Part shown: in pieces, positions 1 to 64,000 of the stretch
How the letters are laid out: the number at the start of each line of letters is the position of its first letter
How positions within the stretch are numbered: position 1 is the first letter of the stretch
Assembly (NCBI GenBank): GCA_964490445.1
Contig: CAZBDA010000002.1
Location: forward strand, 6,078-70,077
Reading direction: 5' to 3'
DNA length: 64,000 bases
Source of the DNA: an uncultured Rickettsiales bacterium
GTDB taxonomy: Bacteria; Myxococcota_A; UBA796; UBA9615
Translations under genes and position numbers: made by a program
Notes under the pieces: model-generated
Database searches by the model: none
The model's input: only the letters and a program-made list of their open reading frames with translations
What the model was told of the DNA's origin: nothing

Positions 1-1
1 A

Positions 2-589
2 GACTCCGTGCTCGCCGCCTGCGAGTGCAACTACTGGAACGCCGTTGCCTGGCACACGGCCGCCCAGAAGTTGGAGAGCGGCACCAACGACACAGCCCAG
101 TTGCGGGAAGCATGCGCGATGCTCGACCAATGTCACGCGCGCATCCCCGATGAGCCGTTCCGCCCACGTCACGTCACCAGTGCACTGCAGACCATCGAAG
201 CGCACCTGCTGGCCTCGACGCTGGACAGCGTCGCGCCACTCACCCATAGCTACCGTCTACAGCAACTGCTGGACGAGAACCAACGGGACCCGGAGTTGAT
301 CGACACAGGCGCGCCCGAAGTACGCGTCTTGCTCGCCTGGGCCCTGGCACTTTGTCGCCGAACAGACGAGGCAGCAGTGACAGCCGAACGCGCGGCTCTC
401 GACGCCGGCCTGGCGGGTCTTGCCACTGTTCAGGGACGGGCCCGAGTACTCCTCGGTGAGGAGCCGGATTCCTGGAACGGCCCAGCGGTCCTGCTGCAGC
501 GACTGCTGGAGCAGGCTAAGTCCGGTCCCCCTCCTCCTTCGGATCGCGAAACAGGCGCAATACCTCTTCACGGACGTCAGGAACAGTAA
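2..589 (+). CDS. hypothetical protein. 5'-partial: the ORF is open to the left window edge, so the 2..589 coordinates are provisional and the first ATG is at 8.
   Basis: Open frame with no recognisable motif. Its 3' end overlaps the convergent trkA gene by about 70 bp. Confidence 0.3.
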   Translation, partial: DSVLAACECNYWNAVAWHTAAQKLESGTNDTAQLREACAMLDQCHARIPDEPFRPRHVTSALQTIEAHLLASTLDSVAPLTHSYRLQQLLDENQRDPELIDTGAPEVRVLLAWALALCRRTDEAAVTAERAALDAGLAGLATVQGRARVLLGEEPDSWNGPAVLLQRLLEQAKSGPPPPSDRETGAIPLHGRQEQ

Positions 590-1880
590 ACACGACCACC
601 ACGTCGCCCGACAGCACCTCGTCAGTGCCGCGCGGCACAAACACCGAACGTTCCCGCACAATGCAGGCGATCAGCGCCCCGCGTGGCAGATCGACATACA
701 TCAACGTCCGCCCCAGCACCCTGGCCCGACCGGGCACATGCACCTCGAGGATCTCGGCCTTGCCCTGCTCGACCTGGACCACCCGCGTCACCTGTCCGGA
801 CCGCACCTGGGCGAGAATGTAGTTGGCGGCGCTGCGGCGCGGACTCACGGCAACATCCACACCGACACCAAGCGCCGCACTGAGGTAGTCGCCGCGGTGG
901 ATCAGCGCCATCGCGGTGCCGGCGCCGAGACCCTTGGCAAGGAGCGACGCCATGATGTTGGCCTCGTCGCTGCGAGTAAGGGCCAGGAAGGCATCCACCT
1001 CGCCGACATCCTCCTCGACCAACATGGCGCGGTTGGTCCCGTCGCCATGCAGAATCAGGGTCTGACCCAGGTGCGCGGCCAGCTCTCGGCAACGGTCCAT
1101 GTCCCGCTCGATGATGACCGGCTCGAGACCGTCGCGCTCGAGACGACGCGCGACTTCCAGACCAATGCCCCCGCCACCCACCACCACGATCCGGTCAGCA
1201 CGCGCCTCGCGAGTCATGCCGAACATCTCCTCCAGCCGTGGGATGGCATCGATGTCACCGACCAGCCAGAGATGGTCGTTGAGCTCGACGTGGTCCCCCC
1301 CGTGGGGGATGAGCATGCGCCCGTCACGCACGATGGCGGCCAGCAACACGCCCTTGGGCATGGACATGTCACGTAACTGCTTGCCCAGGTAGCGGGTCTT
1401 CTCGCGGACCGCCAGATCCACCACCTCGACACGATTGTCGGCGAGATTCTCGGTCTCCAGAGCACCGAAGCTGCGGATCACCCGGTGCAACTCCATGGCC
1501 GCGAGGACCTGTGGATTGATGAGCAGGTCGACGCCAACGACATTGTGGGCAACGCCGCCCTCTTCCTCGTAGTAGGCGCGGTTGGCAACCCGGGCAATCG
1601 CCTGTTTCACGCCCAACTGCTTCGCCGTGATCGAGGCAAGCAGGTTCACCTCGTCGCTGGCAGTGGCGGCAACCAGCAGGTCGCTATGGGCCACACCGGC
1701 GCTGCGCAGAATCGGCAGCGTCGCCCCGTGGCCACAGACCGTCTGGATATCGGCGTGTTCAGTGGCCAACTCGAGGGCATCGGCGTTGGAATCCACCGCC
1801 ACCACCCGGTGCCCCTCTTGGGACAGGGTTCCGACCAGGTGACCGCCGACCTCTCCAACCCCGATGATGACAATGCGCAC
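516..1880 (-). CDS. trkA: Trk-system potassium uptake protein TrkA (tandem NAD-binding RCK domains)
   Basis: 454-aa ORF. Two Rossmann motifs of the GxGxxG type (IIGVGEVGG; VVVGGGGIG), each followed by a C-terminal RCK fold, which is the typical TrkA architecture. Confidence 0.85.
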   Translation of the reverse strand: MRIVIIGVGEVGGHLVGTLSQEGHRVVAVDSNADALELATEHADIQTVCGHGATLPILRSAGVAHSDLLVAATASDEVNLLASITAKQLGVKQAIARVANRAYYEEEGGVAHNVVGVDLLINPQVLAAMELHRVIRSFGALETENLADNRVEVVDLAVREKTRYLGKQLRDMSMPKGVLLAAIVRDGRMLIPHGGDHVELNDHLWLVGDIDAIPRLEEMFGMTREARADRIVVVGGGGIGLEVARRLERDGLEPVIIERDMDRCRELAAHLGQTLILHGDGTNRAMLVEEDVGEVDAFLALTRSDEANIMASLLAKGLGAGTAMALIHRGDYLSAALGVGVDVAVSPRRSAANYILAQVRSGQVTRVVQVEQGKAEILEVHVPGRARVLGRTLMYVDLPRGALIACIVRERSVFVPRGTDEVLSGDVVVVFTVPDVREEVLRLFRDPKEEGDRT

Positions 1881-1910
1881 GTCGTCGAGTATGCCAGCTT
1901 CGTAGCCCTG

Positions 1911-2795
1911 CTACTTTGACCGACGTTCCTGCTCGCGGATGTACGCCTCAAATTCCTCGGGGGACATCTTCTCAATGCGGTCACCGGCCTTGAGGTTCGC
2001 TTTCTCGAACTCGTCGTCCGTAACGTCCTCGCGGCGCTTCAGCGTCTTCACCTCCTGGACTTCGGTGCGTCCTTCCTGGGCAGCGTTCACGGACACGGGG
2101 ATATGCAACTCGGCGCGCGCGCCCTGCGGATCCTCGGCGACGAATACCACCTCGCCCGAGAACGCCTCCTTGAGATCCACTGCCCGCACCCGGATCCGCC
2201 CATTGGGCTGGACCGAGATGCCCGGCGGACCTCCCTCCACCGACCAGCGGAGCTTGTCACCATCGGGGTCGCTGGCTTTGAGCTGAAGACCATTCAGCCC
2301 ACGTGCGCTACGGACATCAGAGAGGATGACGGGCTTGGCATTACGCACCTCGATGGGCTTCGAGCTGACCTCCGCCGAGTGCCCCTCGCGGTTCTCGACC
2401 CGGGCGGTGAAGTAGACCGTATCGCCACGCTCGAAGCGGCCGTTGCTGGTGAACTCGGCACGCGTGACCCCCGACACGCGAAGGCCGTTGACGTACCAGC
2501 TGTAGCTAAGCTCGGCGAACGCGTCGACCCCCTCTGCGACCGATGCGTTGGCCACCAGTGTGTCCTCGACCGTAGGGGTCTGGGGACTGATCGACACCGC
2601 CTTCGCAAAGCCGAGCTTGTCCTCCGACTTGCGGTTGGCATCCTCCTTCTCGCGCGACTCGCGCATCTCGGATTCGACACCGGACACGTCGACACCGGCG
2701 TTGCCGTCTTTGTGCTGGATGGGCCCGCGCTTCTTCGTTTCCGGGAGATCGCAGCCGACAACGAGGACAGTCAGGGCGAGTAGCAGATAACGCAT
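1911..2795 (-). CDS. hypothetical lipoprotein
   Basis: N-terminal signal with the lipobox LVVGC|D. Charged, Ig-like repetitive body. No catalytic motif seen. Confidence 0.55.
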   Translation of the reverse strand: MRYLLLALTVLVVGCDLPETKKRGPIQHKDGNAGVDVSGVESEMRESREKEDANRKSEDKLGFAKAVSISPQTPTVEDTLVANASVAEGVDAFAELSYSWYVNGLRVSGVTRAEFTSNGRFERGDTVYFTARVENREGHSAEVSSKPIEVRNAKPVILSDVRSARGLNGLQLKASDPDGDKLRWSVEGGPPGISVQPNGRIRVRAVDLKEAFSGEVVFVAEDPQGARAELHIPVSVNAAQEGRTEVQEVKTLKRREDVTDDEFEKANLKAGDRIEKMSPEEFEAYIREQERRSK

Positions 2796-2816
2796 CGAGG
2801 ACTCCTTTTCGCAAGC

Positions 2817-4031
2817 CTAGGTGCTCTTGGGGAGAGTGGCACGCTTCGGCGGCAGCAGCCCGTTGGGCCGCAGTACCATCATCGCGACGAGCACCATGCC
2901 AAAGATCAGCATCCGGTACTCCTGAAAATCACGCAGCTTCTCTGGCAGCACCGCCAGCAACACCGCACCGACGACCACGCCGCGCAGTGAGCCCATCCCG
3001 CCGAGGACCACCATGCACAGGATGATCGCCGACTCCATGAAGATGAAGGACATCGGATCGATGAAACCCTGGATGTGCGCGAACAGCAGCCCGGCAACTC
3101 CCGCGAAGGAGGCACCAATGCCGAAGGCAAGCAACTTCACCCGGGTGGTGTCGACGCCCATTGCCTGGGCAGCAAGTTCATCTTCGCGAACCGCTCGCCA
3201 GGCCCTGCCCAGGCGACTTGTATCCAGCCGCGAAGCCACCAGGGCGATCAACATCGCGTAGGCCACGGTCAGCAGGTAGTAGTTGACCTCCTTGCCCCAC
3301 ACGGCCACCGGCTGGTTCGCCAGCAGGGGGCCGAGGAAGTCGAAAATGGGCACTCCCTGGTCCAGCGAGTAGCTGCCGATGCGCGGCGACGGGATCCCCG
3401 ACAGACCCTTGGGGCCGTTGGTGACCGAGTCCCAGTTGGTCAGGATAATGCGGACGATCTCGCCGAAACCCAGGGTGACAATCGCCAGGTAATCGCCACG
3501 CAGACGAAGCGTTGGAAAGCCGAGCACCACGCCAAATAGAGCCGCCAGCACCACCGAGCAGGGCACCCAGACCCACAACGCCCACCAGTATTCGGGGAAG
3601 GTGACCGAAACCAGGGCCGAGGAGTAGGCGCCGATGGCATAAAAGGCCACGTAGCCGAGATCCAGGAGTCCGGCGAGGCCGACCACGATGTTCAGTCCCA
3701 GAGCCAGGCAAACGTAGATCCCAGCCAGCGTCGCCACGTAAATCCAGTGGTTGTTCTGAAAGCCCAGCGTGAAGATGAAGGGGAACAGCAGCAGGATGGC
3801 GACGAAGCCGCCGCGCGAGGCTCTGGGGACCTTGCCGAAAGCTGCCACGACCTGCTCGAGCCGTCCGGTCCGTGCCAGCAGAGCGCGCGCCCCCCAGTAA
3901 AGCCCGCCTACGAGTAGCAGGAACGCAACGAAGAGCCCGGGCTGGCGAATGCGGAGGCCGATGACCACCGCGGCCAGCAACAAGCCTTGCAGCAGCCAGA
4001 CAACAAGCCGGTTCTTCCAGGGGCCACTCAC
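2817..4031 (-). CDS. branched-chain amino acid ABC transporter permease, LivM-like
   Basis: Polytopic membrane protein. Typical LivM/LivH permease stretch ...AVREDE..A.AMGVDTTRVKLLAFGIGASFAGVAGLL... No LivK/H/G/F partner is visible nearby. Confidence 0.8.
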   Translation of the reverse strand: MSGPWKNRLVVWLLQGLLLAAVVIGLRIRQPGLFVAFLLLVGGLYWGARALLARTGRLEQVVAAFGKVPRASRGGFVAILLLFPFIFTLGFQNNHWIYVATLAGIYVCLALGLNIVVGLAGLLDLGYVAFYAIGAYSSALVSVTFPEYWWALWVWVPCSVVLAALFGVVLGFPTLRLRGDYLAIVTLGFGEIVRIILTNWDSVTNGPKGLSGIPSPRIGSYSLDQGVPIFDFLGPLLANQPVAVWGKEVNYYLLTVAYAMLIALVASRLDTSRLGRAWRAVREDELAAQAMGVDTTRVKLLAFGIGASFAGVAGLLFAHIQGFIDPMSFIFMESAIILCMVVLGGMGSLRGVVVGAVLLAVLPEKLRDFQEYRMLIFGMVLVAMMVLRPNGLLPPKRATLPKST

Positions 4032-4197
4032 GAACGGGAGTGTAGCGTGGATCCTCCCCGAATAGGCCAGAGCGAAGCTCCCCGGCCGAAAGTCGCTGGG
4101 GTATCGTGGGTGGCCCCGCCCGGAGGCCCAAACGGCACCTGAACACCAGACGCAACTCCCCGCACCCGGACGTCCCGTACAGTTCGGCCGTTACGAG

Positions 4198-5799
4198 TTG
4201 CTGGAACTGCTTGGCGAGGGCGCAATGGCGCAGGTGTTCCGCGCCCGGCAACGCGGACCACTGGGCTTCAGCAAGGAAGTCGCGGTCAAGCGCCTTCGAC
4301 GCGACGTCGCAGGCCGAGACCGCACCGAGTTGGAAGCACTGGTCAACGAGGCGCGGGTCGGCGGACGGCTGAAGCATCCCAACCTGGTCGAAGTCTACGG
4401 CTGCGAGGTGGTGAACGGCTCGCTATGCATCACCATGGAGTACGTACGCGGCTGGACGCTGGATCAAGTCCTGTGGCGCTTCAGCGAAGTTGGCGTGACG
4501 ATGCCTGTCGAGACCGTCATCGATGTCCTGCGGCAGTTGGCCCAGGGCCTCGGTTCGGCCCACCAGGCCCGCGATGAGCACGGCACGCCGCTGGGCCTCG
4601 TACACCGGGACCTCAAGCCTCAGAACATCTTCCTGGACATGCTGGGCGGCGTGAAGATCGCCGATTTCGGGCTCGCCAAATCGAACGTAAACCTCTATCG
4701 CACCCAGGAGGACCAGGCCAAGGGAAGTCCGCTGTACATGAGCCCCGAGCAGGTCAACGGCGACCCCGTCGACCACCGCTCTGACCTGTTCGCACTGGGC
4801 ACCATCGCAATCGAGCTGGTCACCGGGCTGTGGGCCTTCGACGGCAGCAGCATTGCCGAGACGCTGGCTCGGGTGCTGGCCGTCGACTGCGACGAGGCGT
4901 GGAAGGAACTGGGCAGGTTAGCTCCCGAGCTTCAGCCGGTGGTCGCCAGGCTACTGCAGGCAAAACCAGGCGGCCGCTTCCCATCAGCACAGGCTGCAGA
5001 GCAGCAGTTACTGACACTGGCAGGACCCGTAGTTACCACCACCCATACCCTGCCGCTGGTACACGCCTTGCTCGGCCACAGCAACCTGCCGGCGCGGTAT
5101 GCGCAGTTGTCGGCTGCATTCCGGGAACGGGGCATCCACTACACCGACGAGAGCGTGATCGACGAGGATGCGACCTGGGATCAGCTACCTGCTCTGGGCC
5201 GTGGCAACGCAGGCCGGAGTGGGCAGAGCCCTGGCGACCCACCCGACCCGGCACACTCACGCACCCGCTTCATCCGGCTCGCAGTGCTCGTTTCCGGGGG
5301 CCTGCTACTAATCGCAATGGTTGCCCTGCTGAAACCGCTCGACCCGCTACGAGGCGGTCCAGCCCTGGACGCACCGGTATTCAATAGTGCCATCATCCGT
5401 GCTGAAGGGGACCGGCTCGCAGAGGTCGGCCCAACACCGGCTCTGGAGTCGGCGGCGAAGGACAAAGCGACGAGCGAGACAGCAGGCCCTGAGCGCGGCT
5501 TGGTCCATCAGCCGATTTCTGCGGCGAGGCTCTGGCAGGACATCACGCTCACCGCCCAGGTGCAGGGACCCGGCTCCTGGCGTGTCACTTGCCACTACCG
5601 GCCGGTACAGGGCGCCGACACCAGTTGGCACACCGTCGCCCTGGGGGCTGGAGACGACGGGCAATTCACCGTCGACATTCCGGTCACAGAGCGGCTTAGC
5701 GAAGGAATGCTCTACTTCCTCGAGGCCGACGACAAGCGCAAGGGCCAGCGACTGACCCTCGGCAGCACAGAGCAGCCCTTCACAGTCCGAGTCGAGTAA
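4198..5799 (+). CDS. Hanks-type serine/threonine protein kinase with a TM segment and extracytoplasmic C-terminal domain
   Basis: Kinase motifs: LGEGAMAQVFRA...AVK (Gly-loop/Lys), HRDLKPQNIFL, DFGLAK, SPEQ. One TM helix (LAVLVSGGLLLIAMVALL). The conserved ..FGRYELLELLGEG.. segment is in frame upstream of the TTG at 4198 (the frame is open from 4066), so the true start lies upstream and is non-canonical or affected by a sequence error. Confidence 0.85.
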   Translation: MLELLGEGAMAQVFRARQRGPLGFSKEVAVKRLRRDVAGRDRTELEALVNEARVGGRLKHPNLVEVYGCEVVNGSLCITMEYVRGWTLDQVLWRFSEVGVTMPVETVIDVLRQLAQGLGSAHQARDEHGTPLGLVHRDLKPQNIFLDMLGGVKIADFGLAKSNVNLYRTQEDQAKGSPLYMSPEQVNGDPVDHRSDLFALGTIAIELVTGLWAFDGSSIAETLARVLAVDCDEAWKELGRLAPELQPVVARLLQAKPGGRFPSAQAAEQQLLTLAGPVVTTTHTLPLVHALLGHSNLPARYAQLSAAFRERGIHYTDESVIDEDATWDQLPALGRGNAGRSGQSPGDPPDPAHSRTRFIRLAVLVSGGLLLIAMVALLKPLDPLRGGPALDAPVFNSAIIRAEGDRLAEVGPTPALESAAKDKATSETAGPERGLVHQPISAARLWQDITLTAQVQGPGSWRVTCHYRPVQGADTSWHTVALGAGDDGQFTVDIPVTERLSEGMLYFLEADDKRKGQRLTLGSTEQPFTVRVE

Positions 5800-5821
5800 G
5801 AGGCAGCAGCGAGTACTGAGA

Positions 5822-6751
5822 TCAACGTCCGAGCAGTCGGGCGGCAACCCGAGCAACTCGTGGGTCCGGATCCGAAAGCAACTCCGCCAGGTTCGGCAGC
5901 TTCACGGTGGCTGACTCGTCGATTCGAGACAGCGCCCGCAACGAGTGCAGACGGACATCAGCCGAAGGGTCACTGAGCAACGGCAGGAGCGGGCCAAACG
6001 CGGCGCCGACCTCGCGCCAACCGAGGGCACGGGCAGCCATGGCACGAACTCCCGCATCGGCATCGCGGACAGCCTTGAGCAGTTGGTCGGCGTAGTCAGC
6101 ACCATCGCTACGCCAACCCACCGATCGGCAGGCCTCAGCGCGGACGCTTGGGACGTCGTCTCCCAACCCGAGTGCGATCCCCTGCCCTGCCGGTGCAGCA
6201 GCAGCCCGACGCATCGACCACACCAGCGCCTCGCGCACATCCGGCATTGCCTCGTCGCGGAGCAGCCTTGTATTGAGTTGGTCCCAGTCCGCGCGCAGGC
6301 CGATCAGCGCCGAGGCCAGGGCCGCGCGCAGCTTCGGCGACTCACCGCCATGAAGGAGGCGCTCAACAACGGCTGGACGAGCTGCCGGATCCCGGAACTG
6401 CGCCTGGGCAAAAATGGGGCGGCCTGCGCGGTCGAGGACAGGGGCAGCAGCACTTACCTCGGCGAACAGCGCCCGCCGATGCCGCCAGCCGAGGATCACC
6501 TCGCTCTGCTGGCGAACCCGCCAGTCCGGGTGCGAAGCCAGGGCCGCCAGGGCCTCGTCAGCCACGAAGCCATCACCGCTCAGCGTATCTCTTTGCAGCG
6601 AGTAGTCGGTGCTGGCCTCGTGCAGGCTGAGCAACCTCTCGCTGAGACCACCCTCGGCAAGAACACTCGCAGGCGCGAGCGACAGAGCCAATGCCGCCAC
6701 CATCGCGGCGACAACAAAAGGAGAACCGGGCCTCGCGAGCAGCGGCAGCAT
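5822..6751 (-). CDS. HEAT-repeat (PBS-lyase-like) secreted protein
   Basis: Signal-like N-terminus (MLPLLARPGSPFVVAAMVAALALSLA). Repeated ..D.D..VR..AA.ALG.. HEAT/PBS motifs. Abuts the stop of the upstream PAD gene. Confidence 0.55.
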   Translation of the reverse strand: MLPLLARPGSPFVVAAMVAALALSLAPASVLAEGGLSERLLSLHEASTDYSLQRDTLSGDGFVADEALAALASHPDWRVRQQSEVILGWRHRRALFAEVSAAAPVLDRAGRPIFAQAQFRDPAARPAVVERLLHGGESPKLRAALASALIGLRADWDQLNTRLLRDEAMPDVREALVWSMRRAAAAPAGQGIALGLGDDVPSVRAEACRSVGWRSDGADYADQLLKAVRDADAGVRAMAARALGWREVGAAFGPLLPLLSDPSADVRLHSLRALSRIDESATVKLPNLAELLSDPDPRVARVAARLLGR

Positions 6752-8448
6752 CAGGGTTGCTCCTCCAGCAGGTGCCCGGCGACTTCCCACCAGTTCGCGG
6801 ACGGCGTGCGAGTAGCATTGCTGCCGCAGTGCACTTCGCCCAGGCTCATGTGATAGACGGACCAGTTGTCGACGAAATGAAAATCGATGTACTCCGGCAT
6901 CATCTCTTCGACGTGCGCGATGAAGGGATCTTCATCCTGGCCGATCGAAGTTTGTGCCGTACTCCGCATGAAGGGATCTGCGAGAAACACGTCGGTCCGG
7001 TCCCCGCGATTGGTGACGAACATGTTGGCCATACCCGGAATCAGCGCCGCCACGTAGCCACCACAGCCGGGGGGCTCTTCGAACAGCGAGGGCATGCGCA
7101 GGATGTCTTCCTCTTCGAGGGCGAGCTCGGACTTGACCTGCTCGAGTAGCGGGTCCAGGTAGTCCTCCTGGAGTTCCTCGTTCAAGTAGCGGATGGCGTT
7201 GGAATCGAGGAAGTCGTCGACGTAGTCGAGATCGTGGCCCCCAGGGTAAGGCAGCGCATAGCGCGGCAGCGGAAGGTTCGGATCCATGGACTCCAGCAGG
7301 TCCCAGGCTGCACCCGTGTCGGACCACACAAAGCGAAAGCCCTTGGGCGACGTTGGGTCCGGAACGAAGGAGCTGACCTCGTCGATGTGGCTTACGCAGA
7401 GCCAGGTCGTGTCGATGCGGAAGGGATTCTGGACCGCCTGGCTGGCCAGGAAATCGGTGAGCTCTTCGTCTGGATGAAGTCCGTCGTCACCACCGAAGTA
7501 GATCCGACCAAAGGGATAGTGAACACCGTCTACGGTGACCGGCGGGCTCACTTCGAGATTCCCGAACGAGTCCAGAGAGTTGACGGACGAGGTGTCACCC
7601 CAGGTCATCACGACCCAGTCAGGCTGCTCCAGTTCGTCCTCGGGGTAGCGGTCCAGCGGCCGGTCGCGAATCGAATCGACGACAATGTCGTTGCGCAGCC
7701 CGGGAGCAGTGGTCAGACCGAACTGGAACTCGTCCTGTACCCAGGGATCTCCGCCGTAGGTTGGCCCATCGATTGGCGTGAACATGTCCCCGAGTACGTC
7801 CTCGAAGACTGCGAGCATCTGCTGGTTGTTGTAGTTCGGTCCCCCGTCGGAATCGAGTACCCAGACCTCCTCGGTCTCCTGCAGGTGGTGATTGAGGATC
7901 AAGGGCGACGAGGTCAGGTGAATCCGATCGGACTCGAGCACTTCATCCCCCTCGCGCCACTCCAGGGTCAGCGTCGCCCGGACGAGGAACTTGCGAAACT
8001 CCAGCCGGTACTCGATGTCCTCCTCGGCCGCGTGGACGCGATGCTCCTCGACGTGGCCACCTTCGACCTTGCCGAGGGCCACCCTGCCATCGCGCCACAA
8101 GCGCAGGTCACCCTGGTCGCCGCCCAGCACCAGGTAGATTCTCTGGCCTTCCTTCACGCCTGTGAACACGTCGGCCTTCAGCCATAGCGACGCCAGGTCG
8201 TTCTCTTCAGCGAGCAGCTCACCCTCATCCCAATCCACGCGGCCGTTCTCGTTGTCGTCATCGAGATTCGGGATCCCCACGAAGCCCGGAAAGGTGTGGC
8301 CCGCGCCTTGGGGATAGGCATCGGGGAGCGTGATGGTCACATCCGGCTGCGGACAACCGACGAGCAGGAGCCCAGCCCACAGCAATGCCAACCTCACGCC
8401 TGAACGCGGCAGCGGAAACTCGGTACTGGAGTCACCGATCGACATCAA
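6751..8448 (-). CDS. protein-arginine deiminase (PAD) family lipoprotein, eukaryote-type
   Basis: Lipobox LLLVGC|PQ. The C-terminal catalytic domain carries the PAD4-like motifs LDSFGNLEVSPPVTVDGVHYPFGRIYFG, TWLCVSHIDEVSSFVP.P.SPKGFRF and the catalytic-Cys motif GEVHCGSNATR. Confidence 0.8.
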   Translation of the reverse strand: MMSIGDSSTEFPLPRSGVRLALLWAGLLLVGCPQPDVTITLPDAYPQGAGHTFPGFVGIPNLDDDNENGRVDWDEGELLAEENDLASLWLKADVFTGVKEGQRIYLVLGGDQGDLRLWRDGRVALGKVEGGHVEEHRVHAAEEDIEYRLEFRKFLVRATLTLEWREGDEVLESDRIHLTSSPLILNHHLQETEEVWVLDSDGGPNYNNQQMLAVFEDVLGDMFTPIDGPTYGGDPWVQDEFQFGLTTAPGLRNDIVVDSIRDRPLDRYPEDELEQPDWVVMTWGDTSSVNSLDSFGNLEVSPPVTVDGVHYPFGRIYFGGDDGLHPDEELTDFLASQAVQNPFRIDTTWLCVSHIDEVSSFVPDPTSPKGFRFVWSDTGAAWDLLESMDPNLPLPRYALPYPGGHDLDYVDDFLDSNAIRYLNEELQEDYLDPLLEQVKSELALEEEDILRMPSLFEEPPGCGGYVAALIPGMANMFVTNRGDRTDVFLADPFMRSTAQTSIGQDEDPFIAHVEEMMPEYIDFHFVDNWSVYHMSLGEVHCGSNATRTPSANWWEVAGHLLEEQP

Positions 8449-8547
8449 GGTGCCCTCTGGGATTGCGGGTTTGACCAGAGCGTCGCCGACGCCTGACGAG
8501 GCACAACACGACAGCGGCGAAAGTATAGGGCAGCCATGGGGGTTTGT

Positions 8548-9504
8548 TCAGGAATTGTCGTGCCCGGTTCGGTCCTCTACAGCCCAGTAGTGCTGCTTCA
8601 TACAGAACACCGACCCACCAGAAAGCAGAAACTCGCTCGTGTCGAGTCCGAGGACTTCGAAACCTCGCTCGGTCAGCCAGTGAGTGACCCGCTCGGAGCC
8701 CTGCTGCATGAGGACGTGGCGACCGTCCGGGCTGTGGCCGTTGCAGGCCATCCGCATCGCCTCCTCCTCGGTGACCGCCAACGGTTCCTCGAACAAAGTC
8801 TCCAGCATCCGCAACCCGTTCTCGTCAAAAGCGTCCGGGTAGTACAGGGCGGTCTCGTCATCCAGCACCGACAGGCAGGTATCCAGGTGATAGAAGCGGG
8901 GATCGGACAACTGGAAGACCACAATGGGCAGGCCCGTCCAGGCCTGCAGGTACCGATAGGCCTCGGCGCTGCTGCGTGGCCCGACCCCAGCGTACAAGAG
9001 CGCCCGACCCGGGTGCCAGAGAGCATCGCCACCACCCTCGAAGGAGGGCACGTGAAAGGGGTTGAGCCGCTCGATGTGCAGCCCGGCAGCGGTCAGGAAG
9101 TCGGCGACCTGCACGGTCTCGGCCTGCCGCCTGCCCCACTTCATGATGGAGACCACAGCCCCGGGCTCAGGCCCGAGCAGCCCCGCCGGAAGGGGCAGAG
9201 CCTGGTTTGCCGTGAACACGAAGTCGGGAAGCAACGGCACACCGGGCAACACGTCGACGGGAACCCCCAACGACAGGTAGGCATCGTGCAGACTCTTCCA
9301 CTGACAGCGAGCGGCAAACCTGTCGACCCGCCCCAGGTTGCCGTCCATGTGGGGATTGATGACGTACTCGACGTCGAAGAACTCCGGATCAGCCATCAGC
9401 AGCCGGTCTGGGCGCGGCAGTACCGGGAGGTCTACAAGTCGAAAGGAGACGCCCTCGGCGGTGGTGACCAGTCCCATGGCCGAAGCGTCAGTCGGCTGCT
9501 CCAC
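8548..9504 (-). CDS. DDAH-like enzyme, amidinotransferase/guanidino-group-modifying superfamily (dimethylarginine dimethylaminohydrolase-like)
   Basis: The C-terminal motif LGLDTSEFLLSGGSVFCM matches the DDAH active-site end (DTSEY.K.DGGVSCMS). Size is about 318 aa. No signal peptide. Confidence 0.65.
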   Translation of the reverse strand: MEQPTDASAMGLVTTAEGVSFRLVDLPVLPRPDRLLMADPEFFDVEYVINPHMDGNLGRVDRFAARCQWKSLHDAYLSLGVPVDVLPGVPLLPDFVFTANQALPLPAGLLGPEPGAVVSIMKWGRRQAETVQVADFLTAAGLHIERLNPFHVPSFEGGGDALWHPGRALLYAGVGPRSSAEAYRYLQAWTGLPIVVFQLSDPRFYHLDTCLSVLDDETALYYPDAFDENGLRMLETLFEEPLAVTEEEAMRMACNGHSPDGRHVLMQQGSERVTHWLTERGFEVLGLDTSEFLLSGGSVFCMKQHYWAVEDRTGHDNS

Positions 9505-9525
9505 CCCGGATGCTCCCTGCTCGCC

Positions 9526-11460
9526 TTAGTCGGCGATCACCAGCAGCGGGTAGGTGATGTTCTGCGTCTTGCCCTCAAACGGCGGGAAGCGCAGCGCGTT
9601 CACCTCGCGACTGATGCAGGTGTCCAGAGCAGTGCCTGCGTAACGAGACGTGGTAACCCGCGCTCGAGAGACCTGGCCGCTGGGAGCGATCTTGAACTTG
9701 ACGTAGATCTTGCCGGACAGGTCCGGGTCACGGGTTTTCTGCGAGGTAATGCATCGCTTGATGGATTTGTTGCTGCCGATGATGGTCTTGATGATGAAGG
9801 GGTTCGGCGCACCACCCGACGACTTGCTTCCAGAGTCCTTCTTGGCACGCTTGGGCTGCGAGGTGCGTGGGGTCGACGAGGAGCGATCAGCCGACCGGGA
9901 GGCGACCGGTTGCTCAGACCGCCCGGAGGCGCTACGACGCTGGTAGCTCCCGTTAGAGTCACTGCCGGCGATCTCGTCGCTGGGCTGGTAATCCCGTCTG
10001 CGCGAACTGGCCTCACGGCCCGAGTGCGAGCCGCGCCGTTCCGGCACCTTGTCATCAAGTCTGCTCGCCGAGGCCGTTTCCTCGAGGTCTTCCAGGTCGG
10101 ATGCTGACAGTCCAGGCATCACCGGCTCACGGGCCTCGCGGCGAGTTTCACGCTCGCTGCGACGGCTGGAGCGCCTTTCGGCCTCGCGCTTCGCAGACGA
10201 CTCGGATTGCTCCTTCCGGCTGGACTCGGAAGCGGCGCCCCGCGCCGGAGTTTCAACCTCTTCGGCGGGCGGTGTCGCGACCGTGGAGGGGGTGGGCGTA
10301 GCGACCGCACCGCTACCACCTGCAACAGACGCCACCTGCACTGCGGGCCGCGCGGAAGTCTCAGCCTGCAGCCCCTCGTCGGACGAAGCTGCGTCGGAAC
10401 CATCGGAGGGGCTGTACAGGGCAAAGGAAAGGCCTGCACAACCCAGCCCCATCACCACTCCGAGCACCATCGCCGAGGGCAGCTTGGCCGGCCAACGGCC
10501 CTTCTCTGTAACCAGGGCAAGGGCCATGGTGCCCGCTGCGCCGAAGCCCGCCAGGAAGTACCCCAAAGCAGCGAGGCGGCCAGGAACCAGGATGATGAGC
10601 AACAATCCGAGGAAAGCAACGGCTCCGAGCACCCCCGATGTACCGAGCAACGGCGATCCCTGGTGCTCGACCTGGGTGACGGAGGTGTTGCTCGGCGCAG
10701 CCTCGCCCGACGGCGACGTATAGCCCCTACCCATCGGCGACGGCTGGGTCGGGGGAGCCACCGGAAGGGATGGCTGCGATGGCTGGGAGTAGGGCATCGG
10801 GCGCTTGGGGCCTTCCAGCGGCATCGCGGGAATGGCTGCTGGGCCGGCGGCGCTCTGTGCAGCCGCAGCACTCAACACCGGACCCGACGGAGCCGGACCC
10901 CGGTAGACCTGAGTTTGCGGATTGTCCTTGGCAGGAATCGGCGTCATCACGGCGGCACTGGCCGAGCCGTTTCCGGAAGCCGGCGCAGGGGTTGGCGACG
11001 ACATTGGCGCCGAACTCGGCGGAGTGCGGCTCGGAGGCTGGTTCAGACCCGGAATCGAACTGCCCACGGGTAGGGTTCGCGCCGCGTCGGATGGAGCGAC
11101 CGCAACGTCCGCGCCGGCCTGGGCGGCAGGACCGAGAATCGCGGCACTGCTGCCGCCCGAAGCCGAGCTCGGCGCGGAAATAGCGTGCAACTCTGCGGTG
11201 AGGCTGCCCAGGGAGGGCAGGCCGCCATTGGTCATCTGCGCTAGCTTCTCGATGTCGTGGGCCGAGGGGGCAGCAGCCTCGCCGCCGTCAGCGACGGGGC
11301 TGACATTGCCCTTGAGTGTCGAGCGAGCCGAGGCCGGATTGTGGCGAAAGATCACGATCTTGTGCCCGCAGCGCTTGCACGTGGCCCTGTTGATCTCCTT
11401 GACCAGCTTGTGGTCAGCGATCTTGTAGATGGCCTCGCATTTGTCGCAGACGACTCTCAT
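9526..11460 (-). CDS. MJ0042-type zinc-ribbon / TonB C-terminal domain protein (GltJ/AgmX-like architecture)
   Basis: N-terminal CxxC...CxxC zinc ribbon (VVCDKCEAIYKI...CKRCGHKI). Long Pro/Ser/Ala-rich linker, TM helices, a charged low-complexity region, and a C-terminal TonB_C-like fold (IYVKFKIAPSGQV...TYPLLV). Confidence 0.6.
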   Translation of the reverse strand: MRVVCDKCEAIYKIADHKLVKEINRATCKRCGHKIVIFRHNPASARSTLKGNVSPVADGGEAAAPSAHDIEKLAQMTNGGLPSLGSLTAELHAISAPSSASGGSSAAILGPAAQAGADVAVAPSDAARTLPVGSSIPGLNQPPSRTPPSSAPMSSPTPAPASGNGSASAAVMTPIPAKDNPQTQVYRGPAPSGPVLSAAAAQSAAGPAAIPAMPLEGPKRPMPYSQPSQPSLPVAPPTQPSPMGRGYTSPSGEAAPSNTSVTQVEHQGSPLLGTSGVLGAVAFLGLLLIILVPGRLAALGYFLAGFGAAGTMALALVTEKGRWPAKLPSAMVLGVVMGLGCAGLSFALYSPSDGSDAASSDEGLQAETSARPAVQVASVAGGSGAVATPTPSTVATPPAEEVETPARGAASESSRKEQSESSAKREAERRSSRRSERETRREAREPVMPGLSASDLEDLEETASASRLDDKVPERRGSHSGREASSRRRDYQPSDEIAGSDSNGSYQRRSASGRSEQPVASRSADRSSSTPRTSQPKRAKKDSGSKSSGGAPNPFIIKTIIGSNKSIKRCITSQKTRDPDLSGKIYVKFKIAPSGQVSRARVTTSRYAGTALDTCISREVNALRFPPFEGKTQNITYPLLVIAD

Positions 11461-11679
11461 GGGGCTTTCCGAAGATGAGAGAGTGAGCAGAACACCGATC
11501 GGCTGGACCGGCGGAGATGGAGATTTCTACGATAGGGCCGCATTTAAGTCAATAATTAGTCAAGAGTTGCCGATTGCTGAGCTCCAGACGATTGTCCGGG
11601 CCAAATCGGCGAACTCAAGTTGAGTGCACCCCATCCGAGATGCGAAGCGCATCGTGGGGCAGCCTGCTAGGCTCCTGCC
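11461..11679. promoter_or_regulatory. AT-rich divergent intergenic region; probable promoters for the zinc-ribbon/TonB gene (-) and the dNK operon (+)
   Basis: A 219-bp non-coding gap in dense high-GC DNA. Local AT-rich island ...atttaagtcaataattagtcaagagttg... with a direct AGTCAA repeat. Confidence 0.3.
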
Positions 11680-12312
11680 GTGCCGCATCCAGGTGCCAAA
11701 CCACGCAAGTTCATCGCCGTCGCCGGCAACATCGGTGCCGGCAAGTCGACCCTGGTGGACTTCCTCTGCCAGACCTACGGATTTCGGCCGTTTGTCGAGC
11801 CCAACCTGCTCAACCCCTACCTCGACGACTTCTACCAGGACATGTCGAAGTGGTCCTTCCACTCCCAGATCAGCTTCCTGAGCCACAAGTTCCGACTGCA
11901 CATGGAGCTGATGTCCGAGCCGGCGACCGTGGTTCAGGACCGCACGATTTACGAAGACGCCGAGATCTTCGCCCGCCACCTACACTCCGTTGGCCACATC
12001 TCGGATCGGGACTTCGCCACCTACAACCACCTGTACGAGGCGATGCAGAAGGCCCTTGCTCCCCCTGACCTGCTGATCCGGCTCAATTGTTCAGTGCGGG
12101 CTCTACGCAAGCGCATCCGCAAGCGCGGCCGCAAGAACGAGCAAGACATCCCAGCCACCTACCTGAAGCAACTCAACCAACTCTATGATCGCTGGTTCGA
12201 ACGCTATGAACTCTCTCCGGTAGTCGAGATCAACACCGAGAAACTCGACTACATTTCGGATTTCCTGGACCGCCTCGAGGTACAGAACGCCATGGAGCCC
12301 TTCTTATTGTGA
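11680..12312 (+). CDS. deoxynucleoside kinase (dAK/dGK/dCK family)
   Basis: P-loop AVAGNIGAGKST, the DRTIYED..IFA motif and an overall ~210-aa dNK layout. Its stop overlaps the start of the next gene. Confidence 0.8.
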   Translation: MPHPGAKPRKFIAVAGNIGAGKSTLVDFLCQTYGFRPFVEPNLLNPYLDDFYQDMSKWSFHSQISFLSHKFRLHMELMSEPATVVQDRTIYEDAEIFARHLHSVGHISDRDFATYNHLYEAMQKALAPPDLLIRLNCSVRALRKRIRKRGRKNEQDIPATYLKQLNQLYDRWFERYELSPVVEINTEKLDYISDFLDRLEVQNAMEPFLL

Positions 12313-15272
12313 GCATCACCGTCCAGCTCTGCCGCACGACTGCACTGCTCGGCCTGCTCGCGCTGCTCGTGGCCGGCTGCCCGAAGCAGAAGGAGATCCC
12401 ACCTCCCGAGGCGCCCCAGGGCGAGGGGCCGATCGACAAGATCCTGGACCTGTTGGAGCGGGACCGCGACGACCTGAGCCTGCCTCGCTCCGAAGAAGCT
12501 GGTTACCAGTTACCGATGACCTACCCCGTCGTGGAAGCGGCGCTCTCCCGCCCCCTCGCTGTGCCTCCCTGGGCCGAGCAACTGGGCGCTCGCCTGGACG
12601 CTGCTGGCAACGCCGGACAATTGTGGGCGGCCCTGCGGCCGCTGTCGCCAGCGGGATCCGCAGCAGACCCACCACGAGGCGAGACTGAGCAGGCGGTCGC
12701 GGGCAGCCCAGAACCGCGCCTGCGTCGCACATCTCCGGCGGCGCTGCCGCGGGACGCCTTCGCAACCAAGCAGGCCGCCGTGCAGACAGAGCAACTCCCA
12801 GAGGAGTTCGTCACCCTACTGGTGGAGTTGGCCGGGCTGCTCCAGGACCTCGAAGCCGAAGCCGAGAGCTGGTATCGACTCGAGGGCTTGATCCGCCGAC
12901 CCAATCGCGCCGCCGAGGAGTTCTTCATCGACCGCTACAGCGGCGAGTTCCGCTTCAGGACCCATCCGGTTGGAGTGCAGCTTGAGTTCCTGCGCAGCGC
13001 CATGTTCATCGACCAGCAAGCGATCAGCCGTTCCGCCGCCAGGCTGGTGCTGGAACTTGAGCGCCTTTTGCCGCTGCTGGCAACTGCCGCCAAGGAACTG
13101 CCCGACAGCGGGGGCCGCCTGCTGCACCTGCCCACCCGACTCGGCCCAATCATCGTCGGCAGCACCGGTAGCGACCTGCACGAGGAGGATGCCTTCCTGC
13201 TCGTTGACCCCGGCGGTGCCGACCAGTGGCACAACAACGCCGGCTCCAATGTCGGCCTCAGCTCTGCCCTTGCGCTGGCCGTCGACCTCGACGGCAACGA
13301 CCAGTACCGGAGCAACCGTGGCCACAGCCAGGGAGCCGGCTTCATGGGCATCGGCATGTTGGTGGACTGGGGCGACGGAAACGACCAGTACACGGCTGGC
13401 GCGCAGAGCCAGGGAGCCGGCTTCATGGGTATCGGCATGCTCTGGGAGCGGGGAGGCAACGACTCCTACCGTAGCTATGGCTTCAGCCAGGGTGCCGGCA
13501 CCTTCGGCGTCGGCGTCTTGCTCGACGAAGGAGGCGATGACCGCGCAGTGGCCGGCAGCCGTGCCCAGGGATTCGCCTCCAGCGGCGGACTCGGCGTGTA
13601 TCTCGACCTCGCCGGCAACGACGAGCGTCGCATCGGCACGCCCAGCGGCAAGGAAAACAGCGTCGAAGGTGGCGGCGGACAGGGAACCGCCTGGGGGACG
13701 CGTCCCTTCCCCTGGACCAACGATCTCAGCCTGCATGGCGGAGTCGGCCTTCTCTACGACCGTGCCGGCAACGACCGCAATTTCGCACGCGCCTACGGAC
13801 AGGGCAGCGCCTGGTTCCTGTCGTTGGGCCTGTTGCTGGATCGAGCCGGCAGCGACCAGTACCTGTGTGGCCAGAATTGCCAGGGGAGTGCCGAGCACCT
13901 GGCGGCTGCACTGCTGCTCGACAGCGACGGCAACGACCGCTACGAGGGCAGCCAGGACCTCCAGGGCTTCGCCGACGACCGATCCGTGGGGATCCTGTGG
14001 GACCGAGGAGCGGGCTCGGATCTGTACCGACTCGCGGAACGGGGCCGCGTGAAACCCGCCGAAGTCGGCCGAGGGCAGGGCTACGCGCGCCAGCCCCACG
14101 CACTCGGAGTGCTGGTCGACAATGGCGGCGACGACCAGTACGTGTCCTTTCGGGAAGCTCTCGGCCACGCGGAGCCGACCCGGCACCCGGGTCGCAATCC
14201 CACCGCCCTGCTCATCGACCTGGCCGGGAAGGACCGCTACACAGAGGGACAGAGTCGTGCTGGCGCCATTCCCCGCGACAAGAGCACCTGGCTGCAAGGC
14301 GACCATGCCGCCGGACTCGACACTTTCGTCGCCTCACCCGGCTGGGACGTTGCCAGCTTCGAGCCGGCAGAAGGCTTTGCCGGGCTCGGTTGGAACCGAG
14401 CCCTCCTCGATCCTCCTCCCGCGAATGATGACAACGAGACCGCTGCTGGAAACACCTCCGAAGATTCCTCCAACGACGTCGCCATACCTGCTGACAGCGA
14501 CCGATTCACCCCCGACGGCGATGCCGTAGCCCGCTGGACCTGGCTGCAGAACCGATACCGAGAGCGCGTCACCACGGAGCCGACAGCAGCCCTGGAAGAG
14601 CAGGAGCTTGACCAGTTGCGCCAACTGGCAGGCAGCGACCCGTCGACAAGCGTACGTCGCGAAGCCGCCCGACTCCTGGTCAGCGCAGGCGACACCCTTG
14701 GCCTACGGGTGCTCATCGCCTCCCTTGGCCATGCCAGCCAGGACAATCCAGGTGGCAAGCGGGGTACCGGCGAACTGGGCGCATTCCTGAACCTTGTCAC
14801 AGGGACGGGGCTCCACTTCGACGCCGAACAATGGAGCCGTTGGTTCCAGTCCGAGGGCAAGGATCTGGACCTGGCGACTCGTTGGCCTGCCGTTGCGCTG
14901 CTGGAGGCCGCCGCGGCCTCGGCGACGGCCGGCGAGATCGAGAAAATGGCAGACCAGTGCATGCAGGCCCGCGAACTCCTTCCGGACGACTCCTGGATAG
15001 ACGCCCGATCCGGGGCACTAGTGGGCCACTGGGCCTGGGTACTCGGGCATCCCGAGTCGCACGCGAACCGCAACGCCGACCTGGCAGTGGAGTTGGCAAC
15101 TCTCTGGACCGTCTGGCACCCCGACACCGCACAATCCTTCATCACCCTGGCCCAGGCCTGGTTCACCCAGGGGGAGTACAAGCTCGCTAGCCTGGCGCTG
15201 GACAAGTCGGCAATTCTCGACCCCGACAACATCCGAATGACCGCCCTGCGACGCGCCATGGAGAATCGATAG
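12309..15272 (+). CDS. large repeat lipoprotein (N-terminal helical region, ~11 tandem ~27-aa G[ND]D.Y...QG.G..G.G.L.D repeats, C-terminal HEAT/TPR-like region)
   Basis: Lipobox LLVAGC|PKQ. Repeat units such as GNDQYRSNRGHSQGAGFMGIGMLVDWGD / GNDQYTAGAQSQGAGFMGIGMLWERG. A near-identical 30-mer occurs at 13329 and 13413. C-terminal TPR-like helices. Confidence 0.6.
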   Translation: MSITVQLCRTTALLGLLALLVAGCPKQKEIPPPEAPQGEGPIDKILDLLERDRDDLSLPRSEEAGYQLPMTYPVVEAALSRPLAVPPWAEQLGARLDAAGNAGQLWAALRPLSPAGSAADPPRGETEQAVAGSPEPRLRRTSPAALPRDAFATKQAAVQTEQLPEEFVTLLVELAGLLQDLEAEAESWYRLEGLIRRPNRAAEEFFIDRYSGEFRFRTHPVGVQLEFLRSAMFIDQQAISRSAARLVLELERLLPLLATAAKELPDSGGRLLHLPTRLGPIIVGSTGSDLHEEDAFLLVDPGGADQWHNNAGSNVGLSSALALAVDLDGNDQYRSNRGHSQGAGFMGIGMLVDWGDGNDQYTAGAQSQGAGFMGIGMLWERGGNDSYRSYGFSQGAGTFGVGVLLDEGGDDRAVAGSRAQGFASSGGLGVYLDLAGNDERRIGTPSGKENSVEGGGGQGTAWGTRPFPWTNDLSLHGGVGLLYDRAGNDRNFARAYGQGSAWFLSLGLLLDRAGSDQYLCGQNCQGSAEHLAAALLLDSDGNDRYEGSQDLQGFADDRSVGILWDRGAGSDLYRLAERGRVKPAEVGRGQGYARQPHALGVLVDNGGDDQYVSFREALGHAEPTRHPGRNPTALLIDLAGKDRYTEGQSRAGAIPRDKSTWLQGDHAAGLDTFVASPGWDVASFEPAEGFAGLGWNRALLDPPPANDDNETAAGNTSEDSSNDVAIPADSDRFTPDGDAVARWTWLQNRYRERVTTEPTAALEEQELDQLRQLAGSDPSTSVRREAARLLVSAGDTLGLRVLIASLGHASQDNPGGKRGTGELGAFLNLVTGTGLHFDAEQWSRWFQSEGKDLDLATRWPAVALLEAAAASATAGEIEKMADQCMQARELLPDDSWIDARSGALVGHWAWVLGHPESHANRNADLAVELATLWTVWHPDTAQSFITLAQAWFTQGEYKLASLALDKSAILDPDNIRMTALRRAMENR
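13280..14325 (+). repeat. intragenic tandem repeat array (~81-bp period, degenerate) encoding the GND.Y...QG.G repeats
   Basis: Repeated agccagggagccggcttcatggg(c/t)atcggcatg and ggcaacgaccagtac-type segments at regular spacing. Confidence 0.6.
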
Positions 15273-16297
15273 TGGCCCTCTTTCTGGAAATCGAAACCAC
15301 GCTCCATTCACTGCCCGAGTTGGCTTCTGTGCTCGATGAACTCGACCAGACCTTCGGCGCTACTGTCCAGTTGAACACCATCCAGGCCCTGGACCTCGAC
15401 TGTGGGGTTCGCAAGGTCTCCTGGTGTCCCTGGCCGGATGAACGAATCGAGTTGTTCATTGCCGGTGCCAGCACCCGAGGTACCGACATCATCGTCGAGC
15501 AGCAGGGCAGCAGCGTGCTGCTACGCGTGTGTCTGAAGGCCCTCTCTACCTGGACCGACTGGCAACTGGGAGTCGAGGCAGCCTGCGTGCTGGCCGATCG
15601 TAGCGGTGCCGCAGGCATCCTCTGCAGTGAAGACAGCGAGCAACTGCAGGACCCGGAGACGCTCCGGAAACGACTACTCGATGACGACGAGTTGTACTGG
15701 AACGAGTGCGAGGGTGGCGCAATGGGCATTCGCCGAGCGGTAGTCGAACAGGGCGAGATCGTGCGCATCGGCGGCCCAGCCGGACTCGCCGCCATTGGCC
15801 CGCGCACCTGGGCAAAGTTCGAGGGCAACCCGTTGGACGGCGAGGAACTGAGCTGTGTGATCCTCGATGCGATGCGCGCCAGTATCGAGGCGCGCGGGTT
15901 CGAAGGATTTCACCTCGCCAATCCGATGATTCTCGACGGTCGATCCGGACAGTCCGTGGTCGCCCTGCTGGTGGCCCCCGACCAGCCCACCTTGTTGCGT
16001 GACACCGAGTACCTGGTGCTGAGCGAAGACCTCGAGGGTGCCGCCGGAGCGCCGCTCTACATGCTGCCCTACGAGGACATCGACAAGGCATTCCCGGCGT
16101 CGGTCGCGTGGCTGGACGACCGCAACTGTGCGCTGGCGGCAATTCCGGCCGCGAGTTGGGCGCGCAGACTCGAAGAGATCAAGCCCATGCTCTTAGAGGT
16201 CGACCAACTTCTTGACCAGCGTCCTGTGCCAGCAATCCCTCCTGCCAGCCGCTCCGAAGAAGCCACTGCGACCGTTCGAAAGTCGAGTTCGGTCTGA
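15272..16297 (+). CDS. hypothetical protein
   Basis: 341-aa ORF. Its start coincides with the stop of the repeat-protein gene. No recognisable motif. Confidence 0.45.
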   Translation: MALFLEIETTLHSLPELASVLDELDQTFGATVQLNTIQALDLDCGVRKVSWCPWPDERIELFIAGASTRGTDIIVEQQGSSVLLRVCLKALSTWTDWQLGVEAACVLADRSGAAGILCSEDSEQLQDPETLRKRLLDDDELYWNECEGGAMGIRRAVVEQGEIVRIGGPAGLAAIGPRTWAKFEGNPLDGEELSCVILDAMRASIEARGFEGFHLANPMILDGRSGQSVVALLVAPDQPTLLRDTEYLVLSEDLEGAAGAPLYMLPYEDIDKAFPASVAWLDDRNCALAAIPAASWARRLEEIKPMLLEVDQLLDQRPVPAIPPASRSEEATATVRKSSSV

Positions 16298-16329
16298 ACA
16301 GCGCAATTGTTCTGCTAGCCTGAGCCGCG

Positions 16330-18138
16330 ATGTTTACAGTCGCCAACCTGGGTCGTGTCTGCGACATGCTCGTCTCAGACGGCCTGATGCACGACGGTCA
16401 GATCAAAGACGTAATGGTCCGCTACTCCATCCAGGAGAAGCGCATCCTGATCGACCGTCGCAACCACTTGCGCAAAGCAATGGGGGGGCGTCGGGTCAGC
16501 TACGAAGTCGGCGAAATGGAGCTCATCGCCAGCTTCAAATTCCCGCTACTCGGCCGGGAAGGACAGAAACTCACCGAGCACCTGATCACCGAGTGCGTGG
16601 CTCGCCACCTGGCCATGCCCTTCCTCATCCCGGACCCCACCAAGCTGGACTACAAGTTGATCACCGGCACCTTCCCCGGGCAATTTGCCGAGCGCCACCT
16701 GATCATCCCCATCCGCAAGACCAAGAAGAGCGTCACTCTGGCGGTCGCCAACCCATTCGATACCCAGCTGCTGGAGAGCTTGCGGCGCTACACCGGCTCC
16801 GATATCGAGTTGGTCCTGGCCCCCAAGAGCGAACTGCTCAAGACGATCATGGAATTCCACGGCTTCAAGAAGTCCGTGGACCTGGCCGCACAGCAGTTCA
16901 GCAACGAGTTCGACGACCTGGGGAACCTCGAGGCTCTCTCGAAGATGAAGGCGCTGGAGGACATCGACGCCTCCGATCAGCCTGTGATCCAGGCCGTCTG
17001 GTTCCTGTTTAACTACGCCTTCGACCAGCAGGCATCCGACATCCACATCGAGCCCAAGCGGGACACCTCGGAAGTACGGCTGCGCATCGACGGGGTACTG
17101 CACCGCATCCACGTGATGCCGAAGCTGGTGCACCGGGCGGTGCTCAGCCGTATCAAGACGCTGGCACGCATGGACATCGCCGAACAGCGGCGACCCCAGG
17201 ACGGACGACTGAAGACCACCTTCAAGGACAGCGAGATTGAGCTGCGAGTATCGACTGTACCGACGGCCTTCGGCGAGAAGGTGGTCGTGCGGGTGTTCGA
17301 TCCCGAGGTCCTGACCCAGGAGATCGCACAACTCGGCATGTTCGCCCCCGAGCAGGAGTTGTTCGAGAGCTTCGTGTCACGAACCAACGGCCTGGTGCTG
17401 GTCACCGGCCCGACGGGCTCCGGCAAGACGACCACCCTCTACAGCACTCTCCAGTTCCTGTACTCGGCGCAGGTAAACATCACCACCATCGAAGACCCCA
17501 TCGAGATGGTCCGCGAGGAGTTCAACCAGATCTCGGTGCACAAGCGGCTCGGTATCAGCTTCTCCTCGGCGCTTAGGAACGTGCTGCGCCAGGACCCCGA
17601 CATCGTCATGGTCGGCGAGATCCGTGACCAAGAGACGGCCGAAGCTGCCGTGCAGTCCTCGCTCACCGGCCACCTTGTCCTGTCGACCCTGCACACCAAC
17701 GACACGGCAACCTCGGTGACCCGCATGCTGGACCTCGGCGTCCTGCCATTCCTGCTGTCATCCGTATTGGTAGGTGTCATTGCCCAACGGCTGGTGCGCT
17801 GCATCTGCGAGCACTGCAAGGTAAGCACCCTGCTCAACCACGATCAGATCATGTCCCTGAACATTCCTGGCGCCGAAGGCCGGGAACTTCGAGTCGCCTA
17901 CGGAGCCGGCTGCGCCAAGTGTCGCGGCACCGGCTACCGGGGCCGCACCGGCGTGTTCGAAATCATGCCAATCAACCCCCACATCCGCTCCTTGATCCAG
18001 CAGGAAGCCAGTGCGGACGCCATTCGCCGCGAATCGCTCGCAGAAGGCATGATCACGATTCGGGAATACGCCATCAAAAAGATGGCCATGGGCGTCACGA
18101 CCTACGAAGAGGTCGTGCGGGTCACCAGCGAGAACTGA
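16330..18138 (+). CDS. GspE/PilB-family secretion ATPase (T2SS/T4P-type traffic ATPase)
   Basis: N-terminal GSPII_E_N-like domain. Walker A GPTGSGKTTTLYS, Asp box, Walker B DPDIVMVGEIRD, His box LSTLHTND, and the tetra-Cys motif CEHC...CAKC. Confidence 0.85.
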   Translation: MFTVANLGRVCDMLVSDGLMHDGQIKDVMVRYSIQEKRILIDRRNHLRKAMGGRRVSYEVGEMELIASFKFPLLGREGQKLTEHLITECVARHLAMPFLIPDPTKLDYKLITGTFPGQFAERHLIIPIRKTKKSVTLAVANPFDTQLLESLRRYTGSDIELVLAPKSELLKTIMEFHGFKKSVDLAAQQFSNEFDDLGNLEALSKMKALEDIDASDQPVIQAVWFLFNYAFDQQASDIHIEPKRDTSEVRLRIDGVLHRIHVMPKLVHRAVLSRIKTLARMDIAEQRRPQDGRLKTTFKDSEIELRVSTVPTAFGEKVVVRVFDPEVLTQEIAQLGMFAPEQELFESFVSRTNGLVLVTGPTGSGKTTTLYSTLQFLYSAQVNITTIEDPIEMVREEFNQISVHKRLGISFSSALRNVLRQDPDIVMVGEIRDQETAEAAVQSSLTGHLVLSTLHTNDTATSVTRMLDLGVLPFLLSSVLVGVIAQRLVRCICEHCKVSTLLNHDQIMSLNIPGAEGRELRVAYGAGCAKCRGTGYRGRTGVFEIMPINPHIRSLIQQEASADAIRRESLAEGMITIREYAIKKMAMGVTTYEEVVRVTSEN

Positions 18139-18152
18139 GGCAAACGCGGCTC

Positions 18153-18713
18153 TCAATCGTCCCCGCTGTCCTCCGCAGCCACGGACTGCTTGTCCTTCAG
18201 CTTCTTGAGTTCGACAGTAGCGGCACGCCGAACCTGGCTGTGGGGATCACGCAGAGACATGTCCTCCATGATCCGCAGCGAACCCGCTGAACCGACACGC
18301 GCCAGCGCAGACAGCGCATACAACCGCACCTTGAACTCGGCGTGGTAGGCCTGAGTCTGCAGCACTGGAACGGCGCGGGTGTGACCGATGTGGCCCAGGC
18401 CTTCGATGGCTCCGCAGCGAACCATGGTGGACACCTCGGGCTCACTCAAGGCCTCCACCAGCGGCTTCATGCCCGCGACACCCCCCAATTGCCCCAGGGT
18501 GGCGAGGGCAGCCGCACGAAGGCGGTGCAACTTCTCATCGCCACCGCCGGTCACGGCAATCGTATAGAGCAGACGCATTCCCTGTGCGCCAAGCGCGCGC
18601 CACTGGTCACGACTCGCCGAACTGCCGCCTTTGAGGTAGGCAATCACGCGCCGCTCGATCTCGGCGGAGGTCAGGACGGGCGCATCAGTCATCGCCACTG
18701 CAACGGTTTCCAA
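18153..18713 (-). CDS. HEAT-repeat (PBS-lyase-like) protein
   Basis: Repeated ...VR..A..ALG..G motifs (EVSTMVRCGAIEGLGHIG; FKVRLYALSALARVG; SQVRRAAT). Confidence 0.55.
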   Translation of the reverse strand: METVAVAMTDAPVLTSAEIERRVIAYLKGGSSASRDQWRALGAQGMRLLYTIAVTGGGDEKLHRLRAAALATLGQLGGVAGMKPLVEALSEPEVSTMVRCGAIEGLGHIGHTRAVPVLQTQAYHAEFKVRLYALSALARVGSAGSLRIMEDMSLRDPHSQVRRAATVELKKLKDKQSVAAEDSGDD

Positions 18714-18736
18714 GCGGCTGATGCGAGAGTCAACTA

Positions 18737-20146
18737 CTAGTTCCCCGACCCGGTTCCTGGCTCGGCCGGCTCGCTCATGCCCATCAGCTTGCGGAAGCGG
18801 GCATGGCCGTGGAGGCTGCCCAGGTCGGGATCGTGACGGGCAAAACCGAGCTCCGTAAAGCCGAGTTCGATGGCCTGCTCGAGCATGTGCAGGCTCTTGT
18901 CCTCGTCGCCGTTGAGGGCGTACAGGCAGGCCAGGTTGTACGAGACGTAGACCGACTCCGGCTCCAGCTTGAACAACTCCTCGAGAAGCCCCCTTGCAAC
19001 ATCGAGGTCATGGCGACGGTAGGCCTGCAGGACCTCCCGGTTGAGTTCGTCGGAACGCTTCCACAACGCCAGTTCAGCGTCTGAAGGAGCCGGCCAGCGG
19101 CGCTCGCGACCCGCTACCATCTTCTGGAAGGGCACCGCAGGGCTGTCCTGGTACCAGTAGGCCACTGCGCCGATCCGGTCGGTCCGCTCGTTGTTCGAGC
19201 CGTGGTCGAGACGCAACTCGATGGACTCGTCAAAGGGCACCGGGTCCGTCAGGTGAAAACGGTACACGCTGCTGCGCGCCTGGACGCGGTTGCCCTCGTC
19301 GAGCGTCGTGCCCTGGAACGAGCCGTTGGTCTTGGACAGACCGAAGATGCTGCCGAAATAGTTCAGCGCCGGGATGGACGCGGGTCCCTTGTTCGGGTCA
19401 CCGTCCACCAAAAAGTGAACTGCGCCTGTGCCCCAGGCACCCGGCGTGGTGTTCTGAGCTGCTAGCGAGAGGCCAACGTACTGGCCGCGGCCACTGGCAC
19501 GGAGCACGGTCAACGGCACGCCCTTCTTGGGCGCGGTCTCCTGGCTGTACTGGGCGTGGAAATACAGGGTTCCGTCCGGCAGCGCATCCACGACCCGGTA
19601 GTCCACCTCCCAGCGCAGCTGGCGGGTCTCGTGGTTGCCCTCGTTGACGAGACTGATCTTCGCCGACGCCTTGAAGGGCATCTTCCACAGACAGGCAAAG
19701 GACCGTCCCTGGGAGTGCACAGCGATGGGCAGCGACTGCAGGCTCTGTCGCACCCCGGGCCCGACCGCAAAAAAGTCGCCGATGGGCGCCTCGACCGAAG
19801 GACCTGCAGCGCCATCCCAGGTGATGCGTACCAGGATGTCGCGTGGGAACGTGTCGGCGCCCTCGATGGCAATCCAGAGCCGGTCGATGACGGCCGGCCC
19901 CTCGATGTCAGCGATGACTATGGACTCACCCGGGGCCAGTACCGTCTCAGCGCTGTTGTCCGCCGAAGACGCGCGGCCGGGACGGCCCTGGGTCTGCTGC
20001 GTCAGCGCATCGAGAGTACCGCCGGACTGAACCTTGACGGCCTGGCGACCCCAACCACCAGCGCAGGCTGAAGCGGGAATGACAAGCAGCAGGAGCAGCG
20101 CGAACAAGGCGCTCTTGCGTAGAGCGGTGGAAAACGAAAGCGGCAT
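18737..20146 (-). CDS. secreted DUF2961/GH172-like domain protein with C-terminal TPR
   Basis: Signal peptide MPLSFSTALRKSALFALLLLLVIPASA. The central region resembles DUF2961 (..IDRLWIAIEG.., ..AVHFLVDGDPNKG..). C-terminal TPR (YNLACLYALNGDEDKSLHMLEQAIELG). The longer ORF-track start at 20374 looks like spurious upstream extension. Confidence 0.45.
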   Translation of the reverse strand: MPLSFSTALRKSALFALLLLLVIPASACAGGWGRQAVKVQSGGTLDALTQQTQGRPGRASSADNSAETVLAPGESIVIADIEGPAVIDRLWIAIEGADTFPRDILVRITWDGAAGPSVEAPIGDFFAVGPGVRQSLQSLPIAVHSQGRSFACLWKMPFKASAKISLVNEGNHETRQLRWEVDYRVVDALPDGTLYFHAQYSQETAPKKGVPLTVLRASGRGQYVGLSLAAQNTTPGAWGTGAVHFLVDGDPNKGPASIPALNYFGSIFGLSKTNGSFQGTTLDEGNRVQARSSVYRFHLTDPVPFDESIELRLDHGSNNERTDRIGAVAYWYQDSPAVPFQKMVAGRERRWPAPSDAELALWKRSDELNREVLQAYRRHDLDVARGLLEELFKLEPESVYVSYNLACLYALNGDEDKSLHMLEQAIELGFTELGFARHDPDLGSLHGHARFRKLMGMSEPAEPGTGSGN

Positions 20147-20204
20147 CAAAGGGGTCTCCGGCGCGAGGGTTCCGGAGCGGGCGCACCCCGGGACGCGCAT
20201 TCTA

Positions 20205-21029
20205 TCAAAGGCCAGATATGCCGTGTTCGCTATTGGCGACGAGCCGCTCCCGCTCTTCCAAAGCCGCCAACTTGGCCCGTTTCTGCCCACGTCGCTTCCA
20301 GGCGGCAACGAGGAACAGCACACTCGCAAAGCCCCAGAATGCGTTCTGACCACCCAGCAGCGGCACCAGGGCATGCCAGATGGTCATCCGCTTGCGCCAG
20401 CCCTGCTCCAGTTCAGCCAGCGGCCGGCCGGTAGCAGAAGCGACCGCGGACGGTAGATCCCTGCCAGCTGCGAGTTCCTGGATCATCGCCGACAGGACCC
20501 CCTCTCCCTGCCGAAAAATGTAGGCGACAAAGTCCACCGATTGCAGGTAGGCGAGGCGGGCCTGGCGACTACCCGTGGGCCAGCTTCGGGTAATTTCCTC
20601 CATCGGCAACAGCGAGTTGGAAACCGCCGCACGAACCAGGACCGCCTGGTCCGAGGGGCGCATCTCGCCGGCGAACAGCATCGCAACACCCTCCTGCAGC
20701 CAGCGGGGGGGGCGTCCCTCGTCAAAAACACTGCCCACCATGATGTGGCAGAGCTCGTGGGTAAACGTCTTCTGGATGGGGTCAGGGCCGGTATGAGGTA
20801 GCCCCGTACGTAGGTAGATCTCCCTCCGCACCGGCCAGGCAGTGCCCACAGCCCAGCTCGGAGGAGGGCTCGGCTGCAAACGGGAGAAGGACTCGAAGTC
20901 GGACGCCAGGATGACGTCGATGTGCTCGGGGATTGGCGTCCCCGTGGCCATGGAAATGTAGTCCACTGTGGACGGGCCGATGTCGGAGATCGCCTGTGCA
21001 AGGCCAGCATCGTGGTCGCGGTAGTACAT
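20205..21029 (-). CDS. HExxH zinc metallopeptidase-like protein
   Basis: HELCH motif (TFTHELCHIMVG). A C-terminal TM helix followed by a coiled/charged tail. An in-frame hydrophobic signal-like segment lies upstream with no start codon. Confidence 0.5.
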   Translation of the reverse strand: MYYRDHDAGLAQAISDIGPSTVDYISMATGTPIPEHIDVILASDFESFSRLQPSPPPSWAVGTAWPVRREIYLRTGLPHTGPDPIQKTFTHELCHIMVGSVFDEGRPPRWLQEGVAMLFAGEMRPSDQAVLVRAAVSNSLLPMEEITRSWPTGSRQARLAYLQSVDFVAYIFRQGEGVLSAMIQELAAGRDLPSAVASATGRPLAELEQGWRKRMTIWHALVPLLGGQNAFWGFASVLFLVAAWKRRGQKRAKLAALEERERLVANSEHGISGL

Positions 21030-21181
21030 GACCAGGGACTCTGCCTGCAGGCTCTGCCAGCCCGCCCCGCTGGGGGCTTCCGCAGCTGCAGGGTCGGCAA
21101 ACAGAACCGTGAGGAACAGGGTCCCAGCCGCTGCCAGAATCGGCAGCAGGCCACACGAACTGCGAGACCAACAGGAGCCGT

Positions 21182-24100
21182 TCAGCCCGCCGCTCCGGTG
21201 TGCCAGTCCTGCACCGACTGCACTTCGAAATCTCGCTCGGCCAAAGCTGCGATGCCGGTCACCATGGCATCGGCTGCCGCCAGTGTCGTCAGGCAGGGAA
21301 TGTTGTACTGCAAAGCAGCCATCCGAATGGCCCGCTCATCAAAGCGGGACGTTCGGCCCATCGGCGTGTTGACGATCAGGTCGACCTCATCGTTCTTCAC
21401 GTAGTCCACCAGGTTGGGCCGACCCTCGTTGACCTTGTAGATGGCCTGGCAGGCAATGCCCGCATCCTGCAGCGATTTCGCCGTACCGCTGGTGCCAATA
21501 AGGTGGAAGCCGAGATCACAGAGACGCTCGGCGATGCTCGGCACCTGCTGCTTGTCTTCGTCATTCACAGACAGGAAGACCGTTCCCCCGGTTGGCACTT
21601 TCTCACCGCCTGCCATGGTTGCCTTGGCAAAGGCCTGGCCGAAGGACTCGGCGATGCCCATGACCTCGCCAGTGGACTTCATTTCCGGCCCGAGCAGCGG
21701 ATCGGAGCCCGAGAGCTTGCGGAACGGCAGGACCACCTTCTTGACGGAGAACATGTTGGGCACCGGCTCTTCGCTGAAGCCGACCTCGGCAAGAGTCTTG
21801 CCGACCATCAGTAGCGCAGCGATCTTGGCCAGCGGCACTCCTATCGCCTTGCTCACAAATGGCACTGTGCGGGAGGCTCGCGGGTTCACCTCGAGGGTGT
21901 AGAGATTGCCCTCGTGGATGGCAAACTGGGTGTTCATGAGGCCGATCACCCCGAGGCCGCGGGCGAACCTGCGCACGATGTCGCGCATCTCATCGAGCAG
22001 CTCTTCGGAGACACCGTAGGCAGGCAGGACGCACGACGAGTCGCCGGAGTGAATCCCAGCCTGCTCGATATGCTGCATGATGGCTCCCACCACCACGTTG
22101 CCTTCCTTGTCGGCCAGGCAGTCGACGTCGATCTCTTCAGCGTTCTCCAAGAACTTGTCGATGAGCACAGGGCGGCTGGGATCGATTGCCAGGGCGTCCT
22201 GCATGTAATGGCGCAGGCGCTGCTCCTCGTAGACGATCGCCATGCCACGTCCGCCGAGCACGTAGGAGGGACGAACCAGTACGGGGTAACTCAACTCATC
22301 TGCGATCTCCACCGCAGCATCAACGCTCAGGGCCGTGCCACCGTGGGGAACCCGAGCCCCCACTTCACGAGCCAGGGCGAGAAACTCATCTCGATCCTCG
22401 GCGCGATCGATGGACTCGGGAGGAGTGCCGAGGATCTGGACGCCAGCCTCCTTCAGAGGGACCGCCAACTTGAGCGGCGTCTGGCCACCGAACTGGACGA
22501 TCACGCCCATGGGCTTCTCGACCTCCAAGATCCCCAGTACCGATTCCAGGGTCAACGGCTCGAAAAACAGGCGATCGACCATGTCATAGTCGGTCGACAC
22601 GGTTTCCGGGTTGAGGTTGACCATGACGGTCTCGAAACCGGCCTCACGCAGAGACAGGGCGCCGTGGACACAGCAGTAATCAAACTCGATGCCCTGACCG
22701 ATTCGATTCGGACCGCTGCCAAGGATCACGACGGTCTTATTGCCCTCCTTAGCCCCGGGAAGCTCGCTTTCGTCGCTCTCGTAGGTGGAGTAGTAGTACG
22801 GGGTCTCAGCCTCGAACTCCGCCGCACAGGTGTCCACCGCCTTGTACACCGGGACCAGGCCGTCCTCGATGCGACGAGCGCGCACCTCTTGCTCCGAGAC
22901 CTTCAGCAGGTGCCCCACCTGGATGTCGGTAAAGCCGTCACGCTTGGCAGAGCGCAACCCTTCGCTGGAAAGAGCCTCCAGGGAGCCCACCTCTCGCAAC
23001 TCTTCCTCGCGCTCCACCAACTGCTTGATCTGGTCGAGGAACCAGGGATCGATCCCCGTATGTTCGCGAAGCTCGGGCACCGTCATGCCGAGCCGCAGGG
23101 CATGGCGGAGGAAGAAGATGTTGTCGGACTGAGGACGGCTGAGTCGCCGCCGAATCGACCGCACCAGTGCGGCACGGGTCTCGGGCCCCTGGTTCGGATC
23201 GAGATCGATCTCGTCGTGACCGTCGGCGCCCAGGCCGTGGCGGCCCTGCTCGAGACTGGCGAGCCCCTTCTGCAGGCTCTCGCGGAAGGTCCGTCCGATG
23301 GCCATCACCTCGCCCACCGACTTCATCTGCGTGCCGAGCGTCGCGTCTGCCCCGGGGAACTTCTCGAAAGCCCAGCGAGGGATTTTCGTGACGACATAGT
23401 CGATGGTCGGCTCGAAGGCGGCAGGAGTCTTCTTGGTGATCGCGTTGGGAATTTCGTCGAGGCGGTAACCCACCGCCAGCTTCGCCGCCATGTGAGCGAT
23501 GGGAAAGCCCGTCGCCTTCGAAGCCAGGGCCGAGGAGCGGGAAACTCGTGGATTGGCCTCGATGACCACCATGCGCCCGGTCCGAGGATTGACACCGTAC
23601 TGGATGTTCGAACCACCCGAGGCGACCCCAATCTCACGGATAATGGCCAACGCCGAGTCACGCATGAGCTGGTATTCGACGTCGCTCAGAGTCTGCGCCG
23701 GGGCGACCGTAATCGAGTCTCCGGTATGCACACCCATCGGGTCGAAGTTCTCGATGCTGCAGACGATCACGACGTTGTCCTGCAGATCGCGCATCACCTC
23801 CAGTTCGTACTCCTTCCAGCCGATGATCGACTCCTCGAGAAGCACCTCACCAACGGGCGAGTTGCGCAGGCCCCACTCGACGATCGAACGGAACTCTTCG
23901 CGGTTGTAGGCAATTCCACCCCCGGTGCCGCCCATCGTGAACGAGGGGCGGATGATGGCCGGGAAACCCGTGGTTTGGACCAGGCGCTCGGCGTCGTCCA
24001 TGTTGTAGGCGAAACCGCCGCTGGGCATCTCCAGCCCGATCTTGTCCATGGCCTTCTTGAACAGAGAGCGATCTTCTGCCTTCTGAATCGCCTCGATATT

Positions 24101-24454
24101 GGCGCCGATGAGCTCGACGCCGTACTTCTCGAACACGCCGCGCTTGGCCAACTCGACTGCACAGTTGAGGGCCGTCTGACCTCCCATAGTGGGCAACAGT
24201 GCCGAGGGGCGCTCCCGGGCGATGACCTTCTCGATGGCGTCGGCGGTGATTGGCTCGATGTAGGTGGCGTCAGCGAGCTCCGGATCGGTCATCACCGTGG
24301 CCGGATTCGAGTTGATCAGGATGACCCGGAAGCCATCCTCTCGCAGTGCCTTACAGGCCTGGGTACCGGAATAGTCAAACTCGCAGGCCTGACCGATGAT
24401 GATCGGCCCGGAACCGATGATAAGGACAGACTCAAGGTCGGTACGGCAAGGCAC
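21182..24454 (-). CDS. carB: carbamoyl-phosphate synthase large subunit
   Basis: 1090 aa. Duplicated ATP-grasp halves. The N-terminus [29 protein letters not shown] is the CarB signature. MGS-like C-terminal domain. Confidence 0.95.
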
Positions 24455-24583
24455 GTGGCAATCCCTCCGGTCGACCTCTTACAGAGGCCCCGTAGTACGC
24501 CCCGGTTGATAGCCCGGAACCGGAATGTACGCAAGACGTCTGAGCCCTGCCGGCGCACTTCTCTCTCGCACCGCTGTCGGACC

Positions 24584-25648
24584 TCAGGGAGGAAAAGCGA
24601 CCAGAGCATCATCCCCAACTTCCAGAGTGCCGGGAAGCTTGAGGGGAAGGTCGACGCGAACCTGGCGCAACTTCTCGATACTGCCGTCGTCGAGCATCGA
24701 CTCGATCTGCAGGGAAGTCACCTCACCTATCGCCCCCCGAACCACCGCGCCGCTCGCGCTGCCGTCGACAGGGGCTAGTTGGATCAGTGCCGGGGCTCCG
24801 CGAAACAGGGGGGCTCCCGCAGCCTCAGGAACGAGTGTCCAGACTACGAGGCGAGTCACATCCATCAGCCGGAAGGTGGCACGTTGGCTGCGCGGATTCC
24901 AATTCCCACCGACGAAGCCATTCACCTCGACGACCACCCCGTTCGCTGGACTGAGCAGACGCGACGCACGGACAACCTCCTCCAGCCTGGTGACCTTGTC
25001 GCTGAGGTCGGCGTAGAGGCGCTGGTTATGGCGTTCTCGGTTGAGTCTGTCCCCTGTCTTCGTACTGCGCCTCGTGCCGCGGCGCTGCAGGATCTCGATG
25101 GCCACGGCAGTCGCCTCCTTCTGACCACCTTCTTTGACGGCCCGCTTCAGGCGGCGCAAGTCGCCCTTCTGGCGGTTAATCGCTGGCTGGAGTTGGAGTT
25201 GGCGCGCTCGCGCCGATTGCTTCATCCAGAGTGGCGGCGGCCCGTTCCTGGAAAGCCGCCTCGGAGGCAGAGTCCGCTGCGCCACACGCCGCTGGGAGCG
25301 AGCTTCCTGCAACTGCTCCTTCAGAGCATCGCTCTCGAGCACACCCAGGAGTTGGCCACGCCCAACCGAGTCACCGATGCCAACCGTCAACTCGCGAATC
25401 ACACCCGACCTCGCAAAGCTGGCGTCGATGTACTGGTGCGCATCCACCATGCCGTCGACTACCGTGCTGCCGGGCGGCGCTCCCGGCATCACCAGGAGCT
25501 CATCGGCCCCCTCCAGGGCAGTGTCCGCGACATCGCTCAGTTCGCTGGAGTCCTGACCGGAACAGGCACTCAGCAGGGTCGCCATGACCAGCAACCCCAA
25601 TCCGCTCGTACCGAGAGCCAAAGGACGGATTGCAGGGAGGCTACTCAT
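24584..25648 (-). CDS. HlyD-family membrane-fusion / periplasmic adaptor lipoprotein
   Basis: Lipobox LLSAC|SGQ. Biotin-lipoyl-like hairpin (GVIRELTVGIGDSVGRGQLLGVLES), coiled-coil region and a beta-barrel domain. Confidence 0.55.
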   Translation of the reverse strand: MSSLPAIRPLALGTSGLGLLVMATLLSACSGQDSSELSDVADTALEGADELLVMPGAPPGSTVVDGMVDAHQYIDASFARSGVIRELTVGIGDSVGRGQLLGVLESDALKEQLQEARSQRRVAQRTLPPRRLSRNGPPPLWMKQSARARQLQLQPAINRQKGDLRRLKRAVKEGGQKEATAVAIEILQRRGTRRSTKTGDRLNRERHNQRLYADLSDKVTRLEEVVRASRLLSPANGVVVEVNGFVGGNWNPRSQRATFRLMDVTRLVVWTLVPEAAGAPLFRGAPALIQLAPVDGSASGAVVRGAIGEVTSLQIESMLDDGSIEKLRQVRVDLPLKLPGTLEVGDDALVAFPP

Positions 25649-26511
25649 CAGAAGTTCATCCCAATACGAAAGCCAGGAAACGGCAGAAGGAGGGCTCGAC
25701 TGGTACCCGAAGGGTCCACAATCACTGCCGGGACAAGCCCCATACCACCACTCAGTAGCAAGCCGATCGGCGCGTCGTAGCGAATGCCGACAAGGATGTA
25801 AGGAAGCACCCGAGCGAGTTCCTGCCCAACGGCCCGGAACCCCTGAGCATCGACCTGAGTTACCAGGTTCCCGGCCAGAAAGGAGAGACCAATCCCGACA
25901 ATGGGCGTCAGTCGCCGCGGTACCGGCTGTAGTTGCGCCTCGGCGAACAGCCCGAGCAAAGCACTCTCACCGCTCTCGAGGACAGCAGCGAATCCACCGA
26001 TCCCGCCGCCTATCGCCAGCAGCCAGTGGGGTCGAAACTGGACCGCAAGGCCAAGACCCAGAGTCGGTCCTCCCAGGCTCAATGCGGCACTACCCCTTCG
26101 GTAGGCACGGGGATTTGCGGCTCTTCGCCGGGCCTGTGCGCTGGCCTTCGCCGTCGCAACTGCCGTGCTCGCGGCAGGCTTCGGCGAGGCCAAAGGGGCG
26201 GCAGTACCTGCCCCCTGAGCGCGACGACTCAACACGGCGAGCGACTCCGCCAGGTAATTGCGAGCGCTGCGGTGCTGCGGCTGGCGCTCGAGCACCTCGC
26301 GAAAGGACGCGACTGCACCCTCGAACTCGCCGGCAGCGAACAGCCGATACCCCTCGAGGAACAGGTGCTCGACCGCCTCGGTGTGGGAACTGGAACTCTC
26401 GTGTGCGGCGTCCTGCTCGCCCTCCTCATCGTGAGCCTGTGCCAGCACGGGCAGACTGAGGGCCAGGGCCACCGCCAGGGCGGACCATGGAATTGCTGTT
26501 GTTGAGTTCAC
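25648..26511 (-). CDS. secreted TPR-containing protein with Gly-rich beta C-terminus (possible OM beta-barrel)
   Basis: Signal peptide; TPR-like helices (FAAGEFEGAVASFREVLERQPQH); C-terminal alternating hydrophobic strands ending ...FRIGMNF. Start/stop coupled to the HlyD-like gene. Confidence 0.4.
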   Translation of the reverse strand: MNSTTAIPWSALAVALALSLPVLAQAHDEEGEQDAAHESSSSHTEAVEHLFLEGYRLFAAGEFEGAVASFREVLERQPQHRSARNYLAESLAVLSRRAQGAGTAAPLASPKPAASTAVATAKASAQARRRAANPRAYRRGSAALSLGGPTLGLGLAVQFRPHWLLAIGGGIGGFAAVLESGESALLGLFAEAQLQPVPRRLTPIVGIGLSFLAGNLVTQVDAQGFRAVGQELARVLPYILVGIRYDAPIGLLLSGGMGLVPAVIVDPSGTSRALLLPFPGFRIGMNF

Positions 26512-26582
26512 AGCAGCAGTCTACTTCGCCGAGAGCGCACCCTGCCAAGTCACTTCGATGTGGTCTACACTCTGCATCGCCC

Positions 26583-27695
26583 ATGAAAGGACTACCAGCC
26601 CGGACCACAGCTCTCTGCACAGCGCTGCTGCTGTTCCTGTCCGCCCCGGGAACAGCAAGGGCTTACGGTGAAGACACCGGCGGCGCACCGAGCCTCGAGG
26701 AGCGTGCGGTACACCTGTTCACGGACCGATTACGCGTGGAGCCTGATGCCACCGACGCGGAGTTCTCCGACTACCCGCCTGTCGCGCCCCTGATCTACAA
26801 CAGCGAACTCGGAGCAGCCGCTCGCTTCCACGCCGACGATATGGCCGAGAATGACTGCTTCCAGCACGAGAGTTGCGACGGTACTGACTTCGGCGAGCGC
26901 CTATGGCGCTACTACGACGGCATGGGCATCGGAGAGAACATCGCACTCGGCTCCCCCGACGCGCTCACGGTTGTCTTCGAGGGATGGCTCTACTCGCCAC
27001 CGCACCGCGACAACATGCTGGCAAGCGACTGGCGGGAATTGGGGACCGGCTTCTCGGACAATGACGGGGGCCCACCGCTGTGGGTGCAAGACTTCGGCTT
27101 CCGTGGTGGCGAGGTCGAACCGATCACCACCTCATCGACCCACTGGCCGCTGCGTCCGGCAGCTAACGAAGAGGTGTCCTTCTTCCTGGCAGCCTACGAC
27201 CCGGACGGCACGCCCGAGGGCGCCGACCTCCTCTTTGGCGGCGTCCGTTACCCGATGGAGGACGACCGGGGCGCCGACGGGAAGCAGACCTTTGCCCGGG
27301 CTCTTGATGCCGATGTTCTGTCCTGGGTCTTGTCTGAGGGCGACTACCGCGAGGATTGCCCGAGCTACTACTTCGAGTTGACCCGCGCCGACGGCAGCGT
27401 GGTCAGCTATCCCAGCGAAGGAGGCCTGTTGATTCCCCTGGGAGCCTTGGGAGGCAGCGACTGCGAGCCCTGGAGCGGGTCGCGGCCGACAGTTCGCAGT
27501 GGCTGCGGCGGCGACTCCGGCCTCACTGGCACCGGCAGCGGCTGCCAGACAGATCCCGACCGGGTCGGCGGTCCCGACGACAACACTCAGAATTCAGTCA
27601 ACTACTCGAACTGTGCGCTGGCACCTCAGCCGCGGCAGGGCAACTGGGCAGTGCTCGCCGTCCTCGCTCTGCAACTACGCAGACGGCGGCGCTGA
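26583..27695 (+). CDS. CAP/SCP/PR-1 domain secreted protein with MYXO-CTERM-type tail
   Basis: Signal peptide MKGLPARTTALCTALLLFLSAPGTARA. CAP-domain motifs (HADDMAENDCFQHES.., GENIALG, YSPPHRDNML). C-terminal CALAP..WAVLAVLALQLRRRRR. Confidence 0.65.
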   Translation: MKGLPARTTALCTALLLFLSAPGTARAYGEDTGGAPSLEERAVHLFTDRLRVEPDATDAEFSDYPPVAPLIYNSELGAAARFHADDMAENDCFQHESCDGTDFGERLWRYYDGMGIGENIALGSPDALTVVFEGWLYSPPHRDNMLASDWRELGTGFSDNDGGPPLWVQDFGFRGGEVEPITTSSTHWPLRPAANEEVSFFLAAYDPDGTPEGADLLFGGVRYPMEDDRGADGKQTFARALDADVLSWVLSEGDYREDCPSYYFELTRADGSVVSYPSEGGLLIPLGALGGSDCEPWSGSRPTVRSGCGGDSGLTGTGSGCQTDPDRVGGPDDNTQNSVNYSNCALAPQPRQGNWAVLAVLALQLRRRRR

Positions 27696-28964
27696 GTCGA
27701 CAAAGGTCGCCGCGAAGACGGCATCAATAGCAGCACGCCCCGACTCGCTCAGCTTCCGGGTTCCCGTGCCGCAGACCCGCACCGACGTGATCCGCGGGGT
27801 ATCCACTTTTCGCCAGCAAGCCTCCCGAACGCTCCAACGGAACCAGCTCTGCTCTTCCTGGTCGTAGACCCACAACGCCTTGTTCCAGACTCGAGCCAAC
27901 TCACCAGCCCAGCCAGTCCCACCCGAGAGCGTGTCGTCGTCCTGGATCGAACCGACGACAAGTACCTGGTCGGCGCTATGCACCTGGTGCCAGAGCGTCT
28001 GCAGGACACGCCGGAACGCGTGGGTAGAGTCGTAGCCTCGGTGCATGCGCCGGGACGCATAGGCCAGCGACACATCGCCCTGGCGCAGCTCGCGCTCGCT
28101 GAGCATGACCAGACCGCGCTCACGCGCAGGCTCGTGTCCCGGATAGCTGTAGTTGACTTCCGCCAGGCCGTAGCGCTCGGCGACCTCTCCAAAGTAGGCC
28201 TCGCTACCGGCTGCCGCACCCGAGTACAGGGTGTAGGCGTCCGGGCTGTAGGTGACCGGCAAGCCCGTTCCATTGCCCTCGAAGACCGCACGCATGTGGC
28301 TGGGCTCGAGCAGCATGGGTTCCGAGGACGAGTCGGACTCCTGGGTCTGGCCACACAACTGGAGCTCGACGTGCTCGCCCCGAGACCTCAACTGGACCGC
28401 AAGATCAATGAGACCGGCAACCGGCTCGAAAGCAGCAGGCAACTGCGCAGGACTCGACTCGCGAGAAGCGGGCTCACTCAGCGTGGTGACCCAGAGTCGG
28501 GTGCCGTGGGCCCAGGCGAGCGCCTTGTAGGACGCCACCTCGGCTCGGCTGAGTGCGCTCCAGTCGAGGCCATCGAGCAGAATTACCTCGGGACGAAAAT
28601 CCGCGTGCTCAGCAAGTATGCCCAGCAACTGCGTGAGCTTCTGCGTGCTGAAGCCACCAGGAGTGTAGCTCTGCACCATGCGGTGGCGCTGTACAGCTGT
28701 GCGCGCGGCAATCGGGTCAGGCAGGGCGCCGCGACTGTCGTAGTCGGCAAGCAACTCCTCGTAGCGAGAACAGATCTCGGCGATGGACTCACCCTCGCTG
28801 ACGTGCAGCACGCAGCGCCTGCCGAGCAGATCTTCCAGGCCGAGATGCACCAGCAGCGCGGTCTTGCCGAGACCCGCCGGGGACAGGATAAGGCCCAACT
28901 CTCCAGCGGTGAGGCCGCCACTGCTGGCGCGCTCGATGAGACTGAGTGGGCTTCCGTCGAGCAT
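27675..28964 (-). CDS. KaiC/RecA-like ATPase domain fused to a SLOG (DprA/Smf/LOG-like) Rossmann domain protein
   Basis: N-terminus: GGLTAGELGLILSPAGLGKTALLVHLG...CVLHVSEGES (KaiC/RadA-like P-loop layout). C-terminus: ..YSGAAAGSEAYFGEVAERYG.. and ..VLVVGSIQDDDTLSGGTGWAGELARVWNKALWVYD.. (SLOG/DprA-type pattern). 6-bp gap to the upstream EF-G gene. Confidence 0.45.
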   Translation of the reverse strand: MLDGSPLSLIERASSGGLTAGELGLILSPAGLGKTALLVHLGLEDLLGRRCVLHVSEGESIAEICSRYEELLADYDSRGALPDPIAARTAVQRHRMVQSYTPGGFSTQKLTQLLGILAEHADFRPEVILLDGLDWSALSRAEVASYKALAWAHGTRLWVTTLSEPASRESSPAQLPAAFEPVAGLIDLAVQLRSRGEHVELQLCGQTQESDSSSEPMLLEPSHMRAVFEGNGTGLPVTYSPDAYTLYSGAAAGSEAYFGEVAERYGLAEVNYSYPGHEPARERGLVMLSERELRQGDVSLAYASRRMHRGYDSTHAFRRVLQTLWHQVHSADQVLVVGSIQDDDTLSGGTGWAGELARVWNKALWVYDQEEQSWFRWSVREACWRKVDTPRITSVRVCGTGTRKLSESGRAAIDAVFAATFVDSAPPSA

Positions 28965-28970
28965 CGTCCT

Positions 28971-31073
28971 CTACCTCCTGCCAGCGGCTTCTTGTTCCCG
29001 GGCAGCCTGCTTCCGGGCAATGATATCCTCAGAAATCTGCGCCGGCACCTGATTGTAGCGACTGAACTCCATGGTGAAACTCGCCTTGCCCTGGGTCGAC
29101 GAACGAATCACAGTCGCGTAACCAAACATCTCTGACAGCGGGACTTCGGCCTCTATGCGAGCGAAGCCCTCGCCCTCCTGGGTGCCGCTGATCTGCCCTC
29201 GTCGCTGAGTGATCGTGGCCACCATCGCACCGAGGAACTCCGTCGGCCCCTCCACCTCGAGGCGCATCACCGGCTCGAGAATCACCGGCCCAGCACTGGA
29301 ATAGGACGCGCGGAAAGCGCCGCGGGCAGCTTCCTGGAAGGCCACATCGCTGGAGTCGACCGAGTGGTGCCCACCGTCGAGTAGTTCAACCCGGACACCG
29401 CATACAGGGAAACCGAGCAAGGGACCCTTGGCGAGCATGGACTTGAAGCCCTTGTCGACCGCCGAGATGAACTCCTTGGGGATGTTGCCTCCCTTAACCT
29501 TGTCCTCGAACTCGTAGTCGCCCTCCGCGAGCGGCACCAGCTTGCCGACGACCTTGCCGTACTGGCCCGAACCACCCGTCTGCTTCTTGTGGGTGTAATT
29601 AAAGGCGGCCTCGCAGGTGATCGCCTCTCTGTAGGCCACTCTCGGCGGCGAAGTGGTGACGTCGGCGTTGTACTCGCGACGCATCCGCTCGATGTAGACA
29701 TCCAGGTGCAACTCACCCATACCCGCAACGATCGTCTCGTTGCTCTCAGGGTCGAGGCTGACCTGGAAGGTCGGGTCTTCCTTGGTGAAACGGTTCAGCG
29801 CCTTGGACATGTTGTCCTGGGCCTTGTTGTCCACTGGATTCAGGGACACCGAGATCACGGGGTCGGGCACGTGCATCGACGACATGACGCACTCGGTTGT
29901 CCCGTCCGTAAAGGTGTCACCACTGCGACAGTCGACGCCGAACATCGCGACAATGTCCCCGGCAATGGCCTCGTCGATATCCTCCATCTCGTCCGAATGC
30001 ATGCGTACGACCCGGCCAACCTTGAGACGTTTGCCAGTACGCACGTTGACGATAAAGCCGTCACGGCGAAGCGTGCCGCAGTAGATGCGCAGATAGGTCA
30101 GCTGGCCGTAGCGGCCATCTTCGAGCTTAAAGGCCAACATCACGAGCGGACCGTCCGGATCCGAGGGCAGCACAGTGGGCTCACCCTCAACTCCCTTGTT
30201 GAGCGGCAGCATCTCGTTCGGGACCTCGGTGGGATCGGGCAGATAGGCCACCACGGCGTCCAGCAGGGGCTGAACGCCCTTGTTCTTGTAGGCGGATCCG
30301 CACAGGACGGGGCACAACTGGAGGCTGATCGTGGCGTCGCGAATGGCCTGCTGCAGCAACTCCACCGGCACGGCGTCTTCGAGGATGGCAACCATCAGGT
30401 CATCGTTGAACATCGAGACCGCATCGAGCATCGCCTCGCGGGCAACATCGGCCTCTGCCTGCATGGCATCGGGAATCTCTTCGAGACGCAACTCTTCGCC
30501 ACTCGGTCCGTCGAAATAGATCGCCTTCATCTGGACCAGGTCGACCACGCCATTGTGGTCGGACTCCAGGCCAATCGGGATCTGCAGCATCACCGCGTTC
30601 AGGTTGAGCTTCTCGCGCAGCTGCTCGGTGACACGCCCCGGGTTGGCACCGGAGCGATCGCACTTGTTGACGAAGGCGATGCGGGGAACGTTGTAACGAC
30701 GCATCTGCCGATCGACAGTAAGAGACTGGCTCTGTACGCCGGCCACGCCGCAGAGCACCAGCACGGCCCCATCGAGGACGCGCATTGCCCGCTCCACTTC
30801 GACGGTAAAATCCACGTGTCCCGGAGTGTCGATGATGTTGACGTGATGGCCTTGCCACTCGCAGTGGGTGGCGGCGGACTGAATGGTGATACCTCGTTCC
30901 CGCTCGAGATCCATCGAGTCCATCTTGGCGCCGACACCATCCTTGCCACGTACGTCGTGGATGGCGTGAATCCGTTCGGTGTAGAACAGAATGCGCTCGG
31001 TCAGGGTTGTTTTCCCCGAATCGATATGGGCCGAGATTCCGATGTTCCGGTGCGTAGACAGATTCGCGGACAT
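28971..31073 (-). CDS. fusA: elongation factor G (EF-G paralog, not in a str-operon context)
   Basis: GTPase G1-G5 motifs ([18 protein letters not shown]), EF-G domains II-V, 700 aa. No rpsL/rpsG/tuf neighbours, so probably a second EF-G copy. Confidence 0.9.
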
Positions 31074-31180
31074 GGCTCTGGTCGTTCCGACAAGCGGTGA
31101 GAGGGCGAGGAGGACGGATGGTCCTCCGCCCTGTAGAAATCAGCGCGCCTTATATGGGGAACGAGCAGGTCGGTCAACTG

Positions 31181-31915
31181 CTATAGCGCTTCGCCGACCA
31201 ACGACAACTCTTTCAAGACACTGTCAGGATGCAGCCCACTGAGCCTGTCAGCGGCGAGACCGGCAGCTTCTGCCATGCTCCCGGCGAACACCACATACTC
31301 CCGATCTTCGCCGGCCACATCAGCCACAACACGGTAGGCAAACCTCTCAGCGCCTCGCACCGACACCGCCTTCGCGGACACTGGTCGGGCGGTCTCGGCG
31401 GGAGAAGCCGCAACGTCGGCGAGCTCGTCCCCGCGCCAACGCGCCGGGATCCCACGCCGCACCCGGTAGGCACGCACATTCTCGGGAGTCACTCCCGCCT
31501 TGTCGGCCAGCTCCCGATCCGAGATATCACCGAGTAACTCCAGGTACGGATCGAGGCGGGACGCGCGACGGCGACGCATCTTGCGCCTCTTGCGCTTGGT
31601 TGGACGCACCTTGATTTTCTTCGCTGCTCGGCGCTGCTGCTTCGCCTGCAGCGCCTCGAGGCTCTCACCCCGCCACGCGGCTGGGATGCCGCGGCGCAAG
31701 CGATAGGTTCGGACATTCTCGGTGCTCACCCCGGCCTTCTCGGCCACTTCCTTGTCGGATAGGGCGCCGATTACGTCGTGGAAGTCGCCGAGGGCCGACT
31801 TCCGGGGAGCAAAGGACTTGACGGGCAAGACGGGATCCCTCAGGCGAACTACCTGAACGCCTCGATGACGGTCCAGGGCTCGTCCTTGTACTTGCTGGCA
31901 TCCCCTTCGACCCAC
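31181..31915 (-). CDS. basic protein with two tandem HTH-like repeats (putative DNA-binding)
   Basis: Internal duplication: LGDFHDVIGALSDKEVAEKAGVSTENVRTYRLRRGIPAAWRGE vs LGDISDRELADKAGVTPENVRAYRVRRGIPARWRGD, separated by a Lys/Arg-rich linker. GTG start. The 5' end overlaps the neighbouring ORF by about 67 bp, so the start is uncertain. Confidence 0.4.
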   Translation of the reverse strand: MGRRGCQQVQGRALDRHRGVQVVRLRDPVLPVKSFAPRKSALGDFHDVIGALSDKEVAEKAGVSTENVRTYRLRRGIPAAWRGESLEALQAKQQRRAAKKIKVRPTKRKRRKMRRRRASRLDPYLELLGDISDRELADKAGVTPENVRAYRVRRGIPARWRGDELADVAASPAETARPVSAKAVSVRGAERFAYRVVADVAGEDREYVVFAGSMAEAAGLAADRLSGLHPDSVLKELSLVGEAL

Positions 31916-32421
31916 GGGTCAGAGCGGATCTTGTAACCGGAGCCTGCAACGTCCGCCTCCCCCACAAGTACCGAGCGCGTGACCCATACGTCCTCGTCGA
32001 ACAGGAAGAAGCGCTTCTGCGTCCACCAGACGTTGGCAATCAAGGCACTGGCATGCACATCAGTACCCACGACCTTCACACCGGCAGAAGTAGGCAACGC
32101 CATGCCATCCAGCCAAAGCAGGGGGATGGTCGGCTTGTAGTGGTAGATGAACACTGCGTCCTTGGTAGCCATCTCAGACAACGGCCGCTCATAGGTCACG
32201 CCGGGTCCGAAGAAGTCGTCCTCGCCGACGATCTTGATGCTCGCCTCTGCCAACTGACGCTGCAGCCCCACTCTGTCCTCGAAGGTATGCGCGTTGGAGG
32301 GCAACAGGATGTCGTCAACCGCCTTCCCCACGGCCGCACGCTCCCAGCCATTCTGGCCAAGAGAAGTAACCGCCAGCCCCCCTGCGATTACCACGACAAC
32401 GATGAACAGCTTCTGGATCAA
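31849..32421 (-). CDS. hypothetical membrane-anchored protein
   Basis: N-terminal TM/signal anchor MIQKLFIVVVVIAGGLAVTSLG. No known motif. Confidence 0.4.
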   Translation of the reverse strand: MIQKLFIVVVVIAGGLAVTSLGQNGWERAAVGKAVDDILLPSNAHTFEDRVGLQRQLAEASIKIVGEDDFFGPGVTYERPLSEMATKDAVFIYHYKPTIPLLWLDGMALPTSAGVKVVGTDVHASALIANVWWTQKRFFLFDEDVWVTRSVLVGEADVAGSGYKIRSDPWVEGDASKYKDEPWTVIEAFR

Positions 32422-32511
32422 GTCGCGAACCCTCCATTCACGTAACAGCCGCGGCCCTGTCAGTACCAGGCCGAGACAGATACTAGCAGTCCTGAATCAC
32501 TGCGGCAGGCG

Positions 32512-32985
32512 TCAGTCGAAGACCGTAAACACACCGACTTTCTCGAGGGGATCTTCTCCATCACCGCCACCTGTAACGGGTTGCGACGGCTCCCGGGGCG
32601 GCCTCGCAGTGGAACGGTCGCGAGCGTGCTTCTGCAGGCCTTCGGCCGCCGCTGCGGATCGGGCCTCTCGAGTCGGCTCCTCACCCTGATCGTGCTCCAA
32701 CCGGCCCGCGAGCGCCAGCAACTGCTCACGCAGCCGCCCTCGCACCATGCGGGCCAACTGGGTTGCAGGCTCCACGCCCGCCGCCGCAGCAACCGAGCGA
32801 AGAGCTGCAGCGGCCACGGGATCCAATTCCACCCAGGTTCCAGTCTGCTGGTCTGCACGGGCAAGAACCAACAACTGTTCGAGGGTCTCACCCAGGGGAA
32901 GATCACGACGCTGCGCCTCTGCTCGCAGTTCCTCAGCCACCTGCTGCGAGGCGCGAACATTGATCTGCTCAGATTTCTCGTTCAT
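32512..32985 (-). CDS. ribbon-helix-helix (CopG/Arc-like) domain protein
   Basis: MNEKSEQINVRASQQVAEELRAEAQRRDLPLGETLEQLL is the RHH beta-strand plus two helices. Low-complexity C-terminal tail. Confidence 0.45.
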   Translation of the reverse strand: MNEKSEQINVRASQQVAEELRAEAQRRDLPLGETLEQLLVLARADQQTGTWVELDPVAAAALRSVAAAAGVEPATQLARMVRGRLREQLLALAGRLEHDQGEEPTREARSAAAAEGLQKHARDRSTARPPREPSQPVTGGGDGEDPLEKVGVFTVFD

Positions 32986-33194
32986 TCGACTCCACTCCGG
33001 GGCGCGGCCCCTACTGATAGCAAAGACGCTATCACAGCTGATCGGCACGCGCTATCAGCCAAGCTATCAAACTCGTCGCAAAGATCCTGTGGGACTTTCA
33101 CTTGTCTTTGCGACCGCGGCGCAGCATCATTCCAGCCGACATCAATCACAGTTACGCGTGTGCAGGGTGTGAAGGTGCACCCTGGGAGGTTTCA

Positions 33195-34010
33195 ATGCGT
33201 CCGATACAGGCTCTTCTCTCCGCCCTGCTTCTGCTCAATCTCGGTGGCTGCGAGGCTCTGAATCCCGATCCTGATGAGGATGGCCTGACCACTGAGTTCG
33301 AGGAGAGCATCGGCACCGACCCGCTGCTGAATGACACCGACGGAGACGGCTTCGACGACGCGACCGAGGTGCTGACCTACTTCTCCCCACGCAACCAAGA
33401 CGATCACCCCTATGAAGGCGCGTATCCCAGGGGGCCGCTCATGAACGGCGACGCCTGGGACGAGTACACCGACGATGCCGGCTGGGACGAGGGCGAGATC
33501 AGCAGAGGCTGGAAAGTGACCGACCAGCACGGTGACGAAATCAAGCTGAAGCGATTCTTCGGCAGCGTAGTCCTCATCGACATGAGTTCCGAGTGGTGCG
33601 GCCCCTGCCGTTCGACCGCCGAGACCCTCGACGAGGAGTACCAGGACCGCAAGGAAGACGGCTTTGTCATCATCCAATTGCTGCTCGACGGCCTGGGCAT
33701 GGGGGACAGGAACCCCCAGGGAGATCGCTGGATCGAGGAATTCGACATCACCTTCCCCCTGATTGAAGATGGTGACCTGCACGCAGCCCCGCACTACATT
33801 CCGTCGGGTAGTTTCGGAATTCCCAACTACACCGTCATCGATCGTCAGCACCAGATCGACACCTGGTACCAGGCAGGCGGCGAGCCCCCGTGGGAGCTCA
33901 TCGACGACCTGCTCGACGAAGATCGACCTGACGTAGACTATGTGCTCCCCGAGAATGCCGACGAGCTCTACGAGAGTCTCGAAATCAACCCCAACTCCTG
34001 GATCAACTGA
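33195..34010 (+). CDS. TlpA/ResA-like thioredoxin-fold lipoprotein with N-terminal Asp-rich calcium-binding-type repeats
   Basis: RBS GGGAGG at 33184. Lipobox LNLGGC|EA. D.D.DG..D repeats (NDTDGDGFDDATE). Redox motif WCGPC. Confidence 0.7.
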   Translation: MRPIQALLSALLLLNLGGCEALNPDPDEDGLTTEFEESIGTDPLLNDTDGDGFDDATEVLTYFSPRNQDDHPYEGAYPRGPLMNGDAWDEYTDDAGWDEGEISRGWKVTDQHGDEIKLKRFFGSVVLIDMSSEWCGPCRSTAETLDEEYQDRKEDGFVIIQLLLDGLGMGDRNPQGDRWIEEFDITFPLIEDGDLHAAPHYIPSGSFGIPNYTVIDRQHQIDTWYQAGGEPPWELIDDLLDEDRPDVDYVLPENADELYESLEINPNSWIN

Positions 34011-34091
34011 CTGCTGGGACCACAGAAGCCACCGACAACTGGCTACCGTGAATCGATTCGCACTTGAAGGTCCGGCCCAGGTCGGGGCATC

Positions 34092-35180
34092 ATGAACGGA
34101 CTCCAGCGAAAGGCACCTGCAATGCAACGCTTGCTTCTTACCCTCGTCTCCTTACCCCTGCTACTGGTCGGCTGCGGCCCCAGAGACACGGACGAGGACT
34201 ACCTGCTCGACGATTTCGAGATCGCAATCGGAACCAATCCCGAGTTGGCGGACTCCGACGGTGATGGCTTTTCCGATACCGAGGAGTACCTGCAGTACTT
34301 CGACCCAACCGATGAGGACGACTTCCCCTACACCGGTGGCTACCCGCGCCTTCCACTGCCCGCCGAGATCGACGATGAGGGCTGGGACGTGGGCGAAGTC
34401 AGCCATGACTGGGACAGCGATGACTCCGAAGATCAGCACGAAGAGGCCGTCAACATCCACAAGTTCTACGGCAACGTCGTGGTCATCGACATCGCAGCCG
34501 AGTGGTGCGGACCCTGCCGACAGGCCGCTCCCGAGGCCGAGCAGGAGTACCAGGACTTCATCGACAGGGGCTTCGTGGTCATCAACATACTGCTCGACGG
34601 ACTGAGCCAGTCGGAAGAGCCCGACCTTGACCGCTGGACAGAGGACCTGGAATTGACCTTCCCGGTAGTAGGTGACCACGACCAGTCGATCGCCAGCAAC
34701 TACATCGCGTCTTCAGGGAGCTTCGGCATCCCGAACTTCAGCATCCTCGACCGCGAGTTGAACATCCGCGCCAAGCAGATCAACCCCGTCGACTGGGAGT
34801 TGGTCGGTGAACTCCTCGACGAGGATCCGCCGCAGGTAGACTGGCCTCTGCCCGAAAATGCCGACGAGATCCGCGCCGAGTTGGGGATCTCCATCACCGC
34901 TTCCACTGCGGATTACATCGTCCCCGGCGAGGGCATCCCCGAAGCCTCGGGTGGCGCCAACCTGAACGGTGGCGGTGGAGCCAGCACAACCGATGGCCCT
35001 GAGACCGGCGGAGAGGTCTCCAACGAGGCTGCGGAAGCCGTTGTGCCTGGCGAGTACGCAGGCCCTCCGTTCGGCGGTGCCGGTTCCGGCTGCGCGGTCG
35101 CTGCGAACTCCTCCAGTACCGGCCTCGTGTCACTGGCATTGGTGCTTGTCGGCATGCTCGGTCTGCGCCGCCGCCGCTGA
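34092..35180 (+). CDS. TlpA/ResA-like thioredoxin-fold lipoprotein paralog with MYXO-CTERM-type tail
   Basis: Lipobox LLLVGC|GP, DSDGDGFSDTEE repeats, WCGPC motif. C-terminal GSGCAVA...LALVLVGMLGLRRRR. Paralogous to 33195..34010. Confidence 0.7.
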   Translation: MNGLQRKAPAMQRLLLTLVSLPLLLVGCGPRDTDEDYLLDDFEIAIGTNPELADSDGDGFSDTEEYLQYFDPTDEDDFPYTGGYPRLPLPAEIDDEGWDVGEVSHDWDSDDSEDQHEEAVNIHKFYGNVVVIDIAAEWCGPCRQAAPEAEQEYQDFIDRGFVVINILLDGLSQSEEPDLDRWTEDLELTFPVVGDHDQSIASNYIASSGSFGIPNFSILDRELNIRAKQINPVDWELVGELLDEDPPQVDWPLPENADEIRAELGISITASTADYIVPGEGIPEASGGANLNGGGGASTTDGPETGGEVSNEAAEAVVPGEYAGPPFGGAGSGCAVAANSSSTGLVSLALVLVGMLGLRRRR

Positions 35181-35257
35181 GTCCATTCGCTGCTCTCTGA
35201 TTTCTGACGCTTTTGCTGAACGCTGACGGGCGTTTCGCCCAACTGCTCTACCGGACG

Positions 35258-36031
<774 letters not shown>

Positions 36032-36064
36032 ACCGTCGACTAGAGTCCGACGACCGGGAGAATC

Positions 36065-38167
36065 ATGAGTCACGACTCCGCTACGGCGGTGAAGCCGGCG
36101 GGCCTCGTCGAGCAGGTCCAGAACCTGGACAACCGCTTCTGGATCGTCAACGTCATGGAGATGTTCGAGCGTCTCGCCTACTACGGCGTGCGCGCGGTCG
36201 TCGCCATCTACATGGTCCTGCCCCTGGAATTCGGCGGGCCCGAGTTCACCCACGTGCAGAAGGGCTCCATCTTCGCTGCCTGGGCCTCGGTCCAATCCGT
36301 GCTGCCCGTCTTCACGGGCGGTTTCGCCGACCGCTACGGCCACAAGCGCACCATCGCGGTGGCGATCTTCATCAAGATCATCGGCTACATCATGATGGCG
36401 CTGTTCCTCGATTACTGGGGCTTCTTCATCGGCTGCATGTTGCTGGCAGCCGGCACCGCGATCTTCAAGCCGGGTGTGCAGGGCACCCTCGCCGCAACCC
36501 TGAAGCGCTCCGAGGCGTCGGTCGGCTGGGCGATCTTCTACCAACTGGTCAACATCGGCGGTTTCCTGGGCCCGGTAGTGGCCGGCATGCTGCGCATCCT
36601 CGACTGGAAGTACGTGTTCTATTCCTGCGCGGTCATCGTCGCCATCAACTACCTGTGGCTGCCTTTCTACAAGGACCCCACCGAAGAAGAAGGCGGCGAC
36701 ATCGAGAAGAAGCAGACTCTGTCCATGGCTGCGCTGAGCCGCAGTGTCAGTAGCAAGGTCGCCACCTGCTGGGCGAGCATCTGGGTCGTCGCCCTGATCG
36801 CATCCGCGTGGTCGTGGTGGCAACATTCTCAAGCCGGAGACGTCACCAACGAGTGGCTGTACTTTGTCTGGGCAGCCCTGTTCGCCTTCGCCCTGCTCGT
36901 CTACGTGCCGCGCAAAGCGGAGTACGACGCGGGCCGTGGCGATGCCTTCAGCGTGTTCATCGTTTCGGTCGCAGGGTTGTTCCAGCACCGAGTCATCTGG
37001 TTCTGCCTGCTGTTCGCCGGCTTCTGGATGATGTTCAACCAGGTCTTCGATCTGCTGCCGAATGTCATCGACGACTGGGTCGATACCTCGGGAATCATCG
37101 CCAGCCTCGGCGAGGCCTATTCCTCGCCGCTGCCGCCCACCGTCCTCGCCATCTTCCTGGGCTGCGTGTTCGGCTTCGCTTGCAGCGTCTGCATCTTCCT
37201 GGCGATGCGCCCTGACCGCCGGGAGGCGTCTTCAGTACCTGCACCTGCCTACTGCATCGTCGCCCTGACCCTGGCGGCGAGCGCGGTGTTCCCGCTGAAG
37301 CTGTATCTCGGCCCGGAGCTTGCCAGCGGCACCCTGACACCCATGGCCTTGATCCTGGGCCTGATGGCAGGCGGAACGGCGATGCTCATCTCGATCCCGG
37401 GGCGTCCCCTCGCACTGGGAGCCGGGCTTGTCGGTGGCGCCGCCGCGATCCTATCGCTGCGCTCAACCCTGATAGCGAGCGCTCCGGGCATGATCGAGTT
37501 GGCCGATCAGGGTGCACAGGTACCTCCCGAGTGGATGATCAACGCGAACCCCGCGCTCATCGTCTTCACCATGGTCGGCTTCGGCTACCTGACCTCGTTC
37601 GTACGACCACTGACCTCGATCCTGATCGGCATGGTCATCGCGACCGTCGGCTCGATCATCGCCGGCACTGCCGCCATCGGCTGGGTCTGCATCGGCGGCA
37701 TCCTGGTGTTTTCGATCGGCGAGATGCTGTCGTCGCCCAAGAAGATGGAGTTCCTGGCCACCCTCGCCAAGAAGGGCCAGGAAGGCACCTTCATGGGCTA
37801 CGCGAACATGCCCGTCGCCATTGGCTGGATTGCCGGCTCGATCTTCGCTGGAAGCAAGTACGAAGAGGAAGGTGACAAGGTCAACCTTGCCAAGAAACAC
37901 CTCGAGGAAACCCTGCAAGTGCCCAGCGAGACAATCGAAGCGCTACAGAAGTCCGAGGTCGTGCCGCTGCTCGCCGAAAAGCTGCAGATGACGCAGCTCG
38001 AGGTGCAGAGCTTCCTCTTCGAGACCTACAAGCCCTGGGAGATCTGGATTGACATCGGCCTGGTCGGGCTGGCATCTGTCGTCGGAATGGTGCTTTACTC
38101 CGTGGTCCTCGGCAGGGTGGACCGCCGCGCGTCGACCACCGACGGACTCTCGACGGAAAGCCCATGA
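36065..38167 (+). CDS. MFS transporter, proton-dependent oligopeptide transporter (POT/PTR2) family
   Basis: PTR2 signature region FERLAYYGVRAVVAIYM. About 14 predicted TM helices; 700 aa. Confidence 0.8.
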   Translation: MSHDSATAVKPAGLVEQVQNLDNRFWIVNVMEMFERLAYYGVRAVVAIYMVLPLEFGGPEFTHVQKGSIFAAWASVQSVLPVFTGGFADRYGHKRTIAVAIFIKIIGYIMMALFLDYWGFFIGCMLLAAGTAIFKPGVQGTLAATLKRSEASVGWAIFYQLVNIGGFLGPVVAGMLRILDWKYVFYSCAVIVAINYLWLPFYKDPTEEEGGDIEKKQTLSMAALSRSVSSKVATCWASIWVVALIASAWSWWQHSQAGDVTNEWLYFVWAALFAFALLVYVPRKAEYDAGRGDAFSVFIVSVAGLFQHRVIWFCLLFAGFWMMFNQVFDLLPNVIDDWVDTSGIIASLGEAYSSPLPPTVLAIFLGCVFGFACSVCIFLAMRPDRREASSVPAPAYCIVALTLAASAVFPLKLYLGPELASGTLTPMALILGLMAGGTAMLISIPGRPLALGAGLVGGAAAILSLRSTLIASAPGMIELADQGAQVPPEWMINANPALIVFTMVGFGYLTSFVRPLTSILIGMVIATVGSIIAGTAAIGWVCIGGILVFSIGEMLSSPKKMEFLATLAKKGQEGTFMGYANMPVAIGWIAGSIFAGSKYEEEGDKVNLAKKHLEETLQVPSETIEALQKSEVVPLLAEKLQMTQLEVQSFLFETYKPWEIWIDIGLVGLASVVGMVLYSVVLGRVDRRASTTDGLSTESP

Positions 38168-39525
38168 TCGCCGCTCAACCCAAGGGGATGACCATGACCG
38201 CTGCCGACGAGCCCATTGATTGCACGGTCTGTACGCCTCCCGGTGAGGACGAAGCAGCGTTCTCTGCGCGCGCTCTCAACTCCATGAGCCAGGGCCTGGG
38301 CGGCTCGCAGATCCTGCGCATCGCGGGTGAGATCAAGGCGATGCAAGCCAACGGTCAGGACATCTGCAACCTCACCGTCGGCGACTTCTCGCCGCAGGAA
38401 TTCCGGATCCCAGAGCGGATGGCCAGGGACATCGCCGCGGCGCTGAGCCGGGGCGAAACCAACTACCCCCCGGCAATCGGCCTTCCCGAGACGCGAGAGG
38501 CCGTCCGCACTCTGTACGAACGGGAATTGGGCCTGAAGTACCGCATGGACAGCGTCATCATGGGCAGCGGTGCCCGCCCGCCGATCTTCGCCACCGTCGC
38601 CCTGGTGGTGGAACCGGGCGACAAGATGCTGTTCGGCATTCCCTCGTGGAACAACCCCTACTACGTGCACCTCGCCGGCGCTGGTGCTATCGCCCTTGCT
38701 ACCAACGCCGAAAGCAACTTCCTACTCACCGCCGAGATGATCCGCCCGCACCTGGACGGCGTGACACTGCTCTGCCTGAACTCACCATTGAATCCCTGCG
38801 GCACGGCCTACTCAGAGCAGCAACTGGCGGAACTCTGCGACGTCATCCTCGACGAGAACGCTCGCCGTGCCAGCTCTGGACAGCGACCGGTCATGGTCAT
38901 GTACGACCAGGTGTACTGGATGCTGTGCTTCGGAGAAACCCGACACCACAGCCCGGTGTCTGTGCGACCCGAGATGGCGCCCTACACGATCTACGTGGAC
39001 GCCATCAGCAAGTCCTTTGCCGCCACCGGCCTGCGGGTCGGCTGGGCCGTCGTCCCACCAGCCCTGACCCCGCGCTTCAAGGCGCTCATCGGCCACATGG
39101 GCGCCTGGGCACCGCGACCGGCGCAGCTTGCCACGGCAGCCCTCCTGCACGATCCCCAGGCAATCCGCGAATACCACGCCACCATGAAGACCGACGTCGA
39201 GGCGCGCCTGGATGCCCTCCACCAGGGCTTTTCGGCCATGGCTGAGCAGGGGCTTCCTGTCCACTCGCTCGCGCCTCAAGGTGCCATCTACCTGTCCGTG
39301 CACTTTGACATACTCGGCCGCAGCCACCGGGGCCACAGCATCGAGACCGACGAAGACGTCCGCAGCTTTCTACTGCAGGAGGCAGGCCTGGGAATCGTCC
39401 CCTTCCAGGCATTCGGACTGAGCGAAGATACCGGCTGGATGCGCTTCTCGGTCGGTGCGGTCTCGCTGCAGGCGATCGAAAAGGGTTTGCAACGCGCCGA
39501 AGCTGCTCTCAAACAACTGGATTGA
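38164..39525 (+). CDS. PLP-dependent aminotransferase, class I/II (aspartate aminotransferase family)
   Basis: Fold-type I layout. PLP-lysine region YVDAISKSFAATGLRVGWAV. ATGA overlap with the POT transporter stop. Confidence 0.8.
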   Translation: MIAAQPKGMTMTAADEPIDCTVCTPPGEDEAAFSARALNSMSQGLGGSQILRIAGEIKAMQANGQDICNLTVGDFSPQEFRIPERMARDIAAALSRGETNYPPAIGLPETREAVRTLYERELGLKYRMDSVIMGSGARPPIFATVALVVEPGDKMLFGIPSWNNPYYVHLAGAGAIALATNAESNFLLTAEMIRPHLDGVTLLCLNSPLNPCGTAYSEQQLAELCDVILDENARRASSGQRPVMVMYDQVYWMLCFGETRHHSPVSVRPEMAPYTIYVDAISKSFAATGLRVGWAVVPPALTPRFKALIGHMGAWAPRPAQLATAALLHDPQAIREYHATMKTDVEARLDALHQGFSAMAEQGLPVHSLAPQGAIYLSVHFDILGRSHRGHSIETDEDVRSFLLQEAGLGIVPFQAFGLSEDTGWMRFSVGAVSLQAIEKGLQRAEAALKQLD

Positions 39526-40975
39526 GCCCCGCGTCTGGTCCAGGCAACCGGCGCTGCTGGTGAGACAGCAATCGAAACGAAGCCGAGGACTCGAACCGCC
39601 ACAAGCAGAGAGCCAACCTGGCAAGGCTCCCAGAGCCGAAACTCAGTCGCCACCACCCCCGGGGCGCGTGGACCCGCCCCCGCTTCACATCCTCGCGGTC
39701 ATACACCTCGCTGTAGCCCTTGTCGGCATCGGCTTCGCCCCCCGTGCCAGTCGCGCTGGACCGGCGCGCCTGCCGCACGCTGTCGGGAACATCGGTGTAC
39801 GCCGGGTGAGGATCCAGGGGATACACGAAGGGTTCCTGCCCCGGTAGCGTCACAGAGAAGCTCGTCTCCCCGTCGCTCTCGATGACAATGTGACCATCCG
39901 CTACCCGCTGCGTCCGCCCGGTATGAGGGTGCTCCCCAGAGAACAGGAAACCATCGTCGTTCTTGGTTTGGAACACGTCGGAGCCCATGGGCCGACCCGA
40001 CCAGTAATCTTCCCAGCCGAGCAGGCGGTGCACGGTGTACTGGTTGGGGTGCTTGTGCCCACGCCCGCAGGAAATCACCGACACCTGCGGCATGATTCGC
40101 TGCAGGAAGGGATACGAACTCGACCATTGGCTTCCGTGGTGGTTGACCCGGTAGGCCTCCACCGGCCGCAGGTGCGGGAAGGTCGCGCCTTCGATGTTGT
40201 GGTACCAGGCACCCCAACTCTCGTGCAGATAGCCGCTCAGGTCTCCGCCCAGGTAGATGTCGAACTTCTTGTAATGCAGGACGAGCACCGCTGAAAAGTC
40301 ATTCTGGCTGGTACTGCTGACGTGTTCCTCCTTGACGACCCGCCCTCGCCCCTCGACCCTCGCCCCGACGGCGAGCACTTCGACCCAGACGTCCTTGCCC
40401 AGGTCGATCTGGCGGTCCGCGCCGAGTTGGTCGAAGGCCAAGGTCGAGCGCTTCACCTGGTTCTCCTCGATCCAGCGGCGATACGCCCGATCTCCCTGGC
40501 CTCCCGCGTCGTAGTTGATGCCAGTGTCCAGTAGGCGTCCGATGCGCACGTTCAGGGCATCCCAAAGGTAGAACAGGCCGGTCCACTCCCGACCCGTCGC
40601 CGCGCCAGTGTGGTCCTTGTGGTAGTGCGATGGGATCAGGTAGTCGACGTTCAAGACCGGTCGTCCCGATGGCCCATCGTCGAGATGACGTCGCAAGTAG
40701 GGTTCGATCACGTGACGAGCCTCGTTGCCCAGCTCGCCACTCTCTCCCGCGTCGTAGATCAAGACCTTGCGATCACCGCGAGCGTCCCTGGGACCCTCAA
40801 TGATCGTAGCGTCACCCTGCCCTACGTTGAGAACATGGATACGCAGAGTGTCTGGTGCGGGCCCCTGCTTCCGTGCACCGCTGACAAACAGCGACAACGT
40901 GGTGATCAGCAGCAGGCTGGCAGCCACCGCCAGGGAGCCCCTGGCCTGGCTCCCAGAAGCCGGGGATGCGCTCAC
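39509..40975 (-). CDS. metallo-beta-lactamase-fold hydrolase, ComEC/Rec2 C-terminal-domain-like (secreted)
   Basis: Signal/TM LAVAASLLLITTLSLFVSGA. MBL motifs IHVLNVGQGDATII, SHYHKDH, YRVNHHGS. The C-terminal ~60 codons of the stop-to-stop ORF may be non-coding. Confidence 0.65.
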   Translation of the reverse strand: MSASPASGSQARGSLAVAASLLLITTLSLFVSGARKQGPAPDTLRIHVLNVGQGDATIIEGPRDARGDRKVLIYDAGESGELGNEARHVIEPYLRRHLDDGPSGRPVLNVDYLIPSHYHKDHTGAATGREWTGLFYLWDALNVRIGRLLDTGINYDAGGQGDRAYRRWIEENQVKRSTLAFDQLGADRQIDLGKDVWVEVLAVGARVEGRGRVVKEEHVSSTSQNDFSAVLVLHYKKFDIYLGGDLSGYLHESWGAWYHNIEGATFPHLRPVEAYRVNHHGSQWSSSYPFLQRIMPQVSVISCGRGHKHPNQYTVHRLLGWEDYWSGRPMGSDVFQTKNDDGFLFSGEHPHTGRTQRVADGHIVIESDGETSFSVTLPGQEPFVYPLDPHPAYTDVPDSVRQARRSSATGTGGEADADKGYSEVYDREDVKRGRVHAPRGWWRLSFGSGSLARLALCLWRFESSASFRLLSHQQRRLPGPDAGLNPVV

Positions 40976-42951
40976 CGGACCCTCCTGCGTACGAGCGGCA
41001 ACGCGAACATCAACAGCATTCCGAGCCCAGCCGGGCCGAACTCCGAGGCTCCCCCGGAATCACAGCGACATCCCGGTCCCGAAGTCGGCAACTCGACCTG
41101 GCCGACAACGCAGGGCACAAGCTCGCCGGGGCTGCCGTAGTTGAACTCACCGTCGTCGGTCTGCATGGCGGGGATTTCCTGCTGAAGAGAAGCCTCGCAC
41201 CACTGGAAGGGATCTGCATTGTCGCGGCTCTCATCGGGTCCACTGTAATCGAACTGCATGGTCCGACCCTTGCGGTGGCCGGTCCGGGTCATGTCATAGC
41301 CAGCCGTGTCCACGACAAACTCTCCGCCAAAGCCATCGGGACAGAGTAGCGAGAGCGACTCCCTCGTGCTGTCTGTCAGGGAGATCGACGCGTAGGTGTA
41401 CTCCCCTGGTTGGCAGCCGACGGCTTCTGGATCCGTCGGGTCGTCGCCACTGAGCAGGCAGCCCTTGCTGAACACCACGGCCTGCCCCGCGGTGACTACT
41501 GGCTGGACGACTTCGTTGCCCAGGAAGGTCGCCTGGTTCTCAGCAACCAGGTCTCCTGCCTCATCAAAGCGCTCGCGAAGCAGCCGGCAACCACTCAGCT
41601 CGAAGTCTACGGTCCCCGGATTGTAGAGTTCGAACCACTCCGCAAACTGGGGCGCACCCTCGCCGCCATGCCGCTCTGGAGCCACCATCAACTCAGTAAA
41701 GACCAACTCGTCGACAGCTGGCCAGGCCCTGCTCTGACAGGCGCCCGGCTCACCGGGCGTCGCCAGGAACGTCAAGCCATCCGCGTGGGAAGACACCCAG
41801 TCTGGTGCCAGTGGCGGCAGGCACCAGTGACTGAAGTCGTCGTTGCTCCCGGCGTCCTCCGCCGTGCTGCTCAGGTTTACCGAACAGGAGCTACCCAGGC
41901 AGGCCGGCGCAAACTCGTCCCAGGCATAGGGAGCCGAGTCCACCGTCGCCTCAGCGCAAAGCAGGTGCACCCAGTGACTGCCCGAGTTGGCAAAAGACAG
42001 CCCGGAGTAGTTGTAGACCGCCGAGTACTGGGACGACCCGTCACCAGCGGTGGCAACGGTGCTTGCCGAGCTCTCGGAGAACAGGGCGTACTGACCCGAA
42101 ACGAGCGGCAGGGTGTTGCCCGGTGCATCGATCTCGTGAGTCGACCATTCCTCGGAGGTGAGATTGTCTGCCGTGATCTCGTCAAAAGGCCCTTCCCACA
42201 GGACACAGCCGTGCAGGTCACAGCCCGACTTCGACGTGACCAGCAACTCGAACCACTCGATGCTATCGCTGGTATCGGGTGGATCGATCATGAACTCCGT
42301 GAAGATCACATCGCCTGGATTGCAGCCCGGTTCGGTCGAGGCACACTGGTTGACGAGCCTCGGCGTCGACACCGACTCCAGGCCCAGCTCGTCATAGACA
42401 AAGGCCGTCGCTGGCGGCACACACCAGTTCTCGCTCCACTGGTCGTTGCCCTGTTCGGTCATGACCGCCGGGTCCAGGTTCACAGAACAGGTGCCGCTAC
42501 CTGCACCGGTGCAAGCAGCGGCGAAGACCCGGTCGTCGTAGGTCACATCGTCGATGACCGTACCGGTACCGCAGATCAGCTCCAGCGTCTGGGCTTCGCT
42601 GTCGTTCAACGTGATGGTGCTGTACACAAAATCCGAAACCTGCACGCAGACCTGGTCGGAGTCGAACACGACGCAATCGACGCCCTTGCTGAGCAGCGAG
42701 AACGAGCCAGGCGCCAGGCTAAGCCCCGTGAGCGCAACCTCGTCATTCTCTTCGCGCAACCTGCAGTCACTCAAATCTGCCGTAACGGTCGACGCGTTGT
42801 AGAGCTCAATCCACTCCGACGCAGCACCCGAGCGAACCAGCAATTCGCTGATCACGACGTCGCCAGGCTCGACAGCCTCGGCGCGGCCTGGAGCAAGGCA
42901 CACCAACAGCGATGCCATTGCGACACTCACCAGGGCTGGGATCCGCAACAT
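40972..42951 (-). CDS. secreted protein with three lamin-tail domains (LTD) and MYXO-CTERM-type tail
   Basis: Signal peptide. LTD-like segments VVISELLVRSGAASEWIELYN; VIFTEFMIDPPDTSDSIEWFELL; LVFTELMVAPE...AEWFELYNPG. Cys-rich. C-terminus PGCRCDSGG...GLGMLLMFALPLVRRRVR. 4-bp overlaps with both neighbouring genes. Confidence 0.6.
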   Translation of the reverse strand: MLRIPALVSVAMASLLVCLAPGRAEAVEPGDVVISELLVRSGAASEWIELYNASTVTADLSDCRLREENDEVALTGLSLAPGSFSLLSKGVDCVVFDSDQVCVQVSDFVYSTITLNDSEAQTLELICGTGTVIDDVTYDDRVFAAACTGAGSGTCSVNLDPAVMTEQGNDQWSENWCVPPATAFVYDELGLESVSTPRLVNQCASTEPGCNPGDVIFTEFMIDPPDTSDSIEWFELLVTSKSGCDLHGCVLWEGPFDEITADNLTSEEWSTHEIDAPGNTLPLVSGQYALFSESSASTVATAGDGSSQYSAVYNYSGLSFANSGSHWVHLLCAEATVDSAPYAWDEFAPACLGSSCSVNLSSTAEDAGSNDDFSHWCLPPLAPDWVSSHADGLTFLATPGEPGACQSRAWPAVDELVFTELMVAPERHGGEGAPQFAEWFELYNPGTVDFELSGCRLLRERFDEAGDLVAENQATFLGNEVVQPVVTAGQAVVFSKGCLLSGDDPTDPEAVGCQPGEYTYASISLTDSTRESLSLLCPDGFGGEFVVDTAGYDMTRTGHRKGRTMQFDYSGPDESRDNADPFQWCEASLQQEIPAMQTDDGEFNYGSPGELVPCVVGQVELPTSGPGCRCDSGGASEFGPAGLGMLLMFALPLVRRRVR

Positions 42952-45224
42952 CAGAATTTCACCCGCGCAGTAAACAGCAGCTCACCAAAGTGACGGAGGT
43001 CATAGTCGTCGGGACTGTACGTGCTGTCGGCGCCAAAGTCGCAGGTCTGTGGTGCATCGGGGAGATAGCGGCCGATTCTGCCGCGCAGGCGTAACTGGAC
43101 GCGCTCCTTTATGGACTGCTCCAGCTGCACATAGCCCTCCAAGCCCCGACTCCCCTTGCTGCCGCGGGTGTCGTCATCCTCGTAGCTGAAGCTGGCCACA
43201 ATCCGGGTGCTCGGGCTCGGCGCTACGCGCCCATGCACACGCAGGCGATGACTCTGCTGCATGACCAGTTCGCAGGCTCCGGACTCGGTGGCAACCTCCT
43301 TGCCCGTGTCCTCCCAGGTGTGGCTGTAGCGAACCACCAGGCTACCTCGACGAGGGTGCTGTAGCCGGATCGAGCCGCCCAGGCGAACGTGCTCACCGGC
43401 GCGCTCGTAGCTCTCCTCCTCCAGATCGAGTTCGTCATCTGCAGCGAGGCCAAAGACCAGGTCGTCGTCATAGGAGCCGCCGTAGCGCTGGTCGGGACCA
43501 CTCACAGCCAGGTTCTGGTTGACATACTCGGTGAACAGCCGCAGCTGCAGCCAGTCAATAGGCTTGCCCTTGAGACTGGCACGAAAGTTCAGGTCGGTGA
43601 CGTTGAACAGGATGTTGCGACTGAGATCGAAGCGGACGTTTGCCCGCAGTCGCTTGTCGGGCCGCACCGTTGCCGACAAACGCAGCCCCTGCTCGTTGCG
43701 CGCCGAGTTTCCTGCATAGCGATCAGCCGCCGCTTCGGCCCGCGTCATCGGGTTGCCGTAGCCGGTGTCGTAGTGCCGCAATGCGAGAGCTATCACGCCC
43801 CAGGAAGGCTCGAATTCCGCACGAATGAAAAACGCGTTCGCCGGAGACTCGGTAAGCCAGAGTCCCCATTCACCCTCGATATTGAACAGGCCGATGCCGA
43901 CCGATCCGTTGACACCGAGCGCGCCGAAGCCCGGCGCCGAGGGCCAGCGTTGACGAATCAGCAAGGTGTTCGGATCCTCAACCCCGGCCAGCACCGTGCG
44001 ATCGAGGAACGCCCCGTAGCCGGTCACACCGACGTGTGTGCGGCGATTGAAACGCGCGGTGAAATTGCCTCCCAGCAGGCCGACTCGAAACACGCTCGGG
44101 ATGGTCATGTAGCTGGCGCGCTTGCCATCCACCCACACCCGTGGCGACTCGACGTCTGCGGTCGCCGCGTCCAACTGCTGGCCCGCAGCGAGGCCGATGT
44201 AGCTGATGTACTGGTCATAGTTCCGGATCGACAGGAAGGCCGACATGTCGAATCGCACCTTGCCGGCTCTCAGCGCAGCAGTTCGAACCGCCGCACCCAT
44301 CAGTCCGTCGAACTCGCGGATGCGGTCCTCACCATGACCGATGCTGCGGCGCAGATAGAAGCCGTGCCGATCCCGGGCGCCGAGCGTGCTCATTACCAAG
44401 CCCTGGCCATAGTGGAGGTGGTACGAGCCGACGACCGCCTGGCCGGAGGGGCGAATGACCCGCGCATAGCCCATGTAGGGCCGGAACACCGGGGTGCCGT
44501 AGGCAGCGTAGATGTCGCCGGACCCCGGATCGTAAGCCGCCGCCTTGAGCCCCTCCTGGGCGACCCCCGCGACCCCGACGTCGATCCAGTTGAGGATTGA
44601 TACGGAAGTGCCGAGCGCAAACGCCGGCCACTTGTCATAGCCGAGCTGCGCTGCGCTGTGCCCGTAGGCTGGATAGTCATCAACAATCGGCCGGGCCACC
44701 TGGAAACCCTTCGCCATCAGGAAGTCCACCTGGCCCCGCACAGGCAGCCGCTTGTCTTTCCGGTGGTGGGCCAGGGAAAAGGACTCGATCTGGCTCTTGA
44801 TCTCCTGGGTGATGCCCTCGACCCGCGAGGCCAGATCGAGCAGCGACGCAAAGGGGCCGTCGGCTTCGCGGGCATCGACGACCGCCTGCGCCAGCAGCGG
44901 AGTGATCCCCGGCAGAGACACCAGGTCCGATGCTTCCGCGCGGTTGAGATCGACCGGAGCCTCGAGCAACCGCAGCAGCAGATCCAGCTCTTCGTCGTCG
45001 ATCAGCCCGTCATAGTAAAGCTGGCGTAGCTCGCCCTCGTCGGCGACCCGAATCTCCACCGAGAAGTCCCTCGCCTGCACCGGCACGGACACCAGCAGGG
45101 CACACGACAAGAGGCCCCACAACAGCCAGTAGCCCCGCTGCGGGCAACAACAAGCGGGGGACCGTGGTTGATCTCGGTCGTGGCACAGATCGGAATCGGG
45201 CTGCATGGAATCGTCTGGCATCAT
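42951..45224 (-). CDS. outer-membrane beta-barrel-like protein with N-terminal ComEA-type helix-hairpin-helix DNA-binding domain
   Basis: Signal peptide RGYWLLWGLLSCALLVSVPVQA. HhH motif LNRAEASDLVSLPGITPLLAQAVVDAREADGPFASLLDLASRVEGI. Long C-terminal region rich in alternating aromatic/Gly beta-strand patterns ending ...FTARVKF. Confidence 0.55.
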   Translation of the reverse strand: MMPDDSMQPDSDLCHDRDQPRSPACCCPQRGYWLLWGLLSCALLVSVPVQARDFSVEIRVADEGELRQLYYDGLIDDEELDLLLRLLEAPVDLNRAEASDLVSLPGITPLLAQAVVDAREADGPFASLLDLASRVEGITQEIKSQIESFSLAHHRKDKRLPVRGQVDFLMAKGFQVARPIVDDYPAYGHSAAQLGYDKWPAFALGTSVSILNWIDVGVAGVAQEGLKAAAYDPGSGDIYAAYGTPVFRPYMGYARVIRPSGQAVVGSYHLHYGQGLVMSTLGARDRHGFYLRRSIGHGEDRIREFDGLMGAAVRTAALRAGKVRFDMSAFLSIRNYDQYISYIGLAAGQQLDAATADVESPRVWVDGKRASYMTIPSVFRVGLLGGNFTARFNRRTHVGVTGYGAFLDRTVLAGVEDPNTLLIRQRWPSAPGFGALGVNGSVGIGLFNIEGEWGLWLTESPANAFFIRAEFEPSWGVIALALRHYDTGYGNPMTRAEAAADRYAGNSARNEQGLRLSATVRPDKRLRANVRFDLSRNILFNVTDLNFRASLKGKPIDWLQLRLFTEYVNQNLAVSGPDQRYGGSYDDDLVFGLAADDELDLEEESYERAGEHVRLGGSIRLQHPRRGSLVVRYSHTWEDTGKEVATESGACELVMQQSHRLRVHGRVAPSPSTRIVASFSYEDDDTRGSKGSRGLEGYVQLEQSIKERVQLRLRGRIGRYLPDAPQTCDFGADSTYSPDDYDLRHFGELLFTARVKF

Positions 45225-45272
45225 AGGCCACTGGCACCACGAACCAAACAAGCCGGAGGAGTACTCTGTTCG
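45225..45272. promoter_or_regulatory. short divergent intergenic region between the HhH-OMP operon (-) and the MBL lipoprotein gene (+)
   Basis: Only about 48 bp separate the two inferred start codons at 45224 (-) and 45273 (+). Confidence 0.3.
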
Positions 45273-46547
45273 ATGCAGAAGCCAGACACTCGCCACGCTG
45301 CTCTCTTCGCAACCAGCTTGATGGTCCTGCTACTGCTCGCGGCTTGCCCCCCCAGGCACGCTGCTACCGGCCTTGCATCGAGTGGCTCGACCGCCACCCA
45401 AAAGGGTGCGCAGGCCGACGCCGACCCCCTCGACACCGGCCTCTCGATTCACATCTTCACCCTGGCCCAGGCGGATTCACTACTGGTGCTCGGCCCCGCT
45501 CCGCAGCGGCGCTCCTTGCTCATCGACCTCGGCTCTACGCGCGGTGGTGACCGAAAAAACCACCTACGCGTCGCCGACCGAATCGAAGCACTCAGTGGGC
45601 GTCGCCAGGTCGACTACTTCCTTGTCTCCCACTTCCACGCTGACCATGTCGGCACTGCGGGCCGAGGCAAGGGCAAGCCCAGCGGAATGTTCGCACTGCT
45701 CGCGGACGACAACGAGGCGTTCAGGATCGGCACCTGGCTGGACCGCGGTGACAGCGGCGAAGAATTCGCCCCACGCACAAGACCGCACAAGGATCTGCTC
45801 GAACACATCGACGGCTGGCTGGGCTCGGGTCGCGTCGGCAAACGCGAAGTTCCTGCCATGGGAGTCGGCAGCATTGACCTGGGGCCGGGCGTAACCGTCG
45901 AAGTCCTCTCGCTGAACGGCAAGCGCAGCGACGGCGCGAGTGCCCTTGAGGAAATCGAAGCGAAACACCCGGGCAACTACGCGCAGGCGCCGGCCTCGGA
46001 GAATGATTTCTCCATCGCTCTGCTCATCCGTAGCGGTGAGTTCGAGTTCTTCACCGCCGGAGACCTGACGGGAGCTGCCTGGCCCGGCGCCGGCAAGGCC
46101 TATCCCGCGAGCACCCGGCGAACCTTCGGGCGCAAGTCCTCTACCTACACGAACGTCGAGTCCTGGCTTGTCCAGGACTGGCGCAACAACGGCCGGCAGT
46201 TGGACGTCGAAGTCTACCGCGCAAATCACCACGGCTCGGCCTATTCGTCCAACGAAGACCTGCTAGGGGAACTCGACCCGGAGTTCATCATCTACTCCTG
46301 CGGCGGCATGTACGGGCACCCTGCCCCCGAGGTCGTGCAGCGCGGCGCAAAGACAGCACGGCAACTTGTCACCTATGCTGCCTCGCTGAGTAGTTGGCCC
46401 AGCGGACTACCGGCACAACTGGCAACACTGGTCGGCGAGATCGCGATCCATGTGGCCAGCGATGGCCGGAACTACACCATTGCCGGCGAGTCGCAGCCGG
46501 CCTATAGCGACAACGACGAGGCCCAGGGCAAGGACCGCAGACCCTGA
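45273..46547 (+). CDS. metallo-beta-lactamase-fold hydrolase lipoprotein (ComEC-type MBL domain paralog)
   Basis: Lipobox LLLAAC|PP. MBL motifs IHIFTLAQADSLLV, SHFHADHVG, YRANHHGS. Paralogous to 39509..40975. Confidence 0.7.
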   Translation: MQKPDTRHAALFATSLMVLLLLAACPPRHAATGLASSGSTATQKGAQADADPLDTGLSIHIFTLAQADSLLVLGPAPQRRSLLIDLGSTRGGDRKNHLRVADRIEALSGRRQVDYFLVSHFHADHVGTAGRGKGKPSGMFALLADDNEAFRIGTWLDRGDSGEEFAPRTRPHKDLLEHIDGWLGSGRVGKREVPAMGVGSIDLGPGVTVEVLSLNGKRSDGASALEEIEAKHPGNYAQAPASENDFSIALLIRSGEFEFFTAGDLTGAAWPGAGKAYPASTRRTFGRKSSTYTNVESWLVQDWRNNGRQLDVEVYRANHHGSAYSSNEDLLGELDPEFIIYSCGGMYGHPAPEVVQRGAKTARQLVTYAASLSSWPSGLPAQLATLVGEIAIHVASDGRNYTIAGESQPAYSDNDEAQGKDRRP

Positions 46548-46558
46548 ACGGAGAGAAC

Positions 46559-47143
46559 ATGGCACGCACCCCTTCGACAATGATGCTCGACCTCGGCCAG
46601 AGCGCCCCCGACTTCCAGTTGACCGACACAGTCAGCGGCCGGCCCGTCTCCCTCGCAGAGCACGGCGGAGAGCGTGGTTCCCTGGTGATGTTCATCTGCA
46701 ACCACTGCCCCTTCGTAGTGCACATCCTCGAGGAGTTGCGCAACATGGACCGTGACTACCGTGGCAAAGGGGTCGAGCTCTTCGCCATCAGCGCGAACGA
46801 TGTCGCCAACTACCCGGACGATTCCCCCGACAAGATGCAGGCGATGGCCAACAGCCAGGGTTGGAGCTTTCCCTACCTGTACGACGAGAGCCAGGAAACT
46901 GCGAAGAGCTACGGGGCGGCATGTACGCCCGACTTCTTCCTGATCGACGGAAACGGCTGCCTGGTCTTCAGAGGCCGCATGGACGGCAGCAGCCCGGGCA
47001 ACGGCGTCCCGGTCACCGGCGCCGACCTGCGTGCAGCCCTGGACGCTCTAATCAGCGGCAGCCCAGTCCCCCCCGACCAGAAGCCCAGCCTCGGCTGCAA
47101 CATCAAGTGGAAGCCGGGCAACGAGCCGGCCTACTTCGGCTAG
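46559..47143 (+). CDS. thioredoxin-fold thiol-disulfide oxidoreductase (AhpC/TSA/redoxin-like)
   Basis: C.HCP motif (FICNHCPF). Redoxin fold of about 190 aa. Confidence 0.7.
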   Translation: MARTPSTMMLDLGQSAPDFQLTDTVSGRPVSLAEHGGERGSLVMFICNHCPFVVHILEELRNMDRDYRGKGVELFAISANDVANYPDDSPDKMQAMANSQGWSFPYLYDESQETAKSYGAACTPDFFLIDGNGCLVFRGRMDGSSPGNGVPVTGADLRAALDALISGSPVPPDQKPSLGCNIKWKPGNEPAYFG

Positions 47144-49674
47144 ATCGGAGCCGGCCCGGTTCCAGTCACCGGCACGCTCTGGGCAGCATTCAACTCGTCG
47201 ACCTGCAGGACCTGCGTAGAGGTCGTGTCGCGGACCCCATCCAGTGTGCCCCCAGAGCCGGTGTCGGGACCACTCTGGCCGCGGTTGTCAGCGATGTAGT
47301 TGCCCGTCACGCTCTGCCCGTACACCAGCCCCCAGTCCGCGTTGCCGGTGATGTTGTTGCCAACGATGTCACAGAGATTGGCAGCGATGCTGGTGGTCTG
47401 GATGCCTCGGAAACTGTTGTTGGCAATGTTGGAGCCGGTGATCGAAGACACGTCGTGTCCACTGAGCAGGACCCCGGTGTAACCACCATTGCTGATGGTG
47501 CTGGCTGAAATCGTTCCCGACTGAATGTTGACGCCGTAGCTGCTTGCCTTGTCGACAAGCGTGTTGCTGATCGTCGCCTGGCCCAGGATCACTGAAATCC
47601 CGTTGCTACCGGCGCTGGGCTGATCTCCCGCCTGGCTCTGGTCGACGACCTGGCTCTGGTCGACGCTCAGGTCACCGAGGTAGCTGTAGATCCCGTGCAG
47701 CGTGGAGTTGGCCACTGTGCTGTTGGATACGCTCAGCCCACCGTCATAGACATAGATTCCGTGCGAACCGCTCGCTACGACCGAAGTTGTCGTCACCTGC
47801 ACGCCGACACGGTAACCATAGATCCCGCCCAGACCAGAGCCGTCCACCGAGGAGCCCGTAACGACCAGGTTTCCGCCGCTGCTGTGCTTCACGCCGTAGT
47901 TGTAGCTGCCACTAATGGTGCAGGACGCGACGCTCAGCAACGGGCTCTGACGACCGCTGATGCCATCACTGCCGGCACCCTCGATGGTGCAATCGCTGAC
48001 CAGACCCTGTCCGTTGTAGACGTCGACCCCGGCAGCAAAGGAGTTGCGCACCTCCAACCCCTCGGCGCTGAGGTTTCCGCCAGAGACCAGCACACCTGTG
48101 CCGCCGACAGACTCAACCACTACTGAACCATCAGTGGACACGATCAGCGCGTTGCCATCGGTAACGGAGACCCCATGGGACGCCGTTCCCGTGATCGCGG
48201 TGTTGCTCAAGCTAAGGTCGCCTCCATCGCACGAGACCCCGATGCCGCCGGTGTCGGTGACCGCGAGCCCTACCGCCGTGATCCCACCCTCAGATGCAAC
48301 CACACCATGGCTATCGACACCCACGATCGAGACACCGCTGGTTCCTGCCTGGACCACCACGTCACCTCGATAAGTGCGCAGACCGTAGCCCCGCGCATCA
48401 CTGACTGTACTGTCCGCAATGGTCAAGGTGCCGTACTGGGCGTACACGCCGGAAGCCTCGACGTCGCTGATTGTGCTGCCGACCACGGTGACCGCACCGT
48501 TGTAGCTGTGGGCACCCGAACCACGGGCAGCAGTGATCGTGGTGGAGAGCACAGTCGCATCGCCATCGATCACGTAGATCCCGGTGCGACCAGAATCCTG
48601 AACGCTGCTGTTCTCGACCGTCAGCGGGCCCTCGGCGTAGATTCCGTAAGAGTCCGTATCGACCACAGTCGAGTCCCTGATCACACCACCTACCGGACCG
48701 ACCAGGATGCCGCTATCGCTGCAGGCACTGACCGCCAGGTTGTCTGCTTCGACACCGCCATAGGCGACTACGCAGTAGCTCTCACAATCGGTAAGGGTTG
48801 TGTCGCTTACAGCCAGGCTGGACGAACTGTCGGCGAAGATGCAGTTCCTGCCCGAGCCCTCGACCGTGGTGTCCCGCACCGTCACTTCGGCGTTGTAGAA
48901 CTCCAGGGAGTGATAGTCCGTATCGGTGACGGTAACCGTGTCGACCACCACGGTGTGCGGCACGCCTGCAGTGCCGGAGTGCACCGCGCGCTGCAGGTCG
49001 CTGAAGCTACTGCCGGTAACGTTGAGGACAGGCGCCTCGCCGCTACCGTCGAACTGGACGCCCCGGAACAGCCTCGAGAAGCTCGAGGAGATCACATCAA
49101 GCCGGTTCAGATCCCTCGCAACGACGCCCGTCTGGAAGTCTCGCTGACCATCGACGAAGCTGCAGTTGTCCACTAAGAACGGCGCGCTCCGGCTGCTGAC
49201 GGACAACGAAGCGTCGGAGAAGCTGCTACCGACGATCGAAGCCGAGGCGCCTCCTTCGAGGTACAAAGAGACCCCGGTAAAGCTGGCATTGTCGAGGTTG
49301 GAGAGATCCCCATCGCCGCCGACCGAGACACCGAAGTTGCCGACACTCAGCGTCGCAGCGTTGACGAAGGTGACCGGCTCTTCGGGGGTGCCGGCGAGGT
49401 CCAGCACGCCGTCGACGATCAGCCCGGTAGCCGGCAGGAACGACACCTCAACGCCAGCCTGGATGCGCAGCGTCACTCCAGCCGCCACGTACCAGACCCC
49501 GGAGACCAGCGTGTCCTCACTCCAGGTGAGATCCTGGTCCAGGGTGTAGACCGTCTCACCAGGAGCAGGCTCATCGGGCACTTCGGGCTCAGGAACCGGT
49601 TCGCCTTCCGGCGCATCATTGCAACCAAACAGGAGCAGCAGCACTAGCAAGAGAGACCATCGCTGGGACATCAC
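47140..49674 (-). CDS. right-handed parallel beta-helix repeat lipoprotein (pectate-lyase/NosD-like fold)
   Basis: Lipobox LLLFGC|ND. Dozens of ~22-aa PbH1-like repeats (..GI.V..G...V.N..V..) through 844 aa. Confidence 0.65.
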   Translation of the reverse strand: MMSQRWSLLLVLLLLFGCNDAPEGEPVPEPEVPDEPAPGETVYTLDQDLTWSEDTLVSGVWYVAAGVTLRIQAGVEVSFLPATGLIVDGVLDLAGTPEEPVTFVNAATLSVGNFGVSVGGDGDLSNLDNASFTGVSLYLEGGASASIVGSSFSDASLSVSSRSAPFLVDNCSFVDGQRDFQTGVVARDLNRLDVISSSFSRLFRGVQFDGSGEAPVLNVTGSSFSDLQRAVHSGTAGVPHTVVVDTVTVTDTDYHSLEFYNAEVTVRDTTVEGSGRNCIFADSSSSLAVSDTTLTDCESYCVVAYGGVEADNLAVSACSDSGILVGPVGGVIRDSTVVDTDSYGIYAEGPLTVENSSVQDSGRTGIYVIDGDATVLSTTITAARGSGAHSYNGAVTVVGSTISDVEASGVYAQYGTLTIADSTVSDARGYGLRTYRGDVVVQAGTSGVSIVGVDSHGVVASEGGITAVGLAVTDTGGIGVSCDGGDLSLSNTAITGTASHGVSVTDGNALIVSTDGSVVVESVGGTGVLVSGGNLSAEGLEVRNSFAAGVDVYNGQGLVSDCTIEGAGSDGISGRQSPLLSVASCTISGSYNYGVKHSSGGNLVVTGSSVDGSGLGGIYGYRVGVQVTTTSVVASGSHGIYVYDGGLSVSNSTVANSTLHGIYSYLGDLSVDQSQVVDQSQAGDQPSAGSNGISVILGQATISNTLVDKASSYGVNIQSGTISASTISNGGYTGVLLSGHDVSSITGSNIANNSFRGIQTTSIAANLCDIVGNNITGNADWGLVYGQSVTGNYIADNRGQSGPDTGSGGTLDGVRDTTSTQVLQVDELNAAQSVPVTGTGPAPI

Positions 49675-49800
49675 TGAGTCCTTTCAGGCTATGCCGCCGC
49701 CTGGGAAACCCTCCCTGGCACCCCCATGCAACGGGATCGAAATGATAGGCCGAACGGCAAGGTGCTGCCCGGGCAAATGTGCGGCGCCAGGCAGAAGCTG

Positions 49801-51069
49801 CTACCAGCGCTGAACGATACGGGCCGGGCTGCCATCGCGATGGACGATGGCGGAGAGAAAGCGCTGGCGAATTGCCTGGTCCGCAGCCAGGACGAGGTCG
49901 GCAGGACTGGCCACTGCCTTACCGTTCACCTCGACCACGATGTCTCCGGGCCGAAAGAGCGATCCGCGAGCCACCGCGACCACCTCGAGCCCCGTATCGA
50001 TGAGGATCCGGTCGGCAACATCCGGTGCCACCCGCTGGACACGAACCCGCAGGACCTCGACATCCACTGCCTTGCCGACACGGCCACGAGCCCACTGCGC
50101 ACGATTCTGCAACTGCAGCACGGCCTTGATCGGAGGCTGGCCTGGGCGACGAGCGACAAGACCCAACTCGACACGATCCCCGGGAAAGGCGCTCCCGAAC
50201 ACCTCGGACCAACCGGCCCGACCACGGCAGGGTCGCCCGTCGATTGTGACCACCTGGTCACCCATCTGGACTCCGGCATTGGCCGCTGGCCCGCCAGCAT
50301 AGACCGCAGCGACTCGCAGGCCGCCGCCGCCCTCTTCCTCGAGTCGCAGGCCCGGCCATCCCGGGACCACCTCTTCGCCAGCCAGCAGCAGCCCTATCGC
50401 CGAGCGCACCAACTCCACCGGCATGGCAAAGCCGATCGACTCCCCACGGCTATCGATCGCCGTGTTGACGCCGACCACAAGTCCCTTGGCATCGAACAGA
50501 GGCCCACCAGAGCTGCCCGGATTGATCGCTGCGTCGGTCTGCAGGAAGAGATCGAACTCATCGCGTCCGAGAGAGCGGGCCCGAGCGGAGAGAATTCCTC
50601 GCGTGACGCTGTGGCCGTGTCCGTACGGGTTGCCCACCGCAAACACGTCCTCGCCGACGCGAAGGGTACGCGAATCACCCAGTGTCACCGCCGGCAGGCC
50701 GGCGTCCTGCACCTGCAGTACTGCCAGGTCGATCCCCTCATCGGCACCCAGCAGCTTGGCCTGGAGGACTCGGCCCTGGTGGTCCATGACGAGGATCTCC
50801 GTGGCGCTGCCGATGACGTGCTGATTGGTGACGATCAGGTTGCGCTCAGCATCGATCACGAAGCCCGAACCCAGCGACTCCCAGTGCCGCGGCCCACCGA
50901 AAAAGGCATCCCAGTAGCTTCGTACCTGGCGCACCCCGCTGGTGTGCAGGTTGACCACCGACGGGGCGACGCGCTCGACCAGGTCGGCAAGGGCAGAGTC
51001 AGCGCGAGCCTGCGCGAGCGGGAGTAGCAGGGACGCGAGCAGTGCCCCCAGCGCCAGGCGGACGCTCAT
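49801..51069 (-). CDS. HtrA/DegP-family periplasmic serine protease with PDZ domains
   Basis: Signal peptide. Catalytic triad regions TNQHV, DLAVL, GNSGGPL. Two PDZ-like domains. Confidence 0.85.
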   Translation of the reverse strand: MSVRLALGALLASLLLPLAQARADSALADLVERVAPSVVNLHTSGVRQVRSYWDAFFGGPRHWESLGSGFVIDAERNLIVTNQHVIGSATEILVMDHQGRVLQAKLLGADEGIDLAVLQVQDAGLPAVTLGDSRTLRVGEDVFAVGNPYGHGHSVTRGILSARARSLGRDEFDLFLQTDAAINPGSSGGPLFDAKGLVVGVNTAIDSRGESIGFAMPVELVRSAIGLLLAGEEVVPGWPGLRLEEEGGGGLRVAAVYAGGPAANAGVQMGDQVVTIDGRPCRGRAGWSEVFGSAFPGDRVELGLVARRPGQPPIKAVLQLQNRAQWARGRVGKAVDVEVLRVRVQRVAPDVADRILIDTGLEVVAVARGSLFRPGDIVVEVNGKAVASPADLVLAADQAIRQRFLSAIVHRDGSPARIVQRW

Positions 51070-53522
51070 CTGCTGTCGCGGCGCCGCTGGACTTCCAGTG
51101 CTCCCGCCATACCGACGAGCATGTGCTGGTTGTTGTCGATGCGGCAGTGGTTGTCCACCTGGCCCATCCGATAGGCACCATCCGCCCGGCTCAGGTTGGG
51201 CAACCAGTAGGCATTTCGCTCCGAGAATTGCTGCTCGATCATGTGACGAGATGCCGCCAGCAGGCTGTCCTCGTAAATCGTCGCATCATCGCCCCGTTCC
51301 CAGGCCAGGTGCACGATTGCCCGCAAAGCCTCGCTGCGAGAGCCGGCGCGAGTAGTGCGCGGCGTGTCGTTGGTGCGGCGCCACGAGCCGAGATAGTCCG
51401 GAAACGGCGTATACACGTTCGGGTACTGCTCGGAACTGTAGTGGGTGGCCATGGCATAACCGGACTTCGCATAGCGATTGTCCTTGGTGGCCCGCCACAG
51501 GTGCAGGTAGGCCTGCATGACCCAGTGGTCGGGGACCTGGAAGCGATTCCGCTGGTACGAAGCGAGCTGCCGCTCGCCAATACGCTTGGCGCCGTCCAGC
51601 CAGCGAGGATCCTGGCTGCGATTGTAGAGCTGCATAAGGGCCAGCATGGACTCACCGGGGTAGTAGAGCGGTTCCTTCTTGACCGCATCCATGGAGGTCG
51701 CCTCGCGGTAGTTTCGGAAGACCTTGCCGTCCTTGTCGATCATGTCGAGCAGCGTCAGGCCCAGACCTTCGATGAGCGCCTCGTCATCGTCACGGAAGAG
51801 TGCCTCGCGGTAGCGCTTCGGCACCTTGTTCTTCTCGGGCCGGACCAGGTAGGTAAGAAGCGTGAGTGCAGCTGACCCCGACTGGCAGCGGTTCCTCTTG
51901 TCGCGCTCAAGCAGGCAGATGCGATCGCCCACCTTGTCCGTGTTGGGCTTGCCCACCGCTTCGTAGATGAAGCTCATTGCCCGGGCAGCTCGCTCGAGAT
52001 ACATGTCGCGGTCGTCCGCCAGCGCCTGCTCGTGGAGGGACATCTCGTACATCTCGAACAGCCCGTACACCGAGCCTGCGTGCCGGACAATGTTGTAGTC
52101 CTTGCTGCCACGATCAAGATTCGGGAAGTACTCGTAGTCGAACTTGCCGTCCTCCTTGACGGTGCCAGCCAGCCACCGACCACCGAGCTTGATCGACGCG
52201 AGCAGGTCGGCCTCGGTGGGCTCCCCCTCGAACAACACGTTGCCCCGGTAAAAGTCGGTGGCCGGGCCCTCGGGCTTCACGACTCCGAACGACTGCGTCT
52301 GGAAACGGAACAGCTCGGTGTCCTCCTTCTTCCAATCGTCGAGGCCCAGACCGGCCCACTTGCAGACCTCACGGAACATCGTCTCAAGCTTATTGGTGCG
52401 CTTGTGCTTGCGCGGCGACAGGAATCCGAGGGTTACCGGCTCGGCCGGAATCATCACGCCCTGCTCGTCACCCCGCCTGACAATGAGACCGTCCACGCCA
52501 GGCTCGACCAGGTACCAGAGCGACTTCATGTAGCGGGTCGGCAGGGGGGTCGGCTCGCCAGCAAGGTCAATGGAGAAACGCATCGAGCCCGAGGCCTCGC
52601 GCCACTGGCTGGCAGCTGGGCCGGCAGAGGCCAGTGCGTTGCGTGTCGCAGTCGCGATTGCCGTACCGATGCTGCCGGCACCATGCTCACCCCGTAGGCG
52701 CACTGTGCTGCCTTCACGGAACAGGCTGACGTAGACGGGGTGCTCGAGCTTGTCAGCTAGTTGTCCCACCCCTGCCGCTGCCTCCAACTGCGACGGCAGC
52801 TTGTCGCCTTGCCACTGTGTCCGCAGCGCGGCCCGCACGAGCTGTACCGCAGCTTGCTTCGACGCGTCGTCGAGGACGGGCCCCGAGTAGGGATTCTGCC
52901 AGGCGCGAGCCAGGACATCGGAGGTCATGCCGCCGTCAAATCCGAGTCGCGAGTCCCACTCCTCGGAGGCACCAAAAAAGTGACCTACGGTACCGCCCTC
53001 ATCGATGAGTGCCGCGCTCCGGGGCGACCATCGGGTACTGGTACCGAAGCCGCCGGTGTGATCGACGGCCAGCTTCACCGTGTTGGCTACCTGGCGCTTG
53101 CGCAGCCACGTGTCGAATTCGGCGACCTCAGTGCCCCAGGTAAAGAGCACAACTGTGCGGAAGCCGACGCCGCGCCCCTCACGCACCAGCCGACGCAGCA
53201 TTCGCGTAGCGGCACGGTTCTGGCGGTTGTCGGTGTCCGAATCGATGTAGACCAACAGGGTCGGCCCGCTGACCAGCTCACTGAGCTTGACGACCTCGCC
53301 GCCGCGGGTACGCACTTCGACGTTGAGAGGCACGCTGTCGGTGCCTTCCAGCGCCTTCACCGGGAACTCGATGGGTTCCGCAGGAAAGGTCGAGCTGGCG
53401 AGCTTGGCGGCAGGAGCGCTGTCCGTAACAGTGGGCTCGGCCTTGTCACGACAGGCCAGTGGCCCGATGGCCAGAGCGATGGCCAGGAGTGCAAACAGGA
53501 TTTTCTTGTTGAGATCTTGCAT
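51066..53522 (-). CDS. secreted multidomain hypothetical protein (thioredoxin-like N-region, AMMECR1-like segment, alpha/alpha-barrel-like C-region)
   Basis: Signal peptide MQDLNKKILFALLAIALAIGPLA. A middle segment (..RLRGEHGAGSIG.., ..GLIVRRGDEQGVMIPAE.., ..FREVCKWAGL..) is reminiscent of AMMECR1. No catalytic assignment. Confidence 0.35.
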   Translation of the reverse strand: MQDLNKKILFALLAIALAIGPLACRDKAEPTVTDSAPAAKLASSTFPAEPIEFPVKALEGTDSVPLNVEVRTRGGEVVKLSELVSGPTLLVYIDSDTDNRQNRAATRMLRRLVREGRGVGFRTVVLFTWGTEVAEFDTWLRKRQVANTVKLAVDHTGGFGTSTRWSPRSAALIDEGGTVGHFFGASEEWDSRLGFDGGMTSDVLARAWQNPYSGPVLDDASKQAAVQLVRAALRTQWQGDKLPSQLEAAAGVGQLADKLEHPVYVSLFREGSTVRLRGEHGAGSIGTAIATATRNALASAGPAASQWREASGSMRFSIDLAGEPTPLPTRYMKSLWYLVEPGVDGLIVRRGDEQGVMIPAEPVTLGFLSPRKHKRTNKLETMFREVCKWAGLGLDDWKKEDTELFRFQTQSFGVVKPEGPATDFYRGNVLFEGEPTEADLLASIKLGGRWLAGTVKEDGKFDYEYFPNLDRGSKDYNIVRHAGSVYGLFEMYEMSLHEQALADDRDMYLERAARAMSFIYEAVGKPNTDKVGDRICLLERDKRNRCQSGSAALTLLTYLVRPEKNKVPKRYREALFRDDDEALIEGLGLTLLDMIDKDGKVFRNYREATSMDAVKKEPLYYPGESMLALMQLYNRSQDPRWLDGAKRIGERQLASYQRNRFQVPDHWVMQAYLHLWRATKDNRYAKSGYAMATHYSSEQYPNVYTPFPDYLGSWRRTNDTPRTTRAGSRSEALRAIVHLAWERGDDATIYEDSLLAASRHMIEQQFSERNAYWLPNLSRADGAYRMGQVDNHCRIDNNQHMLVGMAGALEVQRRRDSR

Positions 53523-53591
53523 GGCGCGCACCCTAATCAAACTGCCCTGAACCCACAAGGGAGGGCAACTAGCAGGCGGGAAACAGCGACC

Positions 53592-54743
53592 TTAACGACC
53601 AGCGCGAATATGCCAGGCAGACACCGGCAGGCCGCCATTGCGGAAGCGCACAATCGGCTTGCCCTTTGCACCGAAGGCGCGGGCAAATTCGGGCGCAGGA
53701 GCTAGCAGCAGCAGGTCCCAGCCGGGACGCGTCTCTCGCACTGCGGCACCCCAGGAAGACCAGGTCTCGAGACTGAGGACCTCGTCACCAGCCCCCTCGA
53801 GCCGCCGGCCATAAGGCGGATTCATGACGATGAGGCCGCCGTCGGAGTCCGGCTCGAGATCTTCCAGAGCCCGCTGCTCGATGCGCACCTGCGCCGGCAT
53901 ACCAGCCCGCCGCACGTTGTTCCTGGCTGCGCGCACCGCACCCGACTGCCGGTCCGAGCCCTCAATCCCGGCGCCTCCGCCGTCCGCGACCAGTTGTTCG
54001 CGGCTCTGCTGCAGGAGCTGCTGCCAGCGCGCCTTGTCGAAGCACGGAAATTGCTCAAAGGCGAAGGAACGATCCATGCCCGGCTCACGACGCTGAGCCA
54101 TGCAAGCGCCCTCAATCACGAAGGTCCCGGAACCACACATCGGATCCAGCAGCCGCTGAGCAGGCGTCCAGCCCACCCTCTGCAGCAGGGACGCGGCGAT
54201 CGTCTCACGCAGAGGCGCCTTGGCAGTCTCCTTGCGGTAGCCACGCCGATGCAGTCCAGCACCCGACGTATCGACGCAGACAACGAAGTGGTCCGCGGTG
54301 CCACGGATATCGACCGCGCAGGACGGCCCCTTTGCCCTACCGTCTCGCGGCCCGGCAGGGGCCCGCACGTCGAGTCCCCTGCCCACCATGGCCTCGAGCA
54401 GAGCTTCGTGCATGGCACCGGTGTGAAACAGGCGGCAGGCCCGGGTACTCGCGTGGAGCCGGACCGAGCTTCCCCGCGGAACCCAGTTTTCCCAGGCAAT
54501 GGACGCTACCTGATCGCCCCACTCCGTCATCACCCGCGCCGAGAACGCACCCACCTGAAGCAGGATCCGCTCGGCAGTACGAAGCCTCAGGTTGGTGCGG
54601 TACACAGCATCAGCCGGTCCTTCGAAGAAGATGCGCCCGGCGCGCGCTGTGGTCTTGCCGATCCCCCCGCCGAGGGCGCGGACCTCGCGAGCCACGACCT
54701 TGTCGAAACCGATGGGGATAGCGGCAACCAGTTGCAGGGTCAT
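53592..54743 (-). CDS. THUMP-domain class I SAM-dependent RNA methyltransferase (RlmL/RlmK-like)
   Basis: N-terminal THUMP-like region. SAM motif LLDPMCGSGTFVIEG. Amino-methyltransferase motif IVMNPPYG. Confidence 0.75.
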   Translation of the reverse strand: MTLQLVAAIPIGFDKVVAREVRALGGGIGKTTARAGRIFFEGPADAVYRTNLRLRTAERILLQVGAFSARVMTEWGDQVASIAWENWVPRGSSVRLHASTRACRLFHTGAMHEALLEAMVGRGLDVRAPAGPRDGRAKGPSCAVDIRGTADHFVVCVDTSGAGLHRRGYRKETAKAPLRETIAASLLQRVGWTPAQRLLDPMCGSGTFVIEGACMAQRREPGMDRSFAFEQFPCFDKARWQQLLQQSREQLVADGGGAGIEGSDRQSGAVRAARNNVRRAGMPAQVRIEQRALEDLEPDSDGGLIVMNPPYGRRLEGAGDEVLSLETWSSWGAAVRETRPGWDLLLLAPAPEFARAFGAKGKPIVRFRNGGLPVSAWHIRAGR

Positions 54744-54758
54744 GGCAGCGACAGCGAT

Positions 54759-57700
54759 CTATTCGAGGGGCGGTGGGGGGATGAGAAAGGGCTCCTGCGA
54801 TGCACCTGGATAAGCAAGCTCCAGGTGCTCAACGAGGACGCGTGAAGGAGTGGTGACGACCATCGGCAGCCCGGACACAGAACCCGGGCGACCGCCCGCA
54901 GAGGTCGAGCCCAGGTAGGCCATGGTGCGGACGCCGCCACCCACGCCAGCGATGTCCCGGAGCGTACGACGATCAATCCCCTGGAACTCGAGCAACAGGA
55001 CCGGCTCTTCGCGACCGTCGGCATAACGCCAGACGGCGCCGGTCGGGGCCGACACCGAGCCCTGACGCGAGCGGACCAGGTCCCGGATCACCAGGACCCG
55101 GTCGTTGCCCGCTGCCTGCTGCGCCTTGGCGACCAGTCGGGCAAAGTCACGGTCATTCAGGTTGCGGGGAGAGGTCACAGTCCAGTTGCTGAGACGCCCG
55201 GCACGATGGCCACCAATGCCGCCGCGGGCATGGCCGTTACTGCCGCTTACCTCTGCACGGGGAATCCTGGACATGGCGAAGTCCACGACGCGGCCGTCGC
55301 GAACCAGTTCTACGCGGGTCGCCGGGGCGCCTTCCTGGTCATAGCGATAGCCGCCCGGAAAGGTCTCGTGGCTGAGAGTCGGGTCATCGACGACCTGCCA
55401 GCCTGCCGGCAGCACCTTGCGGTTCAAGCGGGGGCCCCGACGAGTCTGCTGCTGGTACGACCGGCCCGCCTCGGGCGACGGCGGCGTGCCATGCAGCGAC
55501 GGCGGCACGATCTGGACGAACAGCTGTGATGCAGCGCGGCCTTCGAAGAGCACCGGGCCCTCGTAGTAGGGCACGACGGTCGCTGAGATCCGCGACTGCA
55601 GGGACTCGCCCATCGCCTTCACCTCGGCCGAGATCTCGGCGAGGGATGGGAGGTCTGCCTCGCTACGAACCAACCACTGGCGGTGGTCGCTAATCTTCAG
55701 TCCGTCGCTCCGCGCAGCGCTCGCTCTGGCCAGCACCACCGTGTATCCGTACGGCTGGACGATAAGGGTCCCGTCGCTACGCACCAGGTACTCGTTGCCA
55801 CGGATGGTCCTGGCCGTCACGGTCCCGGTCAGCAGGCCTGCGCCGCGCAAGGTTGCCGAAGTGGATACCGCGATCTCGTTGAGAAGCTCGCGGGGGATGG
55901 GCTCGGGGCTACGGGGCGCAACGTGCACCACCGGCGGTAGAGTCGCCAGGTCCGGCGGAGGCTTGTCGCCCACCGCAGTGGACCGCGACGACACCTTGAA
56001 GGCGTAGCGCTGCCGCGCCGCCTTGTAGCTGTGGTCACCGATGAGCCAGAAGTCCCGGGGCACGTTCTCACCTCGGTCCTCGACCACCAGCGTAGCCTGG
56101 ACGATCGCATGCGGAAGGGAAGCAACTCCGCCACCCCGGATCCGACTGGAGTTCAGCTCCTCCGTACCGACCACGACTTCCATGCTGGCAGGCCGACTGG
56201 CGCCTCCGTTGGTGTTGCGCAAAGCCCCGAAGTCGGCAACAGCGGTATGCCGGTCCAGGTCGCGCACCACAATCTCGGTCCAGGCCGGTGACGGCTGGCC
56301 ATCCAGAGACAACTGCTGTGATGCTCTGACAGCCGCCTCCAGTTGCTTGACCAGGCGATCCGCTGAGCCAGCCTCGGGCGAGGGACCAGGAGGACTCAGA
56401 AGGGGCGGCTTGGACTGGCCCTTGAGCTGACGTTGCGCTTCCACCTGGGAGACAAGCAACGACGGAGCGGCAGCGCTGACCGGCACCCAACCGCTCTCGG
56501 CACCGCAGCTGCCATTGAATACCTCGACCTGTTCACCCGCCGCCACGATCTGGGAGAAGGTCTGCAGCGGGGTTCCGATGAAGTCAATTCCCCGCACCAA
56601 CTCGTCGGGACGACCGTCGACGAAGATGCGTCGCGCCAGCAACACGCTGATCTTGTAGGCATTCGGCAGGAAGGTGCCCGTAAAGGTGAAGCCGCCCGAG
56701 ATGTCCTCGATGTAGAGGCCGTACTCCAAGCCGGCCCGCTTCGCCAACTTGCGCAGCTTCTTGCGAAGCTCCGCATCGGAGATGCTCTTGTGGGCAGTCA
56801 CCAGCAGGTTGCCCTGACGCGCAACCACTGCCCGACCCGCCTGGCGACGGCCGTGCGCGTTGCTCCGTCCGCCTTCGGTGGCCGGTGATCGACTCTCGAG
56901 GAAACCCTTGAGTACGCCCTTGTCTACCAGCGTGACCGGCGCGCTACGGACACCCTGGTTGTCGAACGCATAGGCCCCCCTCAGGTCGATTCCCTCGGCC
57001 TGCGAGAGGGAGGGGTCATCATGGACCGACAGGAACTTGGGCAGGATCGATTCGCCGACCCGGTTCAAGAAGGTCTGGCCGTTGTCGACCTGCTTGAGAC
57101 GGCTTCCCTCTACACGATGACCGAAGATCTCGTGAAAGAACACCGCTGCGGCCCTGCCGCTCAGGATCGCCGGACCGCTGTAGGGTTGCTCACGGGGTGC
57201 AGCGCGCAACGCTACCAGCTGCTTCTCCAACTCTTTGGCCACCGCCGTAAGCCCAGCCGCATCAGGCAGCGTGTCGCTGCTGGCCGTATCGACGGCCTCG
57301 TAAATCTGAATGCGATCGCCATCCGATGCGACGGTGTCAGCCGTAACGCCCATGCGGAAGCGCTTCCTTCCATGGCGTACGCGGTGTCCTTCGGAGCTGA
57401 CAAACCACTGGTTGGTCACCTCGGCGGTCAGGCTCACCGAGGGGTCCAGTGCCGTCGCACTGCTGCTAAAGACCGCGGATGCCGTGCGCACGGCGTCCTC
57501 CAGGACTTGCAGGTCCAGGTCCTCTAGTGACGCGAGGGGCAGAATCTCCTGCTCCGGCTCCGCGGGCGCGAGGTCCAATCCCTTGCCCTCCTCGGCCACC
57601 AGCACCTTCTTCTCCGACTCCACCTGTTGCATCCGCTCGCGGCTTTCGCGGTAGGCGTGTTCGACCTCTCGCCAGATGGCCCGACGCAAGACACCGACGT

Positions 57701-58079
57701 CAGAGCCAGAACCCAACTCACGGCCTGAGCGGCTGTAGTCGGAGTTGCTTTCACGCAGAGGGTGGGTCGAATCCATGCTGGGATCGCCCAGCCGCACATC
57801 CGCATGCACAATTCGCCGGCTGCCCAGACGGTAGCCCTGCAAGCCACCCTCCTCGCCGTGCATCTTCACCCCCTGCAACTCGATGACCTCCAGGCCGATG
57901 AAGTAAGGCACCTGCTCCTTCTTGCTGAGCAACTCCTGGCTCCTGCGAAGTTCGAGCTCCAGGGCCTCGAGAACCGGGTCCGAATCAGCCGTCGGAGGCA
58001 CTTCACCGGCAGTCACCGGGACAGACAGAAGCAAGACGGCTAGTGAGACGAAGGAGGCAAAAAGGTGGTTTGGCTTCAT
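54759..58079 (-). CDS. secreted tandem TldD/PmbA-family (peptidase U62) metalloprotease fusion
   Basis: Signal peptide MKPNHLFASFVSLAVLLLSVPVTA. Two TldD/PmbA-like modules (..AVFFHEIFGHRVEGSR.. and a second C-terminal copy) in a single 1100-aa polypeptide. Confidence 0.65.
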   Translation of the reverse strand: MKPNHLFASFVSLAVLLLSVPVTAGEVPPTADSDPVLEALELELRRSQELLSKKEQVPYFIGLEVIELQGVKMHGEEGGLQGYRLGSRRIVHADVRLGDPSMDSTHPLRESNSDYSRSGRELGSGSDVGVLRRAIWREVEHAYRESRERMQQVESEKKVLVAEEGKGLDLAPAEPEQEILPLASLEDLDLQVLEDAVRTASAVFSSSATALDPSVSLTAEVTNQWFVSSEGHRVRHGRKRFRMGVTADTVASDGDRIQIYEAVDTASSDTLPDAAGLTAVAKELEKQLVALRAAPREQPYSGPAILSGRAAAVFFHEIFGHRVEGSRLKQVDNGQTFLNRVGESILPKFLSVHDDPSLSQAEGIDLRGAYAFDNQGVRSAPVTLVDKGVLKGFLESRSPATEGGRSNAHGRRQAGRAVVARQGNLLVTAHKSISDAELRKKLRKLAKRAGLEYGLYIEDISGGFTFTGTFLPNAYKISVLLARRIFVDGRPDELVRGIDFIGTPLQTFSQIVAAGEQVEVFNGSCGAESGWVPVSAAAPSLLVSQVEAQRQLKGQSKPPLLSPPGPSPEAGSADRLVKQLEAAVRASQQLSLDGQPSPAWTEIVVRDLDRHTAVADFGALRNTNGGASRPASMEVVVGTEELNSSRIRGGGVASLPHAIVQATLVVEDRGENVPRDFWLIGDHSYKAARQRYAFKVSSRSTAVGDKPPPDLATLPPVVHVAPRSPEPIPRELLNEIAVSTSATLRGAGLLTGTVTARTIRGNEYLVRSDGTLIVQPYGYTVVLARASAARSDGLKISDHRQWLVRSEADLPSLAEISAEVKAMGESLQSRISATVVPYYEGPVLFEGRAASQLFVQIVPPSLHGTPPSPEAGRSYQQQTRRGPRLNRKVLPAGWQVVDDPTLSHETFPGGYRYDQEGAPATRVELVRDGRVVDFAMSRIPRAEVSGSNGHARGGIGGHRAGRLSNWTVTSPRNLNDRDFARLVAKAQQAAGNDRVLVIRDLVRSRQGSVSAPTGAVWRYADGREEPVLLLEFQGIDRRTLRDIAGVGGGVRTMAYLGSTSAGGRPGSVSGLPMVVTTPSRVLVEHLELAYPGASQEPFLIPPPPLE

Positions 58080-58109
58080 TGCAGTTCCAGGCAACTCAGT
58101 GAATGGAAG

Positions 58110-59531
58110 TCAGGAGCGAACGAAGGCTGCAGCATAGAAGCCGTCGGTGCCGTGACGATGAGGGTACATACGTACAACCCGTCCGTCGCCAACTTGTTCC
58201 GCGAGAGTCGAACCGAGCAGTTCGGTCGATGGCCGCAGAGTAAACTCGGGGTGGCAAGCGAGGAATCGATCGCTCACCTCTTCGTTCTCGCTCGACAGCA
58301 CGGAACAGGTGGCATAGACGAGCAAGCCGCCACTGCGGACCAGGGGTGCGAAGCGGTCGAGGATCCCTGCCTGCTTCGCGGGCAGGGCGGCAAGTTCGAG
58401 AGGCGACAGGTGCCAGCGCTGCTGCGGATTCCGACGCAGAGCGCCGGTTCCTGAACAGGGAGCATCCACCAGCACTCTGTCGATGCCGCCGATCAAGTTC
58501 TGCAGTTCTGGGGGCAGGCCGCCCTGCTCCTCCAGCAGCACCGGCTGAACGCAGGTCAAGCCGCTCCGACGTAAGCGTCTAGCGGCCTCTTTGAGGGCTC
58601 CCTGCCGCACATCTCCGGCGAACAACCGACCGCGACCCGCCATGGCTGCGCCCAGGGCCAGGGTCTTGCCGCCAGCACCGCTACAGGCATCCAGCACTAC
58701 CTGGCCCGGCGACGCAGCCACGAGTTCGGCGATGACCTGGCTGCCCTCGTCCTGCACCTCGAGCCGGCCCTCGCGCACCCCGGCCAGGGAGTTCACGTCC
58801 AGGTGCGAACCGAGGACGATACCGTGTCGGCTGTAACGACTCGCGCGGGCTACTACCTTTGCTGCTCGTAACTCCGCCAACGCCTGGTCCCGCTCGATCT
58901 GCCCTGAATTCACGCGCAGGCACAGGGGGGCGCGCTCGTTGAGCGCCAGTCCGAGAGCGACCGCTTCGGGCAGGCCGTCGTAATCAGCGCTGAACTCAGC
59001 AAACAGACGCTCACCGAGCCAGGCCGGCAGCGACACGGCGACAGAGAATGCCGCTGCGGTGTCGGGCTGGTCCTCGAGCAGCCATCCCTGCAAGGCGTGC
59101 AGTGGATCCGCGAGCAAGTCCCAGTCAATCTCCGCGCGTCCACCCAGAGGCCCTACCTTCTCCGCCGGCAGGCCCAGCAGCATGACCAGGCCACCGAGAA
59201 CGTAGGCGCGGTCCAGAGCCCCTCCGACAGCAGCCTCGCTGAGACCGGCGCGCTGCAGAACCACTTCGAGGCTCCGGTGATGTCGGCCGAGGCCGTGCAG
59301 AAGTTCGCCCAGCAGGCGACGCTGCGCCGACGGAAGGATGCTACGGCCCTTGCGCTGAGCCCCCGAGACCACCGCACGAGCGCGTCGCCAGTCGGTGCGC
59401 AGACGTCCGTAGGCATCGCAGGCCAACTCCATGAACGCGGGAGACGGCACCACATCCTGCGAGAACAGACCACCCACCTGCGGCCGAGGGACGGCCACCT
59501 CCAGGAGTTTCCACGCGACACTGTCCCTCAC
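58110..59531 (-). CDS. rsmB: 16S rRNA (cytosine-C5) methyltransferase, RsmB/Sun/NOL1 family
   Basis: SAM motif VLDACSGAGGKT. Catalytic motifs DRVLVDAPCSGTG and VYATCS. N-terminal NusB-like domain. Confidence 0.8.
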   Translation of the reverse strand: MRDSVAWKLLEVAVPRPQVGGLFSQDVVPSPAFMELACDAYGRLRTDWRRARAVVSGAQRKGRSILPSAQRRLLGELLHGLGRHHRSLEVVLQRAGLSEAAVGGALDRAYVLGGLVMLLGLPAEKVGPLGGRAEIDWDLLADPLHALQGWLLEDQPDTAAAFSVAVSLPAWLGERLFAEFSADYDGLPEAVALGLALNERAPLCLRVNSGQIERDQALAELRAAKVVARASRYSRHGIVLGSHLDVNSLAGVREGRLEVQDEGSQVIAELVAASPGQVVLDACSGAGGKTLALGAAMAGRGRLFAGDVRQGALKEAARRLRRSGLTCVQPVLLEEQGGLPPELQNLIGGIDRVLVDAPCSGTGALRRNPQQRWHLSPLELAALPAKQAGILDRFAPLVRSGGLLVYATCSVLSSENEEVSDRFLACHPEFTLRPSTELLGSTLAEQVGDGRVVRMYPHRHGTDGFYAAAFVRS

Positions 59532-60286
59532 GGCCAGTCCCCTGGAATCGGAAGTTCGGGAAGCGGGTCCGATGGCCAGCCCTGCAAAGTCGCGTGGTGC
59601 AGATAAAACCGTCCATGACCCAGCGGATCCGGGCTGCCGCCGTACAGCTTGTCACCCAGCAGCGCCAATCCGGCGGCAGCAGCGTGCACACGCACCTGGT
59701 GCATCACGCCGGTCGACATCGTCGCCTGCCAGAGCCCATAGCTTCCGGCCTCCCTACCGACTCTGCGGAAGCTGGTCTGCGCCTCGTACCACCGACCTCG
59801 ATGCGGCGTCGAACGACCCCGCTGCCAGGTCATCCGGGTGCGCTTACGCTTGTCGTGGGCAAGCGCATGCTCGAGGTGATGTTCATCCCAGTCGACATCT
59901 CGATCACTGAGAAAGAAGTAGCTCTTGCGCAGGCGACGCTCGGCGAAAGCAGCTCGAGCCTCGGCAAGGGCCTCCAGCGAGCGCGCAGCGATGACCAGCC
60001 CCGAGGTCCAGTTGTCGAGACGATGAACGAGCCCCCCCGCAAACCCCTCAGGCCACTGCGAGCCGGTACCGGGCTGTTCCTGCTCCGGGAGCAGGGACAG
60101 CAACAATGAGCAGAGGCTGTCACCCACAGAGCCATCGTGCCGGTCGAATACCGGCACCCCGGACGGTTTGCTCAGGTACAGGAACGAGGCGTCCGAAGAC
60201 ACCACGACATCGGCTCTGGACACGCTCAGCTCTCCTGCTCGTCCGCACAGGGGCTGCGCCCGGTACTCTTGCCCCACCGGGCACAC
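59528..60286 (-). CDS. RluA-family pseudouridine synthase
   Basis: Catalytic-Asp motif GLVHRLDNWTSG. Conserved HQVRVH motif. 4-bp overlap with rsmB. Confidence 0.75.
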   Translation of the reverse strand: MCPVGQEYRAQPLCGRAGELSVSRADVVVSSDASFLYLSKPSGVPVFDRHDGSVGDSLCSLLLSLLPEQEQPGTGSQWPEGFAGGLVHRLDNWTSGLVIAARSLEALAEARAAFAERRLRKSYFFLSDRDVDWDEHHLEHALAHDKRKRTRMTWQRGRSTPHRGRWYEAQTSFRRVGREAGSYGLWQATMSTGVMHQVRVHAAAAGLALLGDKLYGGSPDPLGHGRFYLHHATLQGWPSDPLPELPIPGDWP

Positions 60287-60825
60287 AGATCCGCGTACCA
60301 GTCCTCCAGGCGGCGGCCCGCAAAGAAGCCCTCGCGCGTCTCAACGAGGAGGCGTTCACCACCGTCGAGGTGAATCCAAAGGGTGTCGTCCAGGGCGCCA
60401 CCCTCATCACGTCCGAAGTGGCGCAAGTTGGCGACATCGCTCCACTGCGCAATTGCACACAGTTGCAATGAACGGAAACAAATCTGCTCGCTGGTCCAGG
60501 CAAGGGCATGCCAGCCCTCGTCGCCCGAGGTAAGGCGACGATAGCGTCGGACCGCTCGAAAGGTACGCAGGAAGCCCCAAGACGCAAGGATCACAAGGAC
60601 CAAGGTGCCGGCGCGCGCCAGCGGCGGGTCGACACCCAACTGCGGCGCAACGAAGTAGAGCGCCGGGGCCACGGCAAGCAACAGCCAGTCCCGGCAACCG
60701 CCACGATACGGCGGCCAGGGACCCTTGTCGGTGCCCTTCACCAACAGGTCCGCGTCAGCCAGGAAGTCGACCAGAGCCCGTTCATCGTCCCTGCCGAGAC
60801 GCTCAAAGGGTAGTACCAGCGCCAT
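60226..60825 (-). CDS. hypothetical membrane protein
   Basis: 199-aa ORF with 2-3 TM helices and no recognisable motif. Overlaps the RluA gene start by about 60 bp, so the ends are uncertain. Confidence 0.35.
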   Translation of the reverse strand: MALVLPFERLGRDDERALVDFLADADLLVKGTDKGPWPPYRGGCRDWLLLAVAPALYFVAPQLGVDPPLARAGTLVLVILASWGFLRTFRAVRRYRRLTSGDEGWHALAWTSEQICFRSLQLCAIAQWSDVANLRHFGRDEGGALDDTLWIHLDGGERLLVETREGFFAGRRLEDWYADLCARWGKSTGRSPCADEQES

Positions 60826-60826
60826 C

Positions 60827-61801
60827 TCAGTCCTCTTCGAAACCGGTCGGAAGGAGCATCAACGCACCCAGCGCTTCTTGCAGCGGGCGGCCTCCAATCA
60901 CGTCGTGTACAGCATTGACGATGGGCATGTCCACGCCCATGCGCTGCGCCAGCTTCACGAGAGTGCCGACTCGCGCAGCCGCCTCGGCATGACCGCCACC
61001 GCCGGACGAAGTCGCGAGGGCCATGCCGGCGCGCACCACCTCGTCGTCGAAGTCCTGCAGACTGCGCATCCAATCGCCGACACCCCCCAGCCCGGAGAGG
61101 GTCCTGCGCTGTCCCCCCATAGCAACCGACAGGCGCCCGGCTTCGACGATGGCGCGCGTCAGCAGAACGGCGGGAAGCCCGCGGCCCAACTCGGCAGCCG
61201 CAATCATTCCGGCAGCGAGCGCGACTGGAGCCCACATGGCGCCGCCCACCTCGACCCCCGGCAGGTCCATCGAGCCGTACAGCCGCAGACGTGGGTGCCC
61301 GAGAAGCTGACAGACCTCTTCGACCAGCGAGCCGAAGGGACTGGCCACCACCGCTGCGCAGTCATCGCCACGCCAGAGGTCATCAGGCACCACAGGACCG
61401 GCCAGGGCCCCTACCCGCAACACGCAACTACCATCCACCACGATCCGAGACACCGACCGACCATCAGCTGCAAAGCCCTTGGCTGTATGCACAACCCGGT
61501 GCTCAGGACGAAGAAATGGCGCCATTCGGGCCACCAACTCAGCGGCCCTGGACGGCGGCACCGCAAGAAACAGCACCTCAGCTTCGAGAGCCTCTGCCAA
61601 CTCCGCCACGGGGGTCACCTGCTCAGGAAGCTCCCCTGGCACCGATTCAGTGCGGCGGGTCTGCGCGATTTCGGCGATCCTGGCGGCGCGGCTCGACCAC
61701 AGGCGAACAGGGTGGCCGGAACTGCCCAGCAGAAAGGCAAGCGTGGAGCCCCACTGGCCGGCACCCACGACCCCTGCGACGGGCGCCTCTGCGCTCATCA
61801 T
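60827..61801 (-). CDS. gpsA: NAD(P)H-dependent glycerol-3-phosphate dehydrogenase
   Basis: N-terminal Rossmann VVGAGQWGSTLAFLL. GpsA-like length and conserved core. Confidence 0.85.
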   Translation of the reverse strand: MMSAEAPVAGVVGAGQWGSTLAFLLGSSGHPVRLWSSRAARIAEIAQTRRTESVPGELPEQVTPVAELAEALEAEVLFLAVPPSRAAELVARMAPFLRPEHRVVHTAKGFAADGRSVSRIVVDGSCVLRVGALAGPVVPDDLWRGDDCAAVVASPFGSLVEEVCQLLGHPRLRLYGSMDLPGVEVGGAMWAPVALAAGMIAAAELGRGLPAVLLTRAIVEAGRLSVAMGGQRRTLSGLGGVGDWMRSLQDFDDEVVRAGMALATSSGGGGHAEAAARVGTLVKLAQRMGVDMPIVNAVHDVIGGRPLQEALGALMLLPTGFEED

Positions 61802-63453
61802 GCACGTCCCTTCACAACGGGAGCCGGAGCTGAAAGGGGGTAGCCTGCCAGGCGATTCGCATAGAACAACGCCAACTTTGGATCGTCCATCAAAAGGGTC
61901 GTGCCCTCCTGGGAGACCGCCCGACTGTTGTGATAGCGGCCGAATTGTTCAATCCCGGCTCTGCAGACATCCTCTGGCCGACCCTCCCGCAAGGAGCCGC
62001 CGAGCCTGACCTGCTGGCGCGCCGCAAGTTCGCGCAGCTCGGCAAGCAGCGCGCGTAGCTCCGCGTCCACCTCTCTCTGGTCGAAGCGACGCGCCTCCAG
62101 CGGCAGCAGCAGGCGACGAAACAGGTCCTGCCCCGGGTTGTGTGCCTCGAGGCGGCGGTGCATCGCAGCCGCCAGCACGTGGGTGTCATAGAGGATGGTG
62201 TCGCGATCATAGGCAGCCGAGACCGCCTCGGCGAGACGGCCGGTGTAGAAGCGGTCCCGCTGCTCATCAGACACCAGCTGACCACCGGACATCACGTAGC
62301 CAGCGGGATCGAAGGAGCGGCCGCTGGGATCCAGCGAGTCGCCCTTCTCGTCTACTGGATTGCCGAAGGGATCCAGCGGCCGACCGAACACCACTTCGAC
62401 GGGATTATCGAGGCTGAGCATGTTGCGCACGAACTGCAGCACCCGGTCCGGACGGCTGAATTCGTCGTCTGTGATGATGTAGCGCGACTTACCGGCATCG
62501 AGCAGGTGGTCTTCCACCAGGGTCTCGGCCTCCAGCACCAGGTTGTAGTTGATGGTCGCGGGAATAAAGAACACCCGCGCCTTGTCGACGCCCCGGGCAA
62601 GGTTCCGCTGGTAGGCCTCCAGTCCCGTCGCAAGAAGGCCCTTCTTGAGGCGAGTCTCGACCCTGCCGCTTCGGGACCTGGTACCGCCAGGGAAAAACAG
62701 CGAATGCCAGCGCCGCTCCAGTGCGTAGGTGGAGTACTCCTTGAGCACCTCTTTGTAGAGGCCGTGCTGCTTGGCGCGATCGATTCGATACGCGCCCAGG
62801 TGGTCCATGAACCATGACAACAGCCAGTTGGTAAAGAGGTTGATCCCCGCTCCATAGATCATGGGCGGCAGACCCGCCTCGTGCAGGGCGAAGCCGATGA
62901 CGGGAGAATCCAGGTTGCTGATGTGTGTCGGCACCAGCACGCAGGTGCCCAGTTCGACCAGCTTGTCGAAGCTCTCCACCGCACCACGGGATTGGATCTT
63001 GTCGCTGAGGGTCAGTTGACCACTGAGGGTACGACTGAGCATGCCCCACAGTTGCTGCTTTCTCAGCAGCAGCGCGAGCCCCTGGGGCAGAACTCGCGTC
63101 GCGCTCTCGTAGGTAGCAGCATCGAAGTGACCGTGGATCTCGGCCACGTACAAGCGAACCATGTCGCGAAGATCCGCACGTAGTTGGTCGTCGTTTGCCC
63201 ACGCGAGTCGGCGGCGGATCTCACGCAATCGCACCAGTTGCTCGAGGTCGCGACCCTGGGCATCCCTACCGATTCGCTTCTCTTCGCTGAAGCAGCACTC
63301 GTTGAGCAGGTAGGCAAGCTCCACGCCCTGAAGGCGGCTTTCGACCCGGGTGACGAGGTCCCCGAGGACCCCTTCGTCGTCGACCGGCTCCCTGGCGATC
63401 CCCTCGCGACGTAGCATAGCCACGAGCCTGGGGGTTCTGCCCGGGGCTGTCAA
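61798..63453 (-). CDS. glycerol-3-phosphate/acyl-glycerolphosphate acyltransferase, PlsB-like
   Basis: H(X4)D acyltransferase motif VPTHISNLDSPVIG and a FPGGTRSRSG block. 4-bp overlap with gpsA, consistent with phospholipid-synthesis coupling. Confidence 0.65.
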   Translation of the reverse strand: MTAPGRTPRLVAMLRREGIAREPVDDEGVLGDLVTRVESRLQGVELAYLLNECCFSEEKRIGRDAQGRDLEQLVRLREIRRRLAWANDDQLRADLRDMVRLYVAEIHGHFDAATYESATRVLPQGLALLLRKQQLWGMLSRTLSGQLTLSDKIQSRGAVESFDKLVELGTCVLVPTHISNLDSPVIGFALHEAGLPPMIYGAGINLFTNWLLSWFMDHLGAYRIDRAKQHGLYKEVLKEYSTYALERRWHSLFFPGGTRSRSGRVETRLKKGLLATGLEAYQRNLARGVDKARVFFIPATINYNLVLEAETLVEDHLLDAGKSRYIITDDEFSRPDRVLQFVRNMLSLDNPVEVVFGRPLDPFGNPVDEKGDSLDPSGRSFDPAGYVMSGGQLVSDEQRDRFYTGRLAEAVSAAYDRDTILYDTHVLAAAMHRRLEAHNPGQDLFRRLLLPLEARRFDQREVDAELRALLAELRELAARQQVRLGGSLREGRPEDVCRAGIEQFGRYHNSRAVSQEGTTLLMDDPKLALFYANRLAGYPLSAPAPVVKGRA

Positions 63454-63470
63454 TCAGGCAGAGTGTGCCC

Positions 63471-64000
63471 ATGCAGCGATCCAAACGCCTACGCTACGGT
63501 CGTTTCTACACCAACCCGTCCGTCGCCGAACTCACCTTGCAGCTCGCTGCTGCCGGCCCCCGCGACCGCATCTGGGACCCCACCTGTGGCGACGGTGCCT
63601 TCCTGCGCCGCGCCCATCGCGATGGGCACAACGCGCAACGATTGTTCGGACACGACATCAACCCAGAAGCTGTCGCCACCTGCGCTGCGGCGCTACCCCA
63701 GGCGACCGTGCAGGTCGCGGACCTGTTCGACCTCGATCCGTCACAACTCGGAACCTTCGAGGTCATCGTCGGCAACCCGCCCTATGTCCGGAACGAACGT
63801 CTGCCGGCAGAGCGGCGCGCCGAGATCCGCTCTCGGATTCAAGCCAGCCTCGGCTTGCGACCACCCGCCCAGTGCGACCTCTCGCTACTTTCTCTGCTGC
63901 AGGCTCTGCGCTTCCTTGCACCGGGCGGCCGGCTCGCCTTCGTCATGCCGAACACCTGGATGGATGCCGACTCTGGCCAGTCCCTCCGCCCTTTCCTGCT
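63471..64000 (+). CDS. N6-adenine DNA methyltransferase (Eco57I/N-6 DNA methylase family), 3'-partial
   Basis: SAM-binding motif RIWDPTCGDGAFL, catalytic motif IVGNPPYV, and FVMPNTWM. The ORF is open to the window end. Confidence 0.65.
   Translation, partial: MQRSKRLRYGRFYTNPSVAELTLQLAAAGPRDRIWDPTCGDGAFLRRAHRDGHNAQRLFGHDINPEAVATCAAALPQATVQVADLFDLDPSQLGTFEVIVGNPPYVRNERLPAERRAEIRSRIQASLGLRPPAQCDLSLLSLLQALRFLAPGGRLAFVMPNTWMDADSGQSLRPFL

What the first reader, a model, noticed from the sequence alone, without database searches (positions are those of the whole stretch)
27675..31073. KaiC/RecA-like ATPase fused to a SLOG (DprA/LOG-like) domain, translationally coupled to an EF-G paralog
The 429-aa protein starts with a KaiC/RadA-type P-loop domain (SPAGLGKTALLVHLG...VLHVSEGES) and ends with a Rossmann segment carrying a SLOG/DprA-type SGGTG signature (VLVVGSIQDDDTLSGGTGWAGELARVWNKALWVYD). 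SLOG domains are ligand (nucleotide)-sensing modules that recur in conflict and signalling systems, and DprA itself is the archetype. The gene sits 6 bp downstream of a second-copy EF-G outside the str operon, which implies co-transcription. An EF-G2 / RecA-like-SLOG pair is not a textbook arrangement.
Basis: partly seen in the sequence, partly recalled or inferred. Interest (0 to 1): 0.5.

Follow-up and report, generated by a model that had tools for sequence, protein, structure and literature searches.

The report
Uncharacterised ATPase partner of mitochondrial-type EF-G
The 429-aa gene is a real fusion of a RecA/KaiC/DnaB-like ATPase with a SLOG nucleotide-binding domain, and its ATPase half belongs to a large, unnamed protein family encoded immediately after the mitochondrial-type elongation factor G (spdEFG1) in at least four bacterial phyla, which points to an undescribed accessory factor of that translation GTPase.

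The parts
28971..31073 (-). spdEFG1-type elongation factor G (700 aa), upstream gene of the pair
   Evidence: TIGR00484 scores 944 bits, above its cutoff. All five EF-G Pfam domains are present. The best PDB match is mitochondrial EF-G1 at 794 bits, against 647 for T. thermophilus EF-G. GTPase motifs are intact ([17 protein letters not shown]; read).
30936..30944 (-). KDG insertion in switch I (EF-G residues 44-46), the diagnostic indel of the spdEFG1 subfamily
   Evidence: The sequence reads [14 protein letters not shown]. The diagnostic is defined in Margus et al. 2011, PMC3150367. GKD[G/D/E]VGA is present in all EF-Gs of the related loci whose switch-I region could be aligned.
28965..28979 (-). 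Junction: Shine-Dalgarno AGGAGG (28974-28979) in the last two sense codons of EF-G, TAG stop (28971-28973), 6-bp spacer (28965-28970)
   Evidence: In 77 related loci the EF-G stop to ATPase start distance has a median of 24 bp or less, several junctions overlap (TGATG), and a GGAGG is usually in the gap.
28281..28964 (-). N-terminal RecA-superfamily (DnaB/KaiC/RadA-like) P-loop ATPase domain, residues 1-228
28860..28883 (-). Walker A, S28-P-A-G-L-G-K-T35
   Evidence: G31, G33 and K34 are present in 56-57 of 59 long forms and 51/51 short forms.
28788..28796 (-). Catalytic-acid position after strand 2 (E57-G58-E59 of VLHVSEGES)
   Evidence: E59 aligns with the second Glu of RadA's VSGEES (alignment). 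Across the family the position is D/E in 42/59 long and 26/51 short forms.
28569..28586 (-). Walker B, V127-I-L-L-D131-G132
   Evidence: D131 is present in 58/59 long forms and is D/E in 49/51 short forms. G132 is present in 57/59 long and 44/51 short forms.
28236..28280 (-). Inter-domain linker (residues ~229-243); the short forms end just before it, after the conserved L-D/E-P-x-T motif
   Evidence: pLDDT is below 50 at residues 231-235. The LDPxT motif ends the standalone ATPases.
27678..28235 (-). C-terminal SLOG-fold domain (residues 244-429)
28188..28223 (-). SLOG glycine-rich loop after strand 1: S248-G-A-A-A-G253-S-E255-A-Y-F-G259 (GxE signature)
   Evidence: G249, G253, E255, F258 and G259 are invariant in 59 sequences. 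A GxD/E motif is the predicted substrate-binding signature of the YpsA clade (PMC6459960).
27897..27923 (-). Second SLOG motif G348-G-T-G-W-x-x-E355-L356
   Evidence: Invariant in 59 sequences. The resemblance to the LOG 'PGGxGTxxE' motif is my recollection and inspection; no structure-based alignment was made.
27756..27770 (-). Family-specific invariant G399-T-G-T-R403 motif
   Evidence: G399, G401, T402 and R403 are invariant in the 59 fusion proteins. In the 13-sequence C-domain alignment G401, T402 and R403 stay invariant while G399 varies.

Best explanation
The 429-aa protein is the Myxococcota/Acidobacteriota version of an uncharacterised accessory NTPase that works with spdEFG1, the mitochondrial-EF-G1-like translocase. 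SHOWN: the two genes form a self-contained bicistronic cassette. The downstream gene is translated from a Shine-Dalgarno embedded in the end of the EF-G gene. The ATPase-after-spdEFG1 arrangement recurs in Spirochaetota, Desulfobacterota, Myxococcota and Acidobacteriota while everything around it changes. The ATPase has a DnaB/KaiC/RadA-type RecA fold with invariant Walker A Gly/Lys and a near-invariant Walker B acid, but only a patchily conserved catalytic acid. The C-terminal SLOG domain keeps both nucleotide-binding glycine motifs and several invariant charged residues. One lineage has fused a GTPase-dead remnant of the EF-G G-domain to the ATPase-SLOG protein. INFERRED: the ATPase binds ATP (or another NTP) and acts more as a slow switch or assembly platform than as a processive motor. 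It engages the G/G' domain of spdEFG1, on or off the ribosome, to tune that factor's nucleotide cycle, its ribosome engagement or its turnover. In the fused forms the SLOG domain binds, and possibly cleaves, a nucleotide-derived ligand, most likely of the NAD+/ADP-ribose type judging from its closest relatives. That would gate the ATPase and couple spdEFG1-driven elongation to a metabolic, stress or infection signal.
For: Linkage: EF-G (65-75% identity) lies immediately upstream on the same strand in all 78 testable genome loci; the 2 others are cut at the contig end. No other neighbour is shared by more than 13 of the 80 loci. The gap is a median of 24 bp or less, with overlaps and an SD. Reverse direction: 61 loci among L083-L162 carry the ATPase downstream of spdEFG1, and 12 loci with room lack it. 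Four independently retrieved short-form loci all have EF-G upstream, including the isolate Treponema sp. R8-4-B8. Family size: at least 2,915 short-form proteins. Folds. Motif conservation. Rosetta-stone fusion P0284 (degenerate G domain + ATPase + SLOG), found on 4 contigs, two of which, from different samples, were examined and have identical gene order. NAD/ADPr context of the nearest SLOG relatives: ART-PolyVal + NADAR + SLOG in P0365, and ART-PolyVal + SF1 helicase + SLOG in P0362. Published view that YpsA-like SLOG domains sense or process ADPr derivatives: PMC9503650 and PMC6459960. In Myxococcales spdEFG1 usually coexists with a canonical EF-G and often lacks spdEFG2, which is compatible with a specialised, regulated elongation factor.
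Against: There is no direct evidence of a physical or functional interaction; it all rests on gene order and one fusion. Twelve of 73 spdEFG1 loci have no ATPase within 4 kb, so spdEFG1 can do without it nearby. No EF-G residue distinguishes partner-bearing from partner-less spdEFG1, so there is no sign of co-adaptation. The best structural neighbours of the ATPase are DNA helicases and recombinases, and the SLOG domain's named sequence relatives are 'DprA-like', which fits a nucleic-acid role equally well. P0284 could be a decaying gene rather than a functional fusion. The ligand assignment rests on domain neighbours in distant (31-38% identical) homologs.
Confidence: 0.5

Rival explanations
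1. The protein is an enzyme and not a sensor-regulator. The SLOG domain would be a LOG-like N-glycosidase or ADP-ribose-processing hydrolase that removes a nucleotide-derived modification from spdEFG1 or from the ribosomal GTPase-associated centre, or that degrades a toxic or signalling nucleotide. The ATPase would provide substrate engagement.
Confidence: 0.15
2. The protein is a nucleic-acid-processing factor: a minimal DnaB/RadA-type ring ATPase joined to a DprA-like single-strand-binding Rossmann domain. It would act in DNA recombination, repair or replication, or as an RNA translocase on mRNA or rRNA. Its position after spdEFG1 would reflect co-expression only.
Against: The pairing with EF-G is conserved in at least four phyla while no DNA-metabolism gene is conserved nearby. 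There is no DnaB N-domain, no RadA zinc finger, KNRFG motif or Lon domain, and no DprA flanking domains. The catalytic acid is poorly conserved, which is unexpected for a motor. The EF-G-remnant fusion P0284 points to EF-G and not to DNA.
Confidence: 0.15
3. The pair is a conflict or defence module. The SLOG domain would sense an infection-derived nucleotide signal (as in Thoeris ThsA), and the ATPase/EF-G pair would be an effector or a guarded target.
For: SLOG domains of the YpsA-like clade act as cADPR-isomer sensors in Thoeris (abstracts; PMC9503650). The same SLOG subtype occurs in phage and polyvalent proteins with ART domains.
Against: There are no PADLOC hits for either protein. The cassette occurs in at least 570 species genomes (all of the 80 examined have it), next to a highly conserved (65-75% identical) translation factor, with non-defence and variable neighbours. 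No effector domain such as a nuclease, NADase or pore is present, and no TIR or cyclase signal generator lies nearby.
Confidence: 0.05

Closest known systems
KaiC-like / DnaB-C-terminal / RadA(Sms) branch of RecA-superfamily ATPases (Pfam AAA_25, KaiC 'ATPase', DnaB_C; small single-domain examples PH0284, SSO2452, FlaH/ArlH)
   Different: It scores below every curated threshold (window protein 19.6 bits against 27 for AAA_25; NCBIfam KaiC_arch models score about 25 against about 249). It has its own invariant residues (P6, H54, Y68, R95, P125, W158, C-terminal L-D-P-x-T). The catalytic acid is not conserved. It has no second KaiC domain, no DnaB N-domain, and no RadA Zn-finger or Lon domain. 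Its invariable genomic partner is an EF-G, which is not reported for any of these families in the literature I could search.
SLOG superfamily, YpsA-like side (PDB 3imk 'putative molybdenum carrier protein' of Syntrophus; Pfam YAcAr; B. subtilis YpsA; ThsA SLOG)
   Different: There is no significant match to any Pfam SLOG model (YAcAr E 0.006-0.02 in a minority of members) or to any PDB sequence. It has extra family-specific elements: the conserved LSxRELxxGDVSL insert, LQTLWH and GTGTR. It is fused to a RecA-like ATPase. Its ligand is unknown.
DprA/Smf (recombination mediator, RecA loader) and ShosA
   Different: PF02481 does not match (E 0.2 in 1/13). DprA's N-terminal SAM-like and C-terminal winged-helix domains are absent. 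There is no competence or recombination gene context. The partner ATPase is not RecA.
LOG / PpnN (YgdH) nucleotide N-glycosidases
   Different: No HMM match. The structural similarity is much lower than to the 3imk type. Catalytic equivalence was not tested.
spdEFG1 / mitochondrial EF-G1 (Atkinson & Baldauf; Margus et al. 2011; Atkinson 2015)
   Same: The upstream gene is a typical member. It has the KDG switch-I insertion, is most similar to mtEFG1, and occurs in a delta-proteobacteria-type lineage.
   Different: The published descriptions I could read (PMC3150367, PMC4342817) discuss the pairing with spdEFG2 and the str-operon context, and do not mention a conserved downstream ATPase gene. 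In Sorangium, Myxococcus and Stigmatella spdEFG1 occurs without spdEFG2.

Membership tests
RecA-superfamily P-loop ATPase (KaiC/DnaB/RadA branch) | RecA-like alpha/beta core fold | tested here: met
RecA-superfamily P-loop ATPase (KaiC/DnaB/RadA branch) | Walker A GxxxxGK[ST] and Walker B hhhhD | tested here: met
   SPAGLGKT and VILLD131. K34 is present in 57/59 and D131 in 58/59. Both are conserved in short forms.
RecA-superfamily P-loop ATPase (KaiC/DnaB/RadA branch) | Catalytic glutamate after strand 2 | tested here: inconclusive
   It is present in the window protein (E57, E59; E59 aligns with RadA's second Glu). Across the family it is D/E in only 42/59 long and 26/51 short forms.
RecA-superfamily P-loop ATPase (KaiC/DnaB/RadA branch) | Score above the curated threshold of a family model (AAA_25, KaiC, DnaB_C) | tested here: not met
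   The window protein scores 19.6 bits against a cutoff of 27. NCBIfam gives no hit for the long form and hits far below cutoff for short forms. Profile-to-PDB E-values are significant (5e-8), so superfamily membership holds but membership of a named family does not.
RecA-superfamily P-loop ATPase (KaiC/DnaB/RadA branch) | Ring or filament oligomer with a trans-acting arginine finger | not testable with these tools
R95 is invariant in the family but its role is unknown.
KaiC proper / RadA(Sms) / DnaB proper | Accessory domains: duplicated KaiC domains; RadA Zn finger, KNRFG and Lon domain; DnaB N-terminal domain | tested here: not met
   There is a single ~225-aa ATPase domain followed by SLOG. 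No such Pfam or NCBIfam domains were found.
SLOG superfamily | SLOG-type Rossmannoid fold | tested here: met
SLOG superfamily | Glycine-rich nucleotide-binding loop after strand 1 and a second GGxG...E/T motif | tested here: met
   SG249AAAG253SE255 and G348GTGWxxE355 are invariant in 59 sequences. Their position relative to the strands was read from the DSSP string.
SLOG superfamily | Significant match to a curated SLOG sequence model | tested here: inconclusive
   Pfam YAcAr is only weak (best E 0.006, in 8/59 and 4/13 members). PHROG 768 'DprA-like' gives E 2.9e-4 for the window domain, and 2e-14 and 5e-17 for homologs P0384 and P0375.
YpsA-like clade of SLOG | GxD/E substrate-binding signature (PMC6459960) | tested here: met
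   G253-S-E255 is invariant. Its equivalence to YpsA G53/E55 is inferred from motif position; no structure-based alignment was made.
DprA/Smf | Match to PF02481 and the DprA domain set; RecA-loading role | tested here: not met
   PF02481 gives E 0.2 in 1 of 13. No flanking DprA domains are present. Function is not testable here.
LOG phosphoribohydrolase | PGGxGTxxE motif with catalytic Arg/Glu; TIGR00730-type model match | tested here: not met
spdEFG1 (for the upstream gene) | KDG insertion in switch I; groups with mtEFG1 | tested here: met
   GKDGVGA is present. mtEFG1 scores 794 bits against 647 for bacterial EF-G. No phylogenetic tree was built.
EFG II / EF-G2 (for the upstream gene) | Score above the EF-G2 model cutoffs | tested here: not met
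   NF009377 scores 388 against 890, and NF058620 scores 405 against 1000.
Known anti-phage defence systems | Match to any PADLOC model | tested here: not met
   No hits for either protein at E up to 1.

The most novel reading that the evidence does not exclude
The RecA/KaiC-like ATPase is a previously unrecognised, dedicated translation factor. It would be an obligate or conditional cofactor of the mitochondrial-type translocase spdEFG1, for example controlling its release, recycling or nucleotide state on the ribosome. It would be ancient enough to be shared by Spirochaetota, Desulfobacterota, Myxococcota and Acidobacteriota. In Myxococcota and Acidobacteriota it would have gained a SLOG sensor that places elongation under the control of an NAD+/ADP-ribose-derived signal.
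Probability: 0.3. Interest if true: 0.85.

Novelty: new variant of a known kind. Interest (0 to 1): 0.66.

Why it matters
EF-G paralogs are a long-standing puzzle. It is not clear why many bacteria keep a mitochondrial-type EF-G1 next to, or instead of, the canonical factor, or what specialises it. The published surveys I could read describe spdEFG1 only in relation to spdEFG2. This analysis shows that spdEFG1 has another, far more tightly linked companion: an unnamed ATPase family with thousands of members, translationally coupled to it in at least four phyla. In Spirochaetes spdEFG1 is thought to be the only translocase (Margus 2011), so there the ATPase accompanies an essential factor. This gives a concrete, testable candidate for a new accessory factor of translocation. 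The SLOG-fused form in the window offers a handle on regulation by nucleotide-derived ligands, and it links a housekeeping translation factor to a domain type otherwise known from phage and defence NAD/ADP-ribose biology. Cultured hosts exist (Sorangium, Anaeromyxobacter, Treponema isolates), so genetics and biochemistry are feasible.

Tried and rejected
1. Curated libraries. Pfam, NCBIfam and PADLOC gave no family for either domain of the 429-aa protein beyond sub-threshold P-loop hits.

2. Sequence search of the C-domain profile against PDB. Only two chance hits came back, so SLOG membership rests on structure and on PHROG 768.

3. afdb50 fold search. The library was not available.

4. 'Standalone SLOG' hits. 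P0256 proved to be a truncated gene call of an intact fusion, and P0275 lies on a 983-bp contig that says nothing. Only the more distant P0364 is clearly standalone.

5. Co-adaptation test. No EF-G position is at least 85% conserved in partner-bearing spdEFG1 and at most 25% conserved in the 11 partner-less ones. This negative result rests on few and phylogenetically confounded negatives.

6. Single origin of the SLOG fusion. NJ trees of 110 ATPase domains separate 103/110 by form but do not give clean monophyly, so the question stays open.

7. RNA and regulatory features. There are no Rfam families or tRNAs in the window, and no promoter-like site or minus-strand terminator around the pair.

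8. Literature. Searches for the pairing (EF-G + KaiC-like + gene neighbourhood; spdEFG/EF-G paralog in Myxococcus or delta-proteobacteria) found nothing relevant. The founding SLOG paper (PMC4678834) is not held, so I could not check whether this fusion is listed there.

9. The apparent exceptions L012, L017 and L070. These turned out to be frameshifted or interrupted EF-G genes and not missing ones.

10. Considered and rejected: 'EF-G2/EFG II' for the neighbour, KaiC proper, RadA/Sms, DnaB proper, DprA proper and LOG proper for the domains, and a defence system for the pair. See the membership tests.


Full report
**1. What is in the sequence**

On the coding strand the junction reads GGC AGGAGG TAG AGGACG ATG. 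A perfect Shine-Dalgarno therefore occupies the last two sense codons of the upstream gene, 9 nt before the downstream ATG. No terminator-like site lies between the genes on that strand. Both ORFs show the codon-position GC pattern of real genes in this 64% GC window. The window is part of an 86-kb contig from JGI metagenome 3300007513. Two neighbouring proteins carry MYXO-CTERM-type tails, one at and one just below the model's cutoff, which fits a Myxococcota-like source. Its nearest fusion-bearing relatives, however, are MAGs with unreliable labels (L001/L002).

**2. The upstream gene is spdEFG1, not 'EF-G2'**

- It has all five EF-G domains and passes the EF-G equivalog model TIGR00484 (944 bits). 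It fails the EF-G2 models.
- Against solved structures it is clearly closest to mitochondrial EF-G1 (794 bits, against about 647 for Thermus EF-G and about 630 for E. coli EF-G).
- It carries the three-residue KDG insertion in switch I ([14 protein letters not shown]). Margus et al. 2011 use this insertion as the diagnostic of the spdEFG1 subfamily, the bacterial sister of mtEFG1 (PMC3150367).
- The window contains no rpsL, rpsG or tuf and no second EF-G.
- Whether the source organism also has a canonical fusA cannot be tested from one contig. Atkinson 2015 (PMC4342817, Additional file 2) lists EFG + EFGII + spdEFG1 for Sorangium and Stigmatella, EFG x2 + spdEFG1 for Myxococcus xanthus, all four types for Anaeromyxobacter, and spdEFG1 + spdEFG2 + EFGII with no canonical EFG for Haliangium.
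- So 'second copy outside the str operon' is the usual situation in this group, and spdEFG1 there often lacks its supposed partner spdEFG2.

**3. The 429-aa protein: both domain calls hold**

Curated sequence libraries say almost nothing. AAA_25 and AAA_16 score below threshold for residues 8-137, nothing matches the C-half, and there are no NCBIfam or PADLOC hits.

An alignment of 59 homologs (A1) gave an AlphaFold model with mean pLDDT 90.1 and two domains joined by a short low-confidence linker at residues 231-235.

*N-domain.*
- A profile of the family reaches gp41 (5e-8), RadA (4e-6) and KaiC (7e-6) by sequence.

*C-domain.*
- Sequence support is weak but consistent. Pfam YAcAr (a SLOG family) is the only recurring C-domain hit. 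PHROG 768 'DprA-like' matches the window domain at E 2.9e-4, and its homologs P0384 and P0375 at 2e-14 and 5e-17.

**4. Motifs**

*ATPase half.*
- Walker A (S28-PAGLGKT) and Walker B (VILLD131-G) are present in the window protein and nearly invariant in the family.
- The acidic catalytic position (E57/E59 in VLHVSEGES, with E59 aligned to the second Glu of RadA's VSGEES) is present here. Across the family it is D/E in only 42/59 fused forms and 26/51 short forms.
- Family-specific invariant residues shared by short and long forms are P6, H54, Y68, R95, P125, W158 and a C-terminal L-D/E-P-x-T.

*SLOG half.*
- This is the more conserved half. Twenty-nine of the 30 invariant columns in the 59-sequence alignment lie in it.
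- They include the glycine-rich loop SG249AAAG253SE255..F258G259, whose GxE matches the GxD/E substrate-binding signature described for the YpsA clade (PMC6459960).
- They also include G348GTGWxxE355L, G399TGTR403, and R309, Q322, W325 and H326.

**5. Gene neighbourhood, forward direction**

- A scan of one genome per species found at least 570 relatives of the fusion. The 80 best are mostly Myxococcota (Sorangium spp., Polyangiaceae, Byssovorax, Haliangium, Anaeromyxobacter, Nannocystineae, Bradymonadales) and Acidobacteriota (Vicinamibacterales, Marinacidobacterales, UBA6911), with some MAGs labelled otherwise.
- In 78 of 80 loci an EF-G that is 65-75% identical to the window's lies immediately upstream on the same strand. 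The other two contigs end at the gene.
- Three seemingly partial cases are frameshifted or interrupted EF-G genes.
- All-against-all clustering of ORFs from the 80 loci shows that nothing else is conserved. The next most common neighbour occurs in 13 loci.
- The EF-G stop to ATPase start distance has a median of 24 bp or less, with several overlapping TGATG junctions and a GGAGG in the gap.
- Independent gene calls agree: a 2-bp gap in a 6.9-Mb genome.

**6. Gene neighbourhood, reverse direction: the main new result**

- Scanning metagenome contigs with the EF-G returned 80 spdEFG1 loci (62-72% identity, all with the GKD[G/D/E] insertion, GC 0.39-0.73).
- An HMM of the ATPase domain finds a homolog directly downstream in 61 of them. 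Twelve loci with at least 1 kb of downstream sequence have none, and the rest are truncated.
- Only six of the partners are ~420-430-aa fusions. About fifty are standalone proteins of 224-241 aa that align to residues 5-224 only, and no SLOG gene lies nearby.
- This short family is large, with at least 2,915 proteins scored. Nearly all are labelled 'hypothetical protein', and no curated model fits it.
- Named members come from Desulfobacterales, Desulfobulbales and 'Deltaproteobacteria' MAGs. For the AT-rich branch they come from many Treponema, including the isolate Treponema sp. R8-4-B8.
- Four loci retrieved independently through the short protein all have a full EF-G immediately upstream.
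- The conserved unit is therefore spdEFG1 plus the ATPase, in Spirochaetota, Desulfobacterota, Myxococcota and Acidobacteriota. The SLOG domain is an addition in the last two phyla.
- Whether it was gained once is unresolved.

**7. Relatives of the SLOG domain**

- An exhaustive phmmer search of 1.84 billion representatives with the C-domain found 1,424 hits, 100 of them below 1e-30.
- Besides the fusions, these include giant proteins of 2,800-4,050 aa at 31-38% identity. P0365 has ART-PolyVal, NADAR and then this domain directly after NADAR. P0362 has ART-PolyVal, an SF1 helicase, DUF7831 and then this domain.
- In the viral structure library the domain matches uncharacterised phage proteins over its full length (TM 0.79-0.82). 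These include a 185-aa protein of jumbo phage Atu_ph07 and segments of crAss-like and Caudovirales proteins of more than 1,000 aa.
- This is the context in which Aravind and colleagues predict that YpsA-like SLOG domains sense or process ADP-ribose derivatives (PMC9503650).
- A true standalone homolog (P0364) lies downstream of dnaB.

**8. A Rosetta-stone fusion**

P0284 (738 aa) has residues 1-270 that are 43% identical to the window EF-G's G domain but with dead GTPase motifs (GNIDAGSS for [13 protein letters not shown] for DTPGH). Residues 318-736 are a complete ATPase-SLOG homolog (37% identity). It is carried on four contigs, and the two examined, from different samples, show identical gene order, so it is not an assembly artefact. 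It suggests that the ATPase works with the G/G' part of EF-G, although a decaying gene cannot be excluded.

**9. Interpretation**

Gene order conserved across four phyla in otherwise unrelated surroundings, translational-coupling geometry, and a domain fusion are the classical signatures of functional partnership. I therefore take the protein to be an accessory NTPase of spdEFG1 (confidence about 0.5 for that general statement). The invariant Walker A with a variable catalytic acid argues for a nucleotide-dependent switch or platform rather than a motor. The SLOG domain, with intact nucleotide-binding loops and NAD/ADPr-associated relatives, most plausibly adds a ligand input.

What the ATPase actually does to EF-G is unknown. 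No EF-G residue distinguishes partner-bearing from partner-less spdEFG1, and 12 of 73 spdEFG1 loci lack the gene nearby.

The rivals are:
- an enzymatic (LOG-like or ADPr-processing) role for the SLOG half;
- a nucleic-acid-processing role suggested by the helicase/recombinase and DprA resemblances;
- a defence role, which is poorly supported.

**10. Novelty**

Both folds are known, and spdEFG1 is known. The specific ATPase family, this SLOG subfamily, their fusion, and above all the conserved spdEFG1-ATPase cassette have no curated model. They are absent from the EF-G paralog papers I could read and from my literature searches. The founding SLOG paper could not be consulted. I rate it a new variant of known kinds, of real interest to people working on translation factors and on the origin of the mitochondrial translation apparatus.

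Noticed in passing
L168 6001-8217 (protein P0284); also L169: A 738-aa protein in which a GTPase-dead remnant of the EF-G G-domain (P-loop GNIDAGSS, DxxG lost) is fused to a complete ATPase-SLOG homolog. It is carried on 4 contigs; the two examined, from different samples, have the same gene order, next to feoAB genes.
   Followed up: partly
L017 6866-9333: In a 'Candidatus Marinacidobacterales' chromosome the spdEFG1 gene upstream of the fusion is interrupted near codon 525 by an insertion of about 2.5 kb (mobile element, intron or intein not determined), besides frameshifts.
   Followed up: no
P0360, P0373, P0383 (2,840-2,884 aa; no locus fetched): Giant proteins carrying the same SLOG subtype (32-35% identity) have no Pfam match at all at E 1e-3. 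Their relatives P0365 and P0362 have ART-PolyVal, NADAR and SF1-helicase domains. These are probably polyvalent proteins of mobile elements with largely undescribed domains.
   Followed up: partly
L170 6001-6555 (protein P0364): A true standalone homolog of the SLOG domain (184 aa, 37% identity) lies about 700 bp downstream of the replicative helicase dnaB in an rpsF-rplI-dnaB cluster. This is a second case of the SLOG subtype sitting next to a DnaB-type RecA-fold ATPase.
   Followed up: no
L121, L126, L139, L148 (just downstream of EF-G): Several spdEFG1 loci that lack the ATPase instead have a convergent gene for a Lys/Ala-rich histone-H1-like protein (KKAAKK repeats) right after EF-G. The lineage was not identified.
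   Followed up: no
window 33102-34010 and 34092-35180 (+): Tandem paralogous secreted thioredoxin-fold (ResA/TlpA-like, CGPC) proteins with Asp-rich DxDxDG calcium-binding-type repeats near the N-terminus. The second ends in a MYXO-CTERM sorting signal (20.1 bits, cutoff 20).
   Followed up: partly
window 26487-27695 (+): A CAP/YkwD-domain secreted protein with a MYXO-CTERM-like tail (19.6 bits, just under the cutoff). It converges on the 429-aa gene and overlaps its 3' end by 21 bp (27675-27695).
   Followed up: partly
window 31181-31915 (-): Directly upstream of EF-G on the same strand is a 215-244-aa protein with two copies of a short MerR-like HTH repeat (residues ~52-85 and ~129-161) separated by a Lys/Arg-rich stretch. 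It gives weak hits to the NCBIfam 'carph-isopro' domain and the PADLOC mad1 model. It is not conserved next to the pair in other loci.
   Followed up: partly
(Atkinson 2015, Additional file 2): In Sorangium, Myxococcus and Stigmatella spdEFG1 is present without spdEFG2, contrary to the 'mirrored distribution' usually quoted. In these genomes the conserved companion of spdEFG1 appears to be the ATPase described here (shown for Sorangium spp.; not checked for Myxococcus or Stigmatella).
   Followed up: partly

Follow-up and report, generated by a model that had tools for sequence, protein, structure and literature searches.

The ddbABCDEF system of Bacteroidales (PMC12478041) brings together in one locus an outer-membrane barrel, the TonB-dependent transporter DdbC, a lipid-anchored surface partner, the DUF5689 protein DdbD, and exported or lipoprotein nucleases that vary among ddb subtypes. 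SusCD-type polymer-utilization loci follow a logic parallel to that of the module described below. In ExeM of Shewanella oneidensis a single polypeptide carries a lamin-tail domain (LTD), an OB-fold region, an EEP nuclease and a GlyGly-CTERM, with no dedicated barrel; as in other LTD nucleases, the LTD accompanies an exported, C-terminally tagged, membrane-associated nuclease (PMC6085458); such LTD-nuclease fusions occur repeatedly (PMC6085458, PMC4486849, PMC8289736). Among competence proteins, ComEA is a small protein of the periplasm, either free or anchored in the membrane, and ComEC has DUF4131 and Competence channel domains in addition to a C-terminal MBL domain that is a metal-dependent nuclease (PMC8579336).

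The 64,000-nucleotide window (the whole stretch of DNA analyzed here) contains a minus-strand operon read in the order G1, G2 and G3, with G4 divergent on the plus strand, and all four open reading frames of the preliminary description were found in place. The source of the operon is an uncultured marine myxobacterium. The features are the following.

42951..45224, minus strand: G1, outer-membrane protein of HhH-barrel type; 757 aa when started from the ATG at 45224
45069..45224, minus strand: G1 signal peptide region, residues 1-52, from the translation; h-region YWLLWGLLSCALLVSVPVQA, then RDF
44961..45068, minus strand: G1 mature N-terminal segment; strand-like motif F-S-V-E-I-R-V, then acidic helices
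44775..44960, minus strand: G1 ComEA-type double helix-hairpin-helix (HhH) domain; hairpins LPGIT and VEGIT
42954..44741, minus strand: G1 24-strand outer-membrane beta-barrel in the predicted structure, residues 162-757
40972..42951, minus strand: G2, exported protein with three LTDs, 659 aa; 1-bp overlap between its ATG and the G1 stop
42514..42885, minus strand: LTD 1 of G2; best Pfam stretch 29-138, residues 23-146 with a local LTD HMM
41902..42336, minus strand: LTD 2 of G2; residues 206-350 with the local LTD HMM, 1.3e-42
41272..41733, minus strand: LTD 3 of G2; residues 407-560 with the local LTD HMM, 6.8e-35
40975..41073, minus strand: MYXO-CTERM-type sorting tag of G2; GPGCRC ... LGMLLMFALPLV RRRVR
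39509..40975, minus strand: G3, exported ComEC-type MBL hydrolase; overlap of 4 bp between its GTG start and the G2 stop
40013..40864, minus strand: MBL catalytic domain of G3; motifs GQGD, HYHKDH, ND, GD, NHHGS and GHKHP
45225..45272, no strand: intergenic region separating the divergent genes G1 and G4
45273..46547, plus strand: G4, MBL lipoprotein; lipobox LLAAC, Cys25, within the ORF 45168..46547

Overlaps of 4 bp had been proposed at both junctions of the operon, which holds for G2/G3 (GTGA) but not for G1/G2, where only 1 bp is shared (TGATG). The distance between the G1 and G4 starts, put at about 48 bp, was measured as 48 bp, with the same spacing in the related locus L102, and no sigma-70-like promoter was detected in this region. 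The G1 ORF (42951..45296) reaches upstream to a GTG at 45296; the ATG at 45224 is likely the start, an identical 757-aa protein being called in an independent assembly (L102/L103), and in other assemblies the start is called between 45188 and 45224. Throughout the window clade the region from the pseudouridine synthase gene through the MFS gene is syntenic, and the G1-G2-G3 triad is intact in 14 of the 15 related loci, with insertions exclusively outside it; the related locus L009 has no LTD gene.

The start of G4 is the ATG at 45273, which follows an SD-like GGAGGAG, and the protein shares 30% identity with G3 (E=1e-24), supporting, together with the lipobox, that it is a divergent MBL lipoprotein paralog of G3 as initially described; its Lactamase_B score (21.7 bits) lies slightly under 22.7. 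The gene is restricted to the closest relatives (L007, L016, L102 and L103) and was inserted along with AhpC and beta-helix genes. Judged by sequence comparison, G4 is a recent lineage-specific insertion outside the conserved core, so that its earlier inclusion in the module was not upheld. It may act as an additional lipoprotein nuclease, recently gained in the window lineage.

Full-length homologues of G1 (n=35) show 41-99% identity. The signal peptides of orthologues are of around 30 aa with an A-x-A end followed by REY, and conservation across the family is highest in the mature N-terminal segment (net charge -9), where mean identity is 65%. The HhH domain that follows matches Pfam HHH_3 (46.4 bits; gathering score 27) and falls below the trusted cut-offs of the NCBIfam ComEA models. 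The domain is of ComEA type by sequence and fold, but it differs from ComEA in being fused to a barrel and in being more acidic (net -6; family range -9 to +3). HHH_3 is invariably N-terminal in the barrel family, and in many soil members the hairpin glycines are lost and the domain is degenerate.

As anticipated in the preliminary description, the approximately 600 C-terminal residues of G1, ending in ...RVKF, model as a canonical 24-strand outer-membrane barrel, matching the fold class and strand number of large barrels (24 strands in the PapC/FimD ushers, 22 in TonB-dependent transporters; also the AlgE, Wzi and Occ channels). In the model every long loop comes after an odd-numbered strand, which would place both termini, and hence the HhH domain, in the periplasm. 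By canonical topology, the domain is predicted to be periplasmic or a plug, against the previous proposal of a surface-exposed part. The order of an N-terminal globular domain and a large barrel recalls the plug-plus-barrel of TonB-dependent transporters, and a search of G1 for a plug, a TonB box or a match to TonB_dep_Rec gave none. Conservation of the long "extracellular" loops equals that of the strands, suggesting that they may fold inward and close the pore.

Three LTD copies were found in G2 with Pfam (78.4 bits vs 34.3, 6.7e-22), and LTD 1 shows a weak match to the ExeM model. G2 scores under the cut-off of the MYXO-CTERM model TIGR03901 (14.2 bits vs 20), though the tripartite arrangement of PGC[RQ]C, hydrophobic TM helix and Arg-rich tail is present in all clade G2 orthologues and in marine PLD-type loci, so the description as a triple-LTD protein with a MYXO-CTERM-type anchor is supported. 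Tags of this type send proteins to the cell surface via the type II secretion system (PMC11980579). The protein has 22 Cys and a net charge of -78, and the multi-LTD proteins across the family have a median charge of -12 per 100 aa; this extreme acidity makes electrostatic DNA binding by them unlikely, and simple binding of this kind by G2 is doubtful. In contrast to ExeM, the LTDs of the module form a separate protein without a catalytic domain.

The assignment of G3 to the ComEC nuclease type was confirmed by profile and by fold. It matches Lactamase_B (25.3 bits vs a Pfam cut-off of 22.7) and the MBL part of TIGR00361 ComEC/Rec2 (positions 433-649, 9e-18), and the best hits in a PDB profile search were the ComEC domain 9ic4 (6.6e-35) and ComEC 30bt (1.2e-33). 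The AlphaFold model (pLDDT 86.8) is closest in Foldseek to 9ic4 (2.7e-14), followed by Pce, Integrator, RNase J, CPSF73 and RNase Z. A grouping of the MBL proteins with lactamases or glyoxalase II was rejected, since ComEC nuclease domains are closest by both approaches. All metal-binding motifs are present in G3, and the invariant residues are Q53, D55, D75, H117, H119, D121, H122, N225, D245, H279, H280 and H309. G3 and G4 belong to the MBL subfamily of the ComEC C-terminal domain (GQGD, HxHxDH, HHGS), but unlike ComEC they lack DUF4131 and Competence domains and are stand-alone exported proteins. The signal peptide of G3 in the window clade is of the ordinary kind, with no lipid anchor. Intact G3 has 448 aa; DNA alignment with L102 and L103 showed that the window copy carries a 14-bp deletion near 39658/39659 that shifts the frame at codon 440, with loss of the conserved C-terminal tail, and it is 100% identical to protein P0037 over 439 aa, diverging afterwards. 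Another protein, P0098, fuses LTD and MBL in a single chain.

A barrel profile search detected 175 cluster representatives below 1e-30. Of 24 distant metagenomic loci whose flanks each extend for at least 3 kb, 22 encode a multi-LTD protein as well as a nuclease no more than 4 kb from the barrel gene. The loci L092 and L099 have neither. The barrel and lamin-tail pair adjoins interchangeable nucleases in around 100 environmental loci: staphylococcal nuclease (SNase) in 47 and Nuc-like PLD in 17, while ComEC-type MBL is the partner in the window clade and in two others. The 391 kb adjoining the barrel gene contain 133 LTD or nuclease ORFs vs 6 in 204 kb lying more than 4 kb away, a clustering far above chance expectation. 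The catalytic residues are intact in the SNase partners (DGDT, R..VDTPE, YGR) and in the PLD partners (HxK..D..GSxN), which are single-HKD, Nuc-like proteins of around 165 aa, and nearly all partners either are lipoproteins or bear a MYXO-CTERM-like tag. The neighborhood is therefore conserved, as proposed, within the clade and also in very distant lineages, with SNase or PLD-Nuc replacing MBL. No further Pfam family recurs in the flanks (maximum 3 of 125 genes), and no inner-membrane transporter, phosphatase, nucleotidase or TonB system was found recurring among the flanking genes by Pfam. No cultured carrier was identified.

The three-part association recurs over a GC range of 43-77%, in loci whose flanks are unrelated and whose gene orders vary. 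This recurrence effectively refutes that the genes are neighbors through clade-level conservation of gene order without a functional link, a reading with almost no probability left, even though the whole region is syntenic within the window clade. Compared with ddbABCDEF, the module has a barrel without plug or TonB box that carries a ComEA-like HhH domain, a multi-LTD protein instead of DdbD, and ComEC-type MBL, SNase or PLD nucleases; it occurs in Myxococcota and further uncultured lineages rather than in Bacteroidota. The module follows the logic of ddbABCDEF and of the related transformation genes RA0C_RS04915/04920 of Riemerella anatipestifer, but none of their parts is homologous to G1-G3 (PMC12478041, PMC8459023).

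One could imagine a pilus-independent port for natural transformation, in which long dsDNA threads the 24-strand barrel, the tethered ComEA-like domain pulls it in as a binding ratchet, and the ComEC-type MBL protein digests one strand or trims the DNA, which would then be taken up by an inner-membrane ComEC channel whose gene lies elsewhere. Such a port would fit the periplasmic position of the HhH domain, a barrel within the usher size class and the closeness of G3 to the ComEC nuclease domain, and transformation in Riemerella depends not on a pilus but on an HhH protein, a surface protein and a barrel in the outer membrane (PMC8459023), from a locus related to the catabolic one (PMC12478041). 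However, the partner is mostly a non-specific SNase or Nuc-like PLD, which would destroy transforming DNA, the HhH domain is degenerate in many family members, and no comEC channel, dprA or comF is linked in around 100 loci, apart from an unrelated ComEA match in L020; we consider this port unlikely. The absence of linked uptake components and the loops that may occlude the pore would suit instead a surface nuclease platform without import, in which the barrel anchors or helps to export the LTD protein and the nuclease in a Slam/MtrB-like manner, prey, biofilm-matrix or trap DNA is degraded outside, and the products enter by unrelated routes. The anchors of nearly all partners and the contribution of the ExeM LTD to nuclease activity (PMC6085458) point the same way. 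Against it, MYXO-CTERM proteins reach the surface via the type II secretion system, which makes a dedicated barrel unnecessary for G2 (PMC11980579), a nucleic-acid-type HhH at the periplasmic end has no obvious role in protein export, and window-clade G3 has no lipid anchor, so the platform also appears improbable.

The substrate could be another phosphodiester polymer or lipid, such as a teichoic-acid-like polymer or phospholipid head groups, with the HhH as a protein-interaction module: each of the three enzyme folds is a general scaffold for phosphodiesterases, acidity is shared by the HhH and LTD parts, and the pneumococcal phosphorylcholine esterase Pce is the second-best relative of G3. 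This is very unlikely, as the profile search matches G3 to ComEC domains far better than to Pce (1e-35 vs 5e-8), the commonest partner is an SNase with nuclease residues intact, the PLD partners are of the small Nuc-like type, and LTDs are repeatedly fused to nucleases.

On balance we favor, with moderate confidence, that G1-G2-G3 are one example of an outer-membrane module, widespread but undescribed, for acquisition of extracellular nucleic acid; the preliminary reading as an extracellular-DNA capture module is supported, with no clear refutation among these results. Its constant parts would be a 24-strand barrel with a predicted periplasmic N-terminal ComEA-like HhH domain and a putatively lipid-anchored multi-LTD protein, the anchor probably being the MYXO-CTERM tag here and an N-terminal lipoprotein signature elsewhere; the variable part would be an exported nuclease, ComEC-type MBL here and SNase or Nuc-like PLD elsewhere. 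At the level of sequence, homology and conserved catalytic residues establish the nuclease class of these enzymes, and signal peptides suggest a surface or periplasmic location. The LTD protein may sit at or over the barrel on the cell surface, positioning substrate or nuclease, and the nuclease would cleave DNA or RNA of extracellular origin, either on the surface or within the periplasm. The fragments would then cross the barrel and be held at its periplasmic mouth by the tethered HhH, as by free ComEA in competent bacteria, and the products may supply nucleotide or phosphorus salvage. The same barrel and lamin-tail pair with swapped nucleases in about 100 loci thus points to an undescribed machine that harvests extracellular DNA.

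The preliminary description had read positions 39509-46547 as a candidate module for the capture and processing of extracellular DNA, made up of four genes. All four were recovered as open reading frames (ORFs), with a third-position GC of 0.75-0.78 that supports their coding status, and the same calls (757, 659, 448 and 424 amino acids) were obtained in L102, an independent assembly of the same locus on a 217-kb scaffold, where the divergent starts are 48 bp apart. The genes are as follows:

42951-45296, minus strand: G1, outer-membrane protein with a helix-hairpin-helix (HhH) domain and a barrel; most likely start ATG at 45224, giving 757 amino acids
40972-42951, minus strand: G2, exported protein with three lamin-tail domains (LTD), 659 amino acids
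39509-40975, minus strand: G3, ORF of an exported ComEC-type hydrolase of the metallo-beta-lactamase (MBL) fold
45273-46547, plus strand: G4, divergent MBL lipoprotein, inside an ORF opening at 45168

Overlaps of 4 bp had been proposed at both minus-strand junctions; this holds for the G2/G3 junction (GTGA), but the G1/G2 overlap is only of 1 bp (TGATG). A promoter and terminator scan detected no sigma-70-like promoter in the 48 bp between G1 and G4. When compared with L102 and L103, both independent assemblies of this locus, G3 in the window lacks 14 bp (GTCGATGACCCCGA) near 39658/39659, which produces a frameshift at codon 440 and affects the stretch 39509-39660 (minus strand). The shifted frame loses the C-terminal tail ...APRxDDP(E/D)GGGD, kept in every G3 orthologue, and gains 49 amino acids, as it reads into the convergent aminotransferase gene at its 3' end. 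This deletion may reflect either strain variation or a mistake in the assembly.

The N-terminal part of G1 matches the Pfam HHH_3 family (PF12836; 4.4e-12, 46.4 bits against a gathering threshold of 27) and has a ComEA-like fold, in agreement with the ComEA-type HhH domain proposed earlier. By contrast, it scored below the trusted cut-offs of both NCBIfam ComEA models, that is, TIGR01259 (30.7 vs 152.35 bits) and TIGR00426 (22.4 vs 53.1 bits), the latter being the profile that the preliminary description had chosen as a check. The domain has a net charge of -6 and the hairpins LPGIT and VEGIT; across the barrel family its net charge ranges from -9 to +3, and the hairpin glycines are gone in many soil members. 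An AlphaFold model built with 29 homologues (pLDDT 78.5, pTM 0.74) showed 24 long beta strands that come after a helical domain at the N-terminus and extend to the C-terminal ...VKF, which supports the large barrel-like region described for this protein. In the DSSP string of the model, the long connections all come after odd-numbered strands, and the even connections are all of 2-5 residues. Such a pattern corresponds to the canonical outer-membrane topology and thus would leave both termini in the periplasm; together with the even number of antiparallel strands, the C-terminal aromatic residue and the signal peptide, the modelled G1 has the features of an outer-membrane beta-barrel. Therefore, the HhH domain, earlier listed among the parts of a cell-surface machine, is probably on the periplasmic side or in the lumen as a plug, as judged from the predicted topology. 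The long loops L1, L3, L4, L5, L7 and L12 of G1 match the strands in conservation. The most conserved segment of the barrel family corresponds to the first ~36 residues of mature G1 (44961-45068, minus strand), with 65% mean identity vs 46% for the HhH domain, and consists of acidic helices preceded by a strand-like Y/F-x-V-x-I-x-V motif (alignments A1/A2). This N-terminal motif resembles a TonB box in its position, but not in its sequence.

With respect to G2, three stretches match Pfam LTD (PF00932; 6.7e-22, 78.4 bits vs 34.3), and a local HMM also detected three domains, so the triple-LTD assignment stands. Its tail reached 14.2 bits with the MYXO-CTERM model TIGR03901 (cut-off 20), and it has the tripartite layout GPGCRC / LGMLLMFALPLV / RRRVR, kept in the orthologues; the MYXO-CTERM motif has been described (PMC11980579). 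A Cys-containing W-C...GTPG..N..C segment follows each LTD, both in G2 and in the multi-LTD proteins of more distant loci. G2 contains 97 acidic vs 19 basic residues (net charge -78), and the median net charge of those multi-LTD partners (the LTD genes of loci L017-L101) is -12 per 100 amino acids, an acidity that makes a plain electrostatic binding of DNA by the LTD protein unlikely. Cation bridging, activation of the nuclease or a function as a lid are alternative roles; in the nuclease ExeM, the LTD adds to the nuclease activity (PMC6085458).

G3 scored 25.3 bits with Pfam Lactamase_B (threshold 22.7) and G4 remained just under it, with 21.7 bits; as had been claimed, the two are paralogs (30% identity, E=1e-24), both with the HxHxDH and NHHGS motifs. 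In a 41-sequence MBL alignment, the invariant positions were Q53 and D55 (of the GQGD motif), D75, H117, H119, D121, H122, N225, D245, H279, H280 and H309. When a G3 profile was searched against PDB sequences, the ComEC beta-lactamase-like domain 9ic4 had an E-value of 6.6e-35 and complete ComEC structures ranged from 1e-33 to 1e-16 (30bt at 1.2e-33), with the next family, the pneumococcal phosphorylcholine esterase, only at 5e-8. The structural model of G3 (pLDDT 86.8) also had 9ic4 as its best Foldseek match (2.7e-14, TM 0.79), ahead of Pce, Integrator, RNase J, CPSF73 and RNase Z, and neither lactamase nor glyoxalase II appeared near the top of these fold matches. The GQGD, HxHxDH, Asp, HHGS and GHP motifs and the closeness to ComEC place G3 with the ComEC-type MBL nuclease domains (COG2333-like), and both profile and predicted fold favor the nuclease assignment made earlier over a lactamase or glyoxalase II. 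The C-terminal domain of ComEC is a metal-dependent nuclease (PMC8579336).

The conservation of the module was analyzed among the close relatives (the window clade). G1 has 35 full-length homologues with 41-99% identity, all of them from metagenomes or metagenome-assembled genomes (MAGs) labelled Myxococcota or "Deltaproteobacteria". The order G1-G2-G3 with overlapping junctions is kept in 14 of 15 related loci; in L009 (1830-5397), from a related MAG, the LTD gene is missing and the MBL gene comes directly after the barrel gene. G3 is 63-82% identical within the clade, on par with its housekeeping neighbours, and G1 (41-72%) and G2 (35-58%) evolve faster. The clade also shares RsmB, PmbA/TldD-like, RlmL, AMMECR1 and HtrA genes upstream, and convergent aminotransferase and MFS genes downstream, and because the entire neighbourhood is syntenic, synteny alone proves little here. 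Insertions were found only between HtrA and G1. The one in the window (45273-49674), present in the closest relatives only, comprises G4 and two further genes:

46559-47143, plus strand: AhpC/TSA peroxiredoxin
47140-49674, minus strand: 844-amino-acid beta-helix/NosD-like protein

G4 accompanied by the beta-helix gene and/or AhpC occupies this place in the window, L102, L007 (G4 and the beta-helix gene) and L016 (G4 and AhpC), and unrelated FG-GAP/MopE genes do so in L012 and L015. G4 is thus a recent accessory gene, outside the core of the module in which it had been included. Also rejected as parts of the module were the beta-helix, AhpC and HtrA genes, together with AMMECR1, RlmL and PmbA upstream and the aminotransferase and MFS genes downstream, their synteny being limited to the clade or to the closest relatives and missing from distant loci. 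The AhpC/TSA gene is the third of its kind in the window, the other two being a tandem (33102-34010 and 34092-35180, plus strand) coding for exported AhpC/TSA-redoxin proteins with N-terminal bacterial TSP3 (calcium-binding) repeats.

The comparison with distant lineages was the decisive one. A G1-family profile searched against 1.8 billion cluster representatives yielded 175 proteins below 1e-30, of about 650-870 amino acids and many of them matched over the full length, and an N-terminal HHH_3 was present in every distant barrel protein tested. Precomputed Pfam annotations revealed four contexts, in which SNase denotes the staphylococcal nuclease family:

PLDc_2 protein (162 amino acids), barrel, LTD protein
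LTD protein and barrel, plus an MBL gene in opposite orientation
LTD protein, SNase and barrel, again plus an MBL gene in opposite orientation
Barrel, with SNase and LTD protein transcribed divergently from it

Another 80 loci (43-77% GC) came from a scan of seawater, soil, freshwater and wastewater metagenomes, and partners were detected on six-frame ORFs with HMMs derived from Pfam-verified seeds. Of the distant loci, 24 were flanked by 3 kb or more on each side, and 22 of these encoded both a multi-LTD protein and a nuclease within 4 kb of the barrel gene; at least one partner was present in 70 of all 84 distant loci, many of which are truncated. In the 391 kb close to the barrel gene, 133 partner ORFs were counted, vs 6 in the 204 kb lying more than 4 kb away. 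By type of nuclease, 47 loci have an SNase, 17 a ~165-amino-acid single-HKD PLD and 2 a ComEC-type MBL, the type also present in the window clade; the SNase partners retain the catalytic DGDT, R..VDTPE and YGR motifs, and the PLD partners HxK..D..GSxN. A natural LTD-MBL fusion (P0098) was also found. In a control scan, no other Pfam family recurred in more than 3 of the 125 other flanking genes from 26 loci, supporting that the module is bounded and the three-way association specific. The same flank scan revealed neither enrichment of TonB/ExbBD, phosphatase, nucleotidase or nucleoside-transporter families nor any inner-membrane or energy-coupling partner linked to the module. That the nuclease fold varies while the barrel and the LTD protein remain constant is the strongest argument for a nuclease role of G3 and for the handling of nucleic acids, and the neighbourhood conservation proposed as a check thus extends well beyond the clade.

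The export signals differ among these loci. The LTD protein of the window clade and of marine PLD-type loci combines a signal peptide with a C-terminal tail made up of a Cys motif, a hydrophobic helix and an Arg cluster, and its counterpart in SNase-type loci is an N-terminal lipoprotein. The SNase and PLD proteins, the MBL proteins of distant loci L018 and L019 and G4 are lipoproteins, and G3 orthologues have ordinary signal peptides. The usual SNase-type locus has five genes, encoding a small LTD lipoprotein, a 380-450-amino-acid SNase-domain lipoprotein, a multi-LTD lipoprotein, a ~160-amino-acid SNase lipoprotein and the barrel (examples upstream of the barrel gene are found in L049, L053/L054, L065, L073, L074 and L100). 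The only well-flanked distant loci without LTD and nuclease, L092 (6199-9920) and L099 (4276-7832), encode a ~540-amino-acid HHH_3 protein directly upstream of the barrel gene, with two HHH_3 detected by Pfam in the L092 copy. The protein P0291 (locus L020) was excluded from the family, as its match was limited to the HhH and it is a true multi-HhH ComEA beside ComEC.

Several assignments to known systems were considered. Among described systems, the module comes closest in its logic to the DNA-utilization locus ddbABCDEF of Bacteroides, in which the TonB-dependent transporter DdbC and the nucleases DdbA, DdbB and DdbF are combined with a DUF5689 protein, DdbD, as surface partner (PMC12478041), a locus related to Riemerella outer-membrane genes needed for transformation (PMC12478041; PMC8459023), but none of the parts of either is homologous to G1 or G2. 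A DdbC-type, TonB-dependent nature of G1 was discarded, since neither a plug, a TonB box, a TonB_dep_Rec match nor a DUF5689 partner was found. G3 is not a full ComEC/Rec2, as it matched only model positions 433-649 of TIGR00361, the MBL part (9e-18, 63.7 vs 190 bits, NCBIfam), with no match to the Competence channel domain PF03772 and no DUF4131 domain, and G2 is not an ExeM extracellular nuclease (NF033680; 14 bits vs 1300, with the LTD part alone matched). Anti-phage defence was rejected as well: with PADLOC, G1 and G2 had no match, G3 and G4 showed weak partial MBL matches only (LmuA, Avs1a), and all four proteins are exported. In the literature searched, whose coverage is incomplete, no published description of the barrel, LTD and nuclease arrangement was found.

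The observation that opened this analysis was confirmed, and its interpretation as a DNA module is supported. We consider it fairly probable that the module acquires nucleic acid. The LTD protein would be located on the cell surface at the barrel, the nuclease would cut extracellular DNA or RNA, and the fragments would cross the barrel to be held in the periplasm by the tethered ComEA-like domain, their products being finally salvaged. The module may import DNA, supply transformation or act only as a degrader of DNA at the cell surface. A more speculative possibility, to which we give rather low odds, is that the HhH-barrel proteins constitute a new family of translocons for nucleic acids in the outer membrane, in which DNA itself, and not only nucleotides, would cross the 24-strand barrel without type IV pilus, secretin or TonB, with the tethered ComEA-like domain for capture and the multi-LTD lipoprotein as a surface lid or receptor.

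Other genes of the window were also recorded. A deoxynucleoside kinase gene (11680-12312, plus strand; PF01712, 6.7e-50) lies 27 kb from the module, and as a salvage enzyme it would suit an organism fed on DNA breakdown products. A GspE/PilB-type secretion ATPase (T2SSE with MshEN domain; 16330-18138, plus strand) had no other recognisable secretion or pilus genes alongside among the window ORFs scanned. A vertebrate-type protein-arginine deiminase (Pfam PAD, 6e-65; 6751-8448, minus strand) adjoins a DDAH-like amidinotransferase-fold gene (8548-9504, minus strand).

Extracellular DNA is a large pool of P, N and C in seawater, sediments and soils, and to our knowledge its passage through the Gram-negative outer membrane is not known beyond pilus/secretin competence and the ddb loci, described for Bacteroidota in 2025. 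The module fits best among the outer-membrane loci for the utilization or uptake of DNA, although its parts, which include an unmodelled barrel family, are non-homologous, and it is a concrete candidate for such passage in Myxococcota and many uncultured lineages. It gives stand-alone multi-LTD proteins of bacteria and stand-alone ComEC-type MBL enzymes a first functional context, brings in a barrel family that had not been modelled before and is fused to a ComEA-like domain, and offers a clear case of non-orthologous nuclease replacement, usable for annotating hundreds of "hypothetical" genes. If the barrel did translocate DNA itself, this would be a widespread and previously unseen DNA route across the outer membrane of environmental Gram-negatives.
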